Positions 1 through 64,000 of a stretch of 64,000 nucleotides of DNA are shown here, piece by piece. The notes under the pieces were generated by a model, which was not told the origin of the DNA, ran no database searches, and saw nothing but the letters and a program-made list of their open reading frames with translations. The position numbers were made by a program, and so were the translations under genes. The stretch is from Candidatus Poribacteria bacterium (GTDB lineage: Bacteria > Poribacteria > WGA-4E > WGA-3G), in the NCBI GenBank assembly GCA_963665235.2, contig CAXXLX010000001.1, positions 3,456,001-3,520,000 of the forward strand, written 5' to 3'. Numbering within the stretch: the first letter of the stretch is position 1; every line of letters starts with the position of its first letter.

Positions 1-1134
1 TGTTTGCATTAAAGCCTCACCAGGGGCAGCTCCCTCGAAATTTGCCTTGTGAAATTCGGCAAAGATTTCCTCCGGCCTTTTCATCGCTTCAACGGAGATT
101 TTGGGACCCTGCGCGGCTTCCGGTGCTTCAATTTCAACGCTTAGCACTTCGCCGCCGCGTCGGTCAAAAGCTTGACGAATTTTATCGCTGATGCCAACCT
201 TGGGTTTGCTCAATACTAACTTGACCTGGATGTATTTGTCTTTCCAATTCCCTGTCATTGCTTCTGATAGGATAGCGGTTTCATCCCCTTCAACAGTGCA
301 TAATTCCTTGAAAATGGGAATCTCAATCTCTCTATCTTGCGCCAGCGTGCCATCGTCAGACATTTCTAGCAGGTACACCTTTTTGCGATACCCCGCTTCG
401 TTGAAACGCATCGGAATCGGTGAGCCTGAATATCGGATTGGATAACTGGTACCATTAAACGTTTGCGGTCTGTGGAGATGCCCAAGTGCAACATAATTGA
501 CCCCTTCCGGAAAATCGCTCAGCCGAATTGCACTAGCCCCTCCAATCTGGATGTTTCGTTCGGATAGGGTCTCTTCTCCGCCGTATAAAAAGAGGTGTCC
601 CATCAAAATTTTAGGGAGCTCCGGGGGCATGTGAGAGACACAATCCGCATAGAACGTCTTGAGTTGTTCGCGAAACCGTTCACTCTTTTCTACCTCCGAT
701 TCGTAAGAGATATGTCGGAGTGCACTTTCCCGGAGATATGGGACCGCTGCAACAGCAACGCGCGGGTTTTCGGGTGGCAACGCGAAAACACATTCGCTCG
801 GCTCTTCCGCAAGTCCAACGACGTGAATCCTCCCCATTTTAAGGAATTCGCGTGGGGCCTCCAGGTGTTGAGATGAATCGTGATTACCGGCAATAATCAC
901 AGTGTAGGCATCCGTCTCATCAAAAAGACGATAAAGAAACCGATAATAGAGCTCTGTTGCTTCCGCGGCGGGAAGGGATGTATCGAAGATATCCCCCGAA
1001 ACGAGCAGAAGTTCAACCTGATGTTTCTGGATTGTCTCAAGAAGCCAATCCAGAAATTGTTCATGTTCGTCAAGTCGCTGTCGTTCGTGAAGTCTTTGTC
1101 CGATATGCCAATCGGCTGTGTGCAAAATTCGCAT
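1..1134 (-). CDS. sbcD: Exonuclease SbcCD subunit D (3' end runs off the window)
   Basis: Minus strand from ATG at 1134 (AGAGG RBS) reads MRILHTADWHIGQRLHERQR...VSGDIFD...ITGNHDS...GHLF...YVALGHLH, the Mre11/SbcD phosphoesterase motifs; no stop in the window, so absent from the ORF track. Confidence 0.93.
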   Translation of the reverse strand, partial: MRILHTADWHIGQRLHERQRLDEHEQFLDWLLETIQKHQVELLLVSGDIFDTSLPAAEATELYYRFLYRLFDETDAYTVIIAGNHDSSQHLEAPREFLKMGRIHVVGLAEEPSECVFALPPENPRVAVAAVPYLRESALRHISYESEVEKSERFREQLKTFYADCVSHMPPELPKILMGHLFLYGGEETLSERNIQIGGASAIRLSDFPEGVNYVALGHLHRPQTFNGTSYPIRYSGSPIPMRFNEAGYRKKVYLLEMSDDGTLAQDREIEIPIFKELCTVEGDETAILSEAMTGNWKDKYIQVKLVLSKPKVGISDKIRQAFDRRGGEVLSVEIEAPEAAQGPKISVEAMKRPEEIFAEFHKANFEGAAPGEALMQT

Positions 1135-1234
1135 GCGTACCTCTTTTTTTGATTTTTTTTCCTGTTTTTATGATATAATAATTGCATAAAATTTTCAAGT
1201 AGAAATTTTGGCTTAAGCTATTTAAGGAGAAAAA

Positions 1235-1984
1235 ATGCGTTTTAGAAATCTATCTGTTGTATTCACAGGGTTGTTGCTCGTGACTATTTTTGCTGTAGTG
1301 AATAATACGTCAGCGGCACTGTTCTTTCACGACGATTTTGAGCAGGATAGCATCGGCAACGAGCCTAAGAAATGGGACATCGGGTTTGCGGGAAAAACAA
1401 AGGCTGAAGTCGTCGCCGACCCGAAAGATGCAAAGAATAAGGTGTTGATGACTTCCGACAAAGCCTCTAACGCATCACGACACGATGGCCCTGGCGGGTC
1501 CATTTATGTCGCTGGCGATGCGGATTGGGACGATTACGTCGCTGAATGGGACATGATGTTTCCCGATGACTTCTATATGGGGGTTGTCTTTCGCTTTCAA
1601 AGTGGCGAGAAATTCTATCTCAGCGACCGTCGGCAAGGCGGAAGCGCATACCAATTCTATAAACGTCAAAACGGCGGTTGGCCGCTTATAGGCAATGGAC
1701 AGGTAGCAAACAAACCTCAAGTGTGGTACCGCGCACAACTTACGTTGGATGGCGATAAATTCACATTTAAACTCAAGGAACGCGATGATACAACACCTTT
1801 CGAAAATGTTGCTGTAGCTACTGAAGCTACGGATGGTGATTATAAGACCGGTAAGTTCGGCAATTACGGACTGGTCTATATTGATAACCTTTTCATCGGC
1901 GATGGTGTTGAAGATTTGGTTTTGCCTGTGGAACCGCAGGATAAATTAAGCACAACTTGGGGGACTATTAAAGCCGCCTATTAA
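1235..1984 (+). CDS. Secreted concanavalin/DUF1080-like protein with C-terminal VEPQDKLSTTWGTIK motif
   Basis: AAGGAG RBS, signal peptide, FHDDFE...W and beta-sandwich-like pattern (DWDDY, GVVFR, GKFG), conserved C-terminal tail. Confidence 0.7.
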   Translation: MRFRNLSVVFTGLLLVTIFAVVNNTSAALFFHDDFEQDSIGNEPKKWDIGFAGKTKAEVVADPKDAKNKVLMTSDKASNASRHDGPGGSIYVAGDADWDDYVAEWDMMFPDDFYMGVVFRFQSGEKFYLSDRRQGGSAYQFYKRQNGGWPLIGNGQVANKPQVWYRAQLTLDGDKFTFKLKERDDTTPFENVAVATEATDGDYKTGKFGNYGLVYIDNLFIGDGVEDLVLPVEPQDKLSTTWGTIKAAY

Positions 1985-1995
1985 TGTTGGTAAAA

Positions 1996-2026
1996 GGTAG
2001 TAGGCACACGGCGTGTGTCTACTACC
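1996..2026. repeat. GTAG-led REP-like palindrome
   Basis: GGTAGTAGGCACAC-GGC-GTGTGTCTACTACC, 14-bp stem. Confidence 0.7.
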
Positions 2027-2044
2027 ATCAATGGAACTCACATT

Positions 2045-3322
2045 ATGTCAACGTACATTGCCCACGGTGGAAAAGACACTGTCATCACTGCCGCAGAAAA
2101 ACGCGCCTTGCTACACGAAGCACTGCTCAAATTGGGGGGTATTCCGAAAAAGATTTTGGTAGTGCCACCCGATATAACACGTCTCCACTCAAACGCTGGT
2201 GAACTCACCCGTATTCTCTATGAGTTGTGGGACACCGCAAACGGTACCACTTTTGACATATTGCCCGCTATCGGCACACATGCTCCGATGACCGATGCAC
2301 AAATTGCCGATATGTATGGCGATTTGCCCAAAGCGACATATCACGTCCACAACTGGCGCACCGGGCTATATCACTTCGGGGAGGTGCCATCCGAGTTTGT
2401 GCAGGAGGTTTCGGGCGGCAAACTTGATTATAGTATTCCTGTCGCCGTCCACCGCCAGCTCGTAGAAGGTGATTACGAACTTATCCTCTCCGTTGGACAG
2501 GTCATTCCACACGAAGTTATCGGTATCGCCAACGGGTTTAAAAACATCCTCGTCGGTGCAGGTGGGGTTGAGATGATTAACAAATCCCATTTCCTCGGTG
2601 CTGTAGATGGTATGGAACGTCTCATGGGGCGAACCGATACCTCTGTCAGGCGGGTGTTGAATTACGCACACGCGCATTACTTGAAGCAGCTCGGTATTGT
2701 GTATGTTATGAGTGTTATGGATGTGTCACAGAATGGTGAACGTGTCATGCGGGGTCTTTACGTCGGCGATGATGCACGCACCTTTGAAATCGCCGCTGAA
2801 TTAAGTAGAGCCGTTAATATGACATTCCTTGACACCCCTCTAACGAAGGTAGTCGTTTATTTGGACCCGCGGGAGTTCAAAAGCACGTGGCTCGGTAACA
2901 AGGCAATCTACCGCACACGCATGGCAATGGCAGACGATGGTGAGCTGATTATCATTGCCCCCGGGCTCCGCGAATTTGGTGAGGATGCTGAAATTGACCG
3001 GCTCATTCGAAAATACGGGTATCGTGGCACCCCCGCGACGCTTGCTGCTGTTAAAGAAAACCCGGAGTTACAGGAAAATCTCTCCGCTGCTGCGCACCTG
3101 ATTCACGGCAGTACCGAGGGACGTTTTAAGGTCACTTATGCGACAGAACACCTCACTCAAACCGAAATTGAATCGGTTGGGTATCAGTGGGCCCCTGTAG
3201 AGGACGTGCTTTCGGAATACAATCCTGAAATACTTGTTGATGGGTTTAACGACGATGGATTTTTCTATATCAGTGAACCGGGACAGGGGTTGTGGGCACT
3301 ACGTTCGCGGTTTGATGAATAG
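2045..3322 (+). CDS. LarA-superfamily (lactate racemase domain) sugar-acid epimerase-like protein
   Basis: VVPPDITR, AIGTH, HNW, GQVIPHEVIG, KNILVG, STWLGNKA motifs; ATG 2045 preferred over the track GTG lying in the REP. Confidence 0.8.
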   Translation: MSTYIAHGGKDTVITAAEKRALLHEALLKLGGIPKKILVVPPDITRLHSNAGELTRILYELWDTANGTTFDILPAIGTHAPMTDAQIADMYGDLPKATYHVHNWRTGLYHFGEVPSEFVQEVSGGKLDYSIPVAVHRQLVEGDYELILSVGQVIPHEVIGIANGFKNILVGAGGVEMINKSHFLGAVDGMERLMGRTDTSVRRVLNYAHAHYLKQLGIVYVMSVMDVSQNGERVMRGLYVGDDARTFEIAAELSRAVNMTFLDTPLTKVVVYLDPREFKSTWLGNKAIYRTRMAMADDGELIIIAPGLREFGEDAEIDRLIRKYGYRGTPATLAAVKENPELQENLSAAAHLIHGSTEGRFKVTYATEHLTQTEIESVGYQWAPVEDVLSEYNPEILVDGFNDDGFFYISEPGQGLWALRSRFDE

Positions 3323-3352
3323 ATAAATTTCCATAGAAAGAAGGAGAGTAGA

Positions 3353-3571
3353 ATGCAACTGTTTAAGGTTATTGTAGAAAAACATACTGATGGTTATGTC
3401 GCCTATCCGATTGGGCTGAAAGGTGTTGTTATAGGGCAAGGCGATACGGACAAAGAAAGTGTTGAGGATGTAACCTCTGCAATTCGGTTTTGTGTTGAGG
3501 CTTTTGGAAAAGAAGAGCTCGAAGCTGAGGAACCTGCCCTGGACGTTTTCGTAACCGAAGTGAATGTCTGA
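3353..3571 (+). CDS. hicB: HicB-family antitoxin (short form)
   Basis: 72 aa, VIVEKHTDGYVAYPIGLKGVVIGQGDT...SAIRF; GAAGGAG RBS. Confidence 0.75.
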   Translation: MQLFKVIVEKHTDGYVAYPIGLKGVVIGQGDTDKESVEDVTSAIRFCVEAFGKEELEAEEPALDVFVTEVNV

Positions 3572-3603
3572 TGCCTTGTTTTCTAAAGTGAATAGGGACA
3601 AAA

Positions 3604-3670
3604 TATGTTTACAGAAAACGCAAACACAACACAACCCTAGCCCCAGCGGGGCGGTATGTTTATAGAAAAC
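3604..3670 (-). repeat. Dispersed repeat family C (CTATAAACATAyCGCCCCGCTGGGGCT), about 1.5 units
   Basis: Reverse complement matches 34599-34675 and 55811-55837, including the TGTTTGCGTTTT linker. Confidence 0.85.
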
Positions 3671-3697
3671 CACAACGCGAACTTGTGTTTTTTTAAC

Positions 3698-3726
3698 TTG
3701 TATTGTGCTAACAAATATGGTATAAT
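3698..3726 (+). promoter_or_regulatory. Sigma70-type promoter
   Basis: TTGTAT-N17-TATAAT with TG extended -10. Confidence 0.6.
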
Positions 3727-3732
3727 ATACAT

Positions 3733-3897
3733 ATAAGATTAAAGTATCTGGGACTATTTAACAAGTTCCTGTTAGCGGGTTCCGTGACAGACCCCGCCGG
3801 ATACCGTTTAGCGGTGCGACGGTTGCCCCGCTTGAACGGAGAACGTCCCCTGGATGGACGAAAGAATCCCATAGGTTTTAGCCGTGGGAGGTGTCAA
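3733..3897 (+). mobile_element. IS200/IS605 right-end remnant; candidate stand-alone omega/reRNA
   Basis: Ends in GAATCCCATAGGTTTTAGCCGTGGGAGGTGTCAA (subterminal hairpin plus TCAA), preceded by several hairpins; no tnpA/tnpB attached. Confidence 0.6.
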
Positions 3898-3930
3898 TAC
3901 ACTGCTATATGCTGGAAAGGAGACAGTGAT

Positions 3931-5868
3931 ATGTCTATAATGATTCCTGATGTAATTTCCGATAGTGCTTCGGATGCCAAGAAAAAGATATTTGAACAAC
4001 TCAAAGGCGTTGCTCAATCCAGAAATTGGGAAGTATTACATTCAATTACCATAAATTCAAGAGAGATTGATTTTGTCATTTTAGTTCCTGACCGTTGTTC
4101 TGTCATTTGTCTTAAGGTGGCGACAAACGATTCTTATGACCTTGTAAAAGAGGCCCTTGGACATGCCAAGAAGGACATGGAAGCCTTGAGATCGGAGTTC
4201 CCAGGCTACTTTCAAGATGATTCTTTACTCTTCCTTGGTTCCAATGCAGTATCCGTAAAGGAGCCCCCGAAAGAGGTAAAGGAGCCCCCGAAAGAGGAAG
4301 ACATAGGCGGGAAATTGACAAGCTATATCTTTCAGGAATGCCCAGACGAAGTACAGCAAATATGTGAAAATTGGGGAGAGGATAGTAATACGGAAAGATA
4401 TCAGGAAGTACAGTTGATGCTGGATAAATTGCGATCTGAGTTGGTATCGACCGGTGAAACGATCACGACAATCGCAACCGTATTCCACGACAATTTGGAG
4501 ACTCACCGTCCACAGTTACTACGCCTGACAGACGATCAACTCAAAGTTTTGCAACTCGTCGGTTGTGAGCCGCCACCTACAATCCTACCTGAATCAGACG
4601 ATCGAATCCAAATTAATAGCCCGGAACCCATAAAGGTGCAACCCCGCTGTGTAGTTGATGGTGCGGCAGGCACTGGCAAAACAGTTCTCGCTATAGAAAT
4701 CGCTAGACAACTTTGCGAATCAGGCAAGACCGTCGGGATGCTGTGCAGCAACCCTTATTTGAGTCAACGTTTTGTGAATTGGGCAGAAACGCTCTCTGGT
4801 GATAACGGTGGTAAGATTATAGCAGGTACGCCCGCGAAACTGCCACTCCGAGCTTTCAGGGGAAACAGTAATCTTAAGAAGAAACATGAGCAACGGCTCA
4901 AAAAGTCGCCAGGTCTTGAAGGATCGCTGAAATTAGGTTATTTGGATAAAGGTTGGCAGGACTTTATAGTCGAAACAATTAAAGACTTGGATGCTTTGGA
5001 ACAAGGGCCTATTTTCGACTATCTGATTGTTGACGAGGCACAGAATTTGTGTGCCGAGATGTTTCTAAACCTCCAAAACGCGCTATTGAAGGGTGGGTTA
5101 AAAGATGGATGCTGGATAATGTTCGGTGATTTCACCAACCAGCAAATTGTCTCGCCAAACATTAAAATGGTCTGGGCAAAGTTTGCCAATTATTTCACCA
5201 ATCAGAGCCCCGTCTCCCCAGAGATTGGCACAAATCCGACATGGGAAGATGTGGTAAAACTTCTAAGGGAAATCGGGCTAGAAGGTGCCAGGTTAGAAGT
5301 TAATTGCCGGAATACACACGAGATAGCGGATAAAACTGCCAAGTTGGTTAGGCTCGGATCGCCACCGATGCTCGGGGTACATGGACCCCATGTTCAGATT
5401 GAATACTTCAACTCACAGGAAAACTTGACAGCGATCCTGGATAACTTGATATCTGATTGGCAAGATAGAAATTTCAAATCAAAGCAGATTATCCTGCTTT
5501 CCAGCGGCACTGGAGGTGAATTCAATACCGGTCGGGAGTATTCGGGATGGGAACTCCTTAACATAGCAGCAGAGCCCTCCGCTGGAAAAGATAATACACT
5601 CAAGTATAGCGATGTCTACGATTTCCAGGGTTTGGAAAGCGACTTGGTTATTCTTGTTCTTCCTCAAACTGAAGATATGGTTGAGTTAGCAGGTAGTCTC
5701 ACACTGCCCCGGGAAAAACACCTGAACAGGGTCCTCTATACCGGCATGAGTCGTGCTAGGGTAATGCTCGTTATTGTTGCCGATGAACATTGGGAGCGAA
5801 TCTTAAAGCGGCGCGAGCATCTGTATGTTATACTGGCAGAGTTACAACAAGCGAAGGAAGGGATGTAG
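3931..5868 (+). CDS. NERD-like domain fused to SF1 (UvrD-like/DUF2075) helicase
   Basis: AAGGAG RBS before ATG 3931; WEVLHS...REIDFVILVP NERD-like N-terminus; GAAGTGKT, DEAQ, FGD, NCRNT, FQGLESD, LYTGMSRAR. Confidence 0.85.
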   Translation: MSIMIPDVISDSASDAKKKIFEQLKGVAQSRNWEVLHSITINSREIDFVILVPDRCSVICLKVATNDSYDLVKEALGHAKKDMEALRSEFPGYFQDDSLLFLGSNAVSVKEPPKEVKEPPKEEDIGGKLTSYIFQECPDEVQQICENWGEDSNTERYQEVQLMLDKLRSELVSTGETITTIATVFHDNLETHRPQLLRLTDDQLKVLQLVGCEPPPTILPESDDRIQINSPEPIKVQPRCVVDGAAGTGKTVLAIEIARQLCESGKTVGMLCSNPYLSQRFVNWAETLSGDNGGKIIAGTPAKLPLRAFRGNSNLKKKHEQRLKKSPGLEGSLKLGYLDKGWQDFIVETIKDLDALEQGPIFDYLIVDEAQNLCAEMFLNLQNALLKGGLKDGCWIMFGDFTNQQIVSPNIKMVWAKFANYFTNQSPVSPEIGTNPTWEDVVKLLREIGLEGARLEVNCRNTHEIADKTAKLVRLGSPPMLGVHGPHVQIEYFNSQENLTAILDNLISDWQDRNFKSKQIILLSSGTGGEFNTGREYSGWELLNIAAEPSAGKDNTLKYSDVYDFQGLESDLVILVLPQTEDMVELAGSLTLPREKHLNRVLYTGMSRARVMLVIVADEHWERILKRREHLYVILAELQQAKEGM

Positions 5869-5934
5869 TTGCCTTTTCCAATATTTATTTCAGCACAAGG
5901 CATTCATTTCAGCTTCCCCGATAGTTACCCTTAT

Positions 5935-7500
5935 TTAACAGTTCTTGGTGAACTGTTCTCGATTATTGAGGTTCGTAAGATGCTGATCAATTTTGGCCCG
6001 GTCGACGTAACCCTTTAACAAGGCTATCTGGAAAGCATCCTTGGCGGAAGTTCCATCGTTATCAAACAGGGCCCTTACACCGGTGTAGTAAAAATCGTCA
6101 GCATTTTGAAGGGGTGTATTAACTCTGCTGTTTAATAGTTTAATGGCAACTTCGACAGCATCTTTTCCGCCATGTACGAATTTAGATTCAATGAAGTCGG
6201 TTTCATAATTAGGACAAAGTCTGACGACGTTGGCATAGTTCTCAACAGCTGTATCATAATCCTGATCTGCATAGTATACACTACCTAAATTGAGGTATAT
6301 TGTAGCAAAATCAGGGTTAGTGTAAGGGTCAAGTTCAATTTGCTCGTTGTATAGCCTGAGGGCCTCTCTTAAATCCGCGATTGCTCGGCAATTCTTGCCT
6401 TTTTTGTAGTAGTAGAATCCCCTGTTGTTGTAAGCTCTCGCTGATGGATCGCTACCGAAGTGGGATGAAGTGCGGTCAGATGACCAAGAATCTTCACCAA
6501 GGTAGATGTCCTCGTGAATCCGCAAAACGAATTCGTCATAGAGATCATTAAAATTCTCGTCTCGACAGATAACCTCACTCATGTCAGTAATGGCACTGTC
6601 ATAATCCCCTTTTTGGGTGTAGATTTCCCCCCTTTCAAAAAAGAGTTCAATTGTAGGATCCGTTATTCCTATTAACCCGAGACCTTGTGTCCCGCGATAA
6701 CTGTAACCGAGCTGCTGCGCTTTATCGTAGTCGGCGATAGTTTTGTTGTAGTCTGAAATAACCTTATCATAGTCGTAATGGCATTCGGGGTGGCGGTCAA
6801 TAACATGATAATGGTATATCTTCGCCCTTTTGTGATAAGCATGAGCGAGCTGGGGGTTAAGCTGGATGGCTTTGCTATAGTCTTCTATTGCCAAGTTATA
6901 GTCTCCCCTCCATTCGTGGATTAATCCCCTATAGTAGTAGACTTTGGCGTTTTTAGGACAAAGCTGGACAAGGGCTTCAATTAGTTCCGTATTGCTGTCT
7001 TCAACATAAGATTGGAGATTAAAACCAAGTTTGAGGGCTTCGTCGGAATCAACGCAGGCTCTATCCGACTCACCTTTACAATCATAGGCCTCACTCCTTG
7101 CATAGTACGCTTCGGCATATTCAGAGTTGATCTGGATGGCTTTGCTGTAGTCCAAGATAGTCTTGTCATATTCCTCTTTGCAAAAGTAAACATCCCCCCT
7201 ATTAAGATAGGCTTTGGCGTTTTCGGGATAGATCTGGATAATTTTGCTATAATCCGAGATGGCCCGTTCATAATCGTCTATATAAAAGTGGACATTCCCT
7301 TTGTTAATATAGAGAATAGGGTTATCTGGATTAACCCGAATGAGTTCGTTCAAATCCTGGATGGTTTCATCTAAGTCACTGATTGTTAGAGGAAGCTCTT
7401 TTACGTCAGAACCTCCCTCTAGCCATTCGATGGTACTTCTAATGATTTCATTCAGGTGTTGAACAGCTTCATCCCAGTCATGGACAGTTTGGTTACTCAT
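5935..7500 (-). CDS. TPR protein with shared C-terminal domain (paralog 4)
   Basis: Multiple AYxNRG...AIxDYSKAI repeats; tail VRLCPNY...YYTGVRAL...KIDQHLTNL. Confidence 0.9.
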   Translation of the reverse strand: MSNQTVHDWDEAVQHLNEIIRSTIEWLEGGSDVKELPLTISDLDETIQDLNELIRVNPDNPILYINKGNVHFYIDDYERAISDYSKIIQIYPENAKAYLNRGDVYFCKEEYDKTILDYSKAIQINSEYAEAYYARSEAYDCKGESDRACVDSDEALKLGFNLQSYVEDSNTELIEALVQLCPKNAKVYYYRGLIHEWRGDYNLAIEDYSKAIQLNPQLAHAYHKRAKIYHYHVIDRHPECHYDYDKVISDYNKTIADYDKAQQLGYSYRGTQGLGLIGITDPTIELFFERGEIYTQKGDYDSAITDMSEVICRDENFNDLYDEFVLRIHEDIYLGEDSWSSDRTSSHFGSDPSARAYNNRGFYYYKKGKNCRAIADLREALRLYNEQIELDPYTNPDFATIYLNLGSVYYADQDYDTAVENYANVVRLCPNYETDFIESKFVHGGKDAVEVAIKLLNSRVNTPLQNADDFYYTGVRALFDNDGTSAKDAFQIALLKGYVDRAKIDQHLTNLNNREQFTKNC

Positions 7501-7560
7501 GTAGTTAACTCCACACTTGGATAATCACGGTAGGTATTTCAGAAACAATTTCGAAAGTGC

Positions 7561-8496
7561 CTATTTTCGATACTTCAAGTTCTCAAGATGTTGCTTAATT
7601 TTTGCCTGATCGTCGTGTCCCAATTTCAAGGCTATTGTAAAACATTCCTGGGCGGAAATTGTTTCATCACCCTCAAATAGGGCTTTCACGCCATTGTAGT
7701 AGAAGGCTTCCGCACTTTCAGGAGGCCAAGGATAAATGCTATCTAATAGTTCTATCGCCCTTTCAACCTTGTCTACTCCATCTTCAAATTGGTGAAATTG
7801 GTGATTAAGGAAGTTTACATAATTAGTGCAAAGTCGAACAGCATTATCGTAATTCTCGATAGCTTTGTTATGCTCTCCTTTTTTGTTGTATGAGTCACCC
7901 TTGTTGAGATATGTCTTGGGATGGTCAGCCCTATACTCAATAGCTAAGTCATAGTTTTTAATTGCGTTGTCATGATCATTCATGGCAGCATAAACATTGC
8001 CTATAGCATTGTAGATTCCGGCTATAGCATTGTAGGTTCCGGCATATTTGATAGCTGTATTGTGATCGGCAATAGCTTCGTCATAGTCGCGTTGGGCAGC
8101 ATGGGCGAAACCCCGAGAAGTATAGGCTCTGGCATAGTTGGGTCTAAGCTCGATAGCTCTGTTATAGTCAACAATAGCCCGAGCATAGTTCCCTGTTTTG
8201 TAGTAGGCATACCCTCTGTTGGTGTAAGCTTCGGGATTGTCAGATTTAAGTTTGATAGCTTTATTGTGATCGGCAATAGCTTGGTCGTAGTTGCCTTTGG
8301 CAGCATGGGCAAAACCCCGAGAAGTATAGGCTTCGGCATCTTCGCAGGCAAATTCGATAGCGTTATCGTAGTCAGCAATAGCCCGGTCATACTCACCTAT
8401 GCGACGATAAGCATCTCCCCTGCGTCTATAGGTTGCAGCATGTTTGGGATTAAGTCTAATGGCTTCATCCAATTCACGAATAGTTTGGTCATTCAT
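7561..8496 (-). CDS. TPR protein with shared C-terminal domain (paralog 3)
   Basis: TPR repeats; tail WPPESAEAFYYNGVKALF...KIKQHLENLK. Confidence 0.9.
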   Translation of the reverse strand: MNDQTIRELDEAIRLNPKHAATYRRRGDAYRRIGEYDRAIADYDNAIEFACEDAEAYTSRGFAHAAKGNYDQAIADHNKAIKLKSDNPEAYTNRGYAYYKTGNYARAIVDYNRAIELRPNYARAYTSRGFAHAAQRDYDEAIADHNTAIKYAGTYNAIAGIYNAIGNVYAAMNDHDNAIKNYDLAIEYRADHPKTYLNKGDSYNKKGEHNKAIENYDNAVRLCTNYVNFLNHQFHQFEDGVDKVERAIELLDSIYPWPPESAEAFYYNGVKALFEGDETISAQECFTIALKLGHDDQAKIKQHLENLKYRK

Positions 8497-8518
8497 GTCG
8501 TAATCCTCTCTCTATAAG

Positions 8519-9721
8519 CTATTCCTTCAAGTTATCGAGATGTTGCTTAATTTTTGCCTGATCGTCGTGCCCTAATTCCAAGGCTATTGTAAAACATTCC
8601 TGGGCGGAAATTGTTCTATCATTCCCAAATAGGGCTTTCACGCCATTGTAGTAGCAGGCTTCCGCACTTTCAGGAGGCCAAGGATACATGTTGTCTAATA
8701 GTTCTATCGCCGCTTCAACCGCTCCTACTCCTCCGTAGATAAAGGCACGATCTGCGAAGTCGGTCTCATAATTCGGACAGAGTCGGACCGCGTTATCGTA
8801 GTCCTCAATAGCCCTAGTATAGTCCCCCGTCGAATTTCCTATTGCGTGGTAAATGCCGCCCCTGTTGAGGTAGATTGCAGCATGGTCAGACTTAACCCGG
8901 ATGGCTTCATTCAAATCCATAATAGCTTTATCATACTCCGTTTTGTCTTCATAGGCAACGCCCCTATTAGTATAGAACGCAGCATCTTTAGGGTCTAGTC
9001 GGATGGCTTCGTCGTAATCAGCGATAGCCCGATCATGGCCACTTTTTCGACTGTAGGCGATTCCCCTAATATTATAGGCAATAGCGTCTTCAGGGTCAAT
9101 TCTAATTGCCTCATCCAAGTCTGAAATAGCTTGTTCATAGTCGCCTTTACTGCTGTGGACGATTCCCCTATTGATGTAGGCAGTAGTATTATCAGGGTCA
9201 ATTCTAATTGCCTCATCCAAGTCTGAAATAGCTTGTTCATAGTCGCCTATATTACCGTAAGCACTGCCTCTATTGCTGTAGGCTTTAGCATCTTCCGAAT
9301 TAAATTGAATCGCTACGTTGAAATCCGAAATAGCCTTGTCGTAGAGACCTTTACTACTGTAAGCGGTCCCTCTATTATGGTAGACTGCAGCAACGTTAGG
9401 ATTGAGTCGGATTGCTTCACCGAAGTCTACAATAGCTTTGTCATAATTGCCTATGTGGTTGTAAGCAGCTCCTCTATTATAATAGGCAGCCGCGTATTCA
9501 AGATTGAGTCGGATTGCTTCATCGAAGTCTACAATAGCTTTGTCGTATTTACCCATGGCACTGTAGGCGTTTCCCCTATTGTTATAAATTACGGCATTTT
9601 TAGGGACGAGTGTAATAGCCTCATTATAGGCCTCAATAGCTAGATCATAAGCTCCTATTTGGAAGTAGAGAACTCCCCTTTTGTTGTAGTCTGCGGCAAG
9701 CATGGTAGATTGGTCATTCAC
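8519..9721 (-). CDS. TPR protein with shared C-terminal domain (paralog 2)
   Basis: About 9 TPRs with 102-bp DNA-level duplications; GGAGG RBS before GTG. Confidence 0.92.
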   Translation of the reverse strand: MNDQSTMLAADYNKRGVLYFQIGAYDLAIEAYNEAITLVPKNAVIYNNRGNAYSAMGKYDKAIVDFDEAIRLNLEYAAAYYNRGAAYNHIGNYDKAIVDFGEAIRLNPNVAAVYHNRGTAYSSKGLYDKAISDFNVAIQFNSEDAKAYSNRGSAYGNIGDYEQAISDLDEAIRIDPDNTTAYINRGIVHSSKGDYEQAISDLDEAIRIDPEDAIAYNIRGIAYSRKSGHDRAIADYDEAIRLDPKDAAFYTNRGVAYEDKTEYDKAIMDLNEAIRVKSDHAAIYLNRGGIYHAIGNSTGDYTRAIEDYDNAVRLCPNYETDFADRAFIYGGVGAVEAAIELLDNMYPWPPESAEACYYNGVKALFGNDRTISAQECFTIALELGHDDQAKIKQHLDNLKE

Positions 9722-9870
9722 TTGGGAACCTCCTTTCTCTGATTAATTTCAAATCTCTATCACAGAATCACTATATTTTGGCCTGCCATTATGCGAAAAC
9801 CCGTGTACGTCCAACTAACGCAAATTGCAACGCTTGAGGGTAAGGACATAGAGAATTCCACAACGACATT

Positions 9871-10275
9871 TCACTTCTTTAGATTTTCAAGATGTTGCCT
9901 AACTTTTTCTTTGTCTTTGTAACCTAATTCCAATGCTATTTCAAAAGCTTTCTGAGCACTAATACGGTCGTTCCAAAATAGTGCACTTACCCCAATATAG
10001 TAGACATCGGCAGCAGTCTCAGGAGGATTATTAATTACACTTTCGAATAGTTCAATAGCTGCTTCAACTGCTTCCTGCCCTCCGTGCGCGAAGTCGGACT
10101 CAACGAAATCAGCCTCATAGTTGGAGCAAAGCCGAACAGCATTGTCATAATCGATAATAGCTTTTTCAAGTTCACCTATTCCGTAATAGGCGTATCCCCT
10201 GTTTAGGTATACTGTGGCATCGTCTGGGTTAAGTCGAACGGCTTCGTCCAACTCACGAATGGTTTGGTCATCCAT
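9871..10275 (-). CDS. Short TPR protein with shared C-terminal domain (paralog 1)
   Basis: MDDQTIRELDEAVRLNP start, one TPR, then the shared tail; GGAG RBS. Confidence 0.85.
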   Translation of the reverse strand: MDDQTIRELDEAVRLNPDDATVYLNRGYAYYGIGELEKAIIDYDNAVRLCSNYEADFVESDFAHGGQEAVEAAIELFESVINNPPETAADVYYIGVSALFWNDRISAQKAFEIALELGYKDKEKVRQHLENLKK

Positions 10276-10316
10276 GTAGTAATCTCCACTGTCCTTGACG
10301 ATTTAATCTTGGATTC

Positions 10317-10492
10317 ATTATACGATATTTTATGAAAAAGTCAAAGTTAATTTTTGATATTTCGGCTATTTTCCGTATCGTTTTCGCCAGATACCATTTA
10401 AATATAGCAGAAAACCGTCGGGGTGTCAACAATCTTTTCGCAAAAAATGTGTTAATTTTCTTAGATTTTAGTATTTTTAAGAATTTTGTCAA
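10317..10492 (-). promoter_or_regulatory. Three tandem sigma70-like promoters upstream of the TPR cluster
   Basis: Minus strand TTGACA-N16-TAAAAT (10492-10465), TTGACA-N17-TATATT (10429-10401), TTGACT-N16-TATAAT (10344-10317). Confidence 0.55.
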
Positions 10493-10560
10493 GATTTTTT
10501 TGTGAGGGTGTGCAAATATTTTGTCCATGGGGTCTCAATTTAGCGTGTAACCCCCACTGC

Positions 10561-11277
10561 TTAGTCAGCAATCAGAAGATCTGGCAATTCAGTGAGACTC
10601 TGAATCGTCTCCTCCCATCTGCCGGTTTGTGTGTTGTCTCGGTCAAGCAATATCGGACGAATCCCTACACCTTGTGCCCCGACAATATCCGCCCCGTAAG
10701 TATCCCCGACATGAACTGCCTCTTCCGCCGAAACGCCGACTGCTGTAAGCGTCCAGTTGAAAATATGCGAATCCGGCTTTGCCGACCTAACACGCGCATC
10801 GTGTGAGGCGACAATTATGTCAAAATAGTGGGCAATACCGAGCCGCTCGGCAAGCGGGTCTAACGGCGTATCCCAATTGGAAACAATCGCTAACTTGAAA
10901 CCCGCATCTCGCAAACGCTGAAGGGTCGGAACAACATCATCGTAGAGTGCTGCACTGTTCACACTAGCAAAAAGTGGGTGTCCAGCAGATTGTAACAACT
11001 CCCACGCTATCTGCTCCACCTGTTCCTGAATGCCGAGCTCCCTTATAAATTCGCATTCTTGCATCATCACGGTTATCGAAAATTCCAGCAGAGAATAATC
11101 GGTAGTAGGGGCAGGTGCCGATGTGCTGGCAAAGAGGCGTTCCATCGCTGTTTCAAAGCGTTCCCAATTGATTTCAACGCGATACCGCTCGGCAATTTTC
11201 CGAAGGCTGCGTTCAAACGAGTGTGCCTCGTGAACAAACAGAGTCTTGTAGAAATCGAAGAAAACCGCTTTTATCAT
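10561..11277 (-). CDS. HAD-IA family hydrolase
   Basis: KAVFFDFYKTL, IVSNWD, KPD, HVGDT...DIVGA. Confidence 0.9.
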   Translation of the reverse strand: MIKAVFFDFYKTLFVHEAHSFERSLRKIAERYRVEINWERFETAMERLFASTSAPAPTTDYSLLEFSITVMMQECEFIRELGIQEQVEQIAWELLQSAGHPLFASVNSAALYDDVVPTLQRLRDAGFKLAIVSNWDTPLDPLAERLGIAHYFDIIVASHDARVRSAKPDSHIFNWTLTAVGVSAEEAVHVGDTYGADIVGAQGVGIRPILLDRDNTQTGRWEETIQSLTELPDLLIAD

Positions 11278-11294
11278 AGTTAATGCTTTGTCAA

Positions 11295-11376
11295 GTATAG
11301 AAATCGCGAGCACAGCTCGCTCCTACAAGAGGACAATTTAAGGGTATAGAAATCGCGAGCACAGCTCGCTCCTACA
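11295..11376 (-). repeat. REP doublet (TGTAGGAGCGAGCTGTGCTCGCGATTTCTATAC x2, 49-bp period)
   Basis: Two identical 33-bp copies with a GCGAGC-aca-GCTCGC hairpin; the second supplies the TAG stop of the adjacent HAD gene. Confidence 0.85.
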
Positions 11377-12067
11377 GCAATGCCGGCAATTCCACAAGAC
11401 TCTGAATCGTCTCCTCCCATCTGCCGGTTTGTGTGTTGTCTCGGTCAAGCAATATCGGACGAATCCCTACACCTTGGGCCCCGACGATATCCGCGTTGTA
11501 TGTATCCCCAACATGAACCGCCTCTTCCGCCGAAACGCCGATGGCTGTAAGCGTCCAGTTGAAAATATGCGAATCCGGTTTCGCCGACCTGACACGCGCA
11601 TCGTGTGAGGCGACAATTATGTCAAAATAGTGGGCAATACCGAGCCGCTCGGCAAGCGGGTCTAACGGCGTATCCCAATTGGAAACAATCGCTAACTTGA
11701 AACCCGCATCCTGCAAGTGCTGAAGTGTTGGAACAACATCATCGTAGAGCGTCGCGTTGCCTGCAGCGAAGAGCGAATGTTCAGATTGCAGCAGCTCCCA
11801 CGTCATCTGGTCCAGATACTCCTGAACGCCGACCTCCTTTAGAAAATTGCGGTAGTTATCCACCATTTGGTGCATCGTCTCTATAAGCTCGTGGGTATTC
11901 GGGTCGGAGTCGGACGCATCCGCGTAGAGGTTTCCCCGCGCGATTTCATAACGTTTCCAGTCAATTTCGAACTGATACCGGGCAGCAATTCTTTGGAGAC
12001 TCACGTCAAGTGGCTGCCCCCAAACACATAAAGTCTTATAAAAATCGAAAAAAACGGCTTTTGTCAT
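11372..12067 (-). CDS. HAD-IA family hydrolase (tandem paralog)
   Basis: Same HAD motifs; 3' half nearly identical in DNA to 10561-11277. Confidence 0.9.
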   Translation of the reverse strand: MTKAVFFDFYKTLCVWGQPLDVSLQRIAARYQFEIDWKRYEIARGNLYADASDSDPNTHELIETMHQMVDNYRNFLKEVGVQEYLDQMTWELLQSEHSLFAAGNATLYDDVVPTLQHLQDAGFKLAIVSNWDTPLDPLAERLGIAHYFDIIVASHDARVRSAKPDSHIFNWTLTAIGVSAEEAVHVGDTYNADIVGAQGVGIRPILLDRDNTQTGRWEETIQSLVELPALL

Positions 12068-12071
12068 ATTT

Positions 12072-12640
12072 TTATACGTTTTCGAAGAGCGTTTTAGTGA
12101 AGTCTTCAATGTTAATTGAAAATGTCTCATTTTTAATTGTAGCATAAACTTCCAGTTTGTGCTCTTTATTGTAGCATAAACTTCCAGTTTGTGCTCTTTA
12201 TTGTAGCATAAACTTCCAGTTTGTGTCTTCCGTTCTCCGTTTGATTTCTAACAACCGGTAATGATAGAATAATTAATAAAAATGGTATTATTTGCCTTAA
12301 CAGCGTTAAGATACAGCTGTTCGAGCCGCTGCAAGTCGTCAATATCTTCAAGGACAGGTGTTAGGACACACCCTATATCTACATTGAATTTTGTGTTGAG
12401 GACTGTGATGAGGTTGCTGCGAGTAGCCGTTTTTGCGCCTTGCTGGTATCCCTCTTTCCTGAACTTTTCGCGTTGTCTTTGGAGAAAAGGTGATTCTTGC
12501 ATAAGTGCCTCCGGTATTTTTTCAAACAGACTTGGTTCATGTACGAGCCCTCCGAAGATAGAAAGTCCGTATAACAGATTTGCTTTTGTTGGTGCATCGG
12601 TAGATATAGCCGTTGTTGCCTCAATGCATCGCTCCACCCA
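12072..12640 (-). pseudogene. Diverged duplicate of the 3' part of rpn (RpnS-like cassette), interrupted by MITE-A1
   Basis: Begins right after the rpn stop with WVERCIEATT...; internal GGAGG-N5-ATG at 12502; original end IEDFTKTLFENV* lies at 12072-12111 beyond the MITE. Confidence 0.8.
12115..12287. mobile_element. MITE-A copy 1 with 3 GTAG hairpin units (left TIR deleted)
   Basis: Shares ATTGAAAATGTCTC left part and ...GAATAATTAATAAAAATGGTA right end with the other copies; removal at TTA restores the host frame. Confidence 0.8.
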
Positions 12641-12642
12641 CT

Positions 12643-13563
12643 TTATACGTTGAGCGTTTTAGTGAAGTCTTCAATGCTATTCGCCTTAACAGCGTTAAGA
12701 AGCAGCTGTTCAAGCCGCTGCAAGTCGTCAATATCTTCAAGTGCGAGTGTTAGGACACGCCCTATATCTACATTGAATTTTGCGTTGAGGACTGCGATGA
12801 GGTTTCTGCAAGTAGCTGCTTTTTCGCCTTGTTGTCGACCTTCTTCGCGCCCCTCTTTGCGTCCCACTTCGCGTCCCTCTTTCCCGAACTTTTCACGTTG
12901 TCTTTGGAGGAAAGGTGATTCTTGCATAAGTGCCTCCGGTATTTTTTCAAACAGACTTGGTTCATGTACGAGCCCTCCGAAGATGGAAAGTCCGTATAAC
13001 AGATTTGCTTTTGTCGGTGCATCGGTAGATATAGCCGTTGTTGCCTCAATGCATCGCTCTACCCACTGTTCAGAAGACATGCCATCAGGCGGTTTCATCA
13101 GCGGGGTGAACGGTAATAGCCTGGGCATTTGTGCCTCTATAATCGATTGCCCCTCTACCTGAATGAGCCGTATGACTTTATAGCTGATATGATAATTGTA
13201 GTCACCCCAGCTATATGTATAGTGCCCCGGGTCGTTTTTCCCAGCGTTTGGGTCAATATAGATTACGTTGGAATAGACAGGTTTCTGGTATTCACCGACG
13301 AGATATCCTTGATATTGCGCGTTTCGGAACCACATCGGTTTTTCCGTGCTGTCCCGGAGTTGTAGTTCAATGTGTAGAATAGCCTCTTGCTCGTTGAGGC
13401 GGATGTGCTTGGTAAAGTCTGTACGAAACGCACGAACTATTTGTTGCTCGGTGGCAACATCCGATAGCACTTCTACCTGTGGCGTATCCAAGACAAAACT
13501 TGCAAGGTCAGTAATCTGTTCATTGAGGATATCTTTTCCGACTGTGTTGAATTCTTGTGCCAT
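12643..13563 (-). CDS. Rpn-family PD-(D/E)XK nuclease / putative transposase
   Basis: RTDF...ILHIELQ...MWFRNAQY N-terminus, LLPFTPLM, MQESPF followed by EG-rich repeats and a helical tail. Confidence 0.85.
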   Translation of the reverse strand: MAQEFNTVGKDILNEQITDLASFVLDTPQVEVLSDVATEQQIVRAFRTDFTKHIRLNEQEAILHIELQLRDSTEKPMWFRNAQYQGYLVGEYQKPVYSNVIYIDPNAGKNDPGHYTYSWGDYNYHISYKVIRLIQVEGQSIIEAQMPRLLPFTPLMKPPDGMSSEQWVERCIEATTAISTDAPTKANLLYGLSIFGGLVHEPSLFEKIPEALMQESPFLQRQREKFGKEGREVGRKEGREEGRQQGEKAATCRNLIAVLNAKFNVDIGRVLTLALEDIDDLQRLEQLLLNAVKANSIEDFTKTLNV

Positions 13564-13573
13564 GGTAGTATTA

Positions 13574-13966
13574 TACCATTTCTAATTGAAAATGTCTCTT
13601 TCTTGTAGCATAAACTTCCAGTTTGTGCGGTTCTTGTAGCATAAACTTCCAGTTTGTGCGATTCTTGTAGCATAAACTTTTAGTTTGTGCGGTTCTTGTA
13701 GCATAAACTTCCAGTTTGTGCGGTTCTTGTAGCATAAACTTCCAGTTTGTGCGGTTCTTGTAGCATAAACTTCCAGTTTGTGCGGTTCTTGTAGCATAAA
13801 CTTCCAGTTGTGCGGTTCTTGTAGCATAAACTATTTGTTTGTGCGGTTCTTGTAGCATAAGCACTTCCAGTTTGGCGGTATCTTGTAACATAAACTTCCA
13901 GATCTGGGTCTTCCGTTTCATCTTTCTAAACAACCGGTAATGATAGAATAATTAATAAAAATGGTA
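13574..13966. mobile_element. MITE-A copy 2 with 10 tandem ~31-bp GTAG hairpin units
   Basis: TIRs TACCATTTCTAATT / AATAAAAATGGTA, TTA direct repeat on both sides; unit GTAGCATAAACTTCCAGTTTGTGC-GGTTCTT. Confidence 0.85.
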
Positions 13967-14043
13967 TTATATAATAGGTTGTGCTCGATAGCAAGACAAA
14001 AATATCAGATATCAAACGGGATAAAACGGTTATCGTGCTGCAT

Positions 14044-14765
14044 TTAGCGATAACGGGTCGGATCGGAGATGCCGGCGGCTTCAAAACCTTTCCTTCGAAG
14101 CAGACAGCTATCGCAGCCGCCACACACACTGCCATCCGCGCTTGGGTCGTAGCAACTCAACGTGAGACTATAATCTACCCCGAGCGATGCCCCGATTTGG
14201 ATAATTTCCGCCTTCGTTTTATCAATAAGCGGCGTACGGATTTTTAGGTCCGTTTTTCCTTCAACACCCGCTTGTGTCGCAAGGTTCGCCATCGTTTGAT
14301 AGGCGTGTATGTACTCCGGCCGACAATCCGGATAACCGCTATAGTCGATAGCATTGACCCTATAAAAATGGTATCGGCATTAAGCACTTCAGCCCACGCA
14401 AGCGCGTAAGAGAGAAAAATTGTGTTTCTTGCAGGTACGTAGGTTATCGGGATACCCTCCTCCATTTCTGTATCGGACCTATCTTTCGGGACCGCAATGT
14501 CTGCTGTTAAGGCAGACGCGCCGAAGATACGCAAATCGATGTCAATAACGTTGTGCTGTTTCACACCGAATGCCCTCGCGATATTCTCTGCACACGCCAA
14601 TTCTACTTTATGCCGTTGCCCATATCGAAAACTCATCGCGTAGACCTCGTAACCTTCATCGCGTGCGATAGCGAGGGTGGTTGTCGAATCTATGCCGCCA
14701 CTCAGTAAGACAACAGCTTTTGGCGCAGCTTGTGAGTTAGAACGTGCTGTTAAAATTTTAGCCAC
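14044..14765 (-). pseudogene. queC: 7-cyano-7-deazaguanine synthase, split by a single-base frameshift (possibly a sequencing error)
   Basis: [20 protein letters not shown], then [11 protein letters not shown] and SCY...CGGCDSC in another frame; one extra G at 14358-14360 restores [15 protein letters not shown]. Confidence 0.9.
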
Positions 14766-14831
14766 CGGTCCCCTTTCCAGAGATTGCTGGAGGGGGGGTG
14801 GCAGGAAAATCCAGCCACCCCTTAATCTCTC

Positions 14832-15359
14832 CTATGCCTTTTCGAACTCGAGCTTCGCGAAACGGAGGAAAATACCGCCGCCCGGTCTGCCAAAAGGCCC
14901 ATTGACAGCTAAGCATGCAATAACATGTTTTGCCCCGGGCTCAGCGCTCTCTGTGACAACGACACGTTGCGGTGCATTGAAGCCGGATGCAGCTCCACGA
15001 CCTGACTTTCCGAAAGCGAGGTCAATTTCGCCATCGACCCACACTTCACCGTAGTCGTCAATACATGTATGAAACCATACCTGTGAACCGGCAATCGAAA
15101 CGCCATCGACCTCTTCAGGAAGCGTAACAGTAATCCGATACCAACCGAAGCACAAACCTGTTAAGACGACTTCCTGGATATTCTCACAAACATCCCAGCC
15201 TGAATCGTCATAATCAGCGAGGCGTGCGGGTGTGTCTGGCCGCCTGTCGACCAATCCGCCGTTCGGTTCGCCTGGGACCAGCCCATCCGCATAACGCCAT
15301 TGGGCATCTGTTAGTTCAAGGTGTTCAGCATTTTCTAAATCAAGTGTTGCAATAATCAT
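14832..15359 (-). CDS. Hypothetical protein, galactose-binding/GH2 sugar-binding-like fold
   Basis: DYDDSGW, GWYRITVTLP, IDDYGEVWVDG pattern; AAGGA RBS. Confidence 0.6.
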   Translation of the reverse strand: MIIATLDLENAEHLELTDAQWRYADGLVPGEPNGGLVDRRPDTPARLADYDDSGWDVCENIQEVVLTGLCFGWYRITVTLPEEVDGVSIAGSQVWFHTCIDDYGEVWVDGEIDLAFGKSGRGAASGFNAPQRVVVTESAEPGAKHVIACLAVNGPFGRPGGGIFLRFAKLEFEKA

Positions 15360-15377
15360 GTGCTATCCTTTCTTAGT

Positions 15378-16559
15378 TTAAGTTTGGTTGTGCCAAAGTT
15401 TATAGGCAATACCTGTTGAAAAAATCAGGAAAATTCCTGCGACAATAAATGGAACCTGAGCAGAGATGTTAAGCAGAAGACCCCCTGCGACATAACCGAG
15501 GAAAAATCCGGTGCTCCAGGCCAGATGGACGAGTCCGACCCCGTGTCCCTTTTCGTGAGGTTCGGTGAATTCATTGATAAACCGCGGGATAGTTGTTGAA
15601 AGTGCCCATGCTGCCCCTGTCCCGAGTATGCCGAAAACCTCCAGTGCTACTAACGAGTCGTGAAAAAATGCCACGCCAAAGGCAAGAAGTGTAACGATTG
15701 TACTGGCAACCAAAGCGGGGGTGCGATGCCCAACACGGTCGCAAATTCTTCCGACTACAAGTTGGCACCCGCAAGCGAACAGTAGACTCATTGCACCGTA
15801 ATAGCCTGTCGCTTTTACACCGGCAAGGCGTGCAACTAAAATAGGCATGAGCAGATTCACGGAGCCCCAATAGTAGGTTGGGAACACGCGTAAACCGATT
15901 AGCAGCCGCATCTCCCGCCGCCGACTCAAGCTTAGATATGCCCCAATATTAAGGATCGATTTCCATAGTCCCTCACGTTTCTGTCGGTCTTTGGTGGTGT
16001 GTTGTTGTGCCAGCCGCGGCAAAAGGAGGCACGCTGCTAAAAATAGCACGCTAGCCCCGAAAACGGCACCACTCCCGAAAACCTTGTAATTGCTACGGGC
16101 GATAACTTCACCCGCAATAGCATTTCCGACTGCACTTCCGACAGTACTGCTGATAAAATAGAGCCCTGTTGCCCACCCCAACCGGTCCGACGGCACCACA
16201 CGGATGAGATACGATTGTCCACCGGCAGTTTTAAAACCGGAGGCGAGCCCCTGATAGCAGAGAATCCCCCATAAGAACAGCGGCATCGTTGTCGTGAAGA
16301 GCCCACCTATCACTATCGCGCCGGTCATGCCGATAAGCAGGGTCAGTTTCTGCCCGAACCGGTCGCTGAGCGTACCGCCAATCAGGGCAGAGATGCCGCC
16401 AAGTCCGATAGGCAGAGCACGCAAGATTGCCGCAAAAAACGGTTTTTTTCTTAAAACCTCCTCAGTATACACCGGAAAAAACGTCTGTAGTACTGGGCTC
16501 GTTATCAAACCGACAACAAACACGATGAGGCAAAGGAATATGAAACCTCGAGTCCACAT
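15378..16559 (-). CDS. MFS transporter
   Basis: About 12 hydrophobic segments; GTLSDRFGQK and GRICDRVGHR motif A. Confidence 0.88.
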   Translation of the reverse strand: MWTRGFIFLCLIVFVVGLITSPVLQTFFPVYTEEVLRKKPFFAAILRALPIGLGGISALIGGTLSDRFGQKLTLLIGMTGAIVIGGLFTTTMPLFLWGILCYQGLASGFKTAGGQSYLIRVVPSDRLGWATGLYFISSTVGSAVGNAIAGEVIARSNYKVFGSGAVFGASVLFLAACLLLPRLAQQHTTKDRQKREGLWKSILNIGAYLSLSRRREMRLLIGLRVFPTYYWGSVNLLMPILVARLAGVKATGYYGAMSLLFACGCQLVVGRICDRVGHRTPALVASTIVTLLAFGVAFFHDSLVALEVFGILGTGAAWALSTTIPRFINEFTEPHEKGHGVGLVHLAWSTGFFLGYVAGGLLLNISAQVPFIVAGIFLIFSTGIAYKLWHNQT

Positions 16560-16563
16560 AAGC

Positions 16564-18234
16564 TCACGCCGCGTCAGTAGGACATTTTTCTGAAAACCTA
16601 TCTGGAAAATACCGCATCAAGCTGTCAGTAATATTCGGGGCGGCGGTACCGAGCCCACACGCGCTTGTTGCCTTCATGACTCCCCCAATCTCTGAAATCA
16701 GCTCCTGTGATTTCGATGACAACGGGGCAGACAAAAGCTCTGTAAGCCGATATGTTCCGATACGACACGGAAAACATTTTCCGCAGGATTCCTCAGCGAA
16801 AAATTCCATTGCGTTGTGTGCAACATCCAGCATATCCCGCGTGTTATCAAACACCATAATACCGCCCGCGCCGAGCATCGCGCCGACCTTTTGAAAACTC
16901 TGTTCATCAATTGCAATGTCCAAGTCAGATTCACCGATAAACCCGCCTGACAATCCCGCCGATGTAATGGCTTGGATTGTGTGTCCCGCCTTAGGTCCGC
17001 CTGCCCATTCGTAGAGGAGCGTCTTCAATGGAAGTCCAAACGGCACTTCGTAATTTCCCGGGCGTTGGACATCGCCAGAAAGACTGATAATCTTTGTGCC
17101 GGATAGGTTTGCATCGTAGCTCAGGTCTTGATACCACCTAGCTCCGTGTCGCAAAATCTGTGTAGCAGCGGCGAGCGTCTCCACGTTGTTTACGACAGTC
17201 GGGAGGTTTTCAAAACCGTGCGTCACAGGGTATGGGGGTCGATTTCTTGGAAACGGGTGTTTTCCTTCAAGGCTGTTCAACAATGCCCCCTCTTCACCGC
17301 AGACGTAGGCACCTGCCCCGCGGCGGATGTCCAGACGAAAATGAAACTGTTCACCGAGGATAGTCTCGCCGATTAACCCTGCTGCTTCCGCTTCCGCGAG
17401 TGCACGTTCAAGCGTTTTAAGCGTTTCTGGATATTCATATCGAAGATAGATAAACCCGCGCGTCGCGCCAGTTGCGTAGGCAGCAAGTGTCATGCCTTCT
17501 ATAACAACGTGTGGGTCATAATCGAGAATAACCCGGTCTTTGAAACAGCCCGGTTCACCTTCATCAGCGTTGCAGACGATTGTTTTCGGTTCGCCGGGGG
17601 CATTCAGTACAGCGTCCCATTTCGCGCCTGTTGGAAATCCCGCGCCGCCTCTGCCAGATAGTTGACTCTCCTTAAGGATGTCAATTACATCTTGTGGGGT
17701 GAGTTCTGTTATTGCATGCGTCAATGCTTGATAACCACCCGTGCGTCTGTAGCCTGTGAACGTGTTGTGTTCAGGTTCACGAATTTCGGCGAAGATACAC
17801 TCTTCGCTATCGCCTGGGTGTGGTGGTGGCAAGGGTGTGGGATGCACTGCAAGGGTATCCACCCGTTTTCCTGTGAGGACTTGATGTCCTTTGAGAACAG
17901 GCACGCAGTCGTCACATCTGCCAGCACACGGCATCGGTGTCGCGCCTTCGCTTTTCTGAAGGGCATCAAGGATTTCTAACCCCCCGTTTAATCGGCAGAC
18001 AGGCCCGGTACAGACGCGCGGTGCGTTCTGTCCTGAGGAAGCCTCCCGGGAAAAATGGTGGTAAAACGTTAATGTACCGAAGAGCTCCGCGAGCGGAATC
18101 CGAAATCCTACTGCAATGTCCCGAAGTGCTGCCTCAGAGATGAAACCATCCCGGTCGTGAAATGCGTGTAACACGCTGAGGAGGGGGGCAGGCGCGTTAC
18201 GCCAGTTTGCTATGAGTTCAGCATTTGTTGGCAT
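16564..18234 (-). CDS. NuoE/NuoF-like fused diaphorase subunit
   Basis: N-terminal TFYHHF...CTGPVC...CAGRC; GRGGAGFPTG, CNADEGEPG, GAGAYVCGEE, ESCGKCFPCRIG, SACGLG. Confidence 0.88.
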   Translation of the reverse strand: MPTNAELIANWRNAPAPLLSVLHAFHDRDGFISEAALRDIAVGFRIPLAELFGTLTFYHHFSREASSGQNAPRVCTGPVCRLNGGLEILDALQKSEGATPMPCAGRCDDCVPVLKGHQVLTGKRVDTLAVHPTPLPPPHPGDSEECIFAEIREPEHNTFTGYRRTGGYQALTHAITELTPQDVIDILKESQLSGRGGAGFPTGAKWDAVLNAPGEPKTIVCNADEGEPGCFKDRVILDYDPHVVIEGMTLAAYATGATRGFIYLRYEYPETLKTLERALAEAEAAGLIGETILGEQFHFRLDIRRGAGAYVCGEEGALLNSLEGKHPFPRNRPPYPVTHGFENLPTVVNNVETLAAATQILRHGARWYQDLSYDANLSGTKIISLSGDVQRPGNYEVPFGLPLKTLLYEWAGGPKAGHTIQAITSAGLSGGFIGESDLDIAIDEQSFQKVGAMLGAGGIMVFDNTRDMLDVAHNAMEFFAEESCGKCFPCRIGTYRLTELLSAPLSSKSQELISEIGGVMKATSACGLGTAAPNITDSLMRYFPDRFSEKCPTDAA

Positions 18235-18443
18235 CTATTTCTCCACTGTTATTTGGAAATTACGCGTGAACAATCTACTAGAAAATTGCGTTCACTAATT
18301 AGGGTATCAGATTTGCGAATTATAGTCAACATTTTTTCTGGAAAGCTAGAATAAACATCCATCCCAAATTCACGTCAAAATAGAAATATCCATTTTTGAT
18401 TGCAGCACGACGGTCAGGTTAACTGCCGGAAAGGAAGTTCACA

Positions 18444-20207
18444 ATTCGCAGTCTATTCGGTCTCAAAAAATATGTCATTCGGTATCGGTATGCCATCATA
18501 TTCAGCTTTATCCTCGTAGTTTTGACAAATGGACTTCTACTGATTAGTCCAAAGATTCTACAAACGGTATTTGATGAATTGGAGCAGGCCTTTGGTGACC
18601 CGGACCTCACGGTGTCTGAGGGACGCATCCTGTTTTTCGCTCTGCTGATTTTTGGAGTTGCGCTTCTGGGTGGAATTCTGCGTTTCTTGCAACGCCGGAT
18701 TATCCAGGGGGTTGCACGCCAGATGGAATTTCACCTCCGCGCTGACTTTTTTCTTCATCTCCAGAAACTCTCCGCTGCCTATTACGATAACGTGCGGACT
18801 GGCGATTTAATGACGCGTGCAACAAGCGATTTGAACGCTATTCGCATGGTGCTGAGCAGTGCAATCATGTACACTGCGGATGCTACCGTGTTTTTCGGGC
18901 TTGCCCTCACAATCATGCTGCGCATTGATGCTACGTTGACGCTCGTCGCTTTGTTACCTTATCCGATTCTTGTATTTGTAATTCGTTTGCTTGGAAAACG
19001 TTTGCATCTTCATTATGAAAATATCCAAGAGGCGTTTTCAATAATGAATACGAAGGTCCAAGAGAATTTATCAGGCGTGCGCGTTGTCAAAGCATATACA
19101 CTTGAGGCGAGTGAGGTTGAGCACTTTGGCGAATTGAACCAGGAGTTTGTCAATCGTAACCATAAACAAATTCGACTGATGACCTTCTTTTTCCCGCTAT
19201 TCCGGTTTTTACCGGGCATCGGGGGGGTTGTGCTTCTCTGGATGGGGGGGCTGCATGTCATTCAAGATAAAATCACGCTTGGGGACTTTGTGGCATTCAA
19301 CGCCTATCTGATGATGCTCGTGCGCCCGATGATTATGCTCGGTTTCATTGTCAACACGTTTGAACGCGGAGCCGCCTCAATGGATAGGATAAATGCAATC
19401 CTGAGTGAAGAACCGGAAATCTATGACGCTGAAGATGTTAAGCGGAGTGTGAGAGATATTGGCGGCGAGATAGAATTTAAAAACCTCAATTTTGCTTACC
19501 ACGATGGCCCCCCTATCTTAAAAAACATCAATCTTAAGATTAAACAGGGCAGGACGCTTGCGATTGTTGGGGGGACAGGTTCGGGCAAATCGACGCTTGT
19601 CACCCTTATTCCACGCATTCGTCAGGCAGCACGCGGCACTATCTTTATTGATGGCATAGATATTCAGGATATTCCCCTGAACGTTCTCCGTTCTCATATC
19701 GGGTTCGTGGAGCAGGAGCCTTTTCTCTTTTCTGACTATTTGCGGAATAACATCGCCTACGGCGTTGGAACGGCTAGCGATGAAGAGGTGAGAGACGCTG
19801 CAGAAACCGCCGATCTGCTCACACAGATTGAGGAATTTCCGGATGGATTGCAAACTTTTCTCGGTGAACGCGGCATGACAATCTCAGGCGGACAACGCCA
19901 ACGCAGCGCACTTGCACGCGCAATTCTGATTAAACCTAAAATTCTTATCCTGGATGACGCGTTCGCGAATGTGGATACGCAAACCGAGGATACAATTCTT
20001 AATCGGCTTGCTGAAATCATGAAGGGACGAACGACTATCCTTATTTCACACCGTATTTCTACTGTCAAAGCTGCCGACCACATTGTCGTTCTCAATGATG
20101 GTAGCATTGTCGAGGAAGGCACACATGAACAGCTGCTTGAAAAGAACGGTATCTACGCCGGCATCTATGAAACACAACTCTTGCAAGAGGAGCTGGAGGA
20201 ACTGTAA
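18444..20207 (+). CDS. ABC exporter, fused permease/ATPase (heterodimer subunit 1)
   Basis: TMD plus GGTGSGKS, ISGGQRQR, ILDD, ISHR; start placed tentatively at ATT 18444 (track start TTG 18522). Confidence 0.9.
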   Translation: MRSLFGLKKYVIRYRYAIIFSFILVVLTNGLLLISPKILQTVFDELEQAFGDPDLTVSEGRILFFALLIFGVALLGGILRFLQRRIIQGVARQMEFHLRADFFLHLQKLSAAYYDNVRTGDLMTRATSDLNAIRMVLSSAIMYTADATVFFGLALTIMLRIDATLTLVALLPYPILVFVIRLLGKRLHLHYENIQEAFSIMNTKVQENLSGVRVVKAYTLEASEVEHFGELNQEFVNRNHKQIRLMTFFFPLFRFLPGIGGVVLLWMGGLHVIQDKITLGDFVAFNAYLMMLVRPMIMLGFIVNTFERGAASMDRINAILSEEPEIYDAEDVKRSVRDIGGEIEFKNLNFAYHDGPPILKNINLKIKQGRTLAIVGGTGSGKSTLVTLIPRIRQAARGTIFIDGIDIQDIPLNVLRSHIGFVEQEPFLFSDYLRNNIAYGVGTASDEEVRDAAETADLLTQIEEFPDGLQTFLGERGMTISGGQRQRSALARAILIKPKILILDDAFANVDTQTEDTILNRLAEIMKGRTTILISHRISTVKAADHIVVLNDGSIVEEGTHEQLLEKNGIYAGIYETQLLQEELEEL

Positions 20208-20222
20208 AGGAGGAGGCTACCT

Positions 20223-22058
20223 ATGTTTGGGATGGGAGACCTATACGAATATAGCGATGAGGAGCAGGACCTCGGTAAAGTCTATGATACGGTTTTGATG
20301 AAACGTCTGCTGGCATACCTCAAACCCTATAAATTTCAGTTGTTCATTATCGGCTTACTCATGGTCGGGAATACACTCTCGCGTTTGGTTGGTCCGTATC
20401 TGATGCAAGTCGCTATCGACCGGCATATTATCCCGGAGGTTTTTGAAGGTTTGGGGACTATCGCGATTTTTCTTGTATTAGGCTTGGCAAGTGAGTTTGT
20501 GTTTAGCTATTTTGAGGAATACCGTATGCAGATGATTGGACAACATGTCATGCGTGATCTTCGGCAAAAACTCTTTGCACATCTACAACGGTTAGATGTC
20601 CAATATTTTGATAAAAATCCGGTCGGCCGGCTGATGACGCGGGTGATGGGGGATGTCCAAGTAATCAATGAGCTTTTTGCTGCTGGTGTGATTACTGTGT
20701 TCGCGAACCTATTGAATATTTTGGGCATTATGGTTGTCATGTTGCTCTACAGTTGGAAGCTTGCGCTTGCAACGTTCACGGTGATACCGATTATCTTCGG
20801 TGCTACGCTTATCTACCAAATCTATTCGCGCCGTGCGTTTCGAGAACAGCGGAAGCAGCTTGCACGAATTAATGCCTTTTTACAGGAAAACATCGTCGGT
20901 ATGACGACAATGAAACTTTTCGCACAAGAGGAGCGGAGTTATCTCCGTTTTAACGAACGGAACCGCAAATATCTCGCTGCGAACCTCCGGAGTATTTTCT
21001 ATTTTTCTATTTTTCACCCCCTGATTGAGGTGACAGCCTCCCTTGCAACAGCCGTGATTATCTGGTATGGCGGTGGACAGATTGTCCAAGGTGCATTGAC
21101 CTTCGGGGTATTGGTGGCGTTTATCCGCTATGCTGAACGTTTTTTCTGGCCGATCCGTGAACTCAGTGAAAAGTATACTATCTTCCAAAACGCGATGGCC
21201 TCCTCCGAGCGTATTTTTCAGTTGCTGGATACGGAACCGGCTATCGTTTCTAAAACGGACGAAGATGGAACGGATAGTCTGAAGGGTGAGATTGAATTCC
21301 GGAACGTCTGGTTTGCTTACAACGATGACGATTATGTTTTACGGGATGTCTCCTTTAAGGTGGAACCGGGTGAGAAGGTTGCCCTTGTTGGACATACCGG
21401 CGCTGGGAAAACGTCAATCATCAACCTGCTTTGCCGTTTCTATGAAATTAACAAGGGACAGATTTTGATTGATGGTGTGGATATACGAGATATGAACTTG
21501 GCGGCGTTGCGGGATGCAATTAGCATTGTACAACAAAACATCTTCCTCTTTTCTGACACAATTGAACGTAATATCAGTTTGGGCAATCCCGCTATCTCGT
21601 CGGAGCAGGTGGCGCGTGCTGCCGAAGATGTCTATTTGGATCGGTTTTTCTGGACCTCCGAACGGGGACTTTCGGAGAAGGCTTCACGGCCTGACATCTA
21701 TAGCACGGAAATTAAAGAGGATGGCGGTGGATTGTCTGTTGGGCAAAAGCAATTGGTCGCCTTTGCGCGTGCCTTAGCGTCCGACCCGAGTATCTTAATC
21801 CTTGATGAGGCGACCTCAAGCGTTGACACCGAGACCGAACTGCTGATTGAAGATGCCTTGAGTCGGCTGATGACTGAGCGGACCTCTGTCGTAATCGCAC
21901 ATCGGCTTTCGACTATCCACAATGCGGATAAGATTATCGTGATGCACCGAGGTGAAATTCGGGAAACAGGCACGCACAATGAATTATTACAGCAGGGTGG
22001 CATCTATTATCGGTTGTATCAGTTGCAGTATAAGGGACAGGAAACGCGGGCGAGTTAA
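20223..22058 (+). CDS. ABC exporter, fused permease/ATPase (heterodimer subunit 2)
   Basis: AGGAGG RBS; GHTGAGKT, LSVGQKQL, ILDEATS, IAHRLS. Confidence 0.93.
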   Translation: MFGMGDLYEYSDEEQDLGKVYDTVLMKRLLAYLKPYKFQLFIIGLLMVGNTLSRLVGPYLMQVAIDRHIIPEVFEGLGTIAIFLVLGLASEFVFSYFEEYRMQMIGQHVMRDLRQKLFAHLQRLDVQYFDKNPVGRLMTRVMGDVQVINELFAAGVITVFANLLNILGIMVVMLLYSWKLALATFTVIPIIFGATLIYQIYSRRAFREQRKQLARINAFLQENIVGMTTMKLFAQEERSYLRFNERNRKYLAANLRSIFYFSIFHPLIEVTASLATAVIIWYGGGQIVQGALTFGVLVAFIRYAERFFWPIRELSEKYTIFQNAMASSERIFQLLDTEPAIVSKTDEDGTDSLKGEIEFRNVWFAYNDDDYVLRDVSFKVEPGEKVALVGHTGAGKTSIINLLCRFYEINKGQILIDGVDIRDMNLAALRDAISIVQQNIFLFSDTIERNISLGNPAISSEQVARAAEDVYLDRFFWTSERGLSEKASRPDIYSTEIKEDGGGLSVGQKQLVAFARALASDPSILILDEATSSVDTETELLIEDALSRLMTERTSVVIAHRLSTIHNADKIIVMHRGEIRETGTHNELLQQGGIYYRLYQLQYKGQETRAS

Positions 22059-22234
22059 TTGACTTGGAGTAAAGATATTTTTTCCTTGATTTTTTTCAAA
22101 ATTTTGTATAATAATTATCGATGTCTTCGAATTGTGATGGTGAACTTATAGCAATTGCGGTGCGGTGCGGTGTATTGGGATGGCAAAAACGAAGTAGGTG
22201 AATCTTATAAAAATTTGCCAAGGAGTTTGAAAAA

Positions 22235-23842
22235 ATGAGACGTTTTGGAACATACGGGCCTGTTCGTCCGGAAAAGAACTATGTCGTTAGCCGTTCTGCA
22301 GCACTCGGTGATTTTATTGAACGCATCAAAGAGGGCCGCTATACCGTTATCTTTGCGCCGCGGCAAACTGGTAAAACAACCTTCTTTCAACGCGCACTTG
22401 ATACGCTCAGAAATGATGAATCGACTTACTTCCCAATTTCGTTGAATTTTGAGGAATATGGGGACTGTAAACCGGAGATTTTTTACAACGCTCTCTCCCT
22501 AGATATATCTGAAGAGATTGAAAACGTTTTTGAAAGACGCGGGCATGCACTTTCCGAATCGGTACGTCTATTTTTGGAGAATACCGAAATAACCGACCAT
22601 CTCTCAATGCGAAGATTTTTCAGAGCACTTCAAGGTTGTTTAAATGCTGAATGTGCCGGGCAGCGAGTTATTGTAGTCATAGATGAATTTGATGGCATTC
22701 CGAAAAAGGCAGTGACAGGTTTTCTTCATTCACTTCGTCGAATCTATGTTTCAAATTCTACGCTTAAATGCCCACATAGTGTCAGCCTAGTAGGGGTTAA
22801 GAGTATCACACAACTCGACTACGACCGGTCAATCTCACCGTTTAATATCCAAGATGAGTTTCACCTGTCCAATTTTACGCTTGAACAGGTGAGCGAACTG
22901 CTATCACAATATACTGCTGAGGTGGGACAAGTCTTTGCGCCAGAGGTCATTGAAAACCTACACAAACAGACTGCTGGTCATCCGTTCTTAGTTAATCGCT
23001 TTGCACAGATTCTTACAGAAGAGCTAGACATACCGAAGACTGTGCCGGTGACGATGCCGCATTTCGCCCGGGCGTATGCACAGATGCTCAACGACCGGAA
23101 TACTAATATTTCACATCTACTTACCAATATCCGAAGAGATCGCCGCTTCGAAAGCTTCCTTATGCGGATTGCATCTTACGAAATAGGTATACCCTTCAGT
23201 TTGGAAGATGACATCATGAATGAGCTTGCAACTTATGGGGTTATCGCGGAAGGTCCCGATGGCATGTGTAGGATTGTCAACCCGATTTATCAGCATCGCA
23301 TCTTACGGACCTTTAAACCGTTGTTTAACGGTCTGGAGGGTGAATATTTTCCTGAAGATATGGACGTGGGGCTGACTGATTACCTCACGCCTGCCGGCGG
23401 GATTGAGATGGAGGCTCTCCTTGATAATTTTCAATCGTTCATTACTCGCGCAGGTTTCCGCATCCTACAGGTCCCGGATACACCGCAAGAATACGTAGGG
23501 CAGCACCTCCTTTATGCCTATTTGGATCAGTTCGTTCACGTCGTTGGGGCGAATATGTTTCTTGAAGCCCAAACTGGTCGGGGCAGGATGGACCTGCTCA
23601 TCGTCCGTAATCAGCAAAAACATATTGTTGAAACAAAGATATGGGAAGGTGAGCGGTATTATCAGGCGGGCAAGCAGCAACTGGCGGCGTATCTGAAATC
23701 GGAGGGTGTCGGGGAAGGCTACTATATTGTGTTCGATCATCGGTTGACTCCAGAGGCACGGGTGGAGACAGAGACAGTGAACGGTATGACGATTCGGAGT
23801 TATGTCATTCCTGTAGTGCAAGAAGTCCCCTCAGCCGTTTAG
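22235..23842 (+). CDS. AAA-like ATPase with C-terminal PD-(D/E)XK-type nuclease domain (paralog 1)
   Basis: APRQTGKTT, IDEFD, SPFNI, TAGHPFLV; C-terminal E..TGRGRMDL...IVETK...QLAAYL. Confidence 0.85.
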   Translation: MRRFGTYGPVRPEKNYVVSRSAALGDFIERIKEGRYTVIFAPRQTGKTTFFQRALDTLRNDESTYFPISLNFEEYGDCKPEIFYNALSLDISEEIENVFERRGHALSESVRLFLENTEITDHLSMRRFFRALQGCLNAECAGQRVIVVIDEFDGIPKKAVTGFLHSLRRIYVSNSTLKCPHSVSLVGVKSITQLDYDRSISPFNIQDEFHLSNFTLEQVSELLSQYTAEVGQVFAPEVIENLHKQTAGHPFLVNRFAQILTEELDIPKTVPVTMPHFARAYAQMLNDRNTNISHLLTNIRRDRRFESFLMRIASYEIGIPFSLEDDIMNELATYGVIAEGPDGMCRIVNPIYQHRILRTFKPLFNGLEGEYFPEDMDVGLTDYLTPAGGIEMEALLDNFQSFITRAGFRILQVPDTPQEYVGQHLLYAYLDQFVHVVGANMFLEAQTGRGRMDLLIVRNQQKHIVETKIWEGERYYQAGKQQLAAYLKSEGVGEGYYIVFDHRLTPEARVETETVNGMTIRSYVIPVVQEVPSAV

Positions 23843-23876
23843 TGGAAGTGTGGAAGAATGGAAGGGTAGATTTCGC

Positions 23877-23985
23877 GTGTGTTGTCTGAATGCACGTTGC
23901 ATTTGGGCGAGTACGCCCCAAATCGCGGATTTATCGCGGAGGACGTGGAAAGTTATTTTTGTCAGAATCGCGGAAGGCGCGGAGA
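23877..23985 (+). repeat. Dispersed repeat family D (TGTTGTCTGAAT...ATCGCGGATT)
   Basis: Homologous to 25779-25840 and 34530-34575, and inverted at 26044-26092. Confidence 0.7.
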
Positions 23986-23990
23986 ACAAG

Positions 23991-24055
23991 GGAGACCTAG
24001 CAGGCGAGGGGACCTCCCTCCTACGAAGCTACGTGCTAAATTTGTGTAAGTCCTG
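23991..24055. mobile_element. MITE-B right half with degenerate REP
   Basis: GCAGGCGAGGGGACCTCCCTCCTAC...AAATTTGTGTAAGTCCTG matches the right half of 36610-36724. Confidence 0.7.
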
Positions 24056-24159
24056 GTATAATAATTATCGATGTCTTCGAATTGTGGCGGTGCGGTGTAT
24101 TGGGATGGCAAAAACGAAGTAGGTGAATCTTATAAAAATTTGCCAAGGAGTTTGAAAAA

Positions 24160-25752
24160 ATGAGACGTTTTGGAACACAAGGGCGTGTGCGTCCTGAGCA
24201 GCACTACGTTGTCTCCCGGACAGAGCAGGTCGCTGATTTCATTAATAGGATTAAATTGGGCAAATACATCGTTCTCTTTGCACCACGGCAGACCGGCAAA
24301 ACGACCTTCTTCCGACTGGCACTATCCGTACTCGCCGCAGAAGCCCCTGATATCTTCCCAATCCTATTGAACTTTGAAGAGTATAAAGACTACCCCCCCA
24401 CTGAATTTTACAGCAATCTCTATGAAGATATTCGTGAGGAGATAGAAAACGTTTTTCAAAAACTTGGACAAGTTCCCGCCAAGGCACTAAACCGATTTTT
24501 AGAGAACACAAAACTGACCGATCATGTCTCCATGAGAAGATTTTTTATCCAGCTCGCGCGTCTCTTAGAAAACCGGCGGGTTGTCGTTATCATCGACGAG
24601 TTTGATGGCATTCCTCAAGCTGCTGTGGGGAATTTTCTGCATTCGCTCCGACATATCTATCTGTCTGATGCACCTCTATGCCCACATAGTGTTAGCCTGG
24701 TCGGGGTTAAGAGTATAACACAACTTGACTACGACCGGTCAATCTCACCGTTCAATATCCAAGATGAGTTCCGATTGCACAACTTCACACTTGAACAGGT
24801 GAGCGAACTCCTATCACAATATACTGCTGAGGTAGGACAAGTCTTTGCGACAGAGGTCATTGAAAACCTACACAAACAGACTGCTGGGCAACCCTTCTTA
24901 GTTAATCGCTTTGCACAGATTCTTACAGAAGAGCTAGACATACCGAAGACTGTGCCGGTGACGATGCCGCATTTCGTCCGGGCGTATGCACGGATGCTCA
25001 ACGACCCGAATACGAATATTTCGCATCTACTTACCAATATCCGCAGGGATCGCCGCTTCGAAAGCTTCCTTATGCAGATTGCATCTTACGAAATAGGTAT
25101 ACCCTTCAGTTTGGAAGATGACATCATGAATGAGCTTGCAACTTATGGGGTTATCGCGGAAGGTCCCGATGGCATGTGTAGGATTGTCAACCCGATTTAT
25201 CAGCATCGCATCTTACGAACCTTTAAACCGTTGTTTAACGGCTTGGAGGGTGAATATTTTCCTGAAGATATAGAGGTGGGGCTCACTGATTACCTCACGC
25301 CTGCTGGTGGGATTGAGATGGAGGCTCTCCTTGATAATTTCCAAGCATTCATTACTCGCGCAGGTTTCCGTATCCTACAGGTCCCGGATACACCGCAAGA
25401 ATACGTAGGGCAGCACCTCCTTTATGCCTATTTGGACCAGTTTGTCCACGTCGTTGGGGCGAATATGTTTCTTGAGGTCCAAACTGGTCGGGGCAGGATG
25501 GACCTGCTCATCGTCCGTAATCAGCAAAAATATATTGTTGAAACAAAGATATGGGAAGGTGAGCGGTATTATCAGGCAGGTAAGCGGCAACTGGCGGCGT
25601 ATCTGAAATCGGAGGGTGTCGGGGAAGGCTACTATATTGTGTTCGATCATCGGTTGACTCCAGAGGCACGGGTAGAAACAGAGACAGTGAACGGTGTGAC
25701 GATTCAGAGTTATGTCATTCCTGTAGTGCAGGAACCCCCCTCAGCCGTTTAA
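24160..25752 (+). CDS. AAA-like ATPase with C-terminal nuclease domain (paralog 2)
   Basis: Same motifs; near-identical to paralog 1 from CPHSVSLVG onward. Confidence 0.85.
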   Translation: MRRFGTQGRVRPEQHYVVSRTEQVADFINRIKLGKYIVLFAPRQTGKTTFFRLALSVLAAEAPDIFPILLNFEEYKDYPPTEFYSNLYEDIREEIENVFQKLGQVPAKALNRFLENTKLTDHVSMRRFFIQLARLLENRRVVVIIDEFDGIPQAAVGNFLHSLRHIYLSDAPLCPHSVSLVGVKSITQLDYDRSISPFNIQDEFRLHNFTLEQVSELLSQYTAEVGQVFATEVIENLHKQTAGQPFLVNRFAQILTEELDIPKTVPVTMPHFVRAYARMLNDPNTNISHLLTNIRRDRRFESFLMQIASYEIGIPFSLEDDIMNELATYGVIAEGPDGMCRIVNPIYQHRILRTFKPLFNGLEGEYFPEDIEVGLTDYLTPAGGIEMEALLDNFQAFITRAGFRILQVPDTPQEYVGQHLLYAYLDQFVHVVGANMFLEVQTGRGRMDLLIVRNQQKYIVETKIWEGERYYQAGKRQLAAYLKSEGVGEGYYIVFDHRLTPEARVETETVNGVTIQSYVIPVVQEPPSAV

Positions 25753-25778
25753 TGGATTAAGTTGGGCACGCTCGGTTG

Positions 25779-26092
25779 TGTTGTCTGAATGCACGTCGCA
25801 TTTGGGCGAGTCCGCCGCAAATCGCGGATTTTCGCGGATTGTAAATTAGCGATTGGCAATTGGCGATTAGCGATTAGCAAGAGGGAGAGGACATCGCTTA
25901 TAGTAAAGTTGGAAAATAAATGGACATTGACTTTAAGACCCCCCTTTATCCCCCCGCCCGCGGGGGCAGAGGAAAACCGGGCGTTTTTGCCACATTGCCA
26001 TGTATAAATAATTGTAAGCTTTACTATATGTGTAGGTATCGGACAATCCGCGTCATCTGCGTAATCTGCGACACTCTGTGATTCAGACAACA
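25779..26092. repeat. Composite intergenic repeat bounded by inverted family-D ends
   Basis: 12-bp IR TGTTGTCTGAAT/ATTCAGACAACA; internal 7-bp GCGATTA-type repeats and a CCCCCTTTATCCCCC...GGGGG hairpin. Confidence 0.65.
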
Positions 26093-27201
26093 TTCTCCAA
26101 ATCCAGCCAATTATTACTGTCTACTGCTTCTGTAGACTGGTCAAAATTCCAAGTTTGGGGTTTCGTTGAATAGGTAACATCAAAGATATTATCTCCGCAT
26201 GTGTGAATCTCTTTTAAGCCGTTCAAGAGAATAAACTGCTCTTGGCTCGTTACCACCGGACACCCGTAATACCTGTTTATATATTTCAACGCTCCCGAAT
26301 TTTGGATTCGGTTTTCGACAAACGCCAGGTGTTTTCTCAATCTATTGTGCAAATAATCGTTTGAAAAATCGACGACATGATTGGCAATCGGACGAATAGC
26401 GTGTTGAAAGCTTTTGTCGATTTCAACACCAATACTGTTACGTCCCGATGTCATCGCGGCGGCGGTCGTGGTCCCCGTACCCAAAAACGGATCGAGTATA
26501 ACATCGCCTTTCACAGAATACATATTGATCAGACGATACACCAAATCGAACGGAAATGCTGCACTTCTCGAGCGCGACACTGCCTCTGGAAGTTTTTGCT
26601 CCGTTCCCTTAATATCCATCCAAACATCCGAGTACCAGATATTTCGCTCTTCCCAAAACAGGGCACTTTCGCGCCTATTTTCTTTTTCGGCATCCGTTTT
26701 AAATTCTCTTTTCGGGCCCTTCCTGACTATCAGAATGTACTCGTGTTCCAGCGTCACATAAGCCCCTGCTGGCAGCATGCCCGACCCCATAAATTTATTA
26801 GGCGTATTCGCCTGTTTTCGCCAGAGGATATCGGGAAGTGCTGAAAACCCGATATTTAAGAGGTGTGTCAAGATTCTCGCGTGGTTCGGATACAAACAAA
26901 AATCATCTCGGACCTTCCGTGTCGCATCACCGATATTTATGCATGCAAATCTACCCTCCTTTAAAACTCTGAACACTTCATCCCATACAGCGTCAAGAAT
27001 CTCGTGCATCAACCGGTATGCCTGCTTCCCATCGCCGCTGGCTAATGCATCCTGAATCTCTGGATTTTGATGACTAAACATCTCATCCCACATCTGAATC
27101 ATGGGATATGGCGGGGAGGTAACGACAAGGTCAACGGTTCCTGATGGAATTTCTTTCAAATCTCGGGCATCTTGAAAAAAGATATTGTGAGTAGTTTTCA
27201 T
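26083..27201 (-). CDS. Site-specific DNA methyltransferase (N4/N6 family, beta class, SPPY)
   Basis: VDLVVTSPPY before LDPFLGTGTT; HEYILIVRK. Confidence 0.9.
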   Translation of the reverse strand: MKTTHNIFFQDARDLKEIPSGTVDLVVTSPPYPMIQMWDEMFSHQNPEIQDALASGDGKQAYRLMHEILDAVWDEVFRVLKEGRFACINIGDATRKVRDDFCLYPNHARILTHLLNIGFSALPDILWRKQANTPNKFMGSGMLPAGAYVTLEHEYILIVRKGPKREFKTDAEKENRRESALFWEERNIWYSDVWMDIKGTEQKLPEAVSRSRSAAFPFDLVYRLINMYSVKGDVILDPFLGTGTTTAAAMTSGRNSIGVEIDKSFQHAIRPIANHVVDFSNDYLHNRLRKHLAFVENRIQNSGALKYINRYYGCPVVTSQEQFILLNGLKEIHTCGDNIFDVTYSTKPQTWNFDQSTEAVDSNNWLDLENVV

Positions 27202-27351
27202 GCTGATTATTAAACGGAAAAGTTCTGAGGGTATTTCCCCTTAATTTTTTATCAAGATAGAAGCTTGACAAAGCAAGGCAGCAACACTGTTTTTAAGTTT
27301 AACACATATTTCACACTGTTTGCAAATTAAAATTTGTGAGAATCAGACGTA

Positions 27352-29277
27352 TCAATGCCACACAATGTATGTTGGCATTTCCAGGACCAACCCGATTAAA
27401 CTCCACACACATCCAAGCGTATAATCTCCCAAAATTAACCCCAAAAAGAACGGCACTGCTTGACGATAGAGTTTTACACCGCCAACCTTCAGCACAATCG
27501 CTTTCGCCAACCAACTGAGAAAGATGGGAAACCACAAACCGCCTATCCCTGTGCCACTTACTAACACATAACCGCCCGGATGCAAAGGCCACCAAAGAAA
27601 CCGGATTTTCATAATCATCAAACCTATTGTAAATAGGAAACTGCTGCCGATAACACCAAGTTCGGGAAAACCTGTTTCTCGTGGTGTGATGAGCCATCTT
27701 TGTAGACGATTGAACGTCTCCCATCCCATATAGACAATCCAGCCGCGTGCCTTGTTCCCCGCCCCCATATCGTAAAGGACGTGCAGGTATGCCCAGAACG
27801 TTATCAGAATACCGAATACAATTGCCAAAATCATCCCGATAAGCAGCTGCCTGTATCCGATGCGACTCCGCTCTGCCAGACGAAATGCTTCTAATTCACT
27901 CGGTGTTGGGTGTGCGCGGAAACAACGCACAAACGGATAGAGAAACGTTAATCCTGTCAGATTGCCTGCACCGAGCCGTCGCGTGCCTAACGCCAAAACC
28001 ATAGTTCGCCCCGGGTCAACAAGGATAAGCTGATGAAGTGGCGGGCCAATTTCAGCACGCATCCGTGTGATACCGATAATCATCGGGAAATATATGAGAA
28101 AAAAGAGCCCTATCGCCCAAAACGTCATTCCCATCTGATGGCAGAAAAAGAATAGAAAGAGCAGCCCGACGGTGAACAATCCCGCCGCGGTTCTGTAGCG
28201 CATCGGTTCACCGGAGTCGTCGGGCGCGGATGTGCCGCGCTGTGGCGCGATGCCAAAAACTTTACGGATAATGCGTCCGTAATGCCGCCGTCCCATCCAC
28301 AACGGAATCAGTCCGAACGCAATCCAGGCACCTGTCTGCTGTTCAAGAGCGTAGATGTTTCTTGCACCGAAAGCATCTGTAACAATCAGTTGGATTCGGC
28401 TGAGCAGCCAGAAAAACCAACACGAAAAGGACAAATCCAGCGGTGTAAAAAACATCAATCCGATGCTGAACGGATAGAATGAGATACGAATCGGGCCCAT
28501 CGCGCTCCACGGTTTTGAATTGAATTGCCCGATTGTTTTTCCCTTAAGCGGTAAGGCGGGAATCTCCGGAAATAGATAGCTGAACCCGTTCAGTAATTCT
28601 GCTGCACCTGCAAGCGCGAACCCTAACCACATCCACGGTGAGGTAAAGAAACGTTTCGGATTGCTTGTTAAAGCCAACGGGAGTTGGACAATCGGATAGT
28701 TTAGCCGTTCGTTTTCTGTCCACTGCTTTCGAAGAAAAACGGTTACCGCTAATAACGTCAACCACAGTGCAATCACGAAGGCGGACCAGGTGAGAACAGG
28801 CAGTAGCCATGCGTTTAGCGTCCCAGCGGTGTAGAGGGTAGAGTCGCCTTCATAGAAACCTGCCAGCACACGGGTATCCTTGACAGCGAGCCAGGTTGGC
28901 ATGTGATGTCCAAAAAGCGGAATCCATTCGTTTTCAGCGGATGCGAATTGGAAAACATGCGCGAGGGCAGGAATGAGATACCCCATCATTGTATGGCCGC
29001 TGATAGTTGTTAGCATCACAACCATCACATAGAGGGTCTGTAAATCTGCTTGCGACATCGCCAGACGGGACGCAAATCGCTGCAGCAGGAGATTGATAAG
29101 AACGAGAACGAAAAGCGTGAAAACTGCGTTAAAGAACAGTGAAGCGATTGTCAATTGTGTTGAATGCCATACCTCGCTTCCCATCAGACACCAGTAGCTA
29201 TTGAAAGCGACTAGTGCTAATCCGATTAGCAGGATATGCGGTTTGACCTTTTTCCGATTTTCATTGTCCATTCCCAC
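27352..29277 (-). CDS. Polytopic membrane protein, DUF6785/DUF6784-like putative transporter
   Basis: RKQWTENERLNYPIVQLP, RMRAEIG, WWPLHPGGY, PFFLGLILGD. Confidence 0.7.
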   Translation of the reverse strand: MGMDNENRKKVKPHILLIGLALVAFNSYWCLMGSEVWHSTQLTIASLFFNAVFTLFVLVLINLLLQRFASRLAMSQADLQTLYVMVVMLTTISGHTMMGYLIPALAHVFQFASAENEWIPLFGHHMPTWLAVKDTRVLAGFYEGDSTLYTAGTLNAWLLPVLTWSAFVIALWLTLLAVTVFLRKQWTENERLNYPIVQLPLALTSNPKRFFTSPWMWLGFALAGAAELLNGFSYLFPEIPALPLKGKTIGQFNSKPWSAMGPIRISFYPFSIGLMFFTPLDLSFSCWFFWLLSRIQLIVTDAFGARNIYALEQQTGAWIAFGLIPLWMGRRHYGRIIRKVFGIAPQRGTSAPDDSGEPMRYRTAAGLFTVGLLFLFFFCHQMGMTFWAIGLFFLIYFPMIIGITRMRAEIGPPLHQLILVDPGRTMVLALGTRRLGAGNLTGLTFLYPFVRCFRAHPTPSELEAFRLAERSRIGYRQLLIGMILAIVFGILITFWAYLHVLYDMGAGNKARGWIVYMGWETFNRLQRWLITPRETGFPELGVIGSSFLFTIGLMIMKIRFLWWPLHPGGYVLVSGTGIGGLWFPIFLSWLAKAIVLKVGGVKLYRQAVPFFLGLILGDYTLGCVWSLIGLVLEMPTYIVWH

Positions 29278-30001
29278 ACCTGCTGATGTGCTGTAGTGCT
29301 TTCTGTAAAACCGCCTTGTTGCTATAGTGTGACAACGTGTTTTGTGCTGCCGTATCCCCTGCTACAGCTTTAATTGCTTCATACAACAGTGGTAATGCCC
29401 GTACAACGTTGTCTACGATGGTGATGTTTGCGTGTTCTGCTGTCCGGGACATCGGATTCAGGTCGATGGTTACCACCGCTTTGCCCATCTTCCGAAGAGC
29501 CTCACACCGGTCGCCATCTTCGAGCGGTACGAAGACGACATCCGCTTTAAAGATGCCCTCCGGATTCACAAACTTCCGATTGGAGTCGATATAGGAGAGC
29601 TGCGCTTCGGCTGTAGGCATAAGCACATCTGGAGCACCGTGCTGTAGGAGATGCGTTCGGATTTTCTGTTCCCGTCCTGTTTCTGTGTGAAAGATGTTCA
29701 CCTCCAGCGGTGCGTTCAGGATGCGTCCCAATTCAATGAGCGCGTCTGGCACTAACGCCGCCACATTTCCATTGACAGAGATAATCGGATGTTTGGCGAG
29801 ATGGAGCATCGCTGCAGCAGCATAAATCGCCTCGGTTGCAAACGGTTGTGTTGTCTCTCCGATAAGGTAATCGAAGGCCTCCCCGCGTCCGTGCGCGATG
29901 AGACCGTGGATGGAGGTAATGCCTCGCTGGACACCTTCGACAATCTTGTCACGCAATGTCAGAGAGAGGTAGCGGGGGTGAGTTTTGGGAACGTCGCTCA
30001 A
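29261..30001 (-). CDS. 4-phosphopantoate--beta-alanine ligase (archaeal-type phosphopantothenate synthetase)
   Basis: PKTHPRYLSL, GLIAHGRGEAFDYLIGE, SVNGN, VPLEDGDR, IDLNPMSRT; TTG start with GAGGTG RBS. Confidence 0.88.
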   Translation of the reverse strand: MSDVPKTHPRYLSLTLRDKIVEGVQRGITSIHGLIAHGRGEAFDYLIGETTQPFATEAIYAAAAMLHLAKHPIISVNGNVAALVPDALIELGRILNAPLEVNIFHTETGREQKIRTHLLQHGAPDVLMPTAEAQLSYIDSNRKFVNPEGIFKADVVFVPLEDGDRCEALRKMGKAVVTIDLNPMSRTAEHANITIVDNVVRALPLLYEAIKAVAGDTAAQNTLSHYSNKAVLQKALQHISRCGNGQ

Positions 30002-30143
30002 TTGTGTAACACCTCAGCGCAAGTTTACGTCTATTATACAAGGTTTTGGATACGTTTTCAAGCCCCGCGGAATGAAATTTGATTCTTAACCCGAATTCTG
30101 CTATAATAAAATAGAAATTTTGATATAGGAGTGGCGATGAACG

Positions 30144-31679
30144 ATGACACCTCCACTGCTTGATATGCAGGCAATTACTAAAGATTTTCCCGGGGTCCGC
30201 GCCCTGGACAACGTGTCGTTTGGGGTACGTTCCGGTGAGATTCATGCTCTGTGTGGAGAAAATGGGGCGGGCAAATCGACGTTGATTAAAATTCTCGGGG
30301 GTGTCCATCCATACAACACTTACGAGGGACAGCTGCGAATTGAGGGTGTCGAAAAACGGTTCCATAACGTGCGCGATGCAGAACGCGCCGGTATTGCTAT
30401 TATTCATCAGGAGTTGGCACTGATTCCGGAGATGACCGTCGCTGAAAATATCTATCTCGGTCAAGAGCCTCAACAATTCGGTATTATTGACAGGCACCGT
30501 TTGTATCGGGACGCAGCTGAACTCCTCTCGCAGTTTGGATTGGATATTCCGCTGCAATCGCCTGTCCATGAACTCGGTATTGGGCAGCAGCAGTTGGTGG
30601 AAATTGCCAAGGCTTTATCTCGCGATGCACGGTTGCTTGTACTTGACGAACCGACTGCGGCATTGACTGAAAGTGAGGTGGATATCCTTCAACGCATCCT
30701 ACTGCAGCTACGCGGGCAAGGGGTGGCATGTATCTATATCACCCACAAACTCAAGGAGATATTTCAAATTGCTGACCGGGTGACGGTCCTACGCGATGGC
30801 GAAACAGTTGCGACGCAATCAATTGATGAATGCACCGAGGCAGTCTTAATTTCACAGATGGTCGGTAGAGAGCTCACCGCACGCTTTCCAAATCGTGAGG
30901 GTAAATCTTCGCTTGTTTCGGAACAAAAGGTTGCCTTACGGGTACAGAATTTAAGCACCTATTCCTCGAAACCCCCGCGGCTTGAAGGAATTACATTTGA
31001 GGTGAGATGCGGCGAAATCCTTGGGCTTGCCGGACTTATGGGAGCAGGAAGAACTGAACTGATTAACGTCATTTTTGGGGCGTACCAGGGGAAATGGAGC
31101 GGGCGGGTCTTTAGAGATGACAAACCTGTTCAGATTCGGTCCCCGCGCGATGCAATACGGCACGGAATGGCACTCGTCAGCGAAGACAGGAAACGATATG
31201 GGCTCATCTTGGATACCGATGTCGTTCGCAACATGACGCTTGTGAACCTCGGTTCATCGAAAGAAATGGTGTCGCACGGTGTTATTGACCGTAAGGTGGA
31301 ATTTCAGAAAAGTGAACATTATGTGGATATGCTTCGAATCAAGGCGGCTTCGTTAGACGCTTCTACGCGTCAACTCAGTGGGGGCAATCAGCAGAAAGTC
31401 GTTTTAGGCAAATGGTTGATGATACATCCGATGGTCCTCTTCCTTGATGAACCCACACGTGGGATTGATGTCGGTGCGAAGGTGGAGATACACACTCTGA
31501 CAGCACAACTCGCTGACCAAGGCGTTGCCGTTGTGCTTGTCTCATCTGAACTGCCCGAAATCCTGGGGATGAGCGACCGAATCTTAGTACTACACGAAGG
31601 CAAAATTACGGGAGAATTTGTGAACGAAAATGTGACGCAGGAGGATATCTTGCGATGCGCAGCGGGAGCGAAAACGTAA
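30144..31679 (+). CDS. Monosaccharide ABC transporter tandem ATPase (XylG/RbsA-like)
   Basis: GENGAGKS, LDEPT, EDRK, LSGGNQQK, GIDVGAK. Confidence 0.92.
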   Translation: MTPPLLDMQAITKDFPGVRALDNVSFGVRSGEIHALCGENGAGKSTLIKILGGVHPYNTYEGQLRIEGVEKRFHNVRDAERAGIAIIHQELALIPEMTVAENIYLGQEPQQFGIIDRHRLYRDAAELLSQFGLDIPLQSPVHELGIGQQQLVEIAKALSRDARLLVLDEPTAALTESEVDILQRILLQLRGQGVACIYITHKLKEIFQIADRVTVLRDGETVATQSIDECTEAVLISQMVGRELTARFPNREGKSSLVSEQKVALRVQNLSTYSSKPPRLEGITFEVRCGEILGLAGLMGAGRTELINVIFGAYQGKWSGRVFRDDKPVQIRSPRDAIRHGMALVSEDRKRYGLILDTDVVRNMTLVNLGSSKEMVSHGVIDRKVEFQKSEHYVDMLRIKAASLDASTRQLSGGNQQKVVLGKWLMIHPMVLFLDEPTRGIDVGAKVEIHTLTAQLADQGVAVVLVSSELPEILGMSDRILVLHEGKITGEFVNENVTQEDILRCAAGAKT

Positions 31680-31683
31680 CGTC

Positions 31684-32115
31684 ATGGAAAAAACATTTAA
31701 AACAGAGAACCCAGCGGAAACACAAGCACTCGGTGAACAGCTCGGCAAAACGCTTAAACCGGGCGATGTTATCGCGCTGATTGGCGACCTTGGTACCGGA
31801 AAAACATGCTTAACACAAGGCATCGCGCGCGGCATCGGTATCGCCCCAGGGGAGGTTGTCAGCAGCCCCTCCTATATTCTCATTAACGAATATAACGGAA
31901 CAATCCCTATCTATCACATCGATCTGTATCGACTTGAAACTGCTGAGGAGATTGCCGAACTCGGCATAATTGAATATGTGACAGGCGATGGCGTATGTAT
32001 CATTGAGTGGGCTGAACGGATGAAAGACGCACTGCCTAAGACATCTATCAATATTCACATAACATGGGAAGACGAAAATATCAGGACTTTTCGCGTCCAC
32101 CGGAAACAGACGTGA
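31684..32115 (+). CDS. tsaE: tRNA threonylcarbamoyladenosine biosynthesis ATPase
   Basis: GDLGTGKT, VSSPSY, YHIDLYRL, IIEW. Confidence 0.93.
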   Translation: MEKTFKTENPAETQALGEQLGKTLKPGDVIALIGDLGTGKTCLTQGIARGIGIAPGEVVSSPSYILINEYNGTIPIYHIDLYRLETAEEIAELGIIEYVTGDGVCIIEWAERMKDALPKTSINIHITWEDENIRTFRVHRKQT

Positions 32116-32155
32116 AAAGGCAGCGATTTGTGTACAAGCAATTTTTGGTGACGTT

Positions 32156-33187
32156 ATGAACGACGGAGAAAAAGGCAAATTGGTGAGCCCTCCGCAGGGC
32201 ATGCAGGTAGGTCAAGGGGCTGCGAATCAGGCATCTCAACTGTTTGGAGAGGGTATCGGCAACACCCGTGAATGGGTAGAAATTCACCGCACCGCGGATG
32301 ACTGGGAGGTGAAACTTGTTCAGGCTACGTTGGGCGCGCAGCAGATTAGGTGTCGTCCGGTGCAGCTAAAAAAGGAACGTCAAACCGCACTTTTAGTGGC
32401 ACCTGAACATGAGGTCGCTGCTCTGGAATTGGTGAGCCGCATCGACGTTGCTATTGCGGATAATGAGATGACGGCACAATTTGAGGAGGAGGCGGAAGCA
32501 CTTAAACAACGCGACCTCGCTGCTGTTGACGCAGCTGATAACCAACAAGCTGTGGATACAGATTCAGGAGAGATGATGCTTGTGGAACAGGAGGATATTG
32601 GTAGCGTTGTCTATGTTGCCGGACAGGGATACGAACTTCGCGTCGGGCCGGAACCCTACATCACCGTGGCGGAGAGCGACTGGGAGGAATTCACAGATTT
32701 TAGCGCACAACGGCAGGAGTTTTTTATCCTGCTCCGACATGAATACCCGACGCTTTTCGAGTGGCTCCAGCAGGAAAAACTTGTCGCAAAATTCATCCGG
32801 CTCATTGAGATGACGTATCAGGATGGGGCTCCTACACCCCCCCGCTCCTACAGTGACGTGTCCGATGCTGAAGAATTGCCGGCAATCCCTTACAACCTGT
32901 TTGCACAATTGAGTTTGGCTATTGCGGTTGTTTCGTTTATCGTTGTGCTTTTTCAGGTGTCGTGGTATGTAAATCTTGTGTTGGCTGGGGGTGCTGTGGT
33001 CTTGGCGATTGTTGCCAAATATCAAATCGATGCAAGTGAGGAGGAATCTACCGGGATTCCGATGGCACTGTGCGCGATTGTGTTTGCATGTTTGGTGGTT
33101 GTGTTTGCGTGGTGGCTTGCGCAGCGTCCCCCGCCTGTGGAGGAGCCCCAGAAACCGCCTGTAGGCGAGATGGTTAGGAATCGGTGA
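32156..33187 (+). CDS. Hypothetical membrane protein
   Basis: Acidic soluble N-terminus and three C-terminal hydrophobic segments. Confidence 0.65.
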   Translation: MNDGEKGKLVSPPQGMQVGQGAANQASQLFGEGIGNTREWVEIHRTADDWEVKLVQATLGAQQIRCRPVQLKKERQTALLVAPEHEVAALELVSRIDVAIADNEMTAQFEEEAEALKQRDLAAVDAADNQQAVDTDSGEMMLVEQEDIGSVVYVAGQGYELRVGPEPYITVAESDWEEFTDFSAQRQEFFILLRHEYPTLFEWLQQEKLVAKFIRLIEMTYQDGAPTPPRSYSDVSDAEELPAIPYNLFAQLSLAIAVVSFIVVLFQVSWYVNLVLAGGAVVLAIVAKYQIDASEEESTGIPMALCAIVFACLVVVFAWWLAQRPPPVEEPQKPPVGEMVRNR

Positions 33188-33205
33188 AGGAGCACAACGA
33201 GAAAT

Positions 33206-33413
33206 GTCAATAACCCCCCGCTAAAGCATGGGGGCTTGTGCGAACCGCCTGCCAAGCGGTCACTCCACAAGTTAAACCGTTGACTACAGTAATATATCGG
33301 GTATTCTTAGCGTGGCAGCTAACAAGATGTTTCAGATGCTCCCCAAGTCTGAATCCCCTCTGAATACCTGATCTGGATGGGGAAACATATACCCGAAAGG
33401 AGAAAACAAACTT
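33206..33413 (+). ncRNA. Omega RNA scaffold of IsrB
   Basis: About 200-nt structured leader GTCAA...GTTGAC closing stem, CAGATGCTCCCCAAGTCTG, directly upstream of the RRXRR ORF. Confidence 0.7.
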
Positions 33414-34472
33414 ATGTTTGTGCCAGTCAAAACGAAAGAGGGTGAACGATTGAGGTTTCCGATGCATGCTGCACGTGCAAGGAAACTTGTCAAACGCGGT
33501 GAAGCAACGCCTTATTGGAACAACGGTGTCTATTGTGTCCGTCTCAACAAAGAACCGAGTGACCGTGAGAAACAAGACATCGTAGTCGGTGTGGATCCTG
33601 GCTCTAAGAAAGAGGGTTTCACCGTAAAATCTAAGCGTCACACGTATCTGAACGTGCAGGTTTCCGATGCACATAGCAAAGTCGGCAAGAAGGTTGAGAA
33701 AAGACGTGAGTTGAGGCGTAGCCGCAGAGCGCGTAAATGTCCAAATCGGAAGAACCGCAAGAATAAAGGTGCTAACAAAAAGAAGATTCCCGCAGGCACG
33801 CGTGCCCGTTGGGATTGGAAACTGCGGATATTAGATTGGTTGTCTAACCTCTATCCTGTTACACACGTCTGTGTTGAGGATATTAAGGCGCGGACAAAAC
33901 AGTATCAAAAGCGGTGGAATCAGGCCTTTAGTCCTTTGGAAGTCGGAAAGCATTGGTTCTATTCAGAGGTAGAAAAGCGATGGGAACTCCTAACATTACA
34001 AGGGTTTGAAACCAAAGAGATACGCGAGCGTCTTGGTCTCAACAAGTCGTCAAAGAAGTTAGCTGAAACCTTTGAGGCACATTGCGTTGATAGCTGGTGC
34101 TTGGCATATCACACCATTGGCGGTTTAGAGATACCCGACAATACCGATATATTCTGTATCTCACCAATACCGATACGCAGGCGACAACTCCACAGACAAA
34201 ATCCGCAGAAAGGTGGCAATCGGCCGCGATATGGTGGCACCTTATTAGGCGATGGACTTGTTAAAAGCACATTGATAAAGCACGACAAATATGGACTCAC
34301 ACGTCCGAGGTCCCACCGAGGACATCCTATTGCGGGTGTTAATGCGAAAGGCCTATTCTCTGTCTATTCAAAAGATGGACAACGGTTAACAACGGGTGCG
34401 AAACGCACAGATTTTCAAGTGCTAACACGCTTGAACTTTCAATATAGGAGCGGTGTTTCCTCCCCCGCATAA
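33414..34472 (+). CDS. isrB: IsrB RNA-guided nickase (RRXRR/PLMP, split RuvC, no HNH)
   Basis: 352 aa; RFPMHAARARKL, VGVDPGSK, RRELRRSRRARK, CVEDI, AHCVDSW; no CxxC/HNH segment. Confidence 0.82.
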   Translation: MFVPVKTKEGERLRFPMHAARARKLVKRGEATPYWNNGVYCVRLNKEPSDREKQDIVVGVDPGSKKEGFTVKSKRHTYLNVQVSDAHSKVGKKVEKRRELRRSRRARKCPNRKNRKNKGANKKKIPAGTRARWDWKLRILDWLSNLYPVTHVCVEDIKARTKQYQKRWNQAFSPLEVGKHWFYSEVEKRWELLTLQGFETKEIRERLGLNKSSKKLAETFEAHCVDSWCLAYHTIGGLEIPDNTDIFCISPIPIRRRQLHRQNPQKGGNRPRYGGTLLGDGLVKSTLIKHDKYGLTRPRSHRGHPIAGVNAKGLFSVYSKDGQRLTTGAKRTDFQVLTRLNFQYRSGVSSPA

Positions 34473-34598
34473 ATGCTGGGGGTCTCCACACCGAATATTT
34501 TGATGATAGAGGGAAGGATGGATTTGGCGTGTGTTGTCTGAATCGCGGATTACACAGAGGACACGAAGAACGCGGAAAAAGAGGGGTTTGGGTAAAAT

Positions 34599-34675
34599 CT
34601 ATAAACATATCGCCCCGCTGGGGCTATTTTGTGTTTTGTTTGCGTTTTCTATAAACATTCCGCCCCGCTGGGGCT
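34599..34675 (+). repeat. Repeat family C doublet (50-bp period)
   Basis: CTATAAACATwyCGCCCCGCTGGGGCT x2. Confidence 0.85.
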
Positions 34676-34710
34676 GCGCTTTGGCACATCCTACGGTTAT
34701 TTTCCTAAGC

Positions 34711-34824
34711 TAGGACGGACGCGGCACGTTGATAAACCCTTACGATAATGGGATTTAGAGGGGACTTAGCGGGCGAGGGGACCTCGCCCCTACGGGGGTA
34801 TCGCCTAAATTTGCGTAAGTCCTG
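34711..34824. mobile_element. MITE-B copy with degenerate left TIR
   Basis: TAGGACGGACGCG...GCGGGCGAGGGGACCTCGCCCCTAC...TTGCGTAAGTCCTG. Confidence 0.75.
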
Positions 34825-34868
34825 AGCAGGAAAAAACAAGGGCAGCGTATTGAAAAGGACTTTTGCTG

Positions 34869-35555
34869 ATGTCTACATGTCTCACTGTTTTTGCTAAAAA
34901 TCCGATGCCGAACCGGGTTAAGACACGGCTCACGCCGATGCTTTCACCGGAACAGGCGGCGGCACTATACACTGCGTTCCTCACGGATTGGTGCGAAACA
35001 CTTAGGGAACTCCCCGATGTGACCCTGGTCATTGCATATACGCCACTAGATGCACAACCCGATTTACAAGCACTTATCGGAGAGTACGCTGTTTATATTC
35101 CGCAAATGGGGACGGACCTCGGCGCGAGGCTTGTCTCCGCAACGCAGTGGGCAGCTGAATACGGATATGAAAAGATTCTAATAGTCGGTTCCGATAGTCC
35201 AACACTCCCGCTTGCCTACATTTCTCAGGCGATTGCGGGGCTTGACGCTTGCGATGTTGTCATCGGGCCGAGTGTAGATGGGGGATATTATCTTATCGGT
35301 TTTTCTGCAGCAAACCTCACTCGGGTGGTGCCACACATCTTTGAGGATATTGCATGGAGTACGCCGCAGGTTTTTCAACAGACAATTGCGCGTATCGGTT
35401 CGATAGAGGCATCGTTCGGACTTCTACCGCCTTGGTATGACGTAGATACGCCTGAGGATTTGGTGTTTTTACAGGCGCACCTCTCGGCGATGCAGCTTGC
35501 AGGAGATACGGTACAAGCAGTTAGAACAGAAAAATTATTGACAGAATTGCTATAG
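34869..35555 (+). CDS. DUF2064/TIGR04282-like glycosyltransferase-fold protein
   Basis: FAKNP..RVKTRL, DLGARL, VGSDSPTL, GPSVDGGYYLIG, DVDTPEDL. Confidence 0.85.
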   Translation: MSTCLTVFAKNPMPNRVKTRLTPMLSPEQAAALYTAFLTDWCETLRELPDVTLVIAYTPLDAQPDLQALIGEYAVYIPQMGTDLGARLVSATQWAAEYGYEKILIVGSDSPTLPLAYISQAIAGLDACDVVIGPSVDGGYYLIGFSAANLTRVVPHIFEDIAWSTPQVFQQTIARIGSIEASFGLLPPWYDVDTPEDLVFLQAHLSAMQLAGDTVQAVRTEKLLTELL

Positions 35556-35567
35556 GGAGAATTCATA

Positions 35568-36299
35568 ATGGCACAATTAGATGGAAAGGTTGCAATTGTA
35601 ACCGGTGGAAACAGAGGTATCGGGAAAGGAATTGCGAAGGGGCTCGCTGCGGAGGGCGCGAGTTTGACTATCGCCGCACGGGATGCCGAACTACTTACGC
35701 AAACGGCTGATGAACTACGCGAAGCAGGCGCGAAAGTGCTCGCGGTGCCAACCGATGTTACGGATGAGGCACAGATTAAAGCCCTCTTCGAAAAGGCGAT
35801 GGCACAATATAAACGTTTGGATATCCTTGTAAACAATGCCGGGGCGTTCGATGGCGGCCCAATAGATGAACTTTCAACGGAGGCGTGGGACAAGGTTATC
35901 AGTGTAAACCTTCGCGCGCCGTTTCTCTGCTCGCGTGAGGCGATGCGGATTATGAAAGCACAAGGGGAAGGCGGACGTATTATCAATATCGGCAGCATCT
36001 CTGCACACCGTGTTCGTCCGAACAGCGCGCCTTACAGCTCAAGTAAATTCGGAATATGGGGATTGACACACGTGACAGCATTGGAGGGGAGACCCCACGG
36101 TATCACGGCGAGCTGTTTGCAGCCCGGCAATACGTATGTTGAACGGATTCAGAACCGTCCACAGCCTCCATCGGAACCGATGATGGATGTGGACGCGCTT
36201 GCACAAGCCGCGGTGCTCATGGCGACCCTTCCGCCTAATATCAATATGTTGGAGGCGACAGTGCTGCCGGTGGAGCAGCTCTATATCGGGCGTGGTTAG
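35568..36299 (+). CDS. SDR family oxidoreductase
   Basis: TGGNRGIG, NNAG, YSSSK. Confidence 0.93.
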   Translation: MAQLDGKVAIVTGGNRGIGKGIAKGLAAEGASLTIAARDAELLTQTADELREAGAKVLAVPTDVTDEAQIKALFEKAMAQYKRLDILVNNAGAFDGGPIDELSTEAWDKVISVNLRAPFLCSREAMRIMKAQGEGGRIINIGSISAHRVRPNSAPYSSSKFGIWGLTHVTALEGRPHGITASCLQPGNTYVERIQNRPQPPSEPMMDVDALAQAAVLMATLPPNINMLEATVLPVEQLYIGRG

Positions 36300-36575
36300 T
36301 CAATCGCGATGCCTATAATCGCAAGCCTAGCATTCCACTGAGGTAGAAGTGCGCCTCTTCGGTATAACGGGGCAGATTTTCCGGGGCTTCCACCTCTAAC
36401 TCTAAGGTTAGGTCGCCTTGGTAGTCTTTTGTCTCTGTAGGCAACTTCCCTTTTAAAAGTTCTATCAGAGGCAGCACCTAAGCAGCACGGTTTATAGCGT
36501 CAAAATCTAAAATAGTGCAGGAAAAACTAATTTTTTTAGAATCTTGCTAATTTTTTTACAATTTTTAGAAAAAAA

Positions 36576-36604
36576 TTGACAAACATGGGATTCTTGTATA
36601 TAAT
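36576..36604 (+). promoter_or_regulatory. Consensus sigma70 promoter
   Basis: TTGACA-N17-TATAAT. Confidence 0.7.
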
Positions 36605-36609
36605 CTATT

Positions 36610-36724
36610 CAGGACTTACGCAGCACGTTGCTAAAGTCCATAGATAATGGGATTTAGAGGTTGACTTAGCGGGCTGGGGGACCCAGCCCCTACGAGCTTA
36701 TGTTCTAAATTTGCGTAAGTCCTG
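36610..36724. mobile_element. MITE-B, complete
   Basis: TIR CAGGACTTACGCA/TGCGTAAGTCCTG, 5-bp TSD CTATT, internal REP GGGCTGGG-GGA-CCCAGCCC-CTAC. Confidence 0.88.
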
Positions 36725-36780
36725 CTATTAAGAAAACGATGTCAACGGCTAAACGTTTTGTATTTTGTCTGCGAAGAAAT

Positions 36781-36809
36781 TTGACATTGTTAGTGATTTA
36801 GGTTATAAT
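36781..36809 (+). promoter_or_regulatory. Consensus sigma70 promoter
   Basis: TTGACA-N17-TATAAT. Confidence 0.7.
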
Positions 36810-37524
36810 TGTTGTGTAAGTTTGGTGGCACAATTGAAAAACCCATGCCACCTGGGAATTTTATTGGGAGTTAAGTAATGCGGAATCGACATACGAATGC
36901 TACAATTCAGAAAACGAACGCTTCCGGTGTCTGCCTCCTGAGCAGATTTTCCCTGATGCGATACCCGTGGCCCCGCTTACCCTCTCGGTTCACAGCATTC
37001 ACCCCCCCCCCTTCTATATTTCACATTTGTTAATTATTTTATGTCACAAGACAGTGTCGGAGGCTTTAAAAGCTGCACTGTCTGTGTGCCCGCGTGTGCT
37101 TCGTCTCGTACGGAGTGTTTCATCGCGGGCTTTTGTTGTTGCATTGGGTTTTTTCGCCAATGCATGTTATCCCTATGCCGCCCGCGTACACGTAAATCGC
37201 GTGCGACTTGGCACCTGGACTTCACATAAGTCCAATTGATTTAATTTTTGATTGACAATTTTATAAGGAAAATGGTAGACTTTATGCTAATGTTGCATGC
37301 AACGTGCGCTAACTTGCCTCTAGAAAAACATTGCTAAACACTTGGAGGTCTATGCGCGACCCCCGTTGAAACGCTAGAACGAGGTCCGGCGCGACACATA
37401 GAACAGTTCACGGTAGAACGGCCTGAGGCAAAAAAGAAACTTGCATTTTGGAAAGCATCAGCTACATCGGCATAAAAGAGCATTTTCCTCTCAACTTCCC
37501 TATACGGGGAAAGGAGAAGTAAGA

Positions 37525-38148
37525 ATGTTTTTTCAACCAACGCTAAATTCTCATTGGTTTTTCGTCCGAAAGACAAGCCTATATCTTATGATTGTTTTAG
37601 CGGTTGCTATGGTGTTTATCCCACTAGTATACCTACCCGAGGAAGGCGAAGCCGATCCTGTCTCACTAACACTTATAGGCCTTGGAATTACTGCTGCCGG
37701 AGTTCTCGTTACGTTATGGATATATAACGATGGTGTCTGTGACGAATGCAATGATGGTAGGGAATCAGATCATCTTGAGAAATGTGAGAACTGTGGTATA
37801 AAAGCTTATATATGTCCAGGATATCCCCATGGTCACAAGCAGCAGTGTGGATACTGCAAGGATTGGTATTTTTGTTGTGAATATGGCAATAATAATGAAG
37901 AACTCGCTGCTGAACATGGCCTGGAGCGTTGTACAGTACCAAGTTGTGGAAAACGTTATAGAAAATGTACTGAGAAGGATAAACACGGTCCCGGAAAATG
38001 CGATGATGGTGGTGATAATATTATCATGTGGGGTCCTGGTGATCCTGGTAGTGATGATGAGCACCGCTCCAACAACAGCAGCGGTAACAACAGCAGCGGT
38101 AACAACAGCAGCGGTAACAACAGCAGCGGTAACAACAGCAGCGGCTAA
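37525..38148 (+). CDS. Membrane-anchored Cys/His-rich repeat protein with (NNSSG)5 tail
   Basis: AAGGAG RBS; two hydrophobic segments; repeats H-x3/4-C-x2-C-x3-Y-x1/2-C. Confidence 0.7.
   Translation: MFFQPTLNSHWFFVRKTSLYLMIVLAVAMVFIPLVYLPEEGEADPVSLTLIGLGITAAGVLVTLWIYNDGVCDECNDGRESDHLEKCENCGIKAYICPGYPHGHKQQCGYCKDWYFCCEYGNNNEELAAEHGLERCTVPSCGKRYRKCTEKDKHGPGKCDDGGDNIIMWGPGDPGSDDEHRSNNSSGNNSSGNNSSGNNSSGNNSSG
38071..38145 (+). repeat. 15-bp coding tandem repeat x5 (AACAACAGCAGCGGT)
   Basis: Five units immediately before the TAA stop. Confidence 0.95.
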
Positions 38149-38226
38149 TGCTTAAGAACTCAACTTATTAGGGGGTACTCATCAGAATGCTCCCTCTGCT
38201 TCACTAAAAGCTCGGAGGTAAGAAGC

Positions 38227-38724
38227 ATGAAAAAGCAGCATAATCCTCTCGCAAGGTTTATCCTGGGGCTCGCAGCACTTTGGTGGCAACAAGCGACCCT
38301 TTTAGTCGAAAGAGTAAGAAATCTGCCCCAGAACAGAGAAGCGATGAGACAGGTCGTGAGTATCTGTATTGCGCTAGTAATTGTATTCGGTGGGGGTGCG
38401 TTTGCTATTAATCTATCGCGTTGTCCTAACTGTAAGGTTGGTTTAGGTGGACCGATACATCGCCATCTACACCAAGACATATGTAAGAACTGTGGTGAAT
38501 CCTATTGGGCATGTCCTTCTAAGCCTTTACCTCACTTAAAACGGTGTGAGTACTGCGGAGACTGGTACTATAATTGCCCCGATGGCTCATCACAAGAATC
38601 TGAGCATGGACCTACGATTTGCAAGTCACTTCATGAACGCTTGTCTCCCCCTGCTGGGCATCGTTTTAAGCCCGTTACAGGAGCACTCCCTCTACGCAGC
38701 AACAACAAGAAGGCAAACAGATAA
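38227..38724 (+). CDS. Cys/His-rich repeat protein, paralog of 37525-38148
   Basis: GGAGG RBS; hydrophobic helix; CPNC, HQDICKNCGESYWAC, HLKRCEYCGDWYYNC, EHG. Confidence 0.7.
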   Translation: MKKQHNPLARFILGLAALWWQQATLLVERVRNLPQNREAMRQVVSICIALVIVFGGGAFAINLSRCPNCKVGLGGPIHRHLHQDICKNCGESYWACPSKPLPHLKRCEYCGDWYYNCPDGSSQESEHGPTICKSLHERLSPPAGHRFKPVTGALPLRSNNKKANR

Positions 38725-38958
38725 CATATGAGAGCGAAATACTGGCAATATTGCCTAAGTGATGATATGATGAACATCAGTGTTTGAGAACCTCTGTGTG
38801 TAGTGTTTCGCGTTTCATTGATCGTTGGTGATATTATTATTTGGGCGATATCCTCATTTTTTTATCCCACACTCATGGGTCTAATTGGGCTGCGACCGGG
38901 ACTATAACTATCCCGATGATTCATCACAAGAATCACCTCTAGTAAGGAGTCTATAAAT

Positions 38959-39642
38959 ATGTTTACCACAAAAAGAATGATGTTCCTCTGCGGCTTCCTG
39001 GTATTAGTCGGTGGCGTTGCGTTTTATTTATTTCAACAGAATAAGCTATCCCCGGAACCCATCGCGAGTGACACTGTCCTCAAACTCGTACCCAAGCAGG
39101 AAATTCCTGACGAGACACCACGGGTTCAGGCGGGACTTACCGGGAAGCCCCCAGCTGAAGATCCGCATGCAGGACACAACCATCCACCACATGAACATAG
39201 TCACGACAAGCCTGAAGCGGAAATATCATCTGGTGAAACACCGGATGCCGAGGGGGCAGATACCGTAGCACCTACGAATGAAAACGCCGAAGTGCTTTCA
39301 GAGGAGGCGATTCAAAAATGGGTGACAGAGACTATGAAAGCACTAGATGATTTAAATACTCGATTTATGGAAAAATATCCAGAACTTCTTGAAATCTCAC
39401 AAATGACAAAGGAAGATTTTTTTGAAAAGTATCCAACTGTCGAATCCCGACAGGCACTTTTGGAATACGTACAAAGTGTTCAACCTGAAATGTTTGCAGA
39501 ACTTCGCGCGGTTTTTTCAAATCTACCCATTGAGATTGCAGACGATATTCTCTTGGAGGCAAAAGACCATTTTATCCAGATGTGGGGTCCCGAAACTGCT
39601 GACCAAGTAATGGCCAAACTCCGCGCAGAGTTAGGGTTGTAG
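38959..39642 (+). CDS. Membrane-anchored protein with His-rich linker and helical C-terminal domain
   Basis: AAGGAG RBS; N-terminal TM; DPHAGHNHPPHEHSHD. Confidence 0.75.
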   Translation: MFTTKRMMFLCGFLVLVGGVAFYLFQQNKLSPEPIASDTVLKLVPKQEIPDETPRVQAGLTGKPPAEDPHAGHNHPPHEHSHDKPEAEISSGETPDAEGADTVAPTNENAEVLSEEAIQKWVTETMKALDDLNTRFMEKYPELLEISQMTKEDFFEKYPTVESRQALLEYVQSVQPEMFAELRAVFSNLPIEIADDILLEAKDHFIQMWGPETADQVMAKLRAELGL

Positions 39643-39658
39643 GCATTCTTCTATACAT

Positions 39659-39787
39659 CAGGACTTACGCAGCGCGTTGATAAACCCTAATGATAGTGGG
39701 ATCTTAGCGGGCGGGGAGACCCCGCCCAAAGAGCGGGAAACTGTTTGCCCGAATACTGAGGTTTCTGATAAATTTGCGTAAGTCCTG
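39659..39787. mobile_element. MITE-B, complete
   Basis: Same TIRs, 5-bp TSD TACAT, internal hairpin GGGCGGGG-AGA-CCCCGCCC. Confidence 0.88.
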
Positions 39788-39806
39788 TACATGTTCAAAA
39801 AAGGAA

Positions 39807-42298
39807 GTGGTATCATTACCCCTTATTCATCTTGTGAAAACTGTAAAAAGTCACCCACTTTTCAAAGACATCAGCATTGGTGTCCTCCTTTTGGGTATCC
39901 TATTCCTTGCCTTCTGGATACGCGTCCAAGGTGTAAAACGTTTTCCTGATGGACAATTTTCCGAAAACGATGCCTACCTCTTCCATTGGCAAGCAAAAGA
40001 GATTGCCGAGCAGGGATATCTCTCGGCACGCGACAGGCACCGCTGGCTGCCTATAGGCAGAGACAATCAGCAGATGCTGTCTCTCTATCCCTACGTTATT
40101 ATGTATACTTATAAAGCGATAGGGTGGATGTCTCCAAAGATCACGCTTTATCGCATCCAACTCTACATGCCTACCATCTGTTTTACCTTGGGGCTTGGCG
40201 TGCTGTTTCTTTTTCTTGCGCATAGCTACGGAATAGTCTTTGCAACTATCAGCACGGTGCTTTTAGCAACACTCCCGGGAAGTATAGAGCGTAGTGCCGC
40301 TGGCTTTGGCGACAGAGACGCATGGTGTTGGCTCTTCGGGGTGCTTGCTGTCACCAGCTATCTCTGGAAAGAGCAAATCCCATTAAACCCCCTGTCAAGG
40401 GCGGTAAAAATTGGCGCAGACACTTTGCAACCGCCGTCGCCGGATTCACCGTTTTTCTCGGCGGGCTCTCTTGGGAAGGTTTTGGATTTTTCGTTCTCAT
40501 CATAGTCGCCGCTGAACTTTGGAAATTCTGTACCACAGACATAGAACATTCCTTAAAGGAGTACGCCCTCTGGATACTCATGTTCGTTCCTGGCCTCTAT
40601 ATCCTTAGTCCTGTCTATCGGGGCGGGTACGGTTTTTCAACGCATGTTGCCGCACTCATGCTACTCCCTCCGCTTACGGTGTTCGTGCTGCGTGGAATGC
40701 GACATCTACTTCTTAAGTACGTTGAAAACCTCCGCCCCCATGCTCGAAAACTTGCCTGGGGATTAACGCTGCTTACCATCATAGCAGGGCTCAGCTATCT
40801 TTTCCTCCAATCTAGCATATTTGAGACAACTGCCTTTGCTTTGCGGGAGAGCCGACTCATGAAAGATGTTGGTGAGTTAGTTGACCCGCATTTCGGATAT
40901 TGGCCGGCACGATACGGTGCGGTCTTTATTTTAGGCGGTATCGGTTTGATAGGAGCGAGTCTCCATTTATGGCGATGGGAAGGATTGCCTTTAACCCTCA
41001 CCCTCGTTCTCTTTACTACAACAACCTTCTTCCGATGGCCTATCAGTAAATGGATAGGTGCTAACGTGTGTGGGACGCTTTTTTTCACTGCGCTCGTCAT
41101 TATACCTATAGCAATTGGTATTGCGTGTCTACGGCAAGAAACTGCTAAAAATGAACTTTTGACGCTCGCTATGCTTGCATGGTTTTTCTTATGGGTAGGT
41201 CTCGCGCGGGGAGGAAAACGCTATGACTTCTTCATCGGCATCCCCCTTGCCTACGGCACTGCGTGGTTGCTCTGGCTTTCCCCCGCACATCTCATACAAA
41301 AACTCAAGGACGCGAAATTTCTTTACCCCCATGTCAAAGCAAGACGTATCGCTGCGACTACTGTCATTGTTGTGTTAATACCTATTCTCTTTTGGAACCC
41401 CCTTGGTGGGCATGCAACTCGCTCTATTCACGCTGCTGCCGAGATGCAGCAACCCTCACCAGGACAAGAAGGCAGCCTTGCCCAGACATTAACGTGGATG
41501 AAAGACACACTCCCCAAAAACGCTGTTGTCGCCGCAAACTGGGGATATGGCACGCAGCTTAACGTCCTCGGAGGTGTTAAAACCATTACAGATTCGGACC
41601 ATTTTCTACCGCATTGGATACATCTCTATTACCGACACGTCTTCTGTGCACAGTCGGAACAAGAAGCTCTCTCTTTTCTCAAAACGCATGGTGCCACACA
41701 CCTCATGTTAACCAAATGGGGCGTGACATCTCAATCCAAAAACTTTTCATTCATTGGCAGCACTGCAAGCAATGATAGGCGTTTTAGACTCTATGAACTT
41801 ACCCGACGAGAGGCACCCGTTGGTGCACCCTACCAAATACGCCCTAAACAGCACGGCACTCCCGTAGCATTCGCTGACATGGTTTCAACGACACCGGTCC
41901 GTAGCCCGGGTGCCCATGCACGCATCGTGCCTGGGACACAACAAAAGCTGGGTGTCACTGCTCATCTGAAAACACATCGGAATATATTCCACGAGATTTC
42001 CATAAACACCGACAGCCCATCTCAACAAGCAGTAGATATTGGAAATGGCGGTGTGGTATTCTACTTTGATTCCAGGGCAATTTTCGACAAAGCCTATTAC
42101 GTCCCACCCATCGGCTGGAACAGTCTTGCGGTCAAACTGTTTCTGAGAGGTAAACACAGAAATGCCTTCATTCCTGTTTACCCTGAAAACGGAGATGCTG
42201 CTGCGGAGGTCAAAGTCTGGGAAATTCACTATCCCTCCTACATCAAAAAGAATTCAAAGTACTTGAGAACAGAACCAAAGCGAACAGATGAAAAATAG
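39807..42298 (+). CDS. STT3/AglB/PglB-like oligosaccharyltransferase, split by a 1-nt frameshift at C5 40388-40392
   Basis: FSENDAY, RSAAGFGDRD, many TMs, KRY, WMKDTLPKNAVVAANWGYG (WWDYG equivalent); one extra C joins the two track ORFs; exact start uncertain. Confidence 0.78.
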
Positions 42299-42441
42299 GG
42301 ATGAAGGCAGCAATACCCAAAGACGCATAAAAATTGCCTACATTTCCCGTAACTTAGACAGTTCGCTCTCTTGCTCCAACATGAATTGATATGCCTCCAG
42401 ATTCATGTTATACTTTTTGCATGATCTAAGGAGGTATGGAA

Positions 42442-42663
42442 ATGTCCAGTGTCTATACACCCACTCGTTCAGCTATCTGTGTCAAACGTGTGAACAGCAT
42501 CAACGCTCCAGATAAGCGGTCCATGAATTTCCATAGCGCGGTAGCCGATTTTCGGTGCATATTCCAAGGTTGCGGCTACCTCATCTTCAGCATAACCTCG
42601 GTAGCAGATAGAAGCACAAATAATGTCCATAAAGATAGAAATTGCAAGGAGAAGTTAAAATGA
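42442..42663 (+). CDS. Small hypothetical protein
   Basis: TTGATA-N17-TATACT promoter, AAGGAGGT RBS, stop overlaps yjbQ start (ATGA). Confidence 0.4.
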   Translation: MSSVYTPTRSAICVKRVNSINAPDKRSMNFHSAVADFRCIFQGCGYLIFSITSVADRSTNNVHKDRNCKEKLK

Positions 42664-43070
42664 TTCGCCAAATTGAGATTGCTTTACCTGAATACCCGCG
42701 CGGTTTTCACCTGATTACAGATAAAATTACGGAATCGCTCGGCGCTTTGCCGGAGGCGGGTATCCTACATCTTTTCATCAAGCACACCTCGGCAGGGTTA
42801 ACTATCAACGAAAACGCCGACCCGACGGTGCGTGAGGATTTTGCCGACAGTTTCGATCAGCTCGTAAAGGAACGTGAGCCCTTCTATCGGCACACGATGG
42901 AGGGGGATGACGATATGCCGGCACATATAAAAGCGTCGCTCGTCGGGTTCACCGTATCCGTGCCGATTACTGACCATCACCTTAATTTAGGCGTATGGCA
43001 GGGCATTTACTTGTGCGAGTTTCGCAATCGGGGTGGCAGGCGAAACCTAACAGCAACGCTTTATTCTTAG
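42660..43070 (+). CDS. yjbQ: YjbQ/UPF0047 family protein
   Basis: HTSAGLTINENADP, AHIKASL, LGVWQGIYLCEFR. Confidence 0.9.
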   Translation: MIRQIEIALPEYPRGFHLITDKITESLGALPEAGILHLFIKHTSAGLTINENADPTVREDFADSFDQLVKEREPFYRHTMEGDDDMPAHIKASLVGFTVSVPITDHHLNLGVWQGIYLCEFRNRGGRRNLTATLYS

Positions 43071-43084
43071 CGCGGTTGCATCGG

Positions 43085-44431
43085 TTATACCCATGCCGAC
43101 TTCAGTTCATGCACCTTCAATGATGTGAGCGTAGCTGTTCCCCCCTCCGCGTAAATTCCGATATCCGCGTTGTCAAGGTCGGGGAGGAAATAGGATGTCA
43201 TTGAGAGTTCACCCGCATTGCCGAACGCCTCGATAGAGATGCGGTCCAGTAGAATCTGTAGCTGAATTTTACCATCTTGGGGTGCAAGCGGTCCGCTCCT
43301 TTCGAGGAACGTCAACTGCTTTTCAGCGGTGCTGTATCGGACATCTTGTCCGCGAATATTGAAACCTACAGCATCGGCATCGTTCAATTCTATCTCCGCT
43401 CGGATATCGAACAGTTCGCCCGTTAACCCTGCCAGCAGGTTTTCGTCGGGCTTAAGTACTAGGTTGCTCCAAGCATGCGTATAGTCGTGGATATTTTCGA
43501 TTTCCACCACCGGTTCACGGTATAAACGGATGCCGGCGGGTGTTGTTCGAAGCGTCAACACACACGGAAAACTCATCTGCTGATTGAAGGGCATTTCTGG
43601 TGGATTGCTGCCGTTCATCCATGCGATTTGGATACGGCGGCCGTCGGATTCCGGCACGTCGCTCCAGGTTTGTGCGGCGTAAAAGTTGCGCCCGAAGTCA
43701 GCTCGCTGCGATTCACCATCGGGTGTGTAGGTGGTCCCATCAAAATCCCCGACATAATATTTTCCACCTGCCCCCCAGAAAACCCATTTGGTATTTTCGG
43801 GGTCACCATCGACGGGGAGTTCAAAGATATCTGGACATTCGCCATCTGGTATCTGAATATCAGAGAGTCGTGTCCACTCCTTTAGGTTGGTTGAGCCGAA
43901 GAAGGCGAAATCGTTTCCGTCGAGGAAAAGTGTCATCACCCATTTTTGCGTGGGTTCGTGCCAAATTACCTTCGGGTCGCGGTTGCTTGCGACAATGTGT
44001 TCAATCACGGGATTGCCTTCATATTTTACCCAACTTCGTCCCCGGTCATTGCTATAAGCGATGCTCTGCGTAAACGGAACTTTTTCGGGAGCATGGCTGC
44101 CTGCGGATGTGTAAAAGTTGACGAGTACCGCCTCGTCGCCTGTCTGAAAACCGCCCGTATTGTTCCAATCCACAACGCCGGAGCCGGAGAAGATTGTGCC
44201 GAGTTCATCCGGATGGATTGCATGCGGGAGTTGTTTCCAATGAACAAGGTCAGGACTTACAGCGTGTCCCCACGTCATGTTGCCCCAGTTGATACCGAAA
44301 GGGTTGTGTTGAAAGAAGAGATGATACTCCCCTTTGTAATAAATTAATCCGTTCGGGTCGTTTGTCCAGTTGGTTTTCGGTGTGAAATGGTACTGCGGAC
44401 GATACGTTTCTTTATAAGCAGTCTGAATCAT
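43085..44431 (-). CDS. GH32 beta-fructofuranosidase/levanase
   Basis: WTNDPNG, WGHAVS, FSGS, RDPKV, ECPD, FYAAQT. Confidence 0.93.
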   Translation of the reverse strand: MIQTAYKETYRPQYHFTPKTNWTNDPNGLIYYKGEYHLFFQHNPFGINWGNMTWGHAVSPDLVHWKQLPHAIHPDELGTIFSGSGVVDWNNTGGFQTGDEAVLVNFYTSAGSHAPEKVPFTQSIAYSNDRGRSWVKYEGNPVIEHIVASNRDPKVIWHEPTQKWVMTLFLDGNDFAFFGSTNLKEWTRLSDIQIPDGECPDIFELPVDGDPENTKWVFWGAGGKYYVGDFDGTTYTPDGESQRADFGRNFYAAQTWSDVPESDGRRIQIAWMNGSNPPEMPFNQQMSFPCVLTLRTTPAGIRLYREPVVEIENIHDYTHAWSNLVLKPDENLLAGLTGELFDIRAEIELNDADAVGFNIRGQDVRYSTAEKQLTFLERSGPLAPQDGKIQLQILLDRISIEAFGNAGELSMTSYFLPDLDNADIGIYAEGGTATLTSLKVHELKSAWV

Positions 44432-44628
44432 TGCCTCTCCTTTTGTAAAAGTGCGCTATAAGCGCGTCCAACTTCGTTTCGTAGCCTCAAACGCCTGCTC
44501 CAAATTTGCAGCAGGGCAGGATATGGATGTCCTATCTCAATTGCGTCGATTTTTATGAGAATTCTATACCTATTCCGCTATTTTGTCAAGAACGTTTTTT
44601 TTCTGAAATAAAATTTTTTGCGAAATTA

Positions 44629-44657
44629 TGCACCCATTTTGCCGTAATTCGCGTCAC
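44629..44657 (+). promoter_or_regulatory. ECF-type promoter upstream of ECF-1
   Basis: TGCACC-N17-CGTCAC, conserved before all four ECF genes. Confidence 0.65.
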
Positions 44658-44700
44658 CGTATGTTAAATATAGATTGCTGAATTCTTCCGGAGGCTTCCC

Positions 44701-47700
44701 ATGAAAAATAACGATGTTGACCTGATAGAACGCGTCCTCTCAGGCGATGAAACGGCGTTTACCGAATTGGTGAAAAAATATCAGAAACCTGTGCATGCCC
44801 TCGCTTGGCGAAAAATAGGCGATTTTCACATCGCTGAAGAGATTACACAGGATACTTTTCTTAAAGCGTATCAACGTCTCCACACCCTCAAAGACCCGCA
44901 TCGGTTTGCGGGATGGTTATATGTCATCGCAACCCGAAGATGCCTTGCATGGTTCCGAAAAGAACGGATACAGGTCCAACCGTTAGAGAATATGGACAAT
45001 GTCCTGATACAGAGAGATGCTTATTCACAGCATGTTGCCACGGAACGCGCGAAAACTGCGAATCAGGTGCAACAGGATGTCGTCAAAAACCTACTCATGG
45101 ACCTGAAGGAGAGCGACCGAACTATCATCACCCTGCACTACTTCGGGGAGATGACGTGTGAAGAGATGAGTGAGTTCTTAGGGGTTTCTGTGAATACGGT
45201 TAAGAGTCGGCTCCGGCGTGCGCGGAACCGCTTGAAGAAGGAGGAAACGGTGATTCGCGAAGCACTTGACACCTTCAAAATCTCACCGAACCTTACCGAT
45301 ACCATTATACAAGAGGTTGCGCGACTCAAACCTGGGGCACCTGCTAGCAGCAAACCGCTGGTGCCGTGGATGCTAGCTGCCACTAGTGCTGTTTTGATTG
45401 TGTTAGTGCTCGGTATAGGCAGCCAACATCTATCGCGCTTCCAGCGACCTTATAGTCTAGACGCACAGTCTGAAATGAAGGTGGACATTATTGATGCACC
45501 TATTGTTCACGATTTTGAGGCGGAGCCGGATGCTCGACATCAGCCGGGCAAACGTTCCGATACCCCCGGCAGAGACGATGGTAATGGTGAAAAATCGAAT
45601 CAGGTTTTCGTCTCGGAGGGGGATTATACTCGGTGGAATCTACCGGAAGGCGCGAAACGGCGACTCGGCAAAGGGGTGGTGAATGATATGCAGCTATCAC
45701 CCGATGGCAAAAAGTTGGCGATTGCAAGCTCCACCGGTATCTGGTTATACGATGTTAGCACAGGTAAAGAGTCCGCGCTTCGGACAAAAAGCAGCGATTT
45801 TGCTAGATTAGTGGTCTTCTCACCGGATAGCAAAGTGCTTGTGAGTGCCGGGAGTGGCAACAAAATCCAGAGTTGGGACGTTGACAGTGGAAAACCTCTA
45901 CTAACCCTCACTGTTCCTAGGGAGCCGCTCTTCTCTCTGAAATTCTTAGCCGATGGTAAAACCCTCATGGGTCTAAATTGGCCAGACAGCGTCGATATAT
46001 ATCGGGAAGCCAATATTTGGTTTTGGGATATTACCACTGGTGCACATCTTAAAAGTTTCAATCCGGAGGCCCCCATCGTCAAAATCGCGGGGGGAATTTT
46101 GACGGGTGGACTAGGGGTGTTTGTTGACAAAATCGGGGTCGTTACTTATGCTATCGGAAATAAGAACGGCACAATTAGCATACAAAATGGGCAAACCGAT
46201 AGGGAGATTATTACGCTTGTCCCGCAGACAGATGAAACCGATTTTTTTACACTACGTCCAGCCGAAAATGTTTTTAATGTAAGAAAACCGAGAGTCCACG
46301 GTGATGATAAAACGTCTTCTCTAACATATCGTAAGGATAATCGGACACCGTTCCCTATCCAATATCAATTGGGGCCCCAAAGCCGGACAAAACATACTCT
46401 AGAGGCGCAGCCGATGCGATGGATAACAGCGCTAGATTTCGCACCAGATGGCAAAACTCTCGTGAACAGATGCGACTACATGATTGCTCAAAACGGAGGT
46501 TTGCTCAAAATCGAAGGCCCGATTGAAATTTGGGATGTTGACACCGGGGAACAACTCGCAGCACTGGACCTGGAACGTGTGTCGGATGTAAAGTGCTCTA
46601 GCGATGGGAAAACTCTCGCTATCATAGGTTATGACGGATGTGTGCTATGGGATATCCCGACCCGACAGAAAATTGGCACGTTTCCGCAGAGTATAGACGT
46701 AAGGTTTTCTGGGGATGGCAAAACTGTTTGCATTCTAAGCCAGGCTCGCTATATGATGTGGAATATCGCAGCGCGAAAAGAGCTTGCAGTGCTCAACTAC
46801 TTTGAACCTTTTCCTGAACGTTTTGTGTTATCCCATGATGGCGCAATTCTTACCACACTGGATGCAATTGGCACAGTGAATGTGTGGGAGACAGAAACGG
46901 GTAAACAGCTGCGCATTCTTACCACAGGTTGGACAAAAGAGTTCACGGCGTTGGCGTTCGCACCCGATGGCAAAACCCTCGCGAGTGGAGATAATGCCGG
47001 TAATATTCAGCTGTGGAGGACAGATACTCACACCAAACGGATGACGATTAAAGCTGGAAATAATCGCATCGACGGATTAGCTTTCGCCCCGGATAACAGG
47101 ACGCTAACCACTATGAGCAGAAATGTGCTCAAAGTATGGGATGCCGCTGTTGGGAAACAACGTGAGGTTTTCACTATACCAAACGCTACAAGTGGCGGTG
47201 GGTTTGCTACATTTATTGATGGGACAAGACTGCGGGGCAAGAGCCTCGCGCTCACGTCTAACAGTGAAAGGCTTGCTATTACGGCTATTAGAAATCCTAG
47301 AAACAATTTTATTGAGGTGTGGGATATCGCAACCGGCAAACCGCCACAACGTCTGATGAGGGTTAGAGCTGCTACACCTGGCCTACAGACCATAGCACTT
47401 ACCTCTGATGGAAATATGCTTGCGCACTATGAGGGGAATACCGTATCCTTGTGGAATGCAAACACAGGTACGCAGTTTACAAAACTTGAATTGTCAAATG
47501 ACGGTCATGCAATAGGATTCTCACCGGATGGAAAAACATTGGGAGTCGGATTAGACCGGGGAATCCAATTGTATGACGTTAAAACCCACCGACACATTGG
47601 GACGCTTGCGGCACATGAACATACCGTCTGCAAATTGGCATTTTCTCCGGATGGCACAATTCTCGCGACTGGTGATACGGGTGGCAAAATTCACTTATGG

Positions 47701-47871
47701 GACATTCCTACCCGCCGCCACCTAACTATCTATGATGGACATGGGAGTTTTATCAGTGCTTTAGCGTTTACACCTGATAGTAAAATGCTTGCAAGCATAA
47801 GCGGCGGCAGCTATTGTTACTACAATATACAGGATGGAACTATCCTCCTCTGGAACGTCCCATCTAAGTAA
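44701..47871 (+). CDS. ECF sigma factor-TM-WD40 propeller fusion (ECF-1)
   Basis: Sigma2 (AEEITQDTF, FAGWLYVIA), sigma4 (TVKSRLRRAR), TM after KPLVPW, many FSPDGKTLA WD40 repeats. Confidence 0.9.
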   Translation: MKNNDVDLIERVLSGDETAFTELVKKYQKPVHALAWRKIGDFHIAEEITQDTFLKAYQRLHTLKDPHRFAGWLYVIATRRCLAWFRKERIQVQPLENMDNVLIQRDAYSQHVATERAKTANQVQQDVVKNLLMDLKESDRTIITLHYFGEMTCEEMSEFLGVSVNTVKSRLRRARNRLKKEETVIREALDTFKISPNLTDTIIQEVARLKPGAPASSKPLVPWMLAATSAVLIVLVLGIGSQHLSRFQRPYSLDAQSEMKVDIIDAPIVHDFEAEPDARHQPGKRSDTPGRDDGNGEKSNQVFVSEGDYTRWNLPEGAKRRLGKGVVNDMQLSPDGKKLAIASSTGIWLYDVSTGKESALRTKSSDFARLVVFSPDSKVLVSAGSGNKIQSWDVDSGKPLLTLTVPREPLFSLKFLADGKTLMGLNWPDSVDIYREANIWFWDITTGAHLKSFNPEAPIVKIAGGILTGGLGVFVDKIGVVTYAIGNKNGTISIQNGQTDREIITLVPQTDETDFFTLRPAENVFNVRKPRVHGDDKTSSLTYRKDNRTPFPIQYQLGPQSRTKHTLEAQPMRWITALDFAPDGKTLVNRCDYMIAQNGGLLKIEGPIEIWDVDTGEQLAALDLERVSDVKCSSDGKTLAIIGYDGCVLWDIPTRQKIGTFPQSIDVRFSGDGKTVCILSQARYMMWNIAARKELAVLNYFEPFPERFVLSHDGAILTTLDAIGTVNVWETETGKQLRILTTGWTKEFTALAFAPDGKTLASGDNAGNIQLWRTDTHTKRMTIKAGNNRIDGLAFAPDNRTLTTMSRNVLKVWDAAVGKQREVFTIPNATSGGGFATFIDGTRLRGKSLALTSNSERLAITAIRNPRNNFIEVWDIATGKPPQRLMRVRAATPGLQTIALTSDGNMLAHYEGNTVSLWNANTGTQFTKLELSNDGHAIGFSPDGKTLGVGLDRGIQLYDVKTHRHIGTLAAHEHTVCKLAFSPDGTILATGDTGGKIHLWDIPTRRHLTIYDGHGSFISALAFTPDSKMLASISGGSYCYYNIQDGTILLWNVPSK

Positions 47872-48005
47872 GCACAGCCGTTAGCTCGTCTAGTCTATAT
47901 GCATTTACCTCCTACAAAAAACCTAAAATCTTGACAAACGTCCTAAATCTGATAGAATAATATCCTATCCTCCTAACCATGCAATTTGAAAAAATGCGGA
48001 ATTAA

Positions 48006-48034
48006 GCAACCGTTTTGCTGCTAACTCGCGTCAC
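48006..48034 (+). promoter_or_regulatory. ECF-type promoter upstream of ECF-2
   Basis: GCAACC-N17-CGTCAC. Confidence 0.65.
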
Positions 48035-48066
48035 TATGTGTTGAAATAAATTATTGGAGGCACTTG

Positions 48067-51000
48067 ATGAAAAACAGTGATGTTGAACTGATAGAACGCG
48101 TCCTCACAGGCGATGAAGCGGCGTTTACCGCATTGGTAAAAAGATATCAGAAACCTGTGCACACGCTCGCTTGGCGGAAGGTAGGCGATTTTCATATCGC
48201 TGAAGAGATTACGCAGGATACTTTTCTCAAGGCGTATCAAAAACTACATACCTTGAAAGACCCGCATCGGTTTGCGGGATGGTTGTATGTCATCGCAACC
48301 CGCAGATGCCTCGCCTGGCAACGCAAGAAACGGATACAGACACAACCGTTGGCAGATGCCGAGACGACTCTGATTAAGCGAGATGCTTATTCTCAACATG
48401 TTGTGCAAGAACGCGCTAATATTGCGGCGCAGACACAACGTGAAACGGTCGAGAAGTTGCTCGCGAAGTTGAAAGAGAGCGAACGCACGGTGATGACGCT
48501 CCATTACCTCGGCGAAATGACTTGTGAGGAAATTAGCCGATTTTTAGGCGTATCGACAAGTACGATAAAAAGTCGACTTCGGCGTGCGCGACAACGTTTG
48601 CAAAAGGAGGAGACAATGATTAGAGAGGCACTTGAACATTTTCAGATTTCACCGACCCTGACCGATACGATAATGTGTGAGGTTGCACGCCTCAAACCGG
48701 GGGCACCTTCCGGGAGCAAGCCTTTGATGCCGTGGGCGATAACTGCTGCAAGTGCTGTTTTGCTTGTGTTTATGCTTGGCATCGGGAGTCAAAACTTACT
48801 AAGATTTCAGACCCCTTACAGTCTAGATGTGCAGGCTGATATGACAGTAGATATTATCGAGGCACCTGTTGTGCTGAACCTTGAAGTGAAACCGGATGTT
48901 CGGCGTCAGTTTGGCAATCTGAATGCGCTGGGTGAAAGCGATAATAGTGGTCAGAAACCGGATGACGTTTTATTGGCTGCTGCGCAGGCGGAAGGGGAGG
49001 ACGTTTCTGTTCCCAAACAGCAGTGGATTCAGTCAAAGCCTACTGCGGGAACTATGGTAGAAGGTTTGCTTGCAACTTCAGAGGGTGGAGCTTTACGCTC
49101 TTGCTGATAGGACATATCTACAAATTGGAAGACTGATAGTGCAAAAGAGTGGCAACACGTTTTTGATACTACTTTATTGGATACTGACTATGAAGATTGG
49201 CTGATTGGCAGTCCTATGGAAAAAGTGGGACAATACACTCTATATTGATTCCATCTAAGACCTCTTCGCTTCAAAAGATGATGGCAAAACGTGGAACTTA
49301 GTTCACTCAATGGCCGAGAGATCTTTGGTATCGCTTTATGAATTGGTGCTAACAAAACAAGCTTTTTATATCATCTTTTATATAGGTAGCGATATTTTTC
49401 GTTCTGAAGATTCTGGCAAGACATGGGAGGTCATAAATAATCCGATAGGATAGAATTTCCCAGCGAACCTAATCATATTGTCAACGGCCCAGAGACACAG
49501 TATTTGCTTTAGCAAGGACAAGATATGCCCTCTACCGCTTTACCGATGACAGTTGGCAACGTTTGGAATTTCCGGTGTCTGTTGGAAAAATCCGTTCAGT
49601 TGCAGCGGCTAAAGAGAAACTATATGTTGTGGCAGAGGCGAGTGATGATGTGTTAGATTCCGGTAAAGTATCTCAAGGGCAGGAACGTGGTTGGTGGATA
49701 TTTCGCTCGACTGACCTTGGCGATTCGTGGGATGATATAACACCAACAAACGCCTGGCCCGTAAAGGGGTTGCCGCCCCGTCTCCAACTTCTTGCAGTTG
49801 GTGATACACTTCTTGCGATGGAACATGGCATGGTTAGCTCTCCTGATAGTGGAAACACGTGGTTTACATCACAATTATCAAGGGGCCTACTCCTTTAATC
49901 CATCCTGATATAGGTCTTTAAGGCAGCAGCAGTAAACGAAGGTGTTTTTTATGTTAGTGGGAGAAACGGACTGCATCGTTCCACTGATAGTGGTAAATCA
50001 TGGAATCAGATTAATATCACTACGGATAAGAGCAAAGTAGAGACTTTAATCGCGTATAAAAGGCATGATATACCTCCAACGCTCTATGCAAGATATGAAG
50101 GACGGCTCGCAAAAACTTCCGATGAAGGCAAGTCTTGGGATGCTGTTCAAATAGAAATTCCGATGACGGACCCCGATAGAGAAAAACCACCAGATATTAC
50201 GCATATCATCAAATCTGATGGTGTTCTCTACGCAAAAGGGGGTGGCTCTTTTCACAGAAGCAAAACACACGTATATATCGCGTATCTACAGATGGTAATA
50301 TGCTTGTGCCGATTCAAGGCATGCCCATCTTCGACTCACTGGAATCATATATTAAGTCGGACGAAATATTGGATAACCGATTTAACGTGTTAGATAAATC
50401 GGTGCTTGAACAGATGCAAGAGGAGATTCCTGGCGCAACCGACCTCTTCAAACAGCTGATACAAACAGACCAGGAAAATCAGTTTAAACTTTTTAGAACA
50501 GCCCAGCGTGGTCCGTTTGCTATCAGTGGTAACACATTCTATATGGAATACAACTTATAACTATTCCGATGGACTCCCGGAGATACCGAATGGTCAGACA
50601 CCGGTATGGAGGAAACCGGTGAATTGACTCTGGACGTGGCAAGGAAAGAGCCCAAACTATCAGTGTCAGGAAACACCGTCTACATCGGCAAACGGGATGG
50701 CACCCTCCATCAATCTTTTGATAGTGGGCATACTTGGAAAGATATTCCTTTGGATTTTATGTTTGCTAAGCCTGTTGAGATTTTCAAAGCACTTGTGTTT
50801 GCGGGGCCCAAGGTATATGTAGCAACGGACATAGGTGTCGCCGCGTCAGATGATGGTAGACATTGGTATCCTCTAACCGATGCAGCAGGGACAAATCTTA
50901 CCATGGAGCACTTGGCAGTTGATGGGAACAACGGTTTATGGTGTTACCAAAGGATACAGGTATCTATCGCTTGGAAAGCGGGACTTGGGAACAGGTTGTT

Positions 51001-51102
51001 TCAGAGGTGCCTGATGACGTGACTTCTCTTGCTGTTGATGGTGACACGTTATACGTAGGCACACAAAGCAACGGTATGCTTCATTTCAATTTTGAAAAAT
51101 AG
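48067..51102 (+). pseudogene. ECF sigma factor-TM-BNR/Asp-box propeller fusion (ECF-2), many frameshifts after about 49085
   Basis: Intact sigma and TM; downstream fragments (WWIFRSTDLGDSW, GPFAISG, GMLHFNFEK*) are collinear with ECF-4. Confidence 0.85.
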
Positions 51103-51175
51103 CATGTTTTGTCTGGGCGGAGCGATGGGTTTCCGCCCATGTCCCTCCATAAAAATATCTCTTTTTTCGGAATTA

Positions 51176-51205
51176 TGCACCACTTTTGCTGCTAACTCGC
51201 GTCAC
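51176..51205 (+). promoter_or_regulatory. ECF-type promoter upstream of ECF-3
   Basis: TGCACC-N18-CGTCAC. Confidence 0.65.
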
Positions 51206-51255
51206 TATAGGTTGAAATAAAATTATTGGGATTATCCCTTTTCTGGAGGCACTTG

Positions 51256-52839
51256 ATGAAAAACAGTGATGTTCAACTGATAGAACGCGTCCTCTCAGGC
51301 GATGAAACGGCGTTTACCGAATTGGTGGAAAAATATCAGAAACCGGTGCACACGCTCGCCTGGCGGAAAATAGGTGATTTTCATATCGCTGAAGAGATTA
51401 CGCAGGATACTTTTCTCAAGGTGTATCAAAAACTACATACCTTGAAAGACCCGCACCGGTTTGCGGGCTGGCTGTATGTCATCGCAACCCGCAGATGCCT
51501 CGCCTGGCAACGCAGAAAACGGATACAGACACAACCGTTGGCAGATGCCGAGACAACCCCGATTAAGCGAGATGCTTATTCCCAACATATTGTGGAACAA
51601 CGCGCGGAGACAACTGCCGAGGTGCAGCGCGAAGTTGTGAAAAAGCTGCTGGTAAAACTCCCGGAGAGTGAGCGCACAGTCCTTATGCTCCGTTACTTCA
51701 GCGAGATGTCTAGTGCAGAAATCGGGGAGTTCTTAGGCGTATCCGCAAATACGATTAGAAGCCGGCTCCGCAGGGCACAGCAACGTTTACAAAAAGAGGA
51801 GACAATGATTAGAGAGGCACTCGACCATTTCCAAATTTCACCGACCCTCACCGATACCATAATGCGGGAGGTTGCACGCCTGAAACCGGGGGCACCTTCT
51901 GGGAGTAAACCCCTTGTGCCGTGGGCGATTGCTGCTGCAAGTGCTATTTTGCTTGTGTTGATGCTTGGGATAGACAACCAATATTTAGCGCGTTTTCAGC
52001 AACCCTATAGTTTAGATGCGCAATCCGAAAGAGTAATTGAACTTGTTGACGCGCCTATTGCCCAAAATGTTAAGGCAAAACCGGACGTACGAAACCAACC
52101 GGGGAAACTTTCTGATACAGATGATAGAAATAATGGTGATGGAGAAAAAGCGAATCAGGTTTTAGGTGATGAAGGGGGCTATACTCGGTGGAATTTACCG
52201 GTAGATGCGAAACGGAGGCTAGGGAAAGGGGTATTGAACAATATGCAATTATCACCTGATGGCACACGTCTGGCTGTAGCAAGTTCAATTGGGATATGGC
52301 TCTATGATGCAGACAGTGGAAAAGAACTGGCCCTGTTAACAGGGCATACGGCCGAGGTCTTGAGCGTGGCGTTCAGTCCAGATGGAAAAACACTCGCAAG
52401 TGGGAGTTTCGATTCTACTATTCGTTTATGGGATGTGCAGACAGGAGAACTCCTCAAAACCCTTATAGAACATACAAATGTTGTCTTTAGCCTGGCTTTC
52501 AACCCGGATGGCAAAACACTTGCAAGTGGGAGTCATGATGGTCTCATCCACCTGTCGGATGTGCAGACAGGTCGGATCCTTAAAACCACAGAACATACAG
52601 ATTGGGTTATGAGTGTGGCATTCAGTCCAGATGGAAAGACACTCGCAAGTGGGAGTAAGGATAGCACCATTCAACTATGGGATACAGAGACAAATAGAGT
52701 CCAACAAATTTCCGTGGGTCATACGAGCTGGGTTACAAGCGTGGCGTTCAGTCCAGATGGAAAAACGCTCGTAAGCGGGAGTAGAGATGGCACGCTACTG
52801 TTATGGGAAATTACGCTTGACGCAACCCAACTTAAGTAA
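51256..52839 (+). CDS. ECF sigma factor-TM-WD40 fusion (ECF-3, short)
   Basis: GGAGG RBS; sigma2/sigma4, TM, GH...VAFSPDGKTLASGS...LWD repeats. Confidence 0.9.
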   Translation: MKNSDVQLIERVLSGDETAFTELVEKYQKPVHTLAWRKIGDFHIAEEITQDTFLKVYQKLHTLKDPHRFAGWLYVIATRRCLAWQRRKRIQTQPLADAETTPIKRDAYSQHIVEQRAETTAEVQREVVKKLLVKLPESERTVLMLRYFSEMSSAEIGEFLGVSANTIRSRLRRAQQRLQKEETMIREALDHFQISPTLTDTIMREVARLKPGAPSGSKPLVPWAIAAASAILLVLMLGIDNQYLARFQQPYSLDAQSERVIELVDAPIAQNVKAKPDVRNQPGKLSDTDDRNNGDGEKANQVLGDEGGYTRWNLPVDAKRRLGKGVLNNMQLSPDGTRLAVASSIGIWLYDADSGKELALLTGHTAEVLSVAFSPDGKTLASGSFDSTIRLWDVQTGELLKTLIEHTNVVFSLAFNPDGKTLASGSHDGLIHLSDVQTGRILKTTEHTDWVMSVAFSPDGKTLASGSKDSTIQLWDTETNRVQQISVGHTSWVTSVAFSPDGKTLVSGSRDGTLLLWEITLDATQLK

Positions 52840-52868
52840 AGGAGAATTATTCTAGAACGATAATCTAA

Positions 52869-53625
52869 TACCATTTCTAATTGAAAATGTCTCTTGATTG
52901 TAGCATAAACTTCCAGTTTGTGCGCTTTATCGTAGCATAAACTTCCAGTTTGTGCGCTTTATCGTAGCATAAACTTCCAGTTTGTGCTTTATCGTAGCAT
53001 AAACTTCCAGTTTGTGCGCTTTATCGTAGCATAAACTTCCAGTTTGTGCTTTATTGTAGCATAAACTTCCAGTTTGTGCTTTATTGTAGCATAAACTTCC
53101 AGTTTGTGCGCTTTATCGTAGCATAAACTTTTAGTTTGTGCGCTTTATCGTAGCATAAACTTTTAGTTTGTGCGCTTTATCGTAGCATAAACTTTTAGTT
53201 TGTGCGCTTTATCGTAGCATAAACTTTTAGTTTGTGCGCTTTATCGTAGCATAAACTTTTAGTTTGTGCGCTTTATCGTAGCATAAACTTTTAGTTTGTG
53301 CGCTTTATCGTAGCATAAACTTTTAGTTTGTGCGCTTTATCGTAGCATAAACTTTTAGTTTGTGCGCTTTATCGTAGCATAAACTTCCAGTTATCGTGCT
53401 TTTAGTTTGTGCGCTTTATCGTAGCATAAACTTTTAGTTTGTGCGCTTTATTAGCATAAACTTTTAGTTTGTGCTTTATTGTAGCATAAACTTCCAGTTT
53501 GTGCTTTATTGTAGCATAAACTTCCAGTTTGTGCTTTATTGTAGCATAAACTTCCAGTTTGGGTCCTCCGTTCTCCGTTTCATTTCTAACAACCGGTAAT
53601 GATAGAATAATTAATAAAAATGGTA
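52869..53625. mobile_element. MITE-A copy 3 with 21 tandem 30-32-bp GTAG hairpin units
   Basis: Same TIRs and unique arms as copy 2; flanks TAA (left) and TTA (right). Confidence 0.85.
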
Positions 53626-54147
53626 TTAGATATCGGCTGCTATACCGCGTCGATGTCCCGCAAAGTGGCGGGTGCCGCTGCGAATAAACTGTTTTTGAAT
53701 CCGATTTCGGTAAAAGCAAACGGAAAAATCGGGCCTACGGGGGTAGACCACATCGCTGCGGCAACGCTCAAATTTGAGAACGACATCGTTGCAGAAATAA
53801 GCACCGCCGTGGAATGTAATATCGGAAGTGGTGTCACTATCTTCGGGTCTGGCGGGACTATCACGATGCCATCGCCGTGGGTGCCATCTTCGCGTTGCAG
53901 AGGGGCGCGGACTCCCCTGCCGTTAGATGCGACTTTTCCGCCGAACCAGATTGTACTTCACTCCTATCAACGGGGAGAATCCTCCGAGATAACCGTTGAA
54001 GTGGACCGTGACCTTTTCACTTACGAAGCCGATATGGTCGCCAATCATATTGCTGACCGACAAGCCCCGGCTATGTCCTGGGATGATACGTTGGGGAATA
54101 TGCAGCTGTTAGACGCTTGGCGTGAAGAGATAGGCGTTGTTTATTGA
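53626..54147 (+). pseudogene. C-terminal half of a Gfo/Idh/MocA oxidoreductase
   Basis: LDIGCY...GPTGVD...IFGSGGTI...DTLGNMQLLDAWR; the Rossmann N-terminal half is absent. Confidence 0.75.
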
Positions 54148-54161
54148 CGTTAAGGAAGAAG

Positions 54162-54438
54162 ATGAGAAGCACTATGTTAGCAATCTGTTACGACTCATAT
54201 TCTGGAACATTAGGCAAATTTAGTCGTGCCGAGATTTTTGAACTTGTCGCCGAAGCAGGTTACGAAGGTATTAACATTCCCGTGAATTCCGCTTTTCTTG
54301 GTGACCTTTTTCGCAAGGGGCTTAAAGGCGATAGGTTTTTCGGGCCCGCTTGTCGTTCAATATAGGATGGAAGATGTGGCGAGTATAAAACGGAGTTGTG
54401 AATTTACGCGGAAGTTTCGAGAGATGATACAGATGTAA
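54162..54438 (+). pseudogene. Sugar-phosphate isomerase/epimerase (TIM barrel) with large internal deletion
   Basis: N-terminal ELVAEAGYEGINI joined out of frame to C-terminal GLKAIGFSGPLVVQY...*. Confidence 0.6.
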
Positions 54439-54532
54439 CCGTGCTATACATCAAGAGGAGACATTACCAAATACAATCCCCTTTTATCCTATAAATCCTG
54501 GTTCAAACAATGAACAAACAAAGGAGCATTTT

Positions 54533-55630
54533 ATGAAAAAATATTTTCATCTATTATCAATAGTTATGCTTGTCAGCTGTCTTGCGATTGCCTTCAGTGG
54601 TTGTGGTGAGACAGAAGGAACGGTGTCGTTTACCAAAGCAATTCCTGCAGATGGCAGCACTATCCAAACAGATACGGAGATTATCGTTACTTTTGATGGC
54701 ACCCCCACAGGACTGAAAGCGAATAACGGTAATTTATCCCTCTCTGGTGTAAAGGCGACAATAAAAGGTCCTTTTACTACAGGCACGTTGGAGCTTGTCC
54801 TCACGTGGGATGATGGTACTACTTCACTTACCTACACTGTTGCAGCATCCGAACCCGAGGAACCTGATATTCCGCCACCCCCCGAGGGTATGGTCCTCAT
54901 CCCTGCCGGTGAATTTCGGATGGGAGGGAGTGAGCACAATGAGAAACCTGTCCATTCTGTCTATGTAGATGCGTTTTACATGGATAAGTACGAGATCACC
55001 AACGCACAATATGCTGAGTTTCTCAATGCTAAAGGTAAACATGCTGAGGGGGATATCACTTGGTCTCTTGGTGAGCCTCCTTCTCGAATTGAGTTCGTAT
55101 CCGATAAGTATCGTGCGAAAGCAGGGTATGGGAATCACCCTGTGACATACGTGAGTTGGTATGGTGCGATGGCTTACGCGGAGTGGGCGGAGAAACGGCT
55201 GCCGACAGAAGCGGAGTGGGAGAAGGCTGCACGTGGTGGTTTGATCGGTCTAACCTACCCGTGGGGCAACACCATAGATTCTACTAACGCGAACTACAAT
55301 AGGCATATTGACGATACCACGGCAGTCGGTAAATATACTGCCAATGGGTACGGTTTATTCGATATGGCGGGTAACGTTTGGGAGTGGTGCTTGGATGAGT
55401 ATAACGCCAATTTCTATTCGGTTTCTCCTGCTCGGAATCCGTTGTCGGGTGCGAATAGTATCGAAGAATTAATAAATAATTATCAAAATGTGAAAAACCC
55501 CCGCGTTTTGCGTAGTGGCTCCTGGTTCGATACGGAGCAAGTCGTGCGGAGTGCCTTTCGCTACGGCCTTACGCCTACGTACTTGCACTTCCCCAACGGT
55601 TTTCGTTGTGTGAGGGCTGTAACGCCTTAA
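54533..55630 (+). CDS. Lipoprotein with Ig-like domain and FGE-sulfatase (SUMF1/EgtB/PvdO) domain
   Basis: Lipobox AFSGC; MVLIPAGEFRMG, RLPTEAEWEKAARGG, DMAGNVWEW, GFRCV. Confidence 0.92.
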   Translation: MKKYFHLLSIVMLVSCLAIAFSGCGETEGTVSFTKAIPADGSTIQTDTEIIVTFDGTPTGLKANNGNLSLSGVKATIKGPFTTGTLELVLTWDDGTTSLTYTVAASEPEEPDIPPPPEGMVLIPAGEFRMGGSEHNEKPVHSVYVDAFYMDKYEITNAQYAEFLNAKGKHAEGDITWSLGEPPSRIEFVSDKYRAKAGYGNHPVTYVSWYGAMAYAEWAEKRLPTEAEWEKAARGGLIGLTYPWGNTIDSTNANYNRHIDDTTAVGKYTANGYGLFDMAGNVWEWCLDEYNANFYSVSPARNPLSGANSIEELINNYQNVKNPRVLRSGSWFDTEQVVRSAFRYGLTPTYLHFPNGFRCVRAVTP

Positions 55631-55702
55631 ATGTTTACTTCTTAACCTCTTATGTCTCCAATCTGCTAAAGCAGTTGTTGGTTTAAGGGTGTTTTTGTTT
55701 AT

Positions 55703-55732
55703 AGGCGGGGTTTTGGTGCCTCGCCTTTTTTT
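55703..55732 (+). terminator. Rho-independent terminator
   Basis: AGGCGGGG-N8-CCTCGCCT followed by a T run. Confidence 0.7.
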
Positions 55733-55810
55733 ATGCTGCTGGTGGAGGGGCCATGCCTGACCTGTTTGGAAAAAATGGAAATTGCCAACTCCAAAACGAC
55801 TTATGGCGTT

Positions 55811-55837
55811 CTATAAACATATCGCCCCGCTGGGGCT
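55811..55837 (+). repeat. Repeat family C single copy
   Basis: Identical to 34599-34625. Confidence 0.85.
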
Positions 55838-56185
55838 GCGGTTTTGCCTGAAAAGCGGGCTGCTCCCCCAAATACTGTGCCTATTTTCTACAAGTTGTCC
55901 TTGTGTGAGAAACAGTGAGAAAAATGGGAAATGCTTTGGAAATCTGGCATCAGTCTCACAGATAGTGTCCAAACTATAGTATAAAATTAGCAGATTTTGT
56001 CGGGCAGTGTTAATGCTGCTCTTCCTACCTCTATGCTCTTTTTCCTCCAAAAATTTCTGTTTTTTGCAGAATTAACCCAAGTTGCTACTTATAAGTTTTT
56101 AGACCTGGAAACACCGTCTTTAATGAAAATATGCTGATAATTAGGTAATATTTGTAGCGTCCACTTTTAGTTTGCACACAAATAT

Positions 56186-56678
56186 GCACAATCTGGAAGA
56201 TTATGCTACTATGTGCACAATCTGGAAGATTATGCTACTATGTGCACAATCCGGAAGATTATGCTACTATGTGCACAATCCGGAAGATTATGCTACTATG
56301 TGCACAATCCGGAAGATTATGCTACTATGTGCACAATCTGGAAGATTATGCTACTATGTGCACAATCCGGAAGATTATGCTACTATGTGCACAATCCGGA
56401 AGATTATGCTACTATGTGCACAATCCGGAAGATTATGCTACTATGTGCACAATCCGGAAGATTATGCTACTATGTGCACAATCCGGAAGATTATGCTACT
56501 ATGTGCACAATCTGGAAGATTATGCTACTATGTGCACAATCCGGAAGATTATGCTACTATGTGCACAATCTGGAAGATTATGCTACTATGTGCACAATCC
56601 GGAAGATTATGCTACTATGTGCACAATCCGGAAGATTATGCTACTATGTGCACAATCCGGAAGATTATGCTACTATGT
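56186..56678 (-). repeat. 17 x 29-bp tandem GTAG hairpin array
   Basis: Unit GCACAATCyGGAAGATTATGCTACTATGT, no spacers. Confidence 0.95.
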
Positions 56679-56697
56679 GGCAACTTAGGTAGAATTA

Positions 56698-56726
56698 TGA
56701 GACTTTTTTACTTGAAGTAGCGTCAC
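56698..56726 (+). promoter_or_regulatory. ECF-type promoter upstream of ECF-4
   Basis: TGAGAC-N17-CGTCAC. Confidence 0.6.
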
Positions 56727-56772
56727 TATATGTTGATGCGAAATGATAAATTCCCTTTTTCGGAGGTATCCG

Positions 56773-59700
56773 ATGAAAAATGTTGATGCTGACCTGATTC
56801 AACGTGTCCTGGATGGGGACGATACTGCGTTTTCTGTGCTTGTCCAAAAATATCAGAAGTCTGTTCACGCGCTGGCGTGGCGGAAGATTGGAGATTTCCA
56901 CATCGCTGAGGACATCACACAGGAAACATTCCTAAAGGCATATCAGAACCTTTCAACACTGAAAGAATCACAGTCTTTTGCGAGTTGGCTTTATGTGATA
57001 GCAGCGAACCACTGCAACTCGTGGCTTCGTAAGAAACGTTTGCGTACGCAGTCGTTGGAAGAGACAAGCAGTGCGGAGTTGGAAAAAGCAACGTATTCCA
57101 GCTATATAATTGCAGAAAACGAACGTGCATCGGCAGAAGCACAACGTGAAGTTGTCAAGAGGTTGCTTGCGAAGTTATCAGAGAGTGACCGCACGGTCAT
57201 CACGCTTTACTACCTCGGGGGAATGACGTATGAAGAGATAAGTAAGTTTTTAGGAGTATCGGTAAGTTCGATTAAGAATCGGCTTTACCGTGCACGCCAG
57301 CAGTTAAAAAAGGAGGAACCCATGATTAGAGAGGCTTTAGAGAATTTCCAAATTTCACCGGCCCTCACCGATACGATAATGGGGGAGGTGGCACGCCTGA
57401 AACCTGCTGCGCCTTCCGGGAGTAAACCACTTGTGCCGTGGGCGATTGCTGCTGCAAGTGCCGTTTTGCTTGTGTTCATGCTTGGTATAGGCAGCCAACA
57501 TCTATCGCGCTTCCAGCGACCTTATAGTTTGAACGCGCAGGCTGATATGACTGTAGACATTATCGAGGCACCCGTTGTGCTAAACCTTGAAGTGAAACCG
57601 GATGTTCGGCATCAGTTTGGAAATCCGAATGCACTTGGTGAAAGCGATAACAGTGGTCAGAAACCTGATGACGTTTTATTGCCTGCCGCGCAGGCGGATG
57701 GAGAAGACGTTTCAGTTCCCAAACAGCAGTGGATTCAGGCTGAACCTATCAAAGGCAGCCCAGTCATGAGTATCATGGGAACACCTGAAGGCGATGTATA
57801 CGCCCTTGGTGAGGAACTAAGTTTCTATAAATTACCTGCCGATGGAAAGCAGTGGCAACATATCTCTGACCTGGGTCCCCTGGATACTTGGTGGACAACA
57901 AACCCGCCTATTGCAAAGTGGAAAAATACCCTTTACATGGTACCATCTAACGAACTCTATGCTTCAATGGATGATGGGAAGACCTGGGATGTAGTCCACT
58001 TTTGGCCGGAAGAAGAATATTGGAATCCGATTGAATTGGTGCTAACAGAGGATGTGTTTTATGTTGCTTTTACAAGCGGGATTTTGCGTTCTGAGGATGA
58101 AGGTAAAACATGGAGCGCAATGAATAAAGAATTGGGAAGAATTAGCTCCTTAGCCAAGATTCAGCATGTTCTTTTTACTGCAACAGACACTGGACTCTAC
58201 CGCTTCAATCCAGCTCTTGAGATTTGGGAACGCTTAGAGTTTCCTACCCCTACAATAGGGAAGATTCTTTCAGTCACAGCGGCCGAAGGTAAGTTGTATG
58301 TTGCGGCAGAGTTTAATTGGGATGGACCGGTAGAGCCTCGTAAAATAGAACAGGGACTGGAACGGGGTTGGTGGATATTCCGCTCAACTGACCTTGGAGA
58401 CTCCTGGGTAGATATAACGCCGACACATGCTTGGCCCGTAAAGGGGTGGCCACCCGAAATCAAACTTATTGCTGTAGGTGAAACACTCCTGGCGATGGAA
58501 AATGGTATGATTCGTTCTACTGATGGGGGAGATACATGGATGCCTCCACAGACACCCGGCACCTCCCCTTCAACGCTTAATTGGTCGCCTGTTGTGGTGT
58601 TAAACGAGCGGACTTTTTATGTACGTAGCCGAAACGGTCTCCATCTTTCTACTGATGGAGGCAAATCATGGGACAAGGTAAATATACCCGGGGAGAAGCC
58701 GGAGCCAATAGACAATTTAATCGTCCATCACGGAGGGGATAAAGAGCAAAAAACGCCTTCGACCCTCTACGCGACATTTGGGACGATATTTGGGACGACA
58801 TTTGGACTTGGACAGGGAGAAATTGCAGAAACGACCGACAAGGGCAAATCTTGGAAAACTATTCAGATGGATATACCAATGGGAACACCTAAAAGAGCAG
58901 CACAACCAGGTATTAGTCAGATAGCCAAATCTGGTAGTGTCCTTTATGCCAAAGGTAAAATTCCAGGTAACATAAATAACGGTTTCTATCGTGTATCTGA
59001 TGACAATAGGCTTGTACCGCTTCAAGAAATACCTATCTTTGACACAAGGTCATTAAAAAATCAGTTGCTATTTATGGAAAATCTTTCTCTTGAACAGTGG
59101 CAGGAACATTTTTCTGGCGCAACCCAATTCTTCAAACAGTTAGCACAAGGAGATGTTCAGCAAGATAGAGTACGTCTCGAAAAACTTATCCGTCTGGGGT
59201 TTCGAGGGCCTTTTGCTGTTAGTGATGGGACATTCTATGTGGAATATCGTTTTAAACTCTTCCGATGGAAGCCGGGTGAGACAGAATGGTACGACACCGG
59301 ACAGGAAGAAACTGTTGAATTGACTCCGTACATAATAAGGCAAGAGCTTAAACTTGCCGCTTCAGGGGACACTGTCTACGTTGGAAAACGGGATGGACAT
59401 CTCGTCGTATCGTTTGATAGGGGAACCAATTGGATGCGTCTTACGTCAGCACTGCCGTTTTCATTTCGAACTTTCAAAGAGATTGTATTTGCAGGGGGCA
59501 CGGTGTATGTAGCGACAGACACGGGAGTTGCTACATCAAAGGATGGAAAGAATTGGCATCCCGTCACTGATGCACAGGGCAGAAATCTCGGCATGGAGCA
59601 TTTGGCTGTTGATGGTGAAACGGTTTATGGCGCACCGGTGAGGACAGGTGTCTATCGTTTAGAAAACGACATTTGGGAACAGGTCGTTTCAGAGATTCCT

Positions 59701-59790
59701 GATGACGTGACTTCTCTTGCTGTTGATGGGGACACGTTATATGTAGGCACAAGAAAAAGCGGTATGCTTCATTTTAACCTTGAAAAATAA
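56773..59790 (+). CDS. ECF sigma factor-TM-BNR/Asp-box propeller fusion (ECF-4)
   Basis: GGAGG RBS; sigma2/sigma4, TM, repeated SxDxGxTW Asp-boxes. Confidence 0.9.
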   Translation: MKNVDADLIQRVLDGDDTAFSVLVQKYQKSVHALAWRKIGDFHIAEDITQETFLKAYQNLSTLKESQSFASWLYVIAANHCNSWLRKKRLRTQSLEETSSAELEKATYSSYIIAENERASAEAQREVVKRLLAKLSESDRTVITLYYLGGMTYEEISKFLGVSVSSIKNRLYRARQQLKKEEPMIREALENFQISPALTDTIMGEVARLKPAAPSGSKPLVPWAIAAASAVLLVFMLGIGSQHLSRFQRPYSLNAQADMTVDIIEAPVVLNLEVKPDVRHQFGNPNALGESDNSGQKPDDVLLPAAQADGEDVSVPKQQWIQAEPIKGSPVMSIMGTPEGDVYALGEELSFYKLPADGKQWQHISDLGPLDTWWTTNPPIAKWKNTLYMVPSNELYASMDDGKTWDVVHFWPEEEYWNPIELVLTEDVFYVAFTSGILRSEDEGKTWSAMNKELGRISSLAKIQHVLFTATDTGLYRFNPALEIWERLEFPTPTIGKILSVTAAEGKLYVAAEFNWDGPVEPRKIEQGLERGWWIFRSTDLGDSWVDITPTHAWPVKGWPPEIKLIAVGETLLAMENGMIRSTDGGDTWMPPQTPGTSPSTLNWSPVVVLNERTFYVRSRNGLHLSTDGGKSWDKVNIPGEKPEPIDNLIVHHGGDKEQKTPSTLYATFGTIFGTTFGLGQGEIAETTDKGKSWKTIQMDIPMGTPKRAAQPGISQIAKSGSVLYAKGKIPGNINNGFYRVSDDNRLVPLQEIPIFDTRSLKNQLLFMENLSLEQWQEHFSGATQFFKQLAQGDVQQDRVRLEKLIRLGFRGPFAVSDGTFYVEYRFKLFRWKPGETEWYDTGQEETVELTPYIIRQELKLAASGDTVYVGKRDGHLVVSFDRGTNWMRLTSALPFSFRTFKEIVFAGGTVYVATDTGVATSKDGKNWHPVTDAQGRNLGMEHLAVDGETVYGAPVRTGVYRLENDIWEQVVSEIPDDVTSLAVDGDTLYVGTRKSGMLHFNLEK

Positions 59791-59804
59791 TATATCTCGA
59801 TTGT

Positions 59805-62800
59805 TTATAGCTCTGCACTCACCGTCATCTCTAACCGATGCTCAGGTTTGCGCTGCTTTGTTGAAAGCAGGCGGTAATTGAGCCTAAACAGCAAATCGGT
59901 AAATTTGCGTAATCTATAATCCGCATTGGCGCGCACTTCATGGCTAATGCCTTCGTAAAAATAGTATTGTGCAAAAGGGATACCGCCATCGCTTTTGCCG
60001 GAACCGAGGGTGTGGTGAACCTCTATACGTCCTTTACCAAAAATACCGTAAGTGATACTATTTTTAAAAGAGAGGGTACGCGTCTTTGCATCAGGTTCAT
60101 CGTCAAGTTGTTCTATGTCGGTTGTGCGTTTGTATCCGCCGGTTCCGCTCCATCGGAGCGCGCGACTCAGTTCATACTGAAGTTTCAATTCCGTTGTCTG
60201 CTCAAATTGATGTAAATCGGAAATGGGTGTTGATGAAAACAGCTCGGAGTCAGAAACGACATCTGTTCCCGCTGTTTCAGATTCAGGAAAATGGAGTTGA
60301 CTGTATCTCTCAGTTTCGCGGCGTTGCTCCCAGTTTGCACCGACTGAGAACCGCTGCGTTGGATTGACTGAAAATGCCGCATCCCATGTTCGATAATTCC
60401 TATACCGTTCCTGTGTGTTAATCCGCCGATTGAGGGTACGTCCATTTCGAAAATTGACCTCAAAGCGGAACTGAGGTGAGGGTGAAAAATCGAGGCGATG
60501 GTGTTGGTTAACGCGTCCAAAGAGCGTTTGTGAACCTTGTAGACTTTGAAGCAGATAGAGGGATATAGCGTCTTCCGCTTCCTGCTCCTCGGTGAGCCAC
60601 AATCGCGTTTGGACTCCGAGGGCGTTTAAGAACCACGTGAATGGTTGTCGTCTTTCAGTCTTCGTAGCGGCGAGGTCGCCTCGCTCGTTCCTCGGGGGGA
60701 GAGCACTTCGCCGCATGGAATCTGTTGCGGTCGAATTGCGTTGACTTCGAGCACGCCGGGCAAAGAACTGACGGGGTTGGAGCCGGAGTCGGAACGCTGC
60801 GTCTACTGCTGTTGTCGGTTTATCTCCCACGTTTTGGTAAATTTTGATGTATGTGCCCTCTTGTGCATCTTCCACATAGCGGAGGTCGTCTAATCTGACG
60901 TAGAACCCTTCCCCGGGTTGGAGTCGATGTCCTGTGTGCGGGTGGATATCGGTATAGATTTCGCGGCGTTGGGTGGTCAATTTTTTATCCAACTCATAGG
61001 TGAGTTCAATATCAATAGCTCGGCTGAGCGGGGTTAGTTGAAGTGTCACGTCTGCTAGCTGCGTTGTCAGCTCTGGGCCGAGGTCGGTGTGTGATTTTAC
61101 TATCCGCCGTGTGAGGTTTGTCCGCACTGATGCCCACTGTCCCTGCTGCGAAAAGAGTCCGACGCGCCACGTTCGCGCAGTGTTTTGTTGCATCCAATCG
61201 GAGACACCTAACGTTTCGCCATCTACCGTTAGCAGTGGTGTCTTGGCAAAACCTGTCTCAATTTCATAGCTTGTATTGATAGATGCCCACTTGAACTTAA
61301 CGAGATTGACGCGTCCGGCACTGCGGTTCCGTTTGCGGTTCAACGCGGCGGTGTAATCATCAAGGGCGGTGAAACGTTCATACGTGCCGATGAATTCAAA
61401 TGGAGAAAGCAGATAGGAGAGACTCCCCTCGTGTCGAGATTTATGGAGATTTTCCGCCACCTCCGTGCTGTGCCCGTTTTCTGTATGGGACGCACTGCGG
61501 TAGGCGTTCCAGCGAAGACTCGGCAATTTTTCTAGGAAAGATTTTTTAACGTTTTGTGCTGGACCGCCGGTTTCGTCTGTGCGGGTTCGCGTGTCCGATA
61601 CATCCCGCTCCCCCGAAGGTAGCGGTTCATATATTCCGCTATTGAAATGCCCTCTCCCCTGAGAAGGAGGGTAGGGGGGTTGGAGAGAGCCGCCTCTGAA
61701 CGAACGCCGATTGAAATGAATTCCCCAGTTGAGATTATTGCGCAGCAAGATAGCAGTTGCGGCGGCTTCTTGGGCTCCGACCTCCCTTTCAACAGTTCGA
61801 CCTGCCCCTAAATTCAGCTGTATCCACGGATAGGGCAGTGCCTGGAGGTCAAGAGTTAGTGTCCGCTCGTCACGCAAAGGTTTGAAAGACACTGCCCCTG
61901 TGTCCCCAAATAGGAGAGCATCCTCAAACCCCTCTGTGGCGTATTGCGTTTCATAACGTGCGCGGGTCCGGTTGCTGTGTGAGGCACCGACCGGTACAAA
62001 GTCGGCATCGTAGGAGCGGATATCTAGGTTACCGCTGAATTTATCCCATCCTGCATGCCCGATAAGTTTCCATGCCTGACTTGCTCGTTTCCGGTCTACG
62101 GTGGAGTAGGTATTGTTATCGATGGCACTAAAGGATAGTTGTCCATCAATCCACGCCTGTTCTGTAAGATTGAGGCGGCTCTCTAATCCCCACACGGTAT
62201 GTTTCTGTGGGGGGGTGAGGAGAAAGCCATCGCCATCTGGGTCAAGTATGTTTTGGCGAAGTGCTGCCAAGTCGTCTTCATCAATCAGGATAAGTGCTTG
62301 GTCAGGTTGATTCAGGTCGGATTCCACTGCGTAGGCGGCACCGAACGTCAGTTTTTCCCCTGGCAATATGAAGACGCTGCTGATGCCGTAAACATTTTGC
62401 TGATACGCTCGGTCTTCTGGAATATATTCGAAATCGACCCGAATTACGTCGTTGCTTGTTATGAGATGCTTGCTATTGAATTCAACAATCGGGTCGCCGT
62501 ATTCACGGACGACGTAATCGTTGTTTTCGCCGCGGCGCATCTTCTCACCGTTCAACCAGACAATTTCGCTCCCTGCTTTTACAATGACGAACTGCCCATT
62601 GACATCGAGGCGATATTCACTGCGTCCCTCCTGCCCCTGAATGACCTTGCTGGTGGATAAACCTTTCGGGATGGCACTCGGAATGAGGTGGAATCTGCCC
62701 CATGAAAAATCTCCCGCGACCTTCACTCCCTCTAATGCGCGTGGAAAAAAGATGAACTCGGATGGGCCAAGTGTCCCCTGCAAATCGCCCAGTGTGCCTG

Positions 62801-63557
62801 TCACGTTGGGGTGCATGATGAGCACCTGCTTCTCGTCGATGTCCTGAATATCCTCTGTCATTCCCTCTGGTTGGATAGGTAAATCTTGGTCGGAGAGCGT
62901 TGCAAGCACTTTGATGTTGTCCGAGACGTTTCCTTTTACATTGATTCGGAGTTCATGGTTCGGTGAGAATGTCCGTCCACTGCCGACCGAAATTCCAAAC
63001 GTCTGGCTCCCGGAATACTCTAATTGCGATTCTGGCTGCAAAGTGGCGGTACCGGGCTGCGGACTTTGCAAATCGGGACGCGAAATCTCCGCTATAGGTG
63101 TTGAATCGAGTGCTGCATCGGGCTCTTGTGTTCCGTAGAGCTCCCGTCGATATACCTTTTGGAATCTAAACGGCAGTGTATGATACGTTAGCGTCCACGT
63201 TACGTCTTTCTGTGTTACCACTGCGTCTTCAAAGGTAATTGTGCCGGTTAAGAAATCGATGTGATAATGTTTTCCACGTCCCAGAACTTCGCCATCAGCC
63301 CCGGTTATCCGTTCAGTGTTCAGAAGAATGGGGGGATACCTGACTGTCCAAGTTGTCTCGCCTGCTTTGAGCTGAAACCGCTCCGACTTTTGAATGAGGG
63401 AGAAGGTAGGAAGTTTGAGCGGGGGGATGTGTTCTTGTGCAGGGGCAGGTAGGACACACAAAAGGAGAAAAGCAATACGGAAGAACGGCAGGCACGTTTC
63501 CTTTATCCACGCTACGTTCCTTTGACCTTTCTGTCGTTCAACGGTAGGTGTTATCAT
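59805..63557 (-). CDS. Large exported, probable outer-membrane protein of unknown function
   Basis: Signal-like N-terminus; LSDQDLPIQPEG, GSEIVWLNG...RGENNDYVV; alternating beta-strand pattern toward the C-terminus. Confidence 0.7.
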   Translation of the reverse strand: MITPTVERQKGQRNVAWIKETCLPFFRIAFLLLCVLPAPAQEHIPPLKLPTFSLIQKSERFQLKAGETTWTVRYPPILLNTERITGADGEVLGRGKHYHIDFLTGTITFEDAVVTQKDVTWTLTYHTLPFRFQKVYRRELYGTQEPDAALDSTPIAEISRPDLQSPQPGTATLQPESQLEYSGSQTFGISVGSGRTFSPNHELRINVKGNVSDNIKVLATLSDQDLPIQPEGMTEDIQDIDEKQVLIMHPNVTGTLGDLQGTLGPSEFIFFPRALEGVKVAGDFSWGRFHLIPSAIPKGLSTSKVIQGQEGRSEYRLDVNGQFVIVKAGSEIVWLNGEKMRRGENNDYVVREYGDPIVEFNSKHLITSNDVIRVDFEYIPEDRAYQQNVYGISSVFILPGEKLTFGAAYAVESDLNQPDQALILIDEDDLAALRQNILDPDGDGFLLTPPQKHTVWGLESRLNLTEQAWIDGQLSFSAIDNNTYSTVDRKRASQAWKLIGHAGWDKFSGNLDIRSYDADFVPVGASHSNRTRARYETQYATEGFEDALLFGDTGAVSFKPLRDERTLTLDLQALPYPWIQLNLGAGRTVEREVGAQEAAATAILLRNNLNWGIHFNRRSFRGGSLQPPYPPSQGRGHFNSGIYEPLPSGERDVSDTRTRTDETGGPAQNVKKSFLEKLPSLRWNAYRSASHTENGHSTEVAENLHKSRHEGSLSYLLSPFEFIGTYERFTALDDYTAALNRKRNRSAGRVNLVKFKWASINTSYEIETGFAKTPLLTVDGETLGVSDWMQQNTARTWRVGLFSQQGQWASVRTNLTRRIVKSHTDLGPELTTQLADVTLQLTPLSRAIDIELTYELDKKLTTQRREIYTDIHPHTGHRLQPGEGFYVRLDDLRYVEDAQEGTYIKIYQNVGDKPTTAVDAAFRLRLQPRQFFARRARSQRNSTATDSMRRSALPPRNERGDLAATKTERRQPFTWFLNALGVQTRLWLTEEQEAEDAISLYLLQSLQGSQTLFGRVNQHHRLDFSPSPQFRFEVNFRNGRTLNRRINTQERYRNYRTWDAAFSVNPTQRFSVGANWEQRRETERYSQLHFPESETAGTDVVSDSELFSSTPISDLHQFEQTTELKLQYELSRALRWSGTGGYKRTTDIEQLDDEPDAKTRTLSFKNSITYGIFGKGRIEVHHTLGSGKSDGGIPFAQYYFYEGISHEVRANADYRLRKFTDLLFRLNYRLLSTKQRKPEHRLEMTVSAEL

Positions 63558-64000
63558 TCTGTTTTTGAGGGGTCTGATGTCGAATTGACTTTAAATATCA
63601 CCCGAAAGACCTTAATATCATTGGCTTCCGCGTCGCTCACGAAGACGAGCCCTTCCGCTGAAACGGCGATGCCGTTCGGGTGCAGCAAGGTGTTTGTGCT
63701 GAATTCTGTAACGGCGTGTCCTTCAGGTGTAAAGATTTGAATACGGCGGTTACCGCTGTCGGTGACGTAAACATTGTTCCATGCATCTAAAGCGAGCCGC
63801 TTCGGTTGTTGAAATTGCCCGAGTGCTTCGCCTTCCGTTCCCCAGGTCATGACAGGATTTCCGCTGAAATCGTAGCACTGAATGCGATGGTTGCCTGTAT
63901 CCACGACGTATACAGTGCCGTGTGCATCAACGGTGAGGTCGGTAGGGTGCCAAAACTGCTCTCTGCCGCTTCCGAAACTGCCGAGTGTGCTAACAGGTGC
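63554..64000 (-). CDS. NHL-repeat protein (5' end outside the window)
   Basis: QFWHPTDLTVD...VYVVDTGNHRIQ, GQFQQP...VYVTDSGNRRIQ; frame open to the window edge. Confidence 0.88.
   Translation of the reverse strand, partial: APVSTLGSFGSGREQFWHPTDLTVDAHGTVYVVDTGNHRIQCYDFSGNPVMTWGTEGEALGQFQQPKRLALDAWNNVYVTDSGNRRIQIFTPEGHAVTEFSTNTLLHPNGIAVSAEGLVFVSDAEANDIKVFRVIFKVNSTSDPSKTE

Follow-up and report, generated by a model that had tools for sequence, protein, structure and literature searches.

A divergent STT3-like cassette of a sponge symbiont: a possible new type of dedicated protein glycosylation

Introduction

Among described protein glycosylation systems, the Campylobacter-type oligosaccharyltransferase (OST) PglB and archaeal AglB come closest to the cassette analyzed here. 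PglB is described as having a catalytic Asp in the first loop (D56), a DxD/E metal motif (D154/D156) and R375, and the Asp of the WWD motif of OSTs as binding the +2 Ser/Thr of the sequon (PMC7226087). The enzyme of our cassette has conserved motifs that may correspond to these Asp, DxD and Arg residues, and shares with PglB the GT-C fold and a C-terminal periplasmic domain (6gxc, 5ogl and 3rce, E = 7e-11 to 5e-10). It differs from PglB in that the identity is about 12-13%, that it reads NWGYG rather than WWDYG, and that the cassette lacks nearby pgl-type glycan assembly genes. Moreover, a single Poribacteria genome can contain many paralogs, and each of these has small neighbours of its own.

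The best structural match is AglB of A. fulgidus (7e9s, E = 4.3e-12). Archaeal systems also share with ours the presence of several paralogs in one genome, and a GT2 enzyme encoded in orthologs of our locus resembles AglJ. In contrast to AglB and the archaeosortase-associated STT3 subfamily TIGR04154, the host is a bacterium, the WWD motif is changed, and the enzyme is linked to small tail proteins, not to S-layer or PGF-CTERM systems.

A further parallel is provided by pairs of a GT2 and a GT-C enzyme (ArnC/ArnT, GtrB/GtrC, Dpm1/PMT, and DPY19 with Dol-P-Man). In the orthologs, the GT-C gene shares an overlap with that of a GT2 resembling polyprenyl-phosphate sugar synthases, and DPY19 is the next structural neighbour of the enzyme after the OSTs (E = 3e-7). 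However, ArnT and AftA match at an E-value of only about 1e-3, and this GT2 gene is missing from our stretch of DNA.

Enzymes encoded beside their own heavily Asn-glycosylated client are known from HMW1C/HMW1 and related NGT systems. Unlike the enzyme described here, which is a membrane GT-C protein of the OST family, HMW1C/NGT enzymes belong to GT41, are soluble in the cytoplasm and work with nucleotide sugars.

Results

The cassette is located in a 64-kb stretch of Candidatus Poribacteria DNA (the window). A preliminary description had reported a cluster of two Cys/His-rich membrane proteins, a His-rich anchored protein and an STT3/AglB-like enzyme, and every element of it was recovered at its position. 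Ribosome-binding sites of GGAG type precede every start in the cassette, which comprises the following features.

37525-42298, + strand: STT3-like cassette of four co-oriented genes
37525-38148, + strand: P1, open reading frame of 207 aa with ATG and ribosome-binding site, predicted two-TM protein with Cys/His domain (C72 to C136) and C-terminal (NNSSG)5
38071-38144, + strand: 15-bp tandem repeat encoding the NNSSG units (Tandem Repeats Finder)
38227-38724, + strand: P2, open reading frame of 165 aa, paralog of P1 (BLASTP, alignments)
38903-38935, + strand: remnant in the P2-P3 spacer, like P2 residues 115-125 (tblastn)
38959-39642, + strand: P3, open reading frame of 227 aa, N-terminally anchored, with His-rich stretch and helical C-terminal domain
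39659-39787, unstranded: inverted-repeat element of 129 bp in the P3-STT3 spacer, with 13-bp perfect terminal inverted repeats
39807-40388, + strand: 5' part of the STT3-like gene, first frame (PF02516, P0001 alignment)
40388-40392, + strand: C5 run with change of frame (comparison with intact P0001)
40394-42298, + strand: 3' part of the STT3-like gene, second frame, with C-terminal periplasmic-type domain (P0001 alignment, motifs)

The enzyme is encoded by open reading frames in two frames (39774/39807-40505 and 40322-42298). P0001, a 98%-identical relative with an intact frame of 830 aa, aligns at 39807-40409 with its residues 1-201 and at 40379-42295 with its residues 192-830 (tblastn, two frames). 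Relative to P0001, one base is absent in or beside the C5 run. Both halves of the gene are open apart from this frame change.

The N-terminal piece from the window matched the Pfam STT3 family (PF02516) with E = 3.4e-10 and 40.5 bits, and P0001 did so with 43.4 bits (cut-off 24.5 in both cases); just 10 of 21 aligned relatives matched this family at E <= 0.001. The sole NCBIfam match of P0001 was TIGR04154 (archaeo_STT3, E = 2.5e-18), but with 65.9 bits, where the cut-off is 450, it does not belong to this subfamily. The window piece reached 33.4 bits for TIGR04154 and was thus also below the cut-off, and the score for NF050801 (ProtGlycPglB) was 10.4 bits, below the cut-off of 1300. In a Foldseek search of the PDB with a low-confidence model of the enzyme (pLDDT 58.5, pTM 0.50), the top 19 matches were all AglB, STT3 or PglB (E = 4e-12 to 1e-8, TM-score 0.31-0.50), with DPY19 and then AftA/ArnT behind them. 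Pfam families of PMT or ArnT did not match the window pieces at E <= 1. We rejected an identity as ArnT/PMT-type GT-C enzyme because profile and fold place the enzyme with protein OSTs. The Pfam match, the profile alignment and the Foldseek ranking support its placement, as a divergent enzyme, in the STT3/AglB/PglB group of protein glycosyltransferases (CAZy GT66), as the preliminary description had supposed, rather than as a non-protein GT-C transferase.

The characteristic motifs were found as NDAY (39966-39977), GDRDAW (40308-40325), GELVDP (40871-40888) and GGKRYDF (41210-41230). Both xDA[YF] and GDRDAW, which fall inside the Pfam-aligned region, occur in 114 of the 120 best relatives, in which xELxDP and GxKRxD are also conserved. 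The family motif WWDYG is replaced by NWGYG (41537-41551), confirming an earlier remark. This alteration is not peculiar to the window. In a sample of 79 paralog loci from Candidatus Poribacteria (at most 8 per MAG), WWDYG was found in none of the 62 loci with readable motif, the residue at the place of the WWD Asp varied among paralogs, and WW was absent from the 12 commonest motif variants of the 120 relatives. A 21-member profile aligned its segment "aanWeYG" to AAWWDYG of yeast STT3 (2lgz, E = 0.0022), in an alignment that stops short of the DK/MxxI motif, which also takes part in +2 recognition; its match to TWWDYG of C. jejuni PglB (3aag) was not significant (E = 0.57).

P1 and P2 are paralogs (30% identity over 125 aa, BLASTP E = 1e-12) and rich in Cys and His (13 and 7 residues in P1, 10 and 8 in P2). 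In an AF2 model of P1, TM helices span residues 10-35 and 45-69, and residues 60-110 form a core of high confidence (pLDDT about 86-88). P2 contains the Cys/His domain as well; just one TM segment is clear, and its basic tail lacks the repeat. In an alignment of 27 sequences, eleven residues of the domain are invariant (C72, C75, H83, C87, C90, C97, H104, C108, C111, C118 and H131) and C136 is kept in at least 90%. The pattern of these nine Cys and three His suggests three zinc sites, which are commoner in the cytoplasm. The domain model contains short beta-hairpins. A Pfam zinc-ribbon was matched at only E = 0.41, and the top Foldseek matches, none of them significant (best E = 0.69), include many zinc fingers and ribbons. 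The fragment in the P2-P3 spacer is identical to P2 in 9 of 11 residues, which is not significant on its own (tblastn E = 0.72). P3 has a single hydrophobic segment, located at the N-terminus, and is rich in His at 39166-39204. The P3 orthologs keep this His-rich motif; in L023, L038 and L005, their genes immediately precede that of the STT3-like enzyme. A cluster loosely related to P3 is present in 17 of the 79 loci, and homologues of P1 and P2 are restricted to the orthologous loci (2 of 79).

The enzyme is part of an extensive radiation of paralogs in Candidatus Poribacteria. The order P1-P2-P3-STT3 is conserved in orthologs only, and in L023 and L038 it is extended to P1-P2-P3-STT3-GT2, so that the arrangement described for the window does recur. 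In these two loci, the gap between P3 and the STT3-like gene is 4 bp, and the GT2 start overlaps the STT3 stop codon. The best matches of the GT2 are AglJ (E = 5.5e-42) and, at E = 9e-31, dolichyl-phosphate hexose transferase, neither of which reaches its cut-off. AglJ-like GT2 genes were found in L023, L038, L005 and L058, and in total GT2 is next to 13 of the 79 paralog loci. Other neighbours in this set are WD40 proteins (22 loci), methyltransferases (15), MacB-type permeases (10), CDP-alcohol transferases (8), sulfatases (6), Wzy_C (3) and PMT_2 (3). Homologues of the GT2, methyltransferase and CDP-alcohol transferase genes that adjoin paralogs gave no match in the 64-kb window (tblastn, E <= 1e-3). 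The earlier statement that glycan synthesis genes are not adjacent is therefore correct for the window, but not for the orthologs with their AglJ-like GT2.

The repeat in the P1 gene (period 15, 4.9 copies, 100% matches, score 148) encodes (NNSSG)5 and accounts for all ten N-x-S positions. The tail varies in length as previously proposed: it has 5 units in the window and about 4 in the relatives P0121 and P0122, and the N/S/G tails of L038, L023 and P0124 are short.

All ten P1-type proteins have two hydrophobic segments separated by a loop with 0-1 K/R. According to the positive-inside rule, the Cys/His domain and the tail should then be cytoplasmic, which would put the P1 tail beyond the reach of the GT-C active site. 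The predicted sidedness argues against a substrate role; the single-TM relatives mostly disagree, as the same domain is predicted outside in 12 of 17. A cytoplasmic tail, which the preliminary description had named as refuting its model, is thus predicted from the P1-type proteins but put in doubt by their single-TM relatives.

Sequon-rich tails had been expected to recur next to STT3 paralogs. This was not the case for N-x-S/T, with 0.57 sites per 100 aa in upstream neighbours vs 0.44 in background ORFs. Tails of a broader kind do recur: among the 270 small co-oriented ORFs within 3 kb of the enzyme gene, 7 had Asn-rich G/S/N/D C-terminal tails, compared with 0 among the 293 small ORFs at distances above 4 kb (Fisher p = 0.0056); by a looser criterion, the counts were 14 and 1 (p = 2.9e-4). 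These counts overstate independence because the tail-bearing cassettes are related by descent; they fall into three enzyme clades, two of them neighbouring on the tree, and most have Gly at the WWD Asp position. In 1.15 Mb of flanking DNA, seven ORFs encode tandem peptide repeats that contain Asn, and all of them are on the enzyme strand, 380-984 bp upstream of the enzyme start. The paralog-linked repeats (GNNDD, GGND, EEND, ND) are mostly not N-x-S/T, and since the +2 residue differs among tail repeats (S, D, G, E or N), there is no single acceptor rule. The proteins other than P1 that bear such tails mostly have a single hydrophobic segment, at the N-terminus, which predicts an outside location of the tail.

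Discussion

We consider the chances about even that this cassette of the Poribacteria GT-C radiation combines an OST-like enzyme with P1-P3 as its dedicated clients, which may be acceptors or partner subunits. The enzyme, of about 830 aa when intact, would be co-transcribed with the membrane-anchored P1, P2 and P3, and would work with the Asp of xDAY, GDRDAW, the Glu of xELxDP and the Arg of GxKRxD, all of which it keeps, and with NWGYG instead of the sequon-binding WWDYG. In the orthologs, the downstream AglJ-like GT2 would load a hexose, the predicted donor, onto polyprenyl phosphate, and the STT3-like enzyme would then transfer this hexose at the external side of the membrane. The Asn-rich tail of P1 would be recognised by a retuned pocket, not by the classical N-x-S/T rule. 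This repeat tail is the best single candidate among predicted acceptors, even if we think it rather doubtful that it is the actual one. A more general version appears unlikely to us, in which every OST-like clade of Poribacteria has a small exported protein of its own as partner, the Asn-rich C-terminal tandem repeat of this protein (NNSSG, GNNDD, GGND or EEND) is a dedicated and polyvalent acceptor, and the replacement of WWD by N-W-G or other residues shifts recognition away from N-x-S/T. If true, it would amount to a bacterial system of length-variable, multiply N-glycosylated "glyco-tails", built from a minimal GT2 and GT-C pair.

The earlier reading as a dedicated N-glycosylation module with a poly-sequon substrate is partly supported as a whole. 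In its literal form, a classical sequon-directed OST would N-glycosylate the ten N-x-S sites of P1 to create a host-facing tag. The tail is indeed a perfect N-x-S array, N/S/G tails are retained in P1 orthologs, and the enzyme is OST-like, but we regard this form as quite improbable, as none of the readable loci keeps the motif responsible for reading the +2 Ser/Thr, other paralog-linked tails do not conform to N-x-S/T, and the P1 topology predicts a cytoplasmic tail. The same topology is also compatible with an enzyme that modifies some other target, be it a glycan or lipid of the envelope or bulk periplasmic proteins. In that case, P1-P3 would be merely co-regulated envelope or metal-handling proteins, and the P1 tail a slippage-prone low-complexity end without a role in glycosylation. 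The metal sites suggested by the Cys/His pattern, the conserved His-rich motif of P3, the very diverse contexts of the paralogs, and the lack here of a WWD Asp of the kind described as binding +2 Ser/Thr (PMC7226087) all fit this explanation. We nevertheless find it less than likely, though worth serious attention, because profile and fold group the enzyme with protein OSTs and not with ArnT/Emb-type enzymes, the coupling of P3 to the enzyme gene by 4 bp in orthologs is tight, and small proteins with repeat tails are strongly associated with the paralogs by position.

Whatever the ancestral role, the copy in the window looks impaired by its frameshift, the missing GT2 and the repeat element that separates P3 from the gene of the enzyme. 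It could be a decaying remnant, with the transferase a pseudogene and the module no longer working. The one-base difference from P0001, the absence from the whole window of the AglJ-like GT2 of the four other loci, the P2-like fragment, and the inverted-repeat element, with which the P3-STT3 spacer measures 164 bp instead of the 4 bp in L023 and L038, speak for decay. We judge it fairly unlikely all the same, for the break falls in a homopolymer, a frequent site of sequencing or assembly error, both halves remain open apart from this break, with 93-97.5% identity to P0001, and P1-P3 are intact with good ribosome-binding sites. The 129-bp element contains an internal GC hairpin and has a second copy at 36610-36724, and its pattern matches six times in the window, where 0.05 matches would be expected.

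Organization of the cassette

The cassette at 37525-42298 comprises four co-oriented genes on the + strand, three encoding small membrane-anchored proteins (P1, P2 and P3) and the fourth an STT3-like protein. All elements of the preliminary description were recovered at this place as open reading frames, tandem repeat and motifs. GGAG-type ribosome-binding sites precede all four starts, and a similarity search of the window found just one copy of the STT3-like gene.

Features of the cassette in the window
37525-38148 (+): P1, 207 aa; two hydrophobic segments followed by a Cys/His-rich domain and (NNSSG)5
38071-38144: 15-bp tandem repeat encoding the P1 tail; 4.9 copies, 100% matches, score 148
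38227-38724 (+): P2, 165 aa, without a repeat tail
38959-39642 (+): P3, 227 aa; single N-terminal anchor, His-rich stretch at 39166-39204
39807-40388 and 40394-42298 (+): STT3-like gene, in two frames

P1 and P2 are paralogs, with 30% identity over 125 aa (E 1e-12). The tail encoded by the 15-bp repeat accounts for all ten N-x-S positions of P1. The 1.2-kb gene-free stretch 5' of P1 holds two perfect 12/12 sigma-70 consensus promoter-like sites (36576-36604 and 36781-36809, +); the scan gave 15 such sites in the region versus 9.6 +/- 3.0 expected. A TIGR04282-family gene ('arsenosugar biosynthesis glycosyltransferase', 188 bits versus a cut-off of 134) is found 2 kb 5' of P1 at 34863-35555 (+). 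Downstream of the cassette, the window encodes a 1056-aa ECF sigma factor fused to WD40 repeats (44701-47871), a second ECF-type sigma factor (48064-49107) and a WD40 protein (51226-52839).

Family and fold of the STT3-like enzyme

The N-terminal piece of the STT3-like enzyme matched Pfam STT3 (E 3.4e-10, 40.5 bits versus a cut-off of 24.5), and P0001, an intact 830-aa relative, scored 43.4 bits against the same model, which reached E <= 0.001 in only 10 of 21 aligned relatives. The sole NCBIfam match was TIGR04154, an archaeal STT3 subfamily, at 65.9 bits and far under its cut-off of 450; the PglB equivalog model gave 10.4 bits versus a cut-off of 1300. Single-sequence phmmer searches of PDB sequences with both enzyme pieces gave nothing significant (best E 0.21; STT3 2lgz at E 0.88). 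A profile of the 21 relatives matched the C-terminal domain of yeast STT3 (2lgz) at E 0.0022 and C. jejuni PglB (3aag) weakly and non-significantly (E 0.57). In both alignments, the non-significant one to 3aag included, the 'aanWeYG' of the profile falls on WWDYG.

An AlphaFold2 model of P0001 reached moderate confidence only (pLDDT 58.5, pTM 0.50). Its best 19 PDB matches were all AglB, STT3 or PglB (E 4e-12 to 1e-8), followed by DPY19 at 3e-7 and by AftA and ArnT at only about 1e-3. The preliminary description had considered that the enzyme might group with non-protein GT-C transferases, and these matches argue against such a placement. Judged by Pfam match and modelled fold, the enzyme is assigned to the STT3/AglB/PglB family; in sequence it lacks the WWDYG motif and falls under the curated PglB and archaeal subfamily cut-offs. 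Its predicted function is oligosaccharyltransferase-like. A predicted complex of P0001 with P3 residues 95-227 (the C-terminal domain, without the transmembrane segment) had a score of 0.00 (mark 0.32), from which no verdict was drawn.

Distribution and conserved motifs

STT3-type N-linked protein glycosylation in bacteria is known from few lineages. A protein search identified 879 relatives of the enzyme at E <= 0.001 among 8000 scored candidates. Only eight of the 120 relatives listed were named, seven as 'hypothetical protein, Candidatus Poribacteria' and one by a JGI 'Stt3' label. A scan of species-representative genomes found 106 relatives, of which 80, in 79 loci, were kept; by title, 77 loci are from Poribacteria and two from 'uncultured bacterium', a restriction that is partly by construction because the scan relied on family-specific peptide patterns. 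Several loci have more than one copy, and one MAG (VXZK01) supplies up to eight loci. Judged by titles and abstract openings, a literature search found no paper on this Poribacteria family.

Motifs were counted in the 120 best of the 879 relatives. The Asp in xDA[YF] and the motif GDRDAW were each present in 114 of the 120, and the Glu in xELxDP and the Arg in GxKRxD were conserved as well. These appear to be of the same kind as the PglB motif residues D56, D154/D156 and R375 in the excerpted text of PMC7226087, with a putative residue-by-residue equivalence. At 41537-41551 in the window, NWGYG stands in place of WWDYG; across the family the form is [NHIKSD]-W-x-x-G, and its third residue can be D, G, S, N, E, P or T. 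The WW form was absent from the 62 of 79 loci with a readable motif and from the variants listed for the 120 best relatives.

Conservation of the cassette

In a tblastn search of the 79 loci, matches to P1 and P2 were confined to the two closest orthologous loci, L023 and L038 (enzyme identity 67-68%); P3 was matched in L023, L038, L005 and, weakly, L016. L023 and L038 share the gene order P1-P2-P3-STT3-GT2, in which only 4 bp separate P3 from the enzyme gene and the GT2 start overlaps the STT3 stop codon. The GT2 is a glycosyltransferase gene whose best matches, both under cut-off, were AglJ (E 5.5e-42) and dolichyl-phosphate hexose transferase (E 9e-31). The module is thus conserved among orthologs, with a likely lipid-sugar synthase that is missing from the window: neither GT2, methyltransferase, CDP-alcohol transferase, the upstream and downstream neighbours of L038 nor further STT3 copies were found there. 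The P3 ortholog of L038 is split into two overlapping frames (9308-9673 and 9598-9990), another apparent frameshift in this cassette type.

Clustering of neighbours across the 79 loci gave about ten recurrent cassette types. A loose cluster of P3-like anchored proteins spans 17 loci, but it was built on transitive BLAST links and most members are 13-17% identical to P3; only those in L023, L005, L038 and L016 are treated as genuine relatives. Other small neighbours are a 'KKxCxCC' anchored protein (14 of 79 loci), a Cys protein ending in SGxCxSGxCxS (9) and a secreted Cys-rich protein (9). Enzyme-type neighbours comprise GT2 (13/79), methyltransferase (15/79) and CDP-alcohol transferase (8/79). 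Paralogs also neighbour WD40 proteins (22 loci), a T2SS-C-like protein (13), a MacB-type permease (10) and ECF sigma factors (9). The window neighbours TIGR04282, YjbQ, GH32 and the RRXRR protein were not seen beside paralogs in the 79 loci; the matches to the SDR and ECF-sigma neighbours of the window were set aside as generic. Each cassette type has a distinct variant of the WWD-equivalent motif, a pairing that reflects in large part shared descent.

Asn-rich tails beside other paralogs

Small, signal-anchored proteins with tandem-repeat tails are encoded just 5' of STT3-like paralogs in eight other loci, their tails being (GGND)9, (GGNDDD)6, (EEND)5 and (x-x-GNNDD)4.

Tandem-repeat tail carriers near other paralogs
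L035: 8894-9430
L047: 1132-1755
L041: 691-1272
L046: 8803-9309
L030: 3262-3744
L019: 8645-9121
L044: 879-1514
L054: 9419-9877

The repeats are often preceded by a Cys-Pro-Pro junction, and unit type and number vary between genomes. Among neighbours in general, repeat tails of the types (GGND)n, (GGNDDD)n, (EEND)n ending in NDS, (x-x-G-N-N-D-D)n and (ND)n were seen. With a strict definition (at least 68% N/S/G/D in the last 25 residues, with at least 3 Asn; ORFs of 80-300 aa), tails occurred in 7 of 270 small ORFs that share the orientation of a paralog and lie no more than 3 kb from it, versus 0 of 293 small ORFs at distances above 4 kb (Fisher p 0.0056), and with looser G/S/N/D/C/E tails in 14 of 270 versus 1 of 293 (p 2.9e-4), although these counts overstate independence because the cassettes are inherited. 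Asn-containing tandem peptide repeats (at least 3 copies, period 4-7) were sought independently in every six-frame ORF of 60 aa or longer. Seven ORFs had one, all on the strand of the enzyme and 380-984 bp 5' of its start, and in each the repeat lies 1-31 residues from the C-terminus; no further such ORF occurred elsewhere in 1.15 Mb of flanks. In a FastTree tree of 54 full-length enzymes (those under 560 aa or missing the DRDA motif, from at least 25 loci, were left out), tail-bearing cassettes fell into three clades, two of them neighbours, and most have Gly at the WWD Asp position.

The P1 tail itself varies. In P0121, a P1 relative of 86% identity, it consists of about four units that carry Ser substitutions and in P0122 of four units and NGSS, while more distant orthologs end in N/S/G tails of 10-13 residues or in S/G/C tails. 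Between the first ~26 residues and the NNSSG tail, both of which it has in common with the window P1, P0122 shows only 38% identity; either its central domain is mosaic or fast-evolving, or it is a further paralog.

Domain and sidedness of P1 and P2

In the AlphaFold2 model, P1 has two long helices (10-35 and 45-69), a compact core with short hairpins and a disordered tail. Eleven Cys/His positions are invariant among 27 members of the P1/P2 family and a twelfth (C136) is present in at least 90%; these nine Cys and three His could form three four-ligand metal sites. A Pfam zinc-ribbon match was weak (E 0.41), Foldseek of the P1 model against the PDB gave no match below E 0.69, and the ESM Atlas returned no usable match for the P1 Cys/His domain and, as a lead only, three unnamed clusters at 0.81 for P3. 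The family is small: of 1.84 billion representatives, the domain profile matched 25 at E <= 0.001, and these have, with a single exception, 82-209 aa.

All ten P1-type sequences have two hydrophobic segments, with 0-2 K/R in the N-tail, 0-1 in the acidic loop and 0-2 after the second segment, which by the positive-inside rule predicts both termini inside. This topology and the Cys/His metal-site pattern favour a cytoplasmic domain and tail. Counter to this, 12 of 17 relatives of P2 or other type have only one segment, with 3-6 K/R in front of it and 1-3 behind; this strongly basic N-flank predicts that the shared Cys/His domain lies outside. The two predictions conflict, and we regard a P1 tail outside as evenly poised at best. 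Most other tail carriers have a single N-terminal hydrophobic segment, and their tails are accordingly predicted to be outside.

Acceptor and proposed role of the cassette

In known bacterial STT3-type systems the enzyme is general and uses a fixed sequon. The preliminary description had proposed a dedicated N-glycosylation module with P1 as poly-sequon substrate, perhaps for host-facing surface decoration. The ten N-x-S positions of the tail invite this literal model, and Asn-rich repeat tails do recur beside STT3 paralogs. However, most of these tails are not N-x-S/T, and canonical sequons were not enriched in the upstream neighbours of paralogs (0.57 versus a background of 0.44 per 100 aa). 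Moreover, according to the excerpted text of PMC7226087, the WWD motif binds the +2 Ser/Thr of the sequon, and since it is missing in this family the classical N-x-S/T rule should not be assumed here. We consider the literal ten-sequon model quite improbable, and that the P1 tail is itself the acceptor, by whatever rule, doubtful though less so.

The likeliest reading, with about an even prospect of being right, is a dedicated cassette in which an oligosaccharyltransferase-family enzyme with a retuned acceptor pocket would act on, or together with, the small membrane proteins encoded beside it; in orthologs the enzyme would be fed by the adjoining polyprenyl-phosphate hexose synthase. If so, Poribacteria, a phylum of sponge symbionts whose genomes each hold many paralogs, would depart from known STT3 systems in three ways: the sequon-reading WWD motif would be missing from all paralogs, every paralog would have its own conserved cassette, and small proteins with Asn-rich repeat tails would precede several of them. 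The paralogs would then be natural experiments on the evolution of oligosaccharyltransferase acceptor specificity and might yield enzymes with new acceptor rules, and they would offer a testable idea on surface building by uncultured sponge symbionts.

State of the window copy and repeats

P0001, which is 98% identical and intact, aligns to the window gene in two pieces; compared with it, the window gene lacks one base within or next to the C5 run (40388-40392). Between P3 and the STT3-like gene the window has a spacer of 164 bp, versus 4 bp in orthologs, and this spacer contains an inverted-repeat element whose 13-mer has 6 matches in the window versus 0.05 expected. By its sequence the element looks like a MITE or REP-type repeat.

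Copies and ends of the inverted-repeat element
39659-39787: 129-bp element in the P3-STT3 spacer; perfect 13-bp terminal inverted repeats and internal GC hairpin
36610-36724: second copy, 115 bp; compensatory changes in the hairpin between copies
34812-34824 and 24043-24055: single ends

In the P2-P3 spacer, an 11-residue stretch (38903-38935) is identical to P2 residues 115-125 at 9 of 11 positions and is probably a remnant of another P1/P2-type copy. The frameshift, the missing GT2, the spacer element and the P2-like fragment together suggest some decay, or at least remodelling, of the window cassette; the homopolymer break at the C5 run may equally be an assembly error.

Rfam searches of the whole window at gathering thresholds gave 0 matches. 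The window also holds head-to-tail arrays with a unit of 29-32 bp, which are not CRISPR-like, as spacers are absent.

Head-to-tail arrays in the window
12136-12229: 3 copies
13600-13901: 9.7 copies
52893-53561: about 16 copies
56185-56679: 17.1 copies; by eye, a related unit appears in reverse orientation

A 352-aa protein encoded at 33414-34472 (+) matched Pfam RRXRR (E 3e-26) and, over its N-terminal 165 residues only and under cut-off, NCBIfam 'RNA-guided endonuclease IscB' (E 3e-20); the gene is possibly of IscB/IsrB type.
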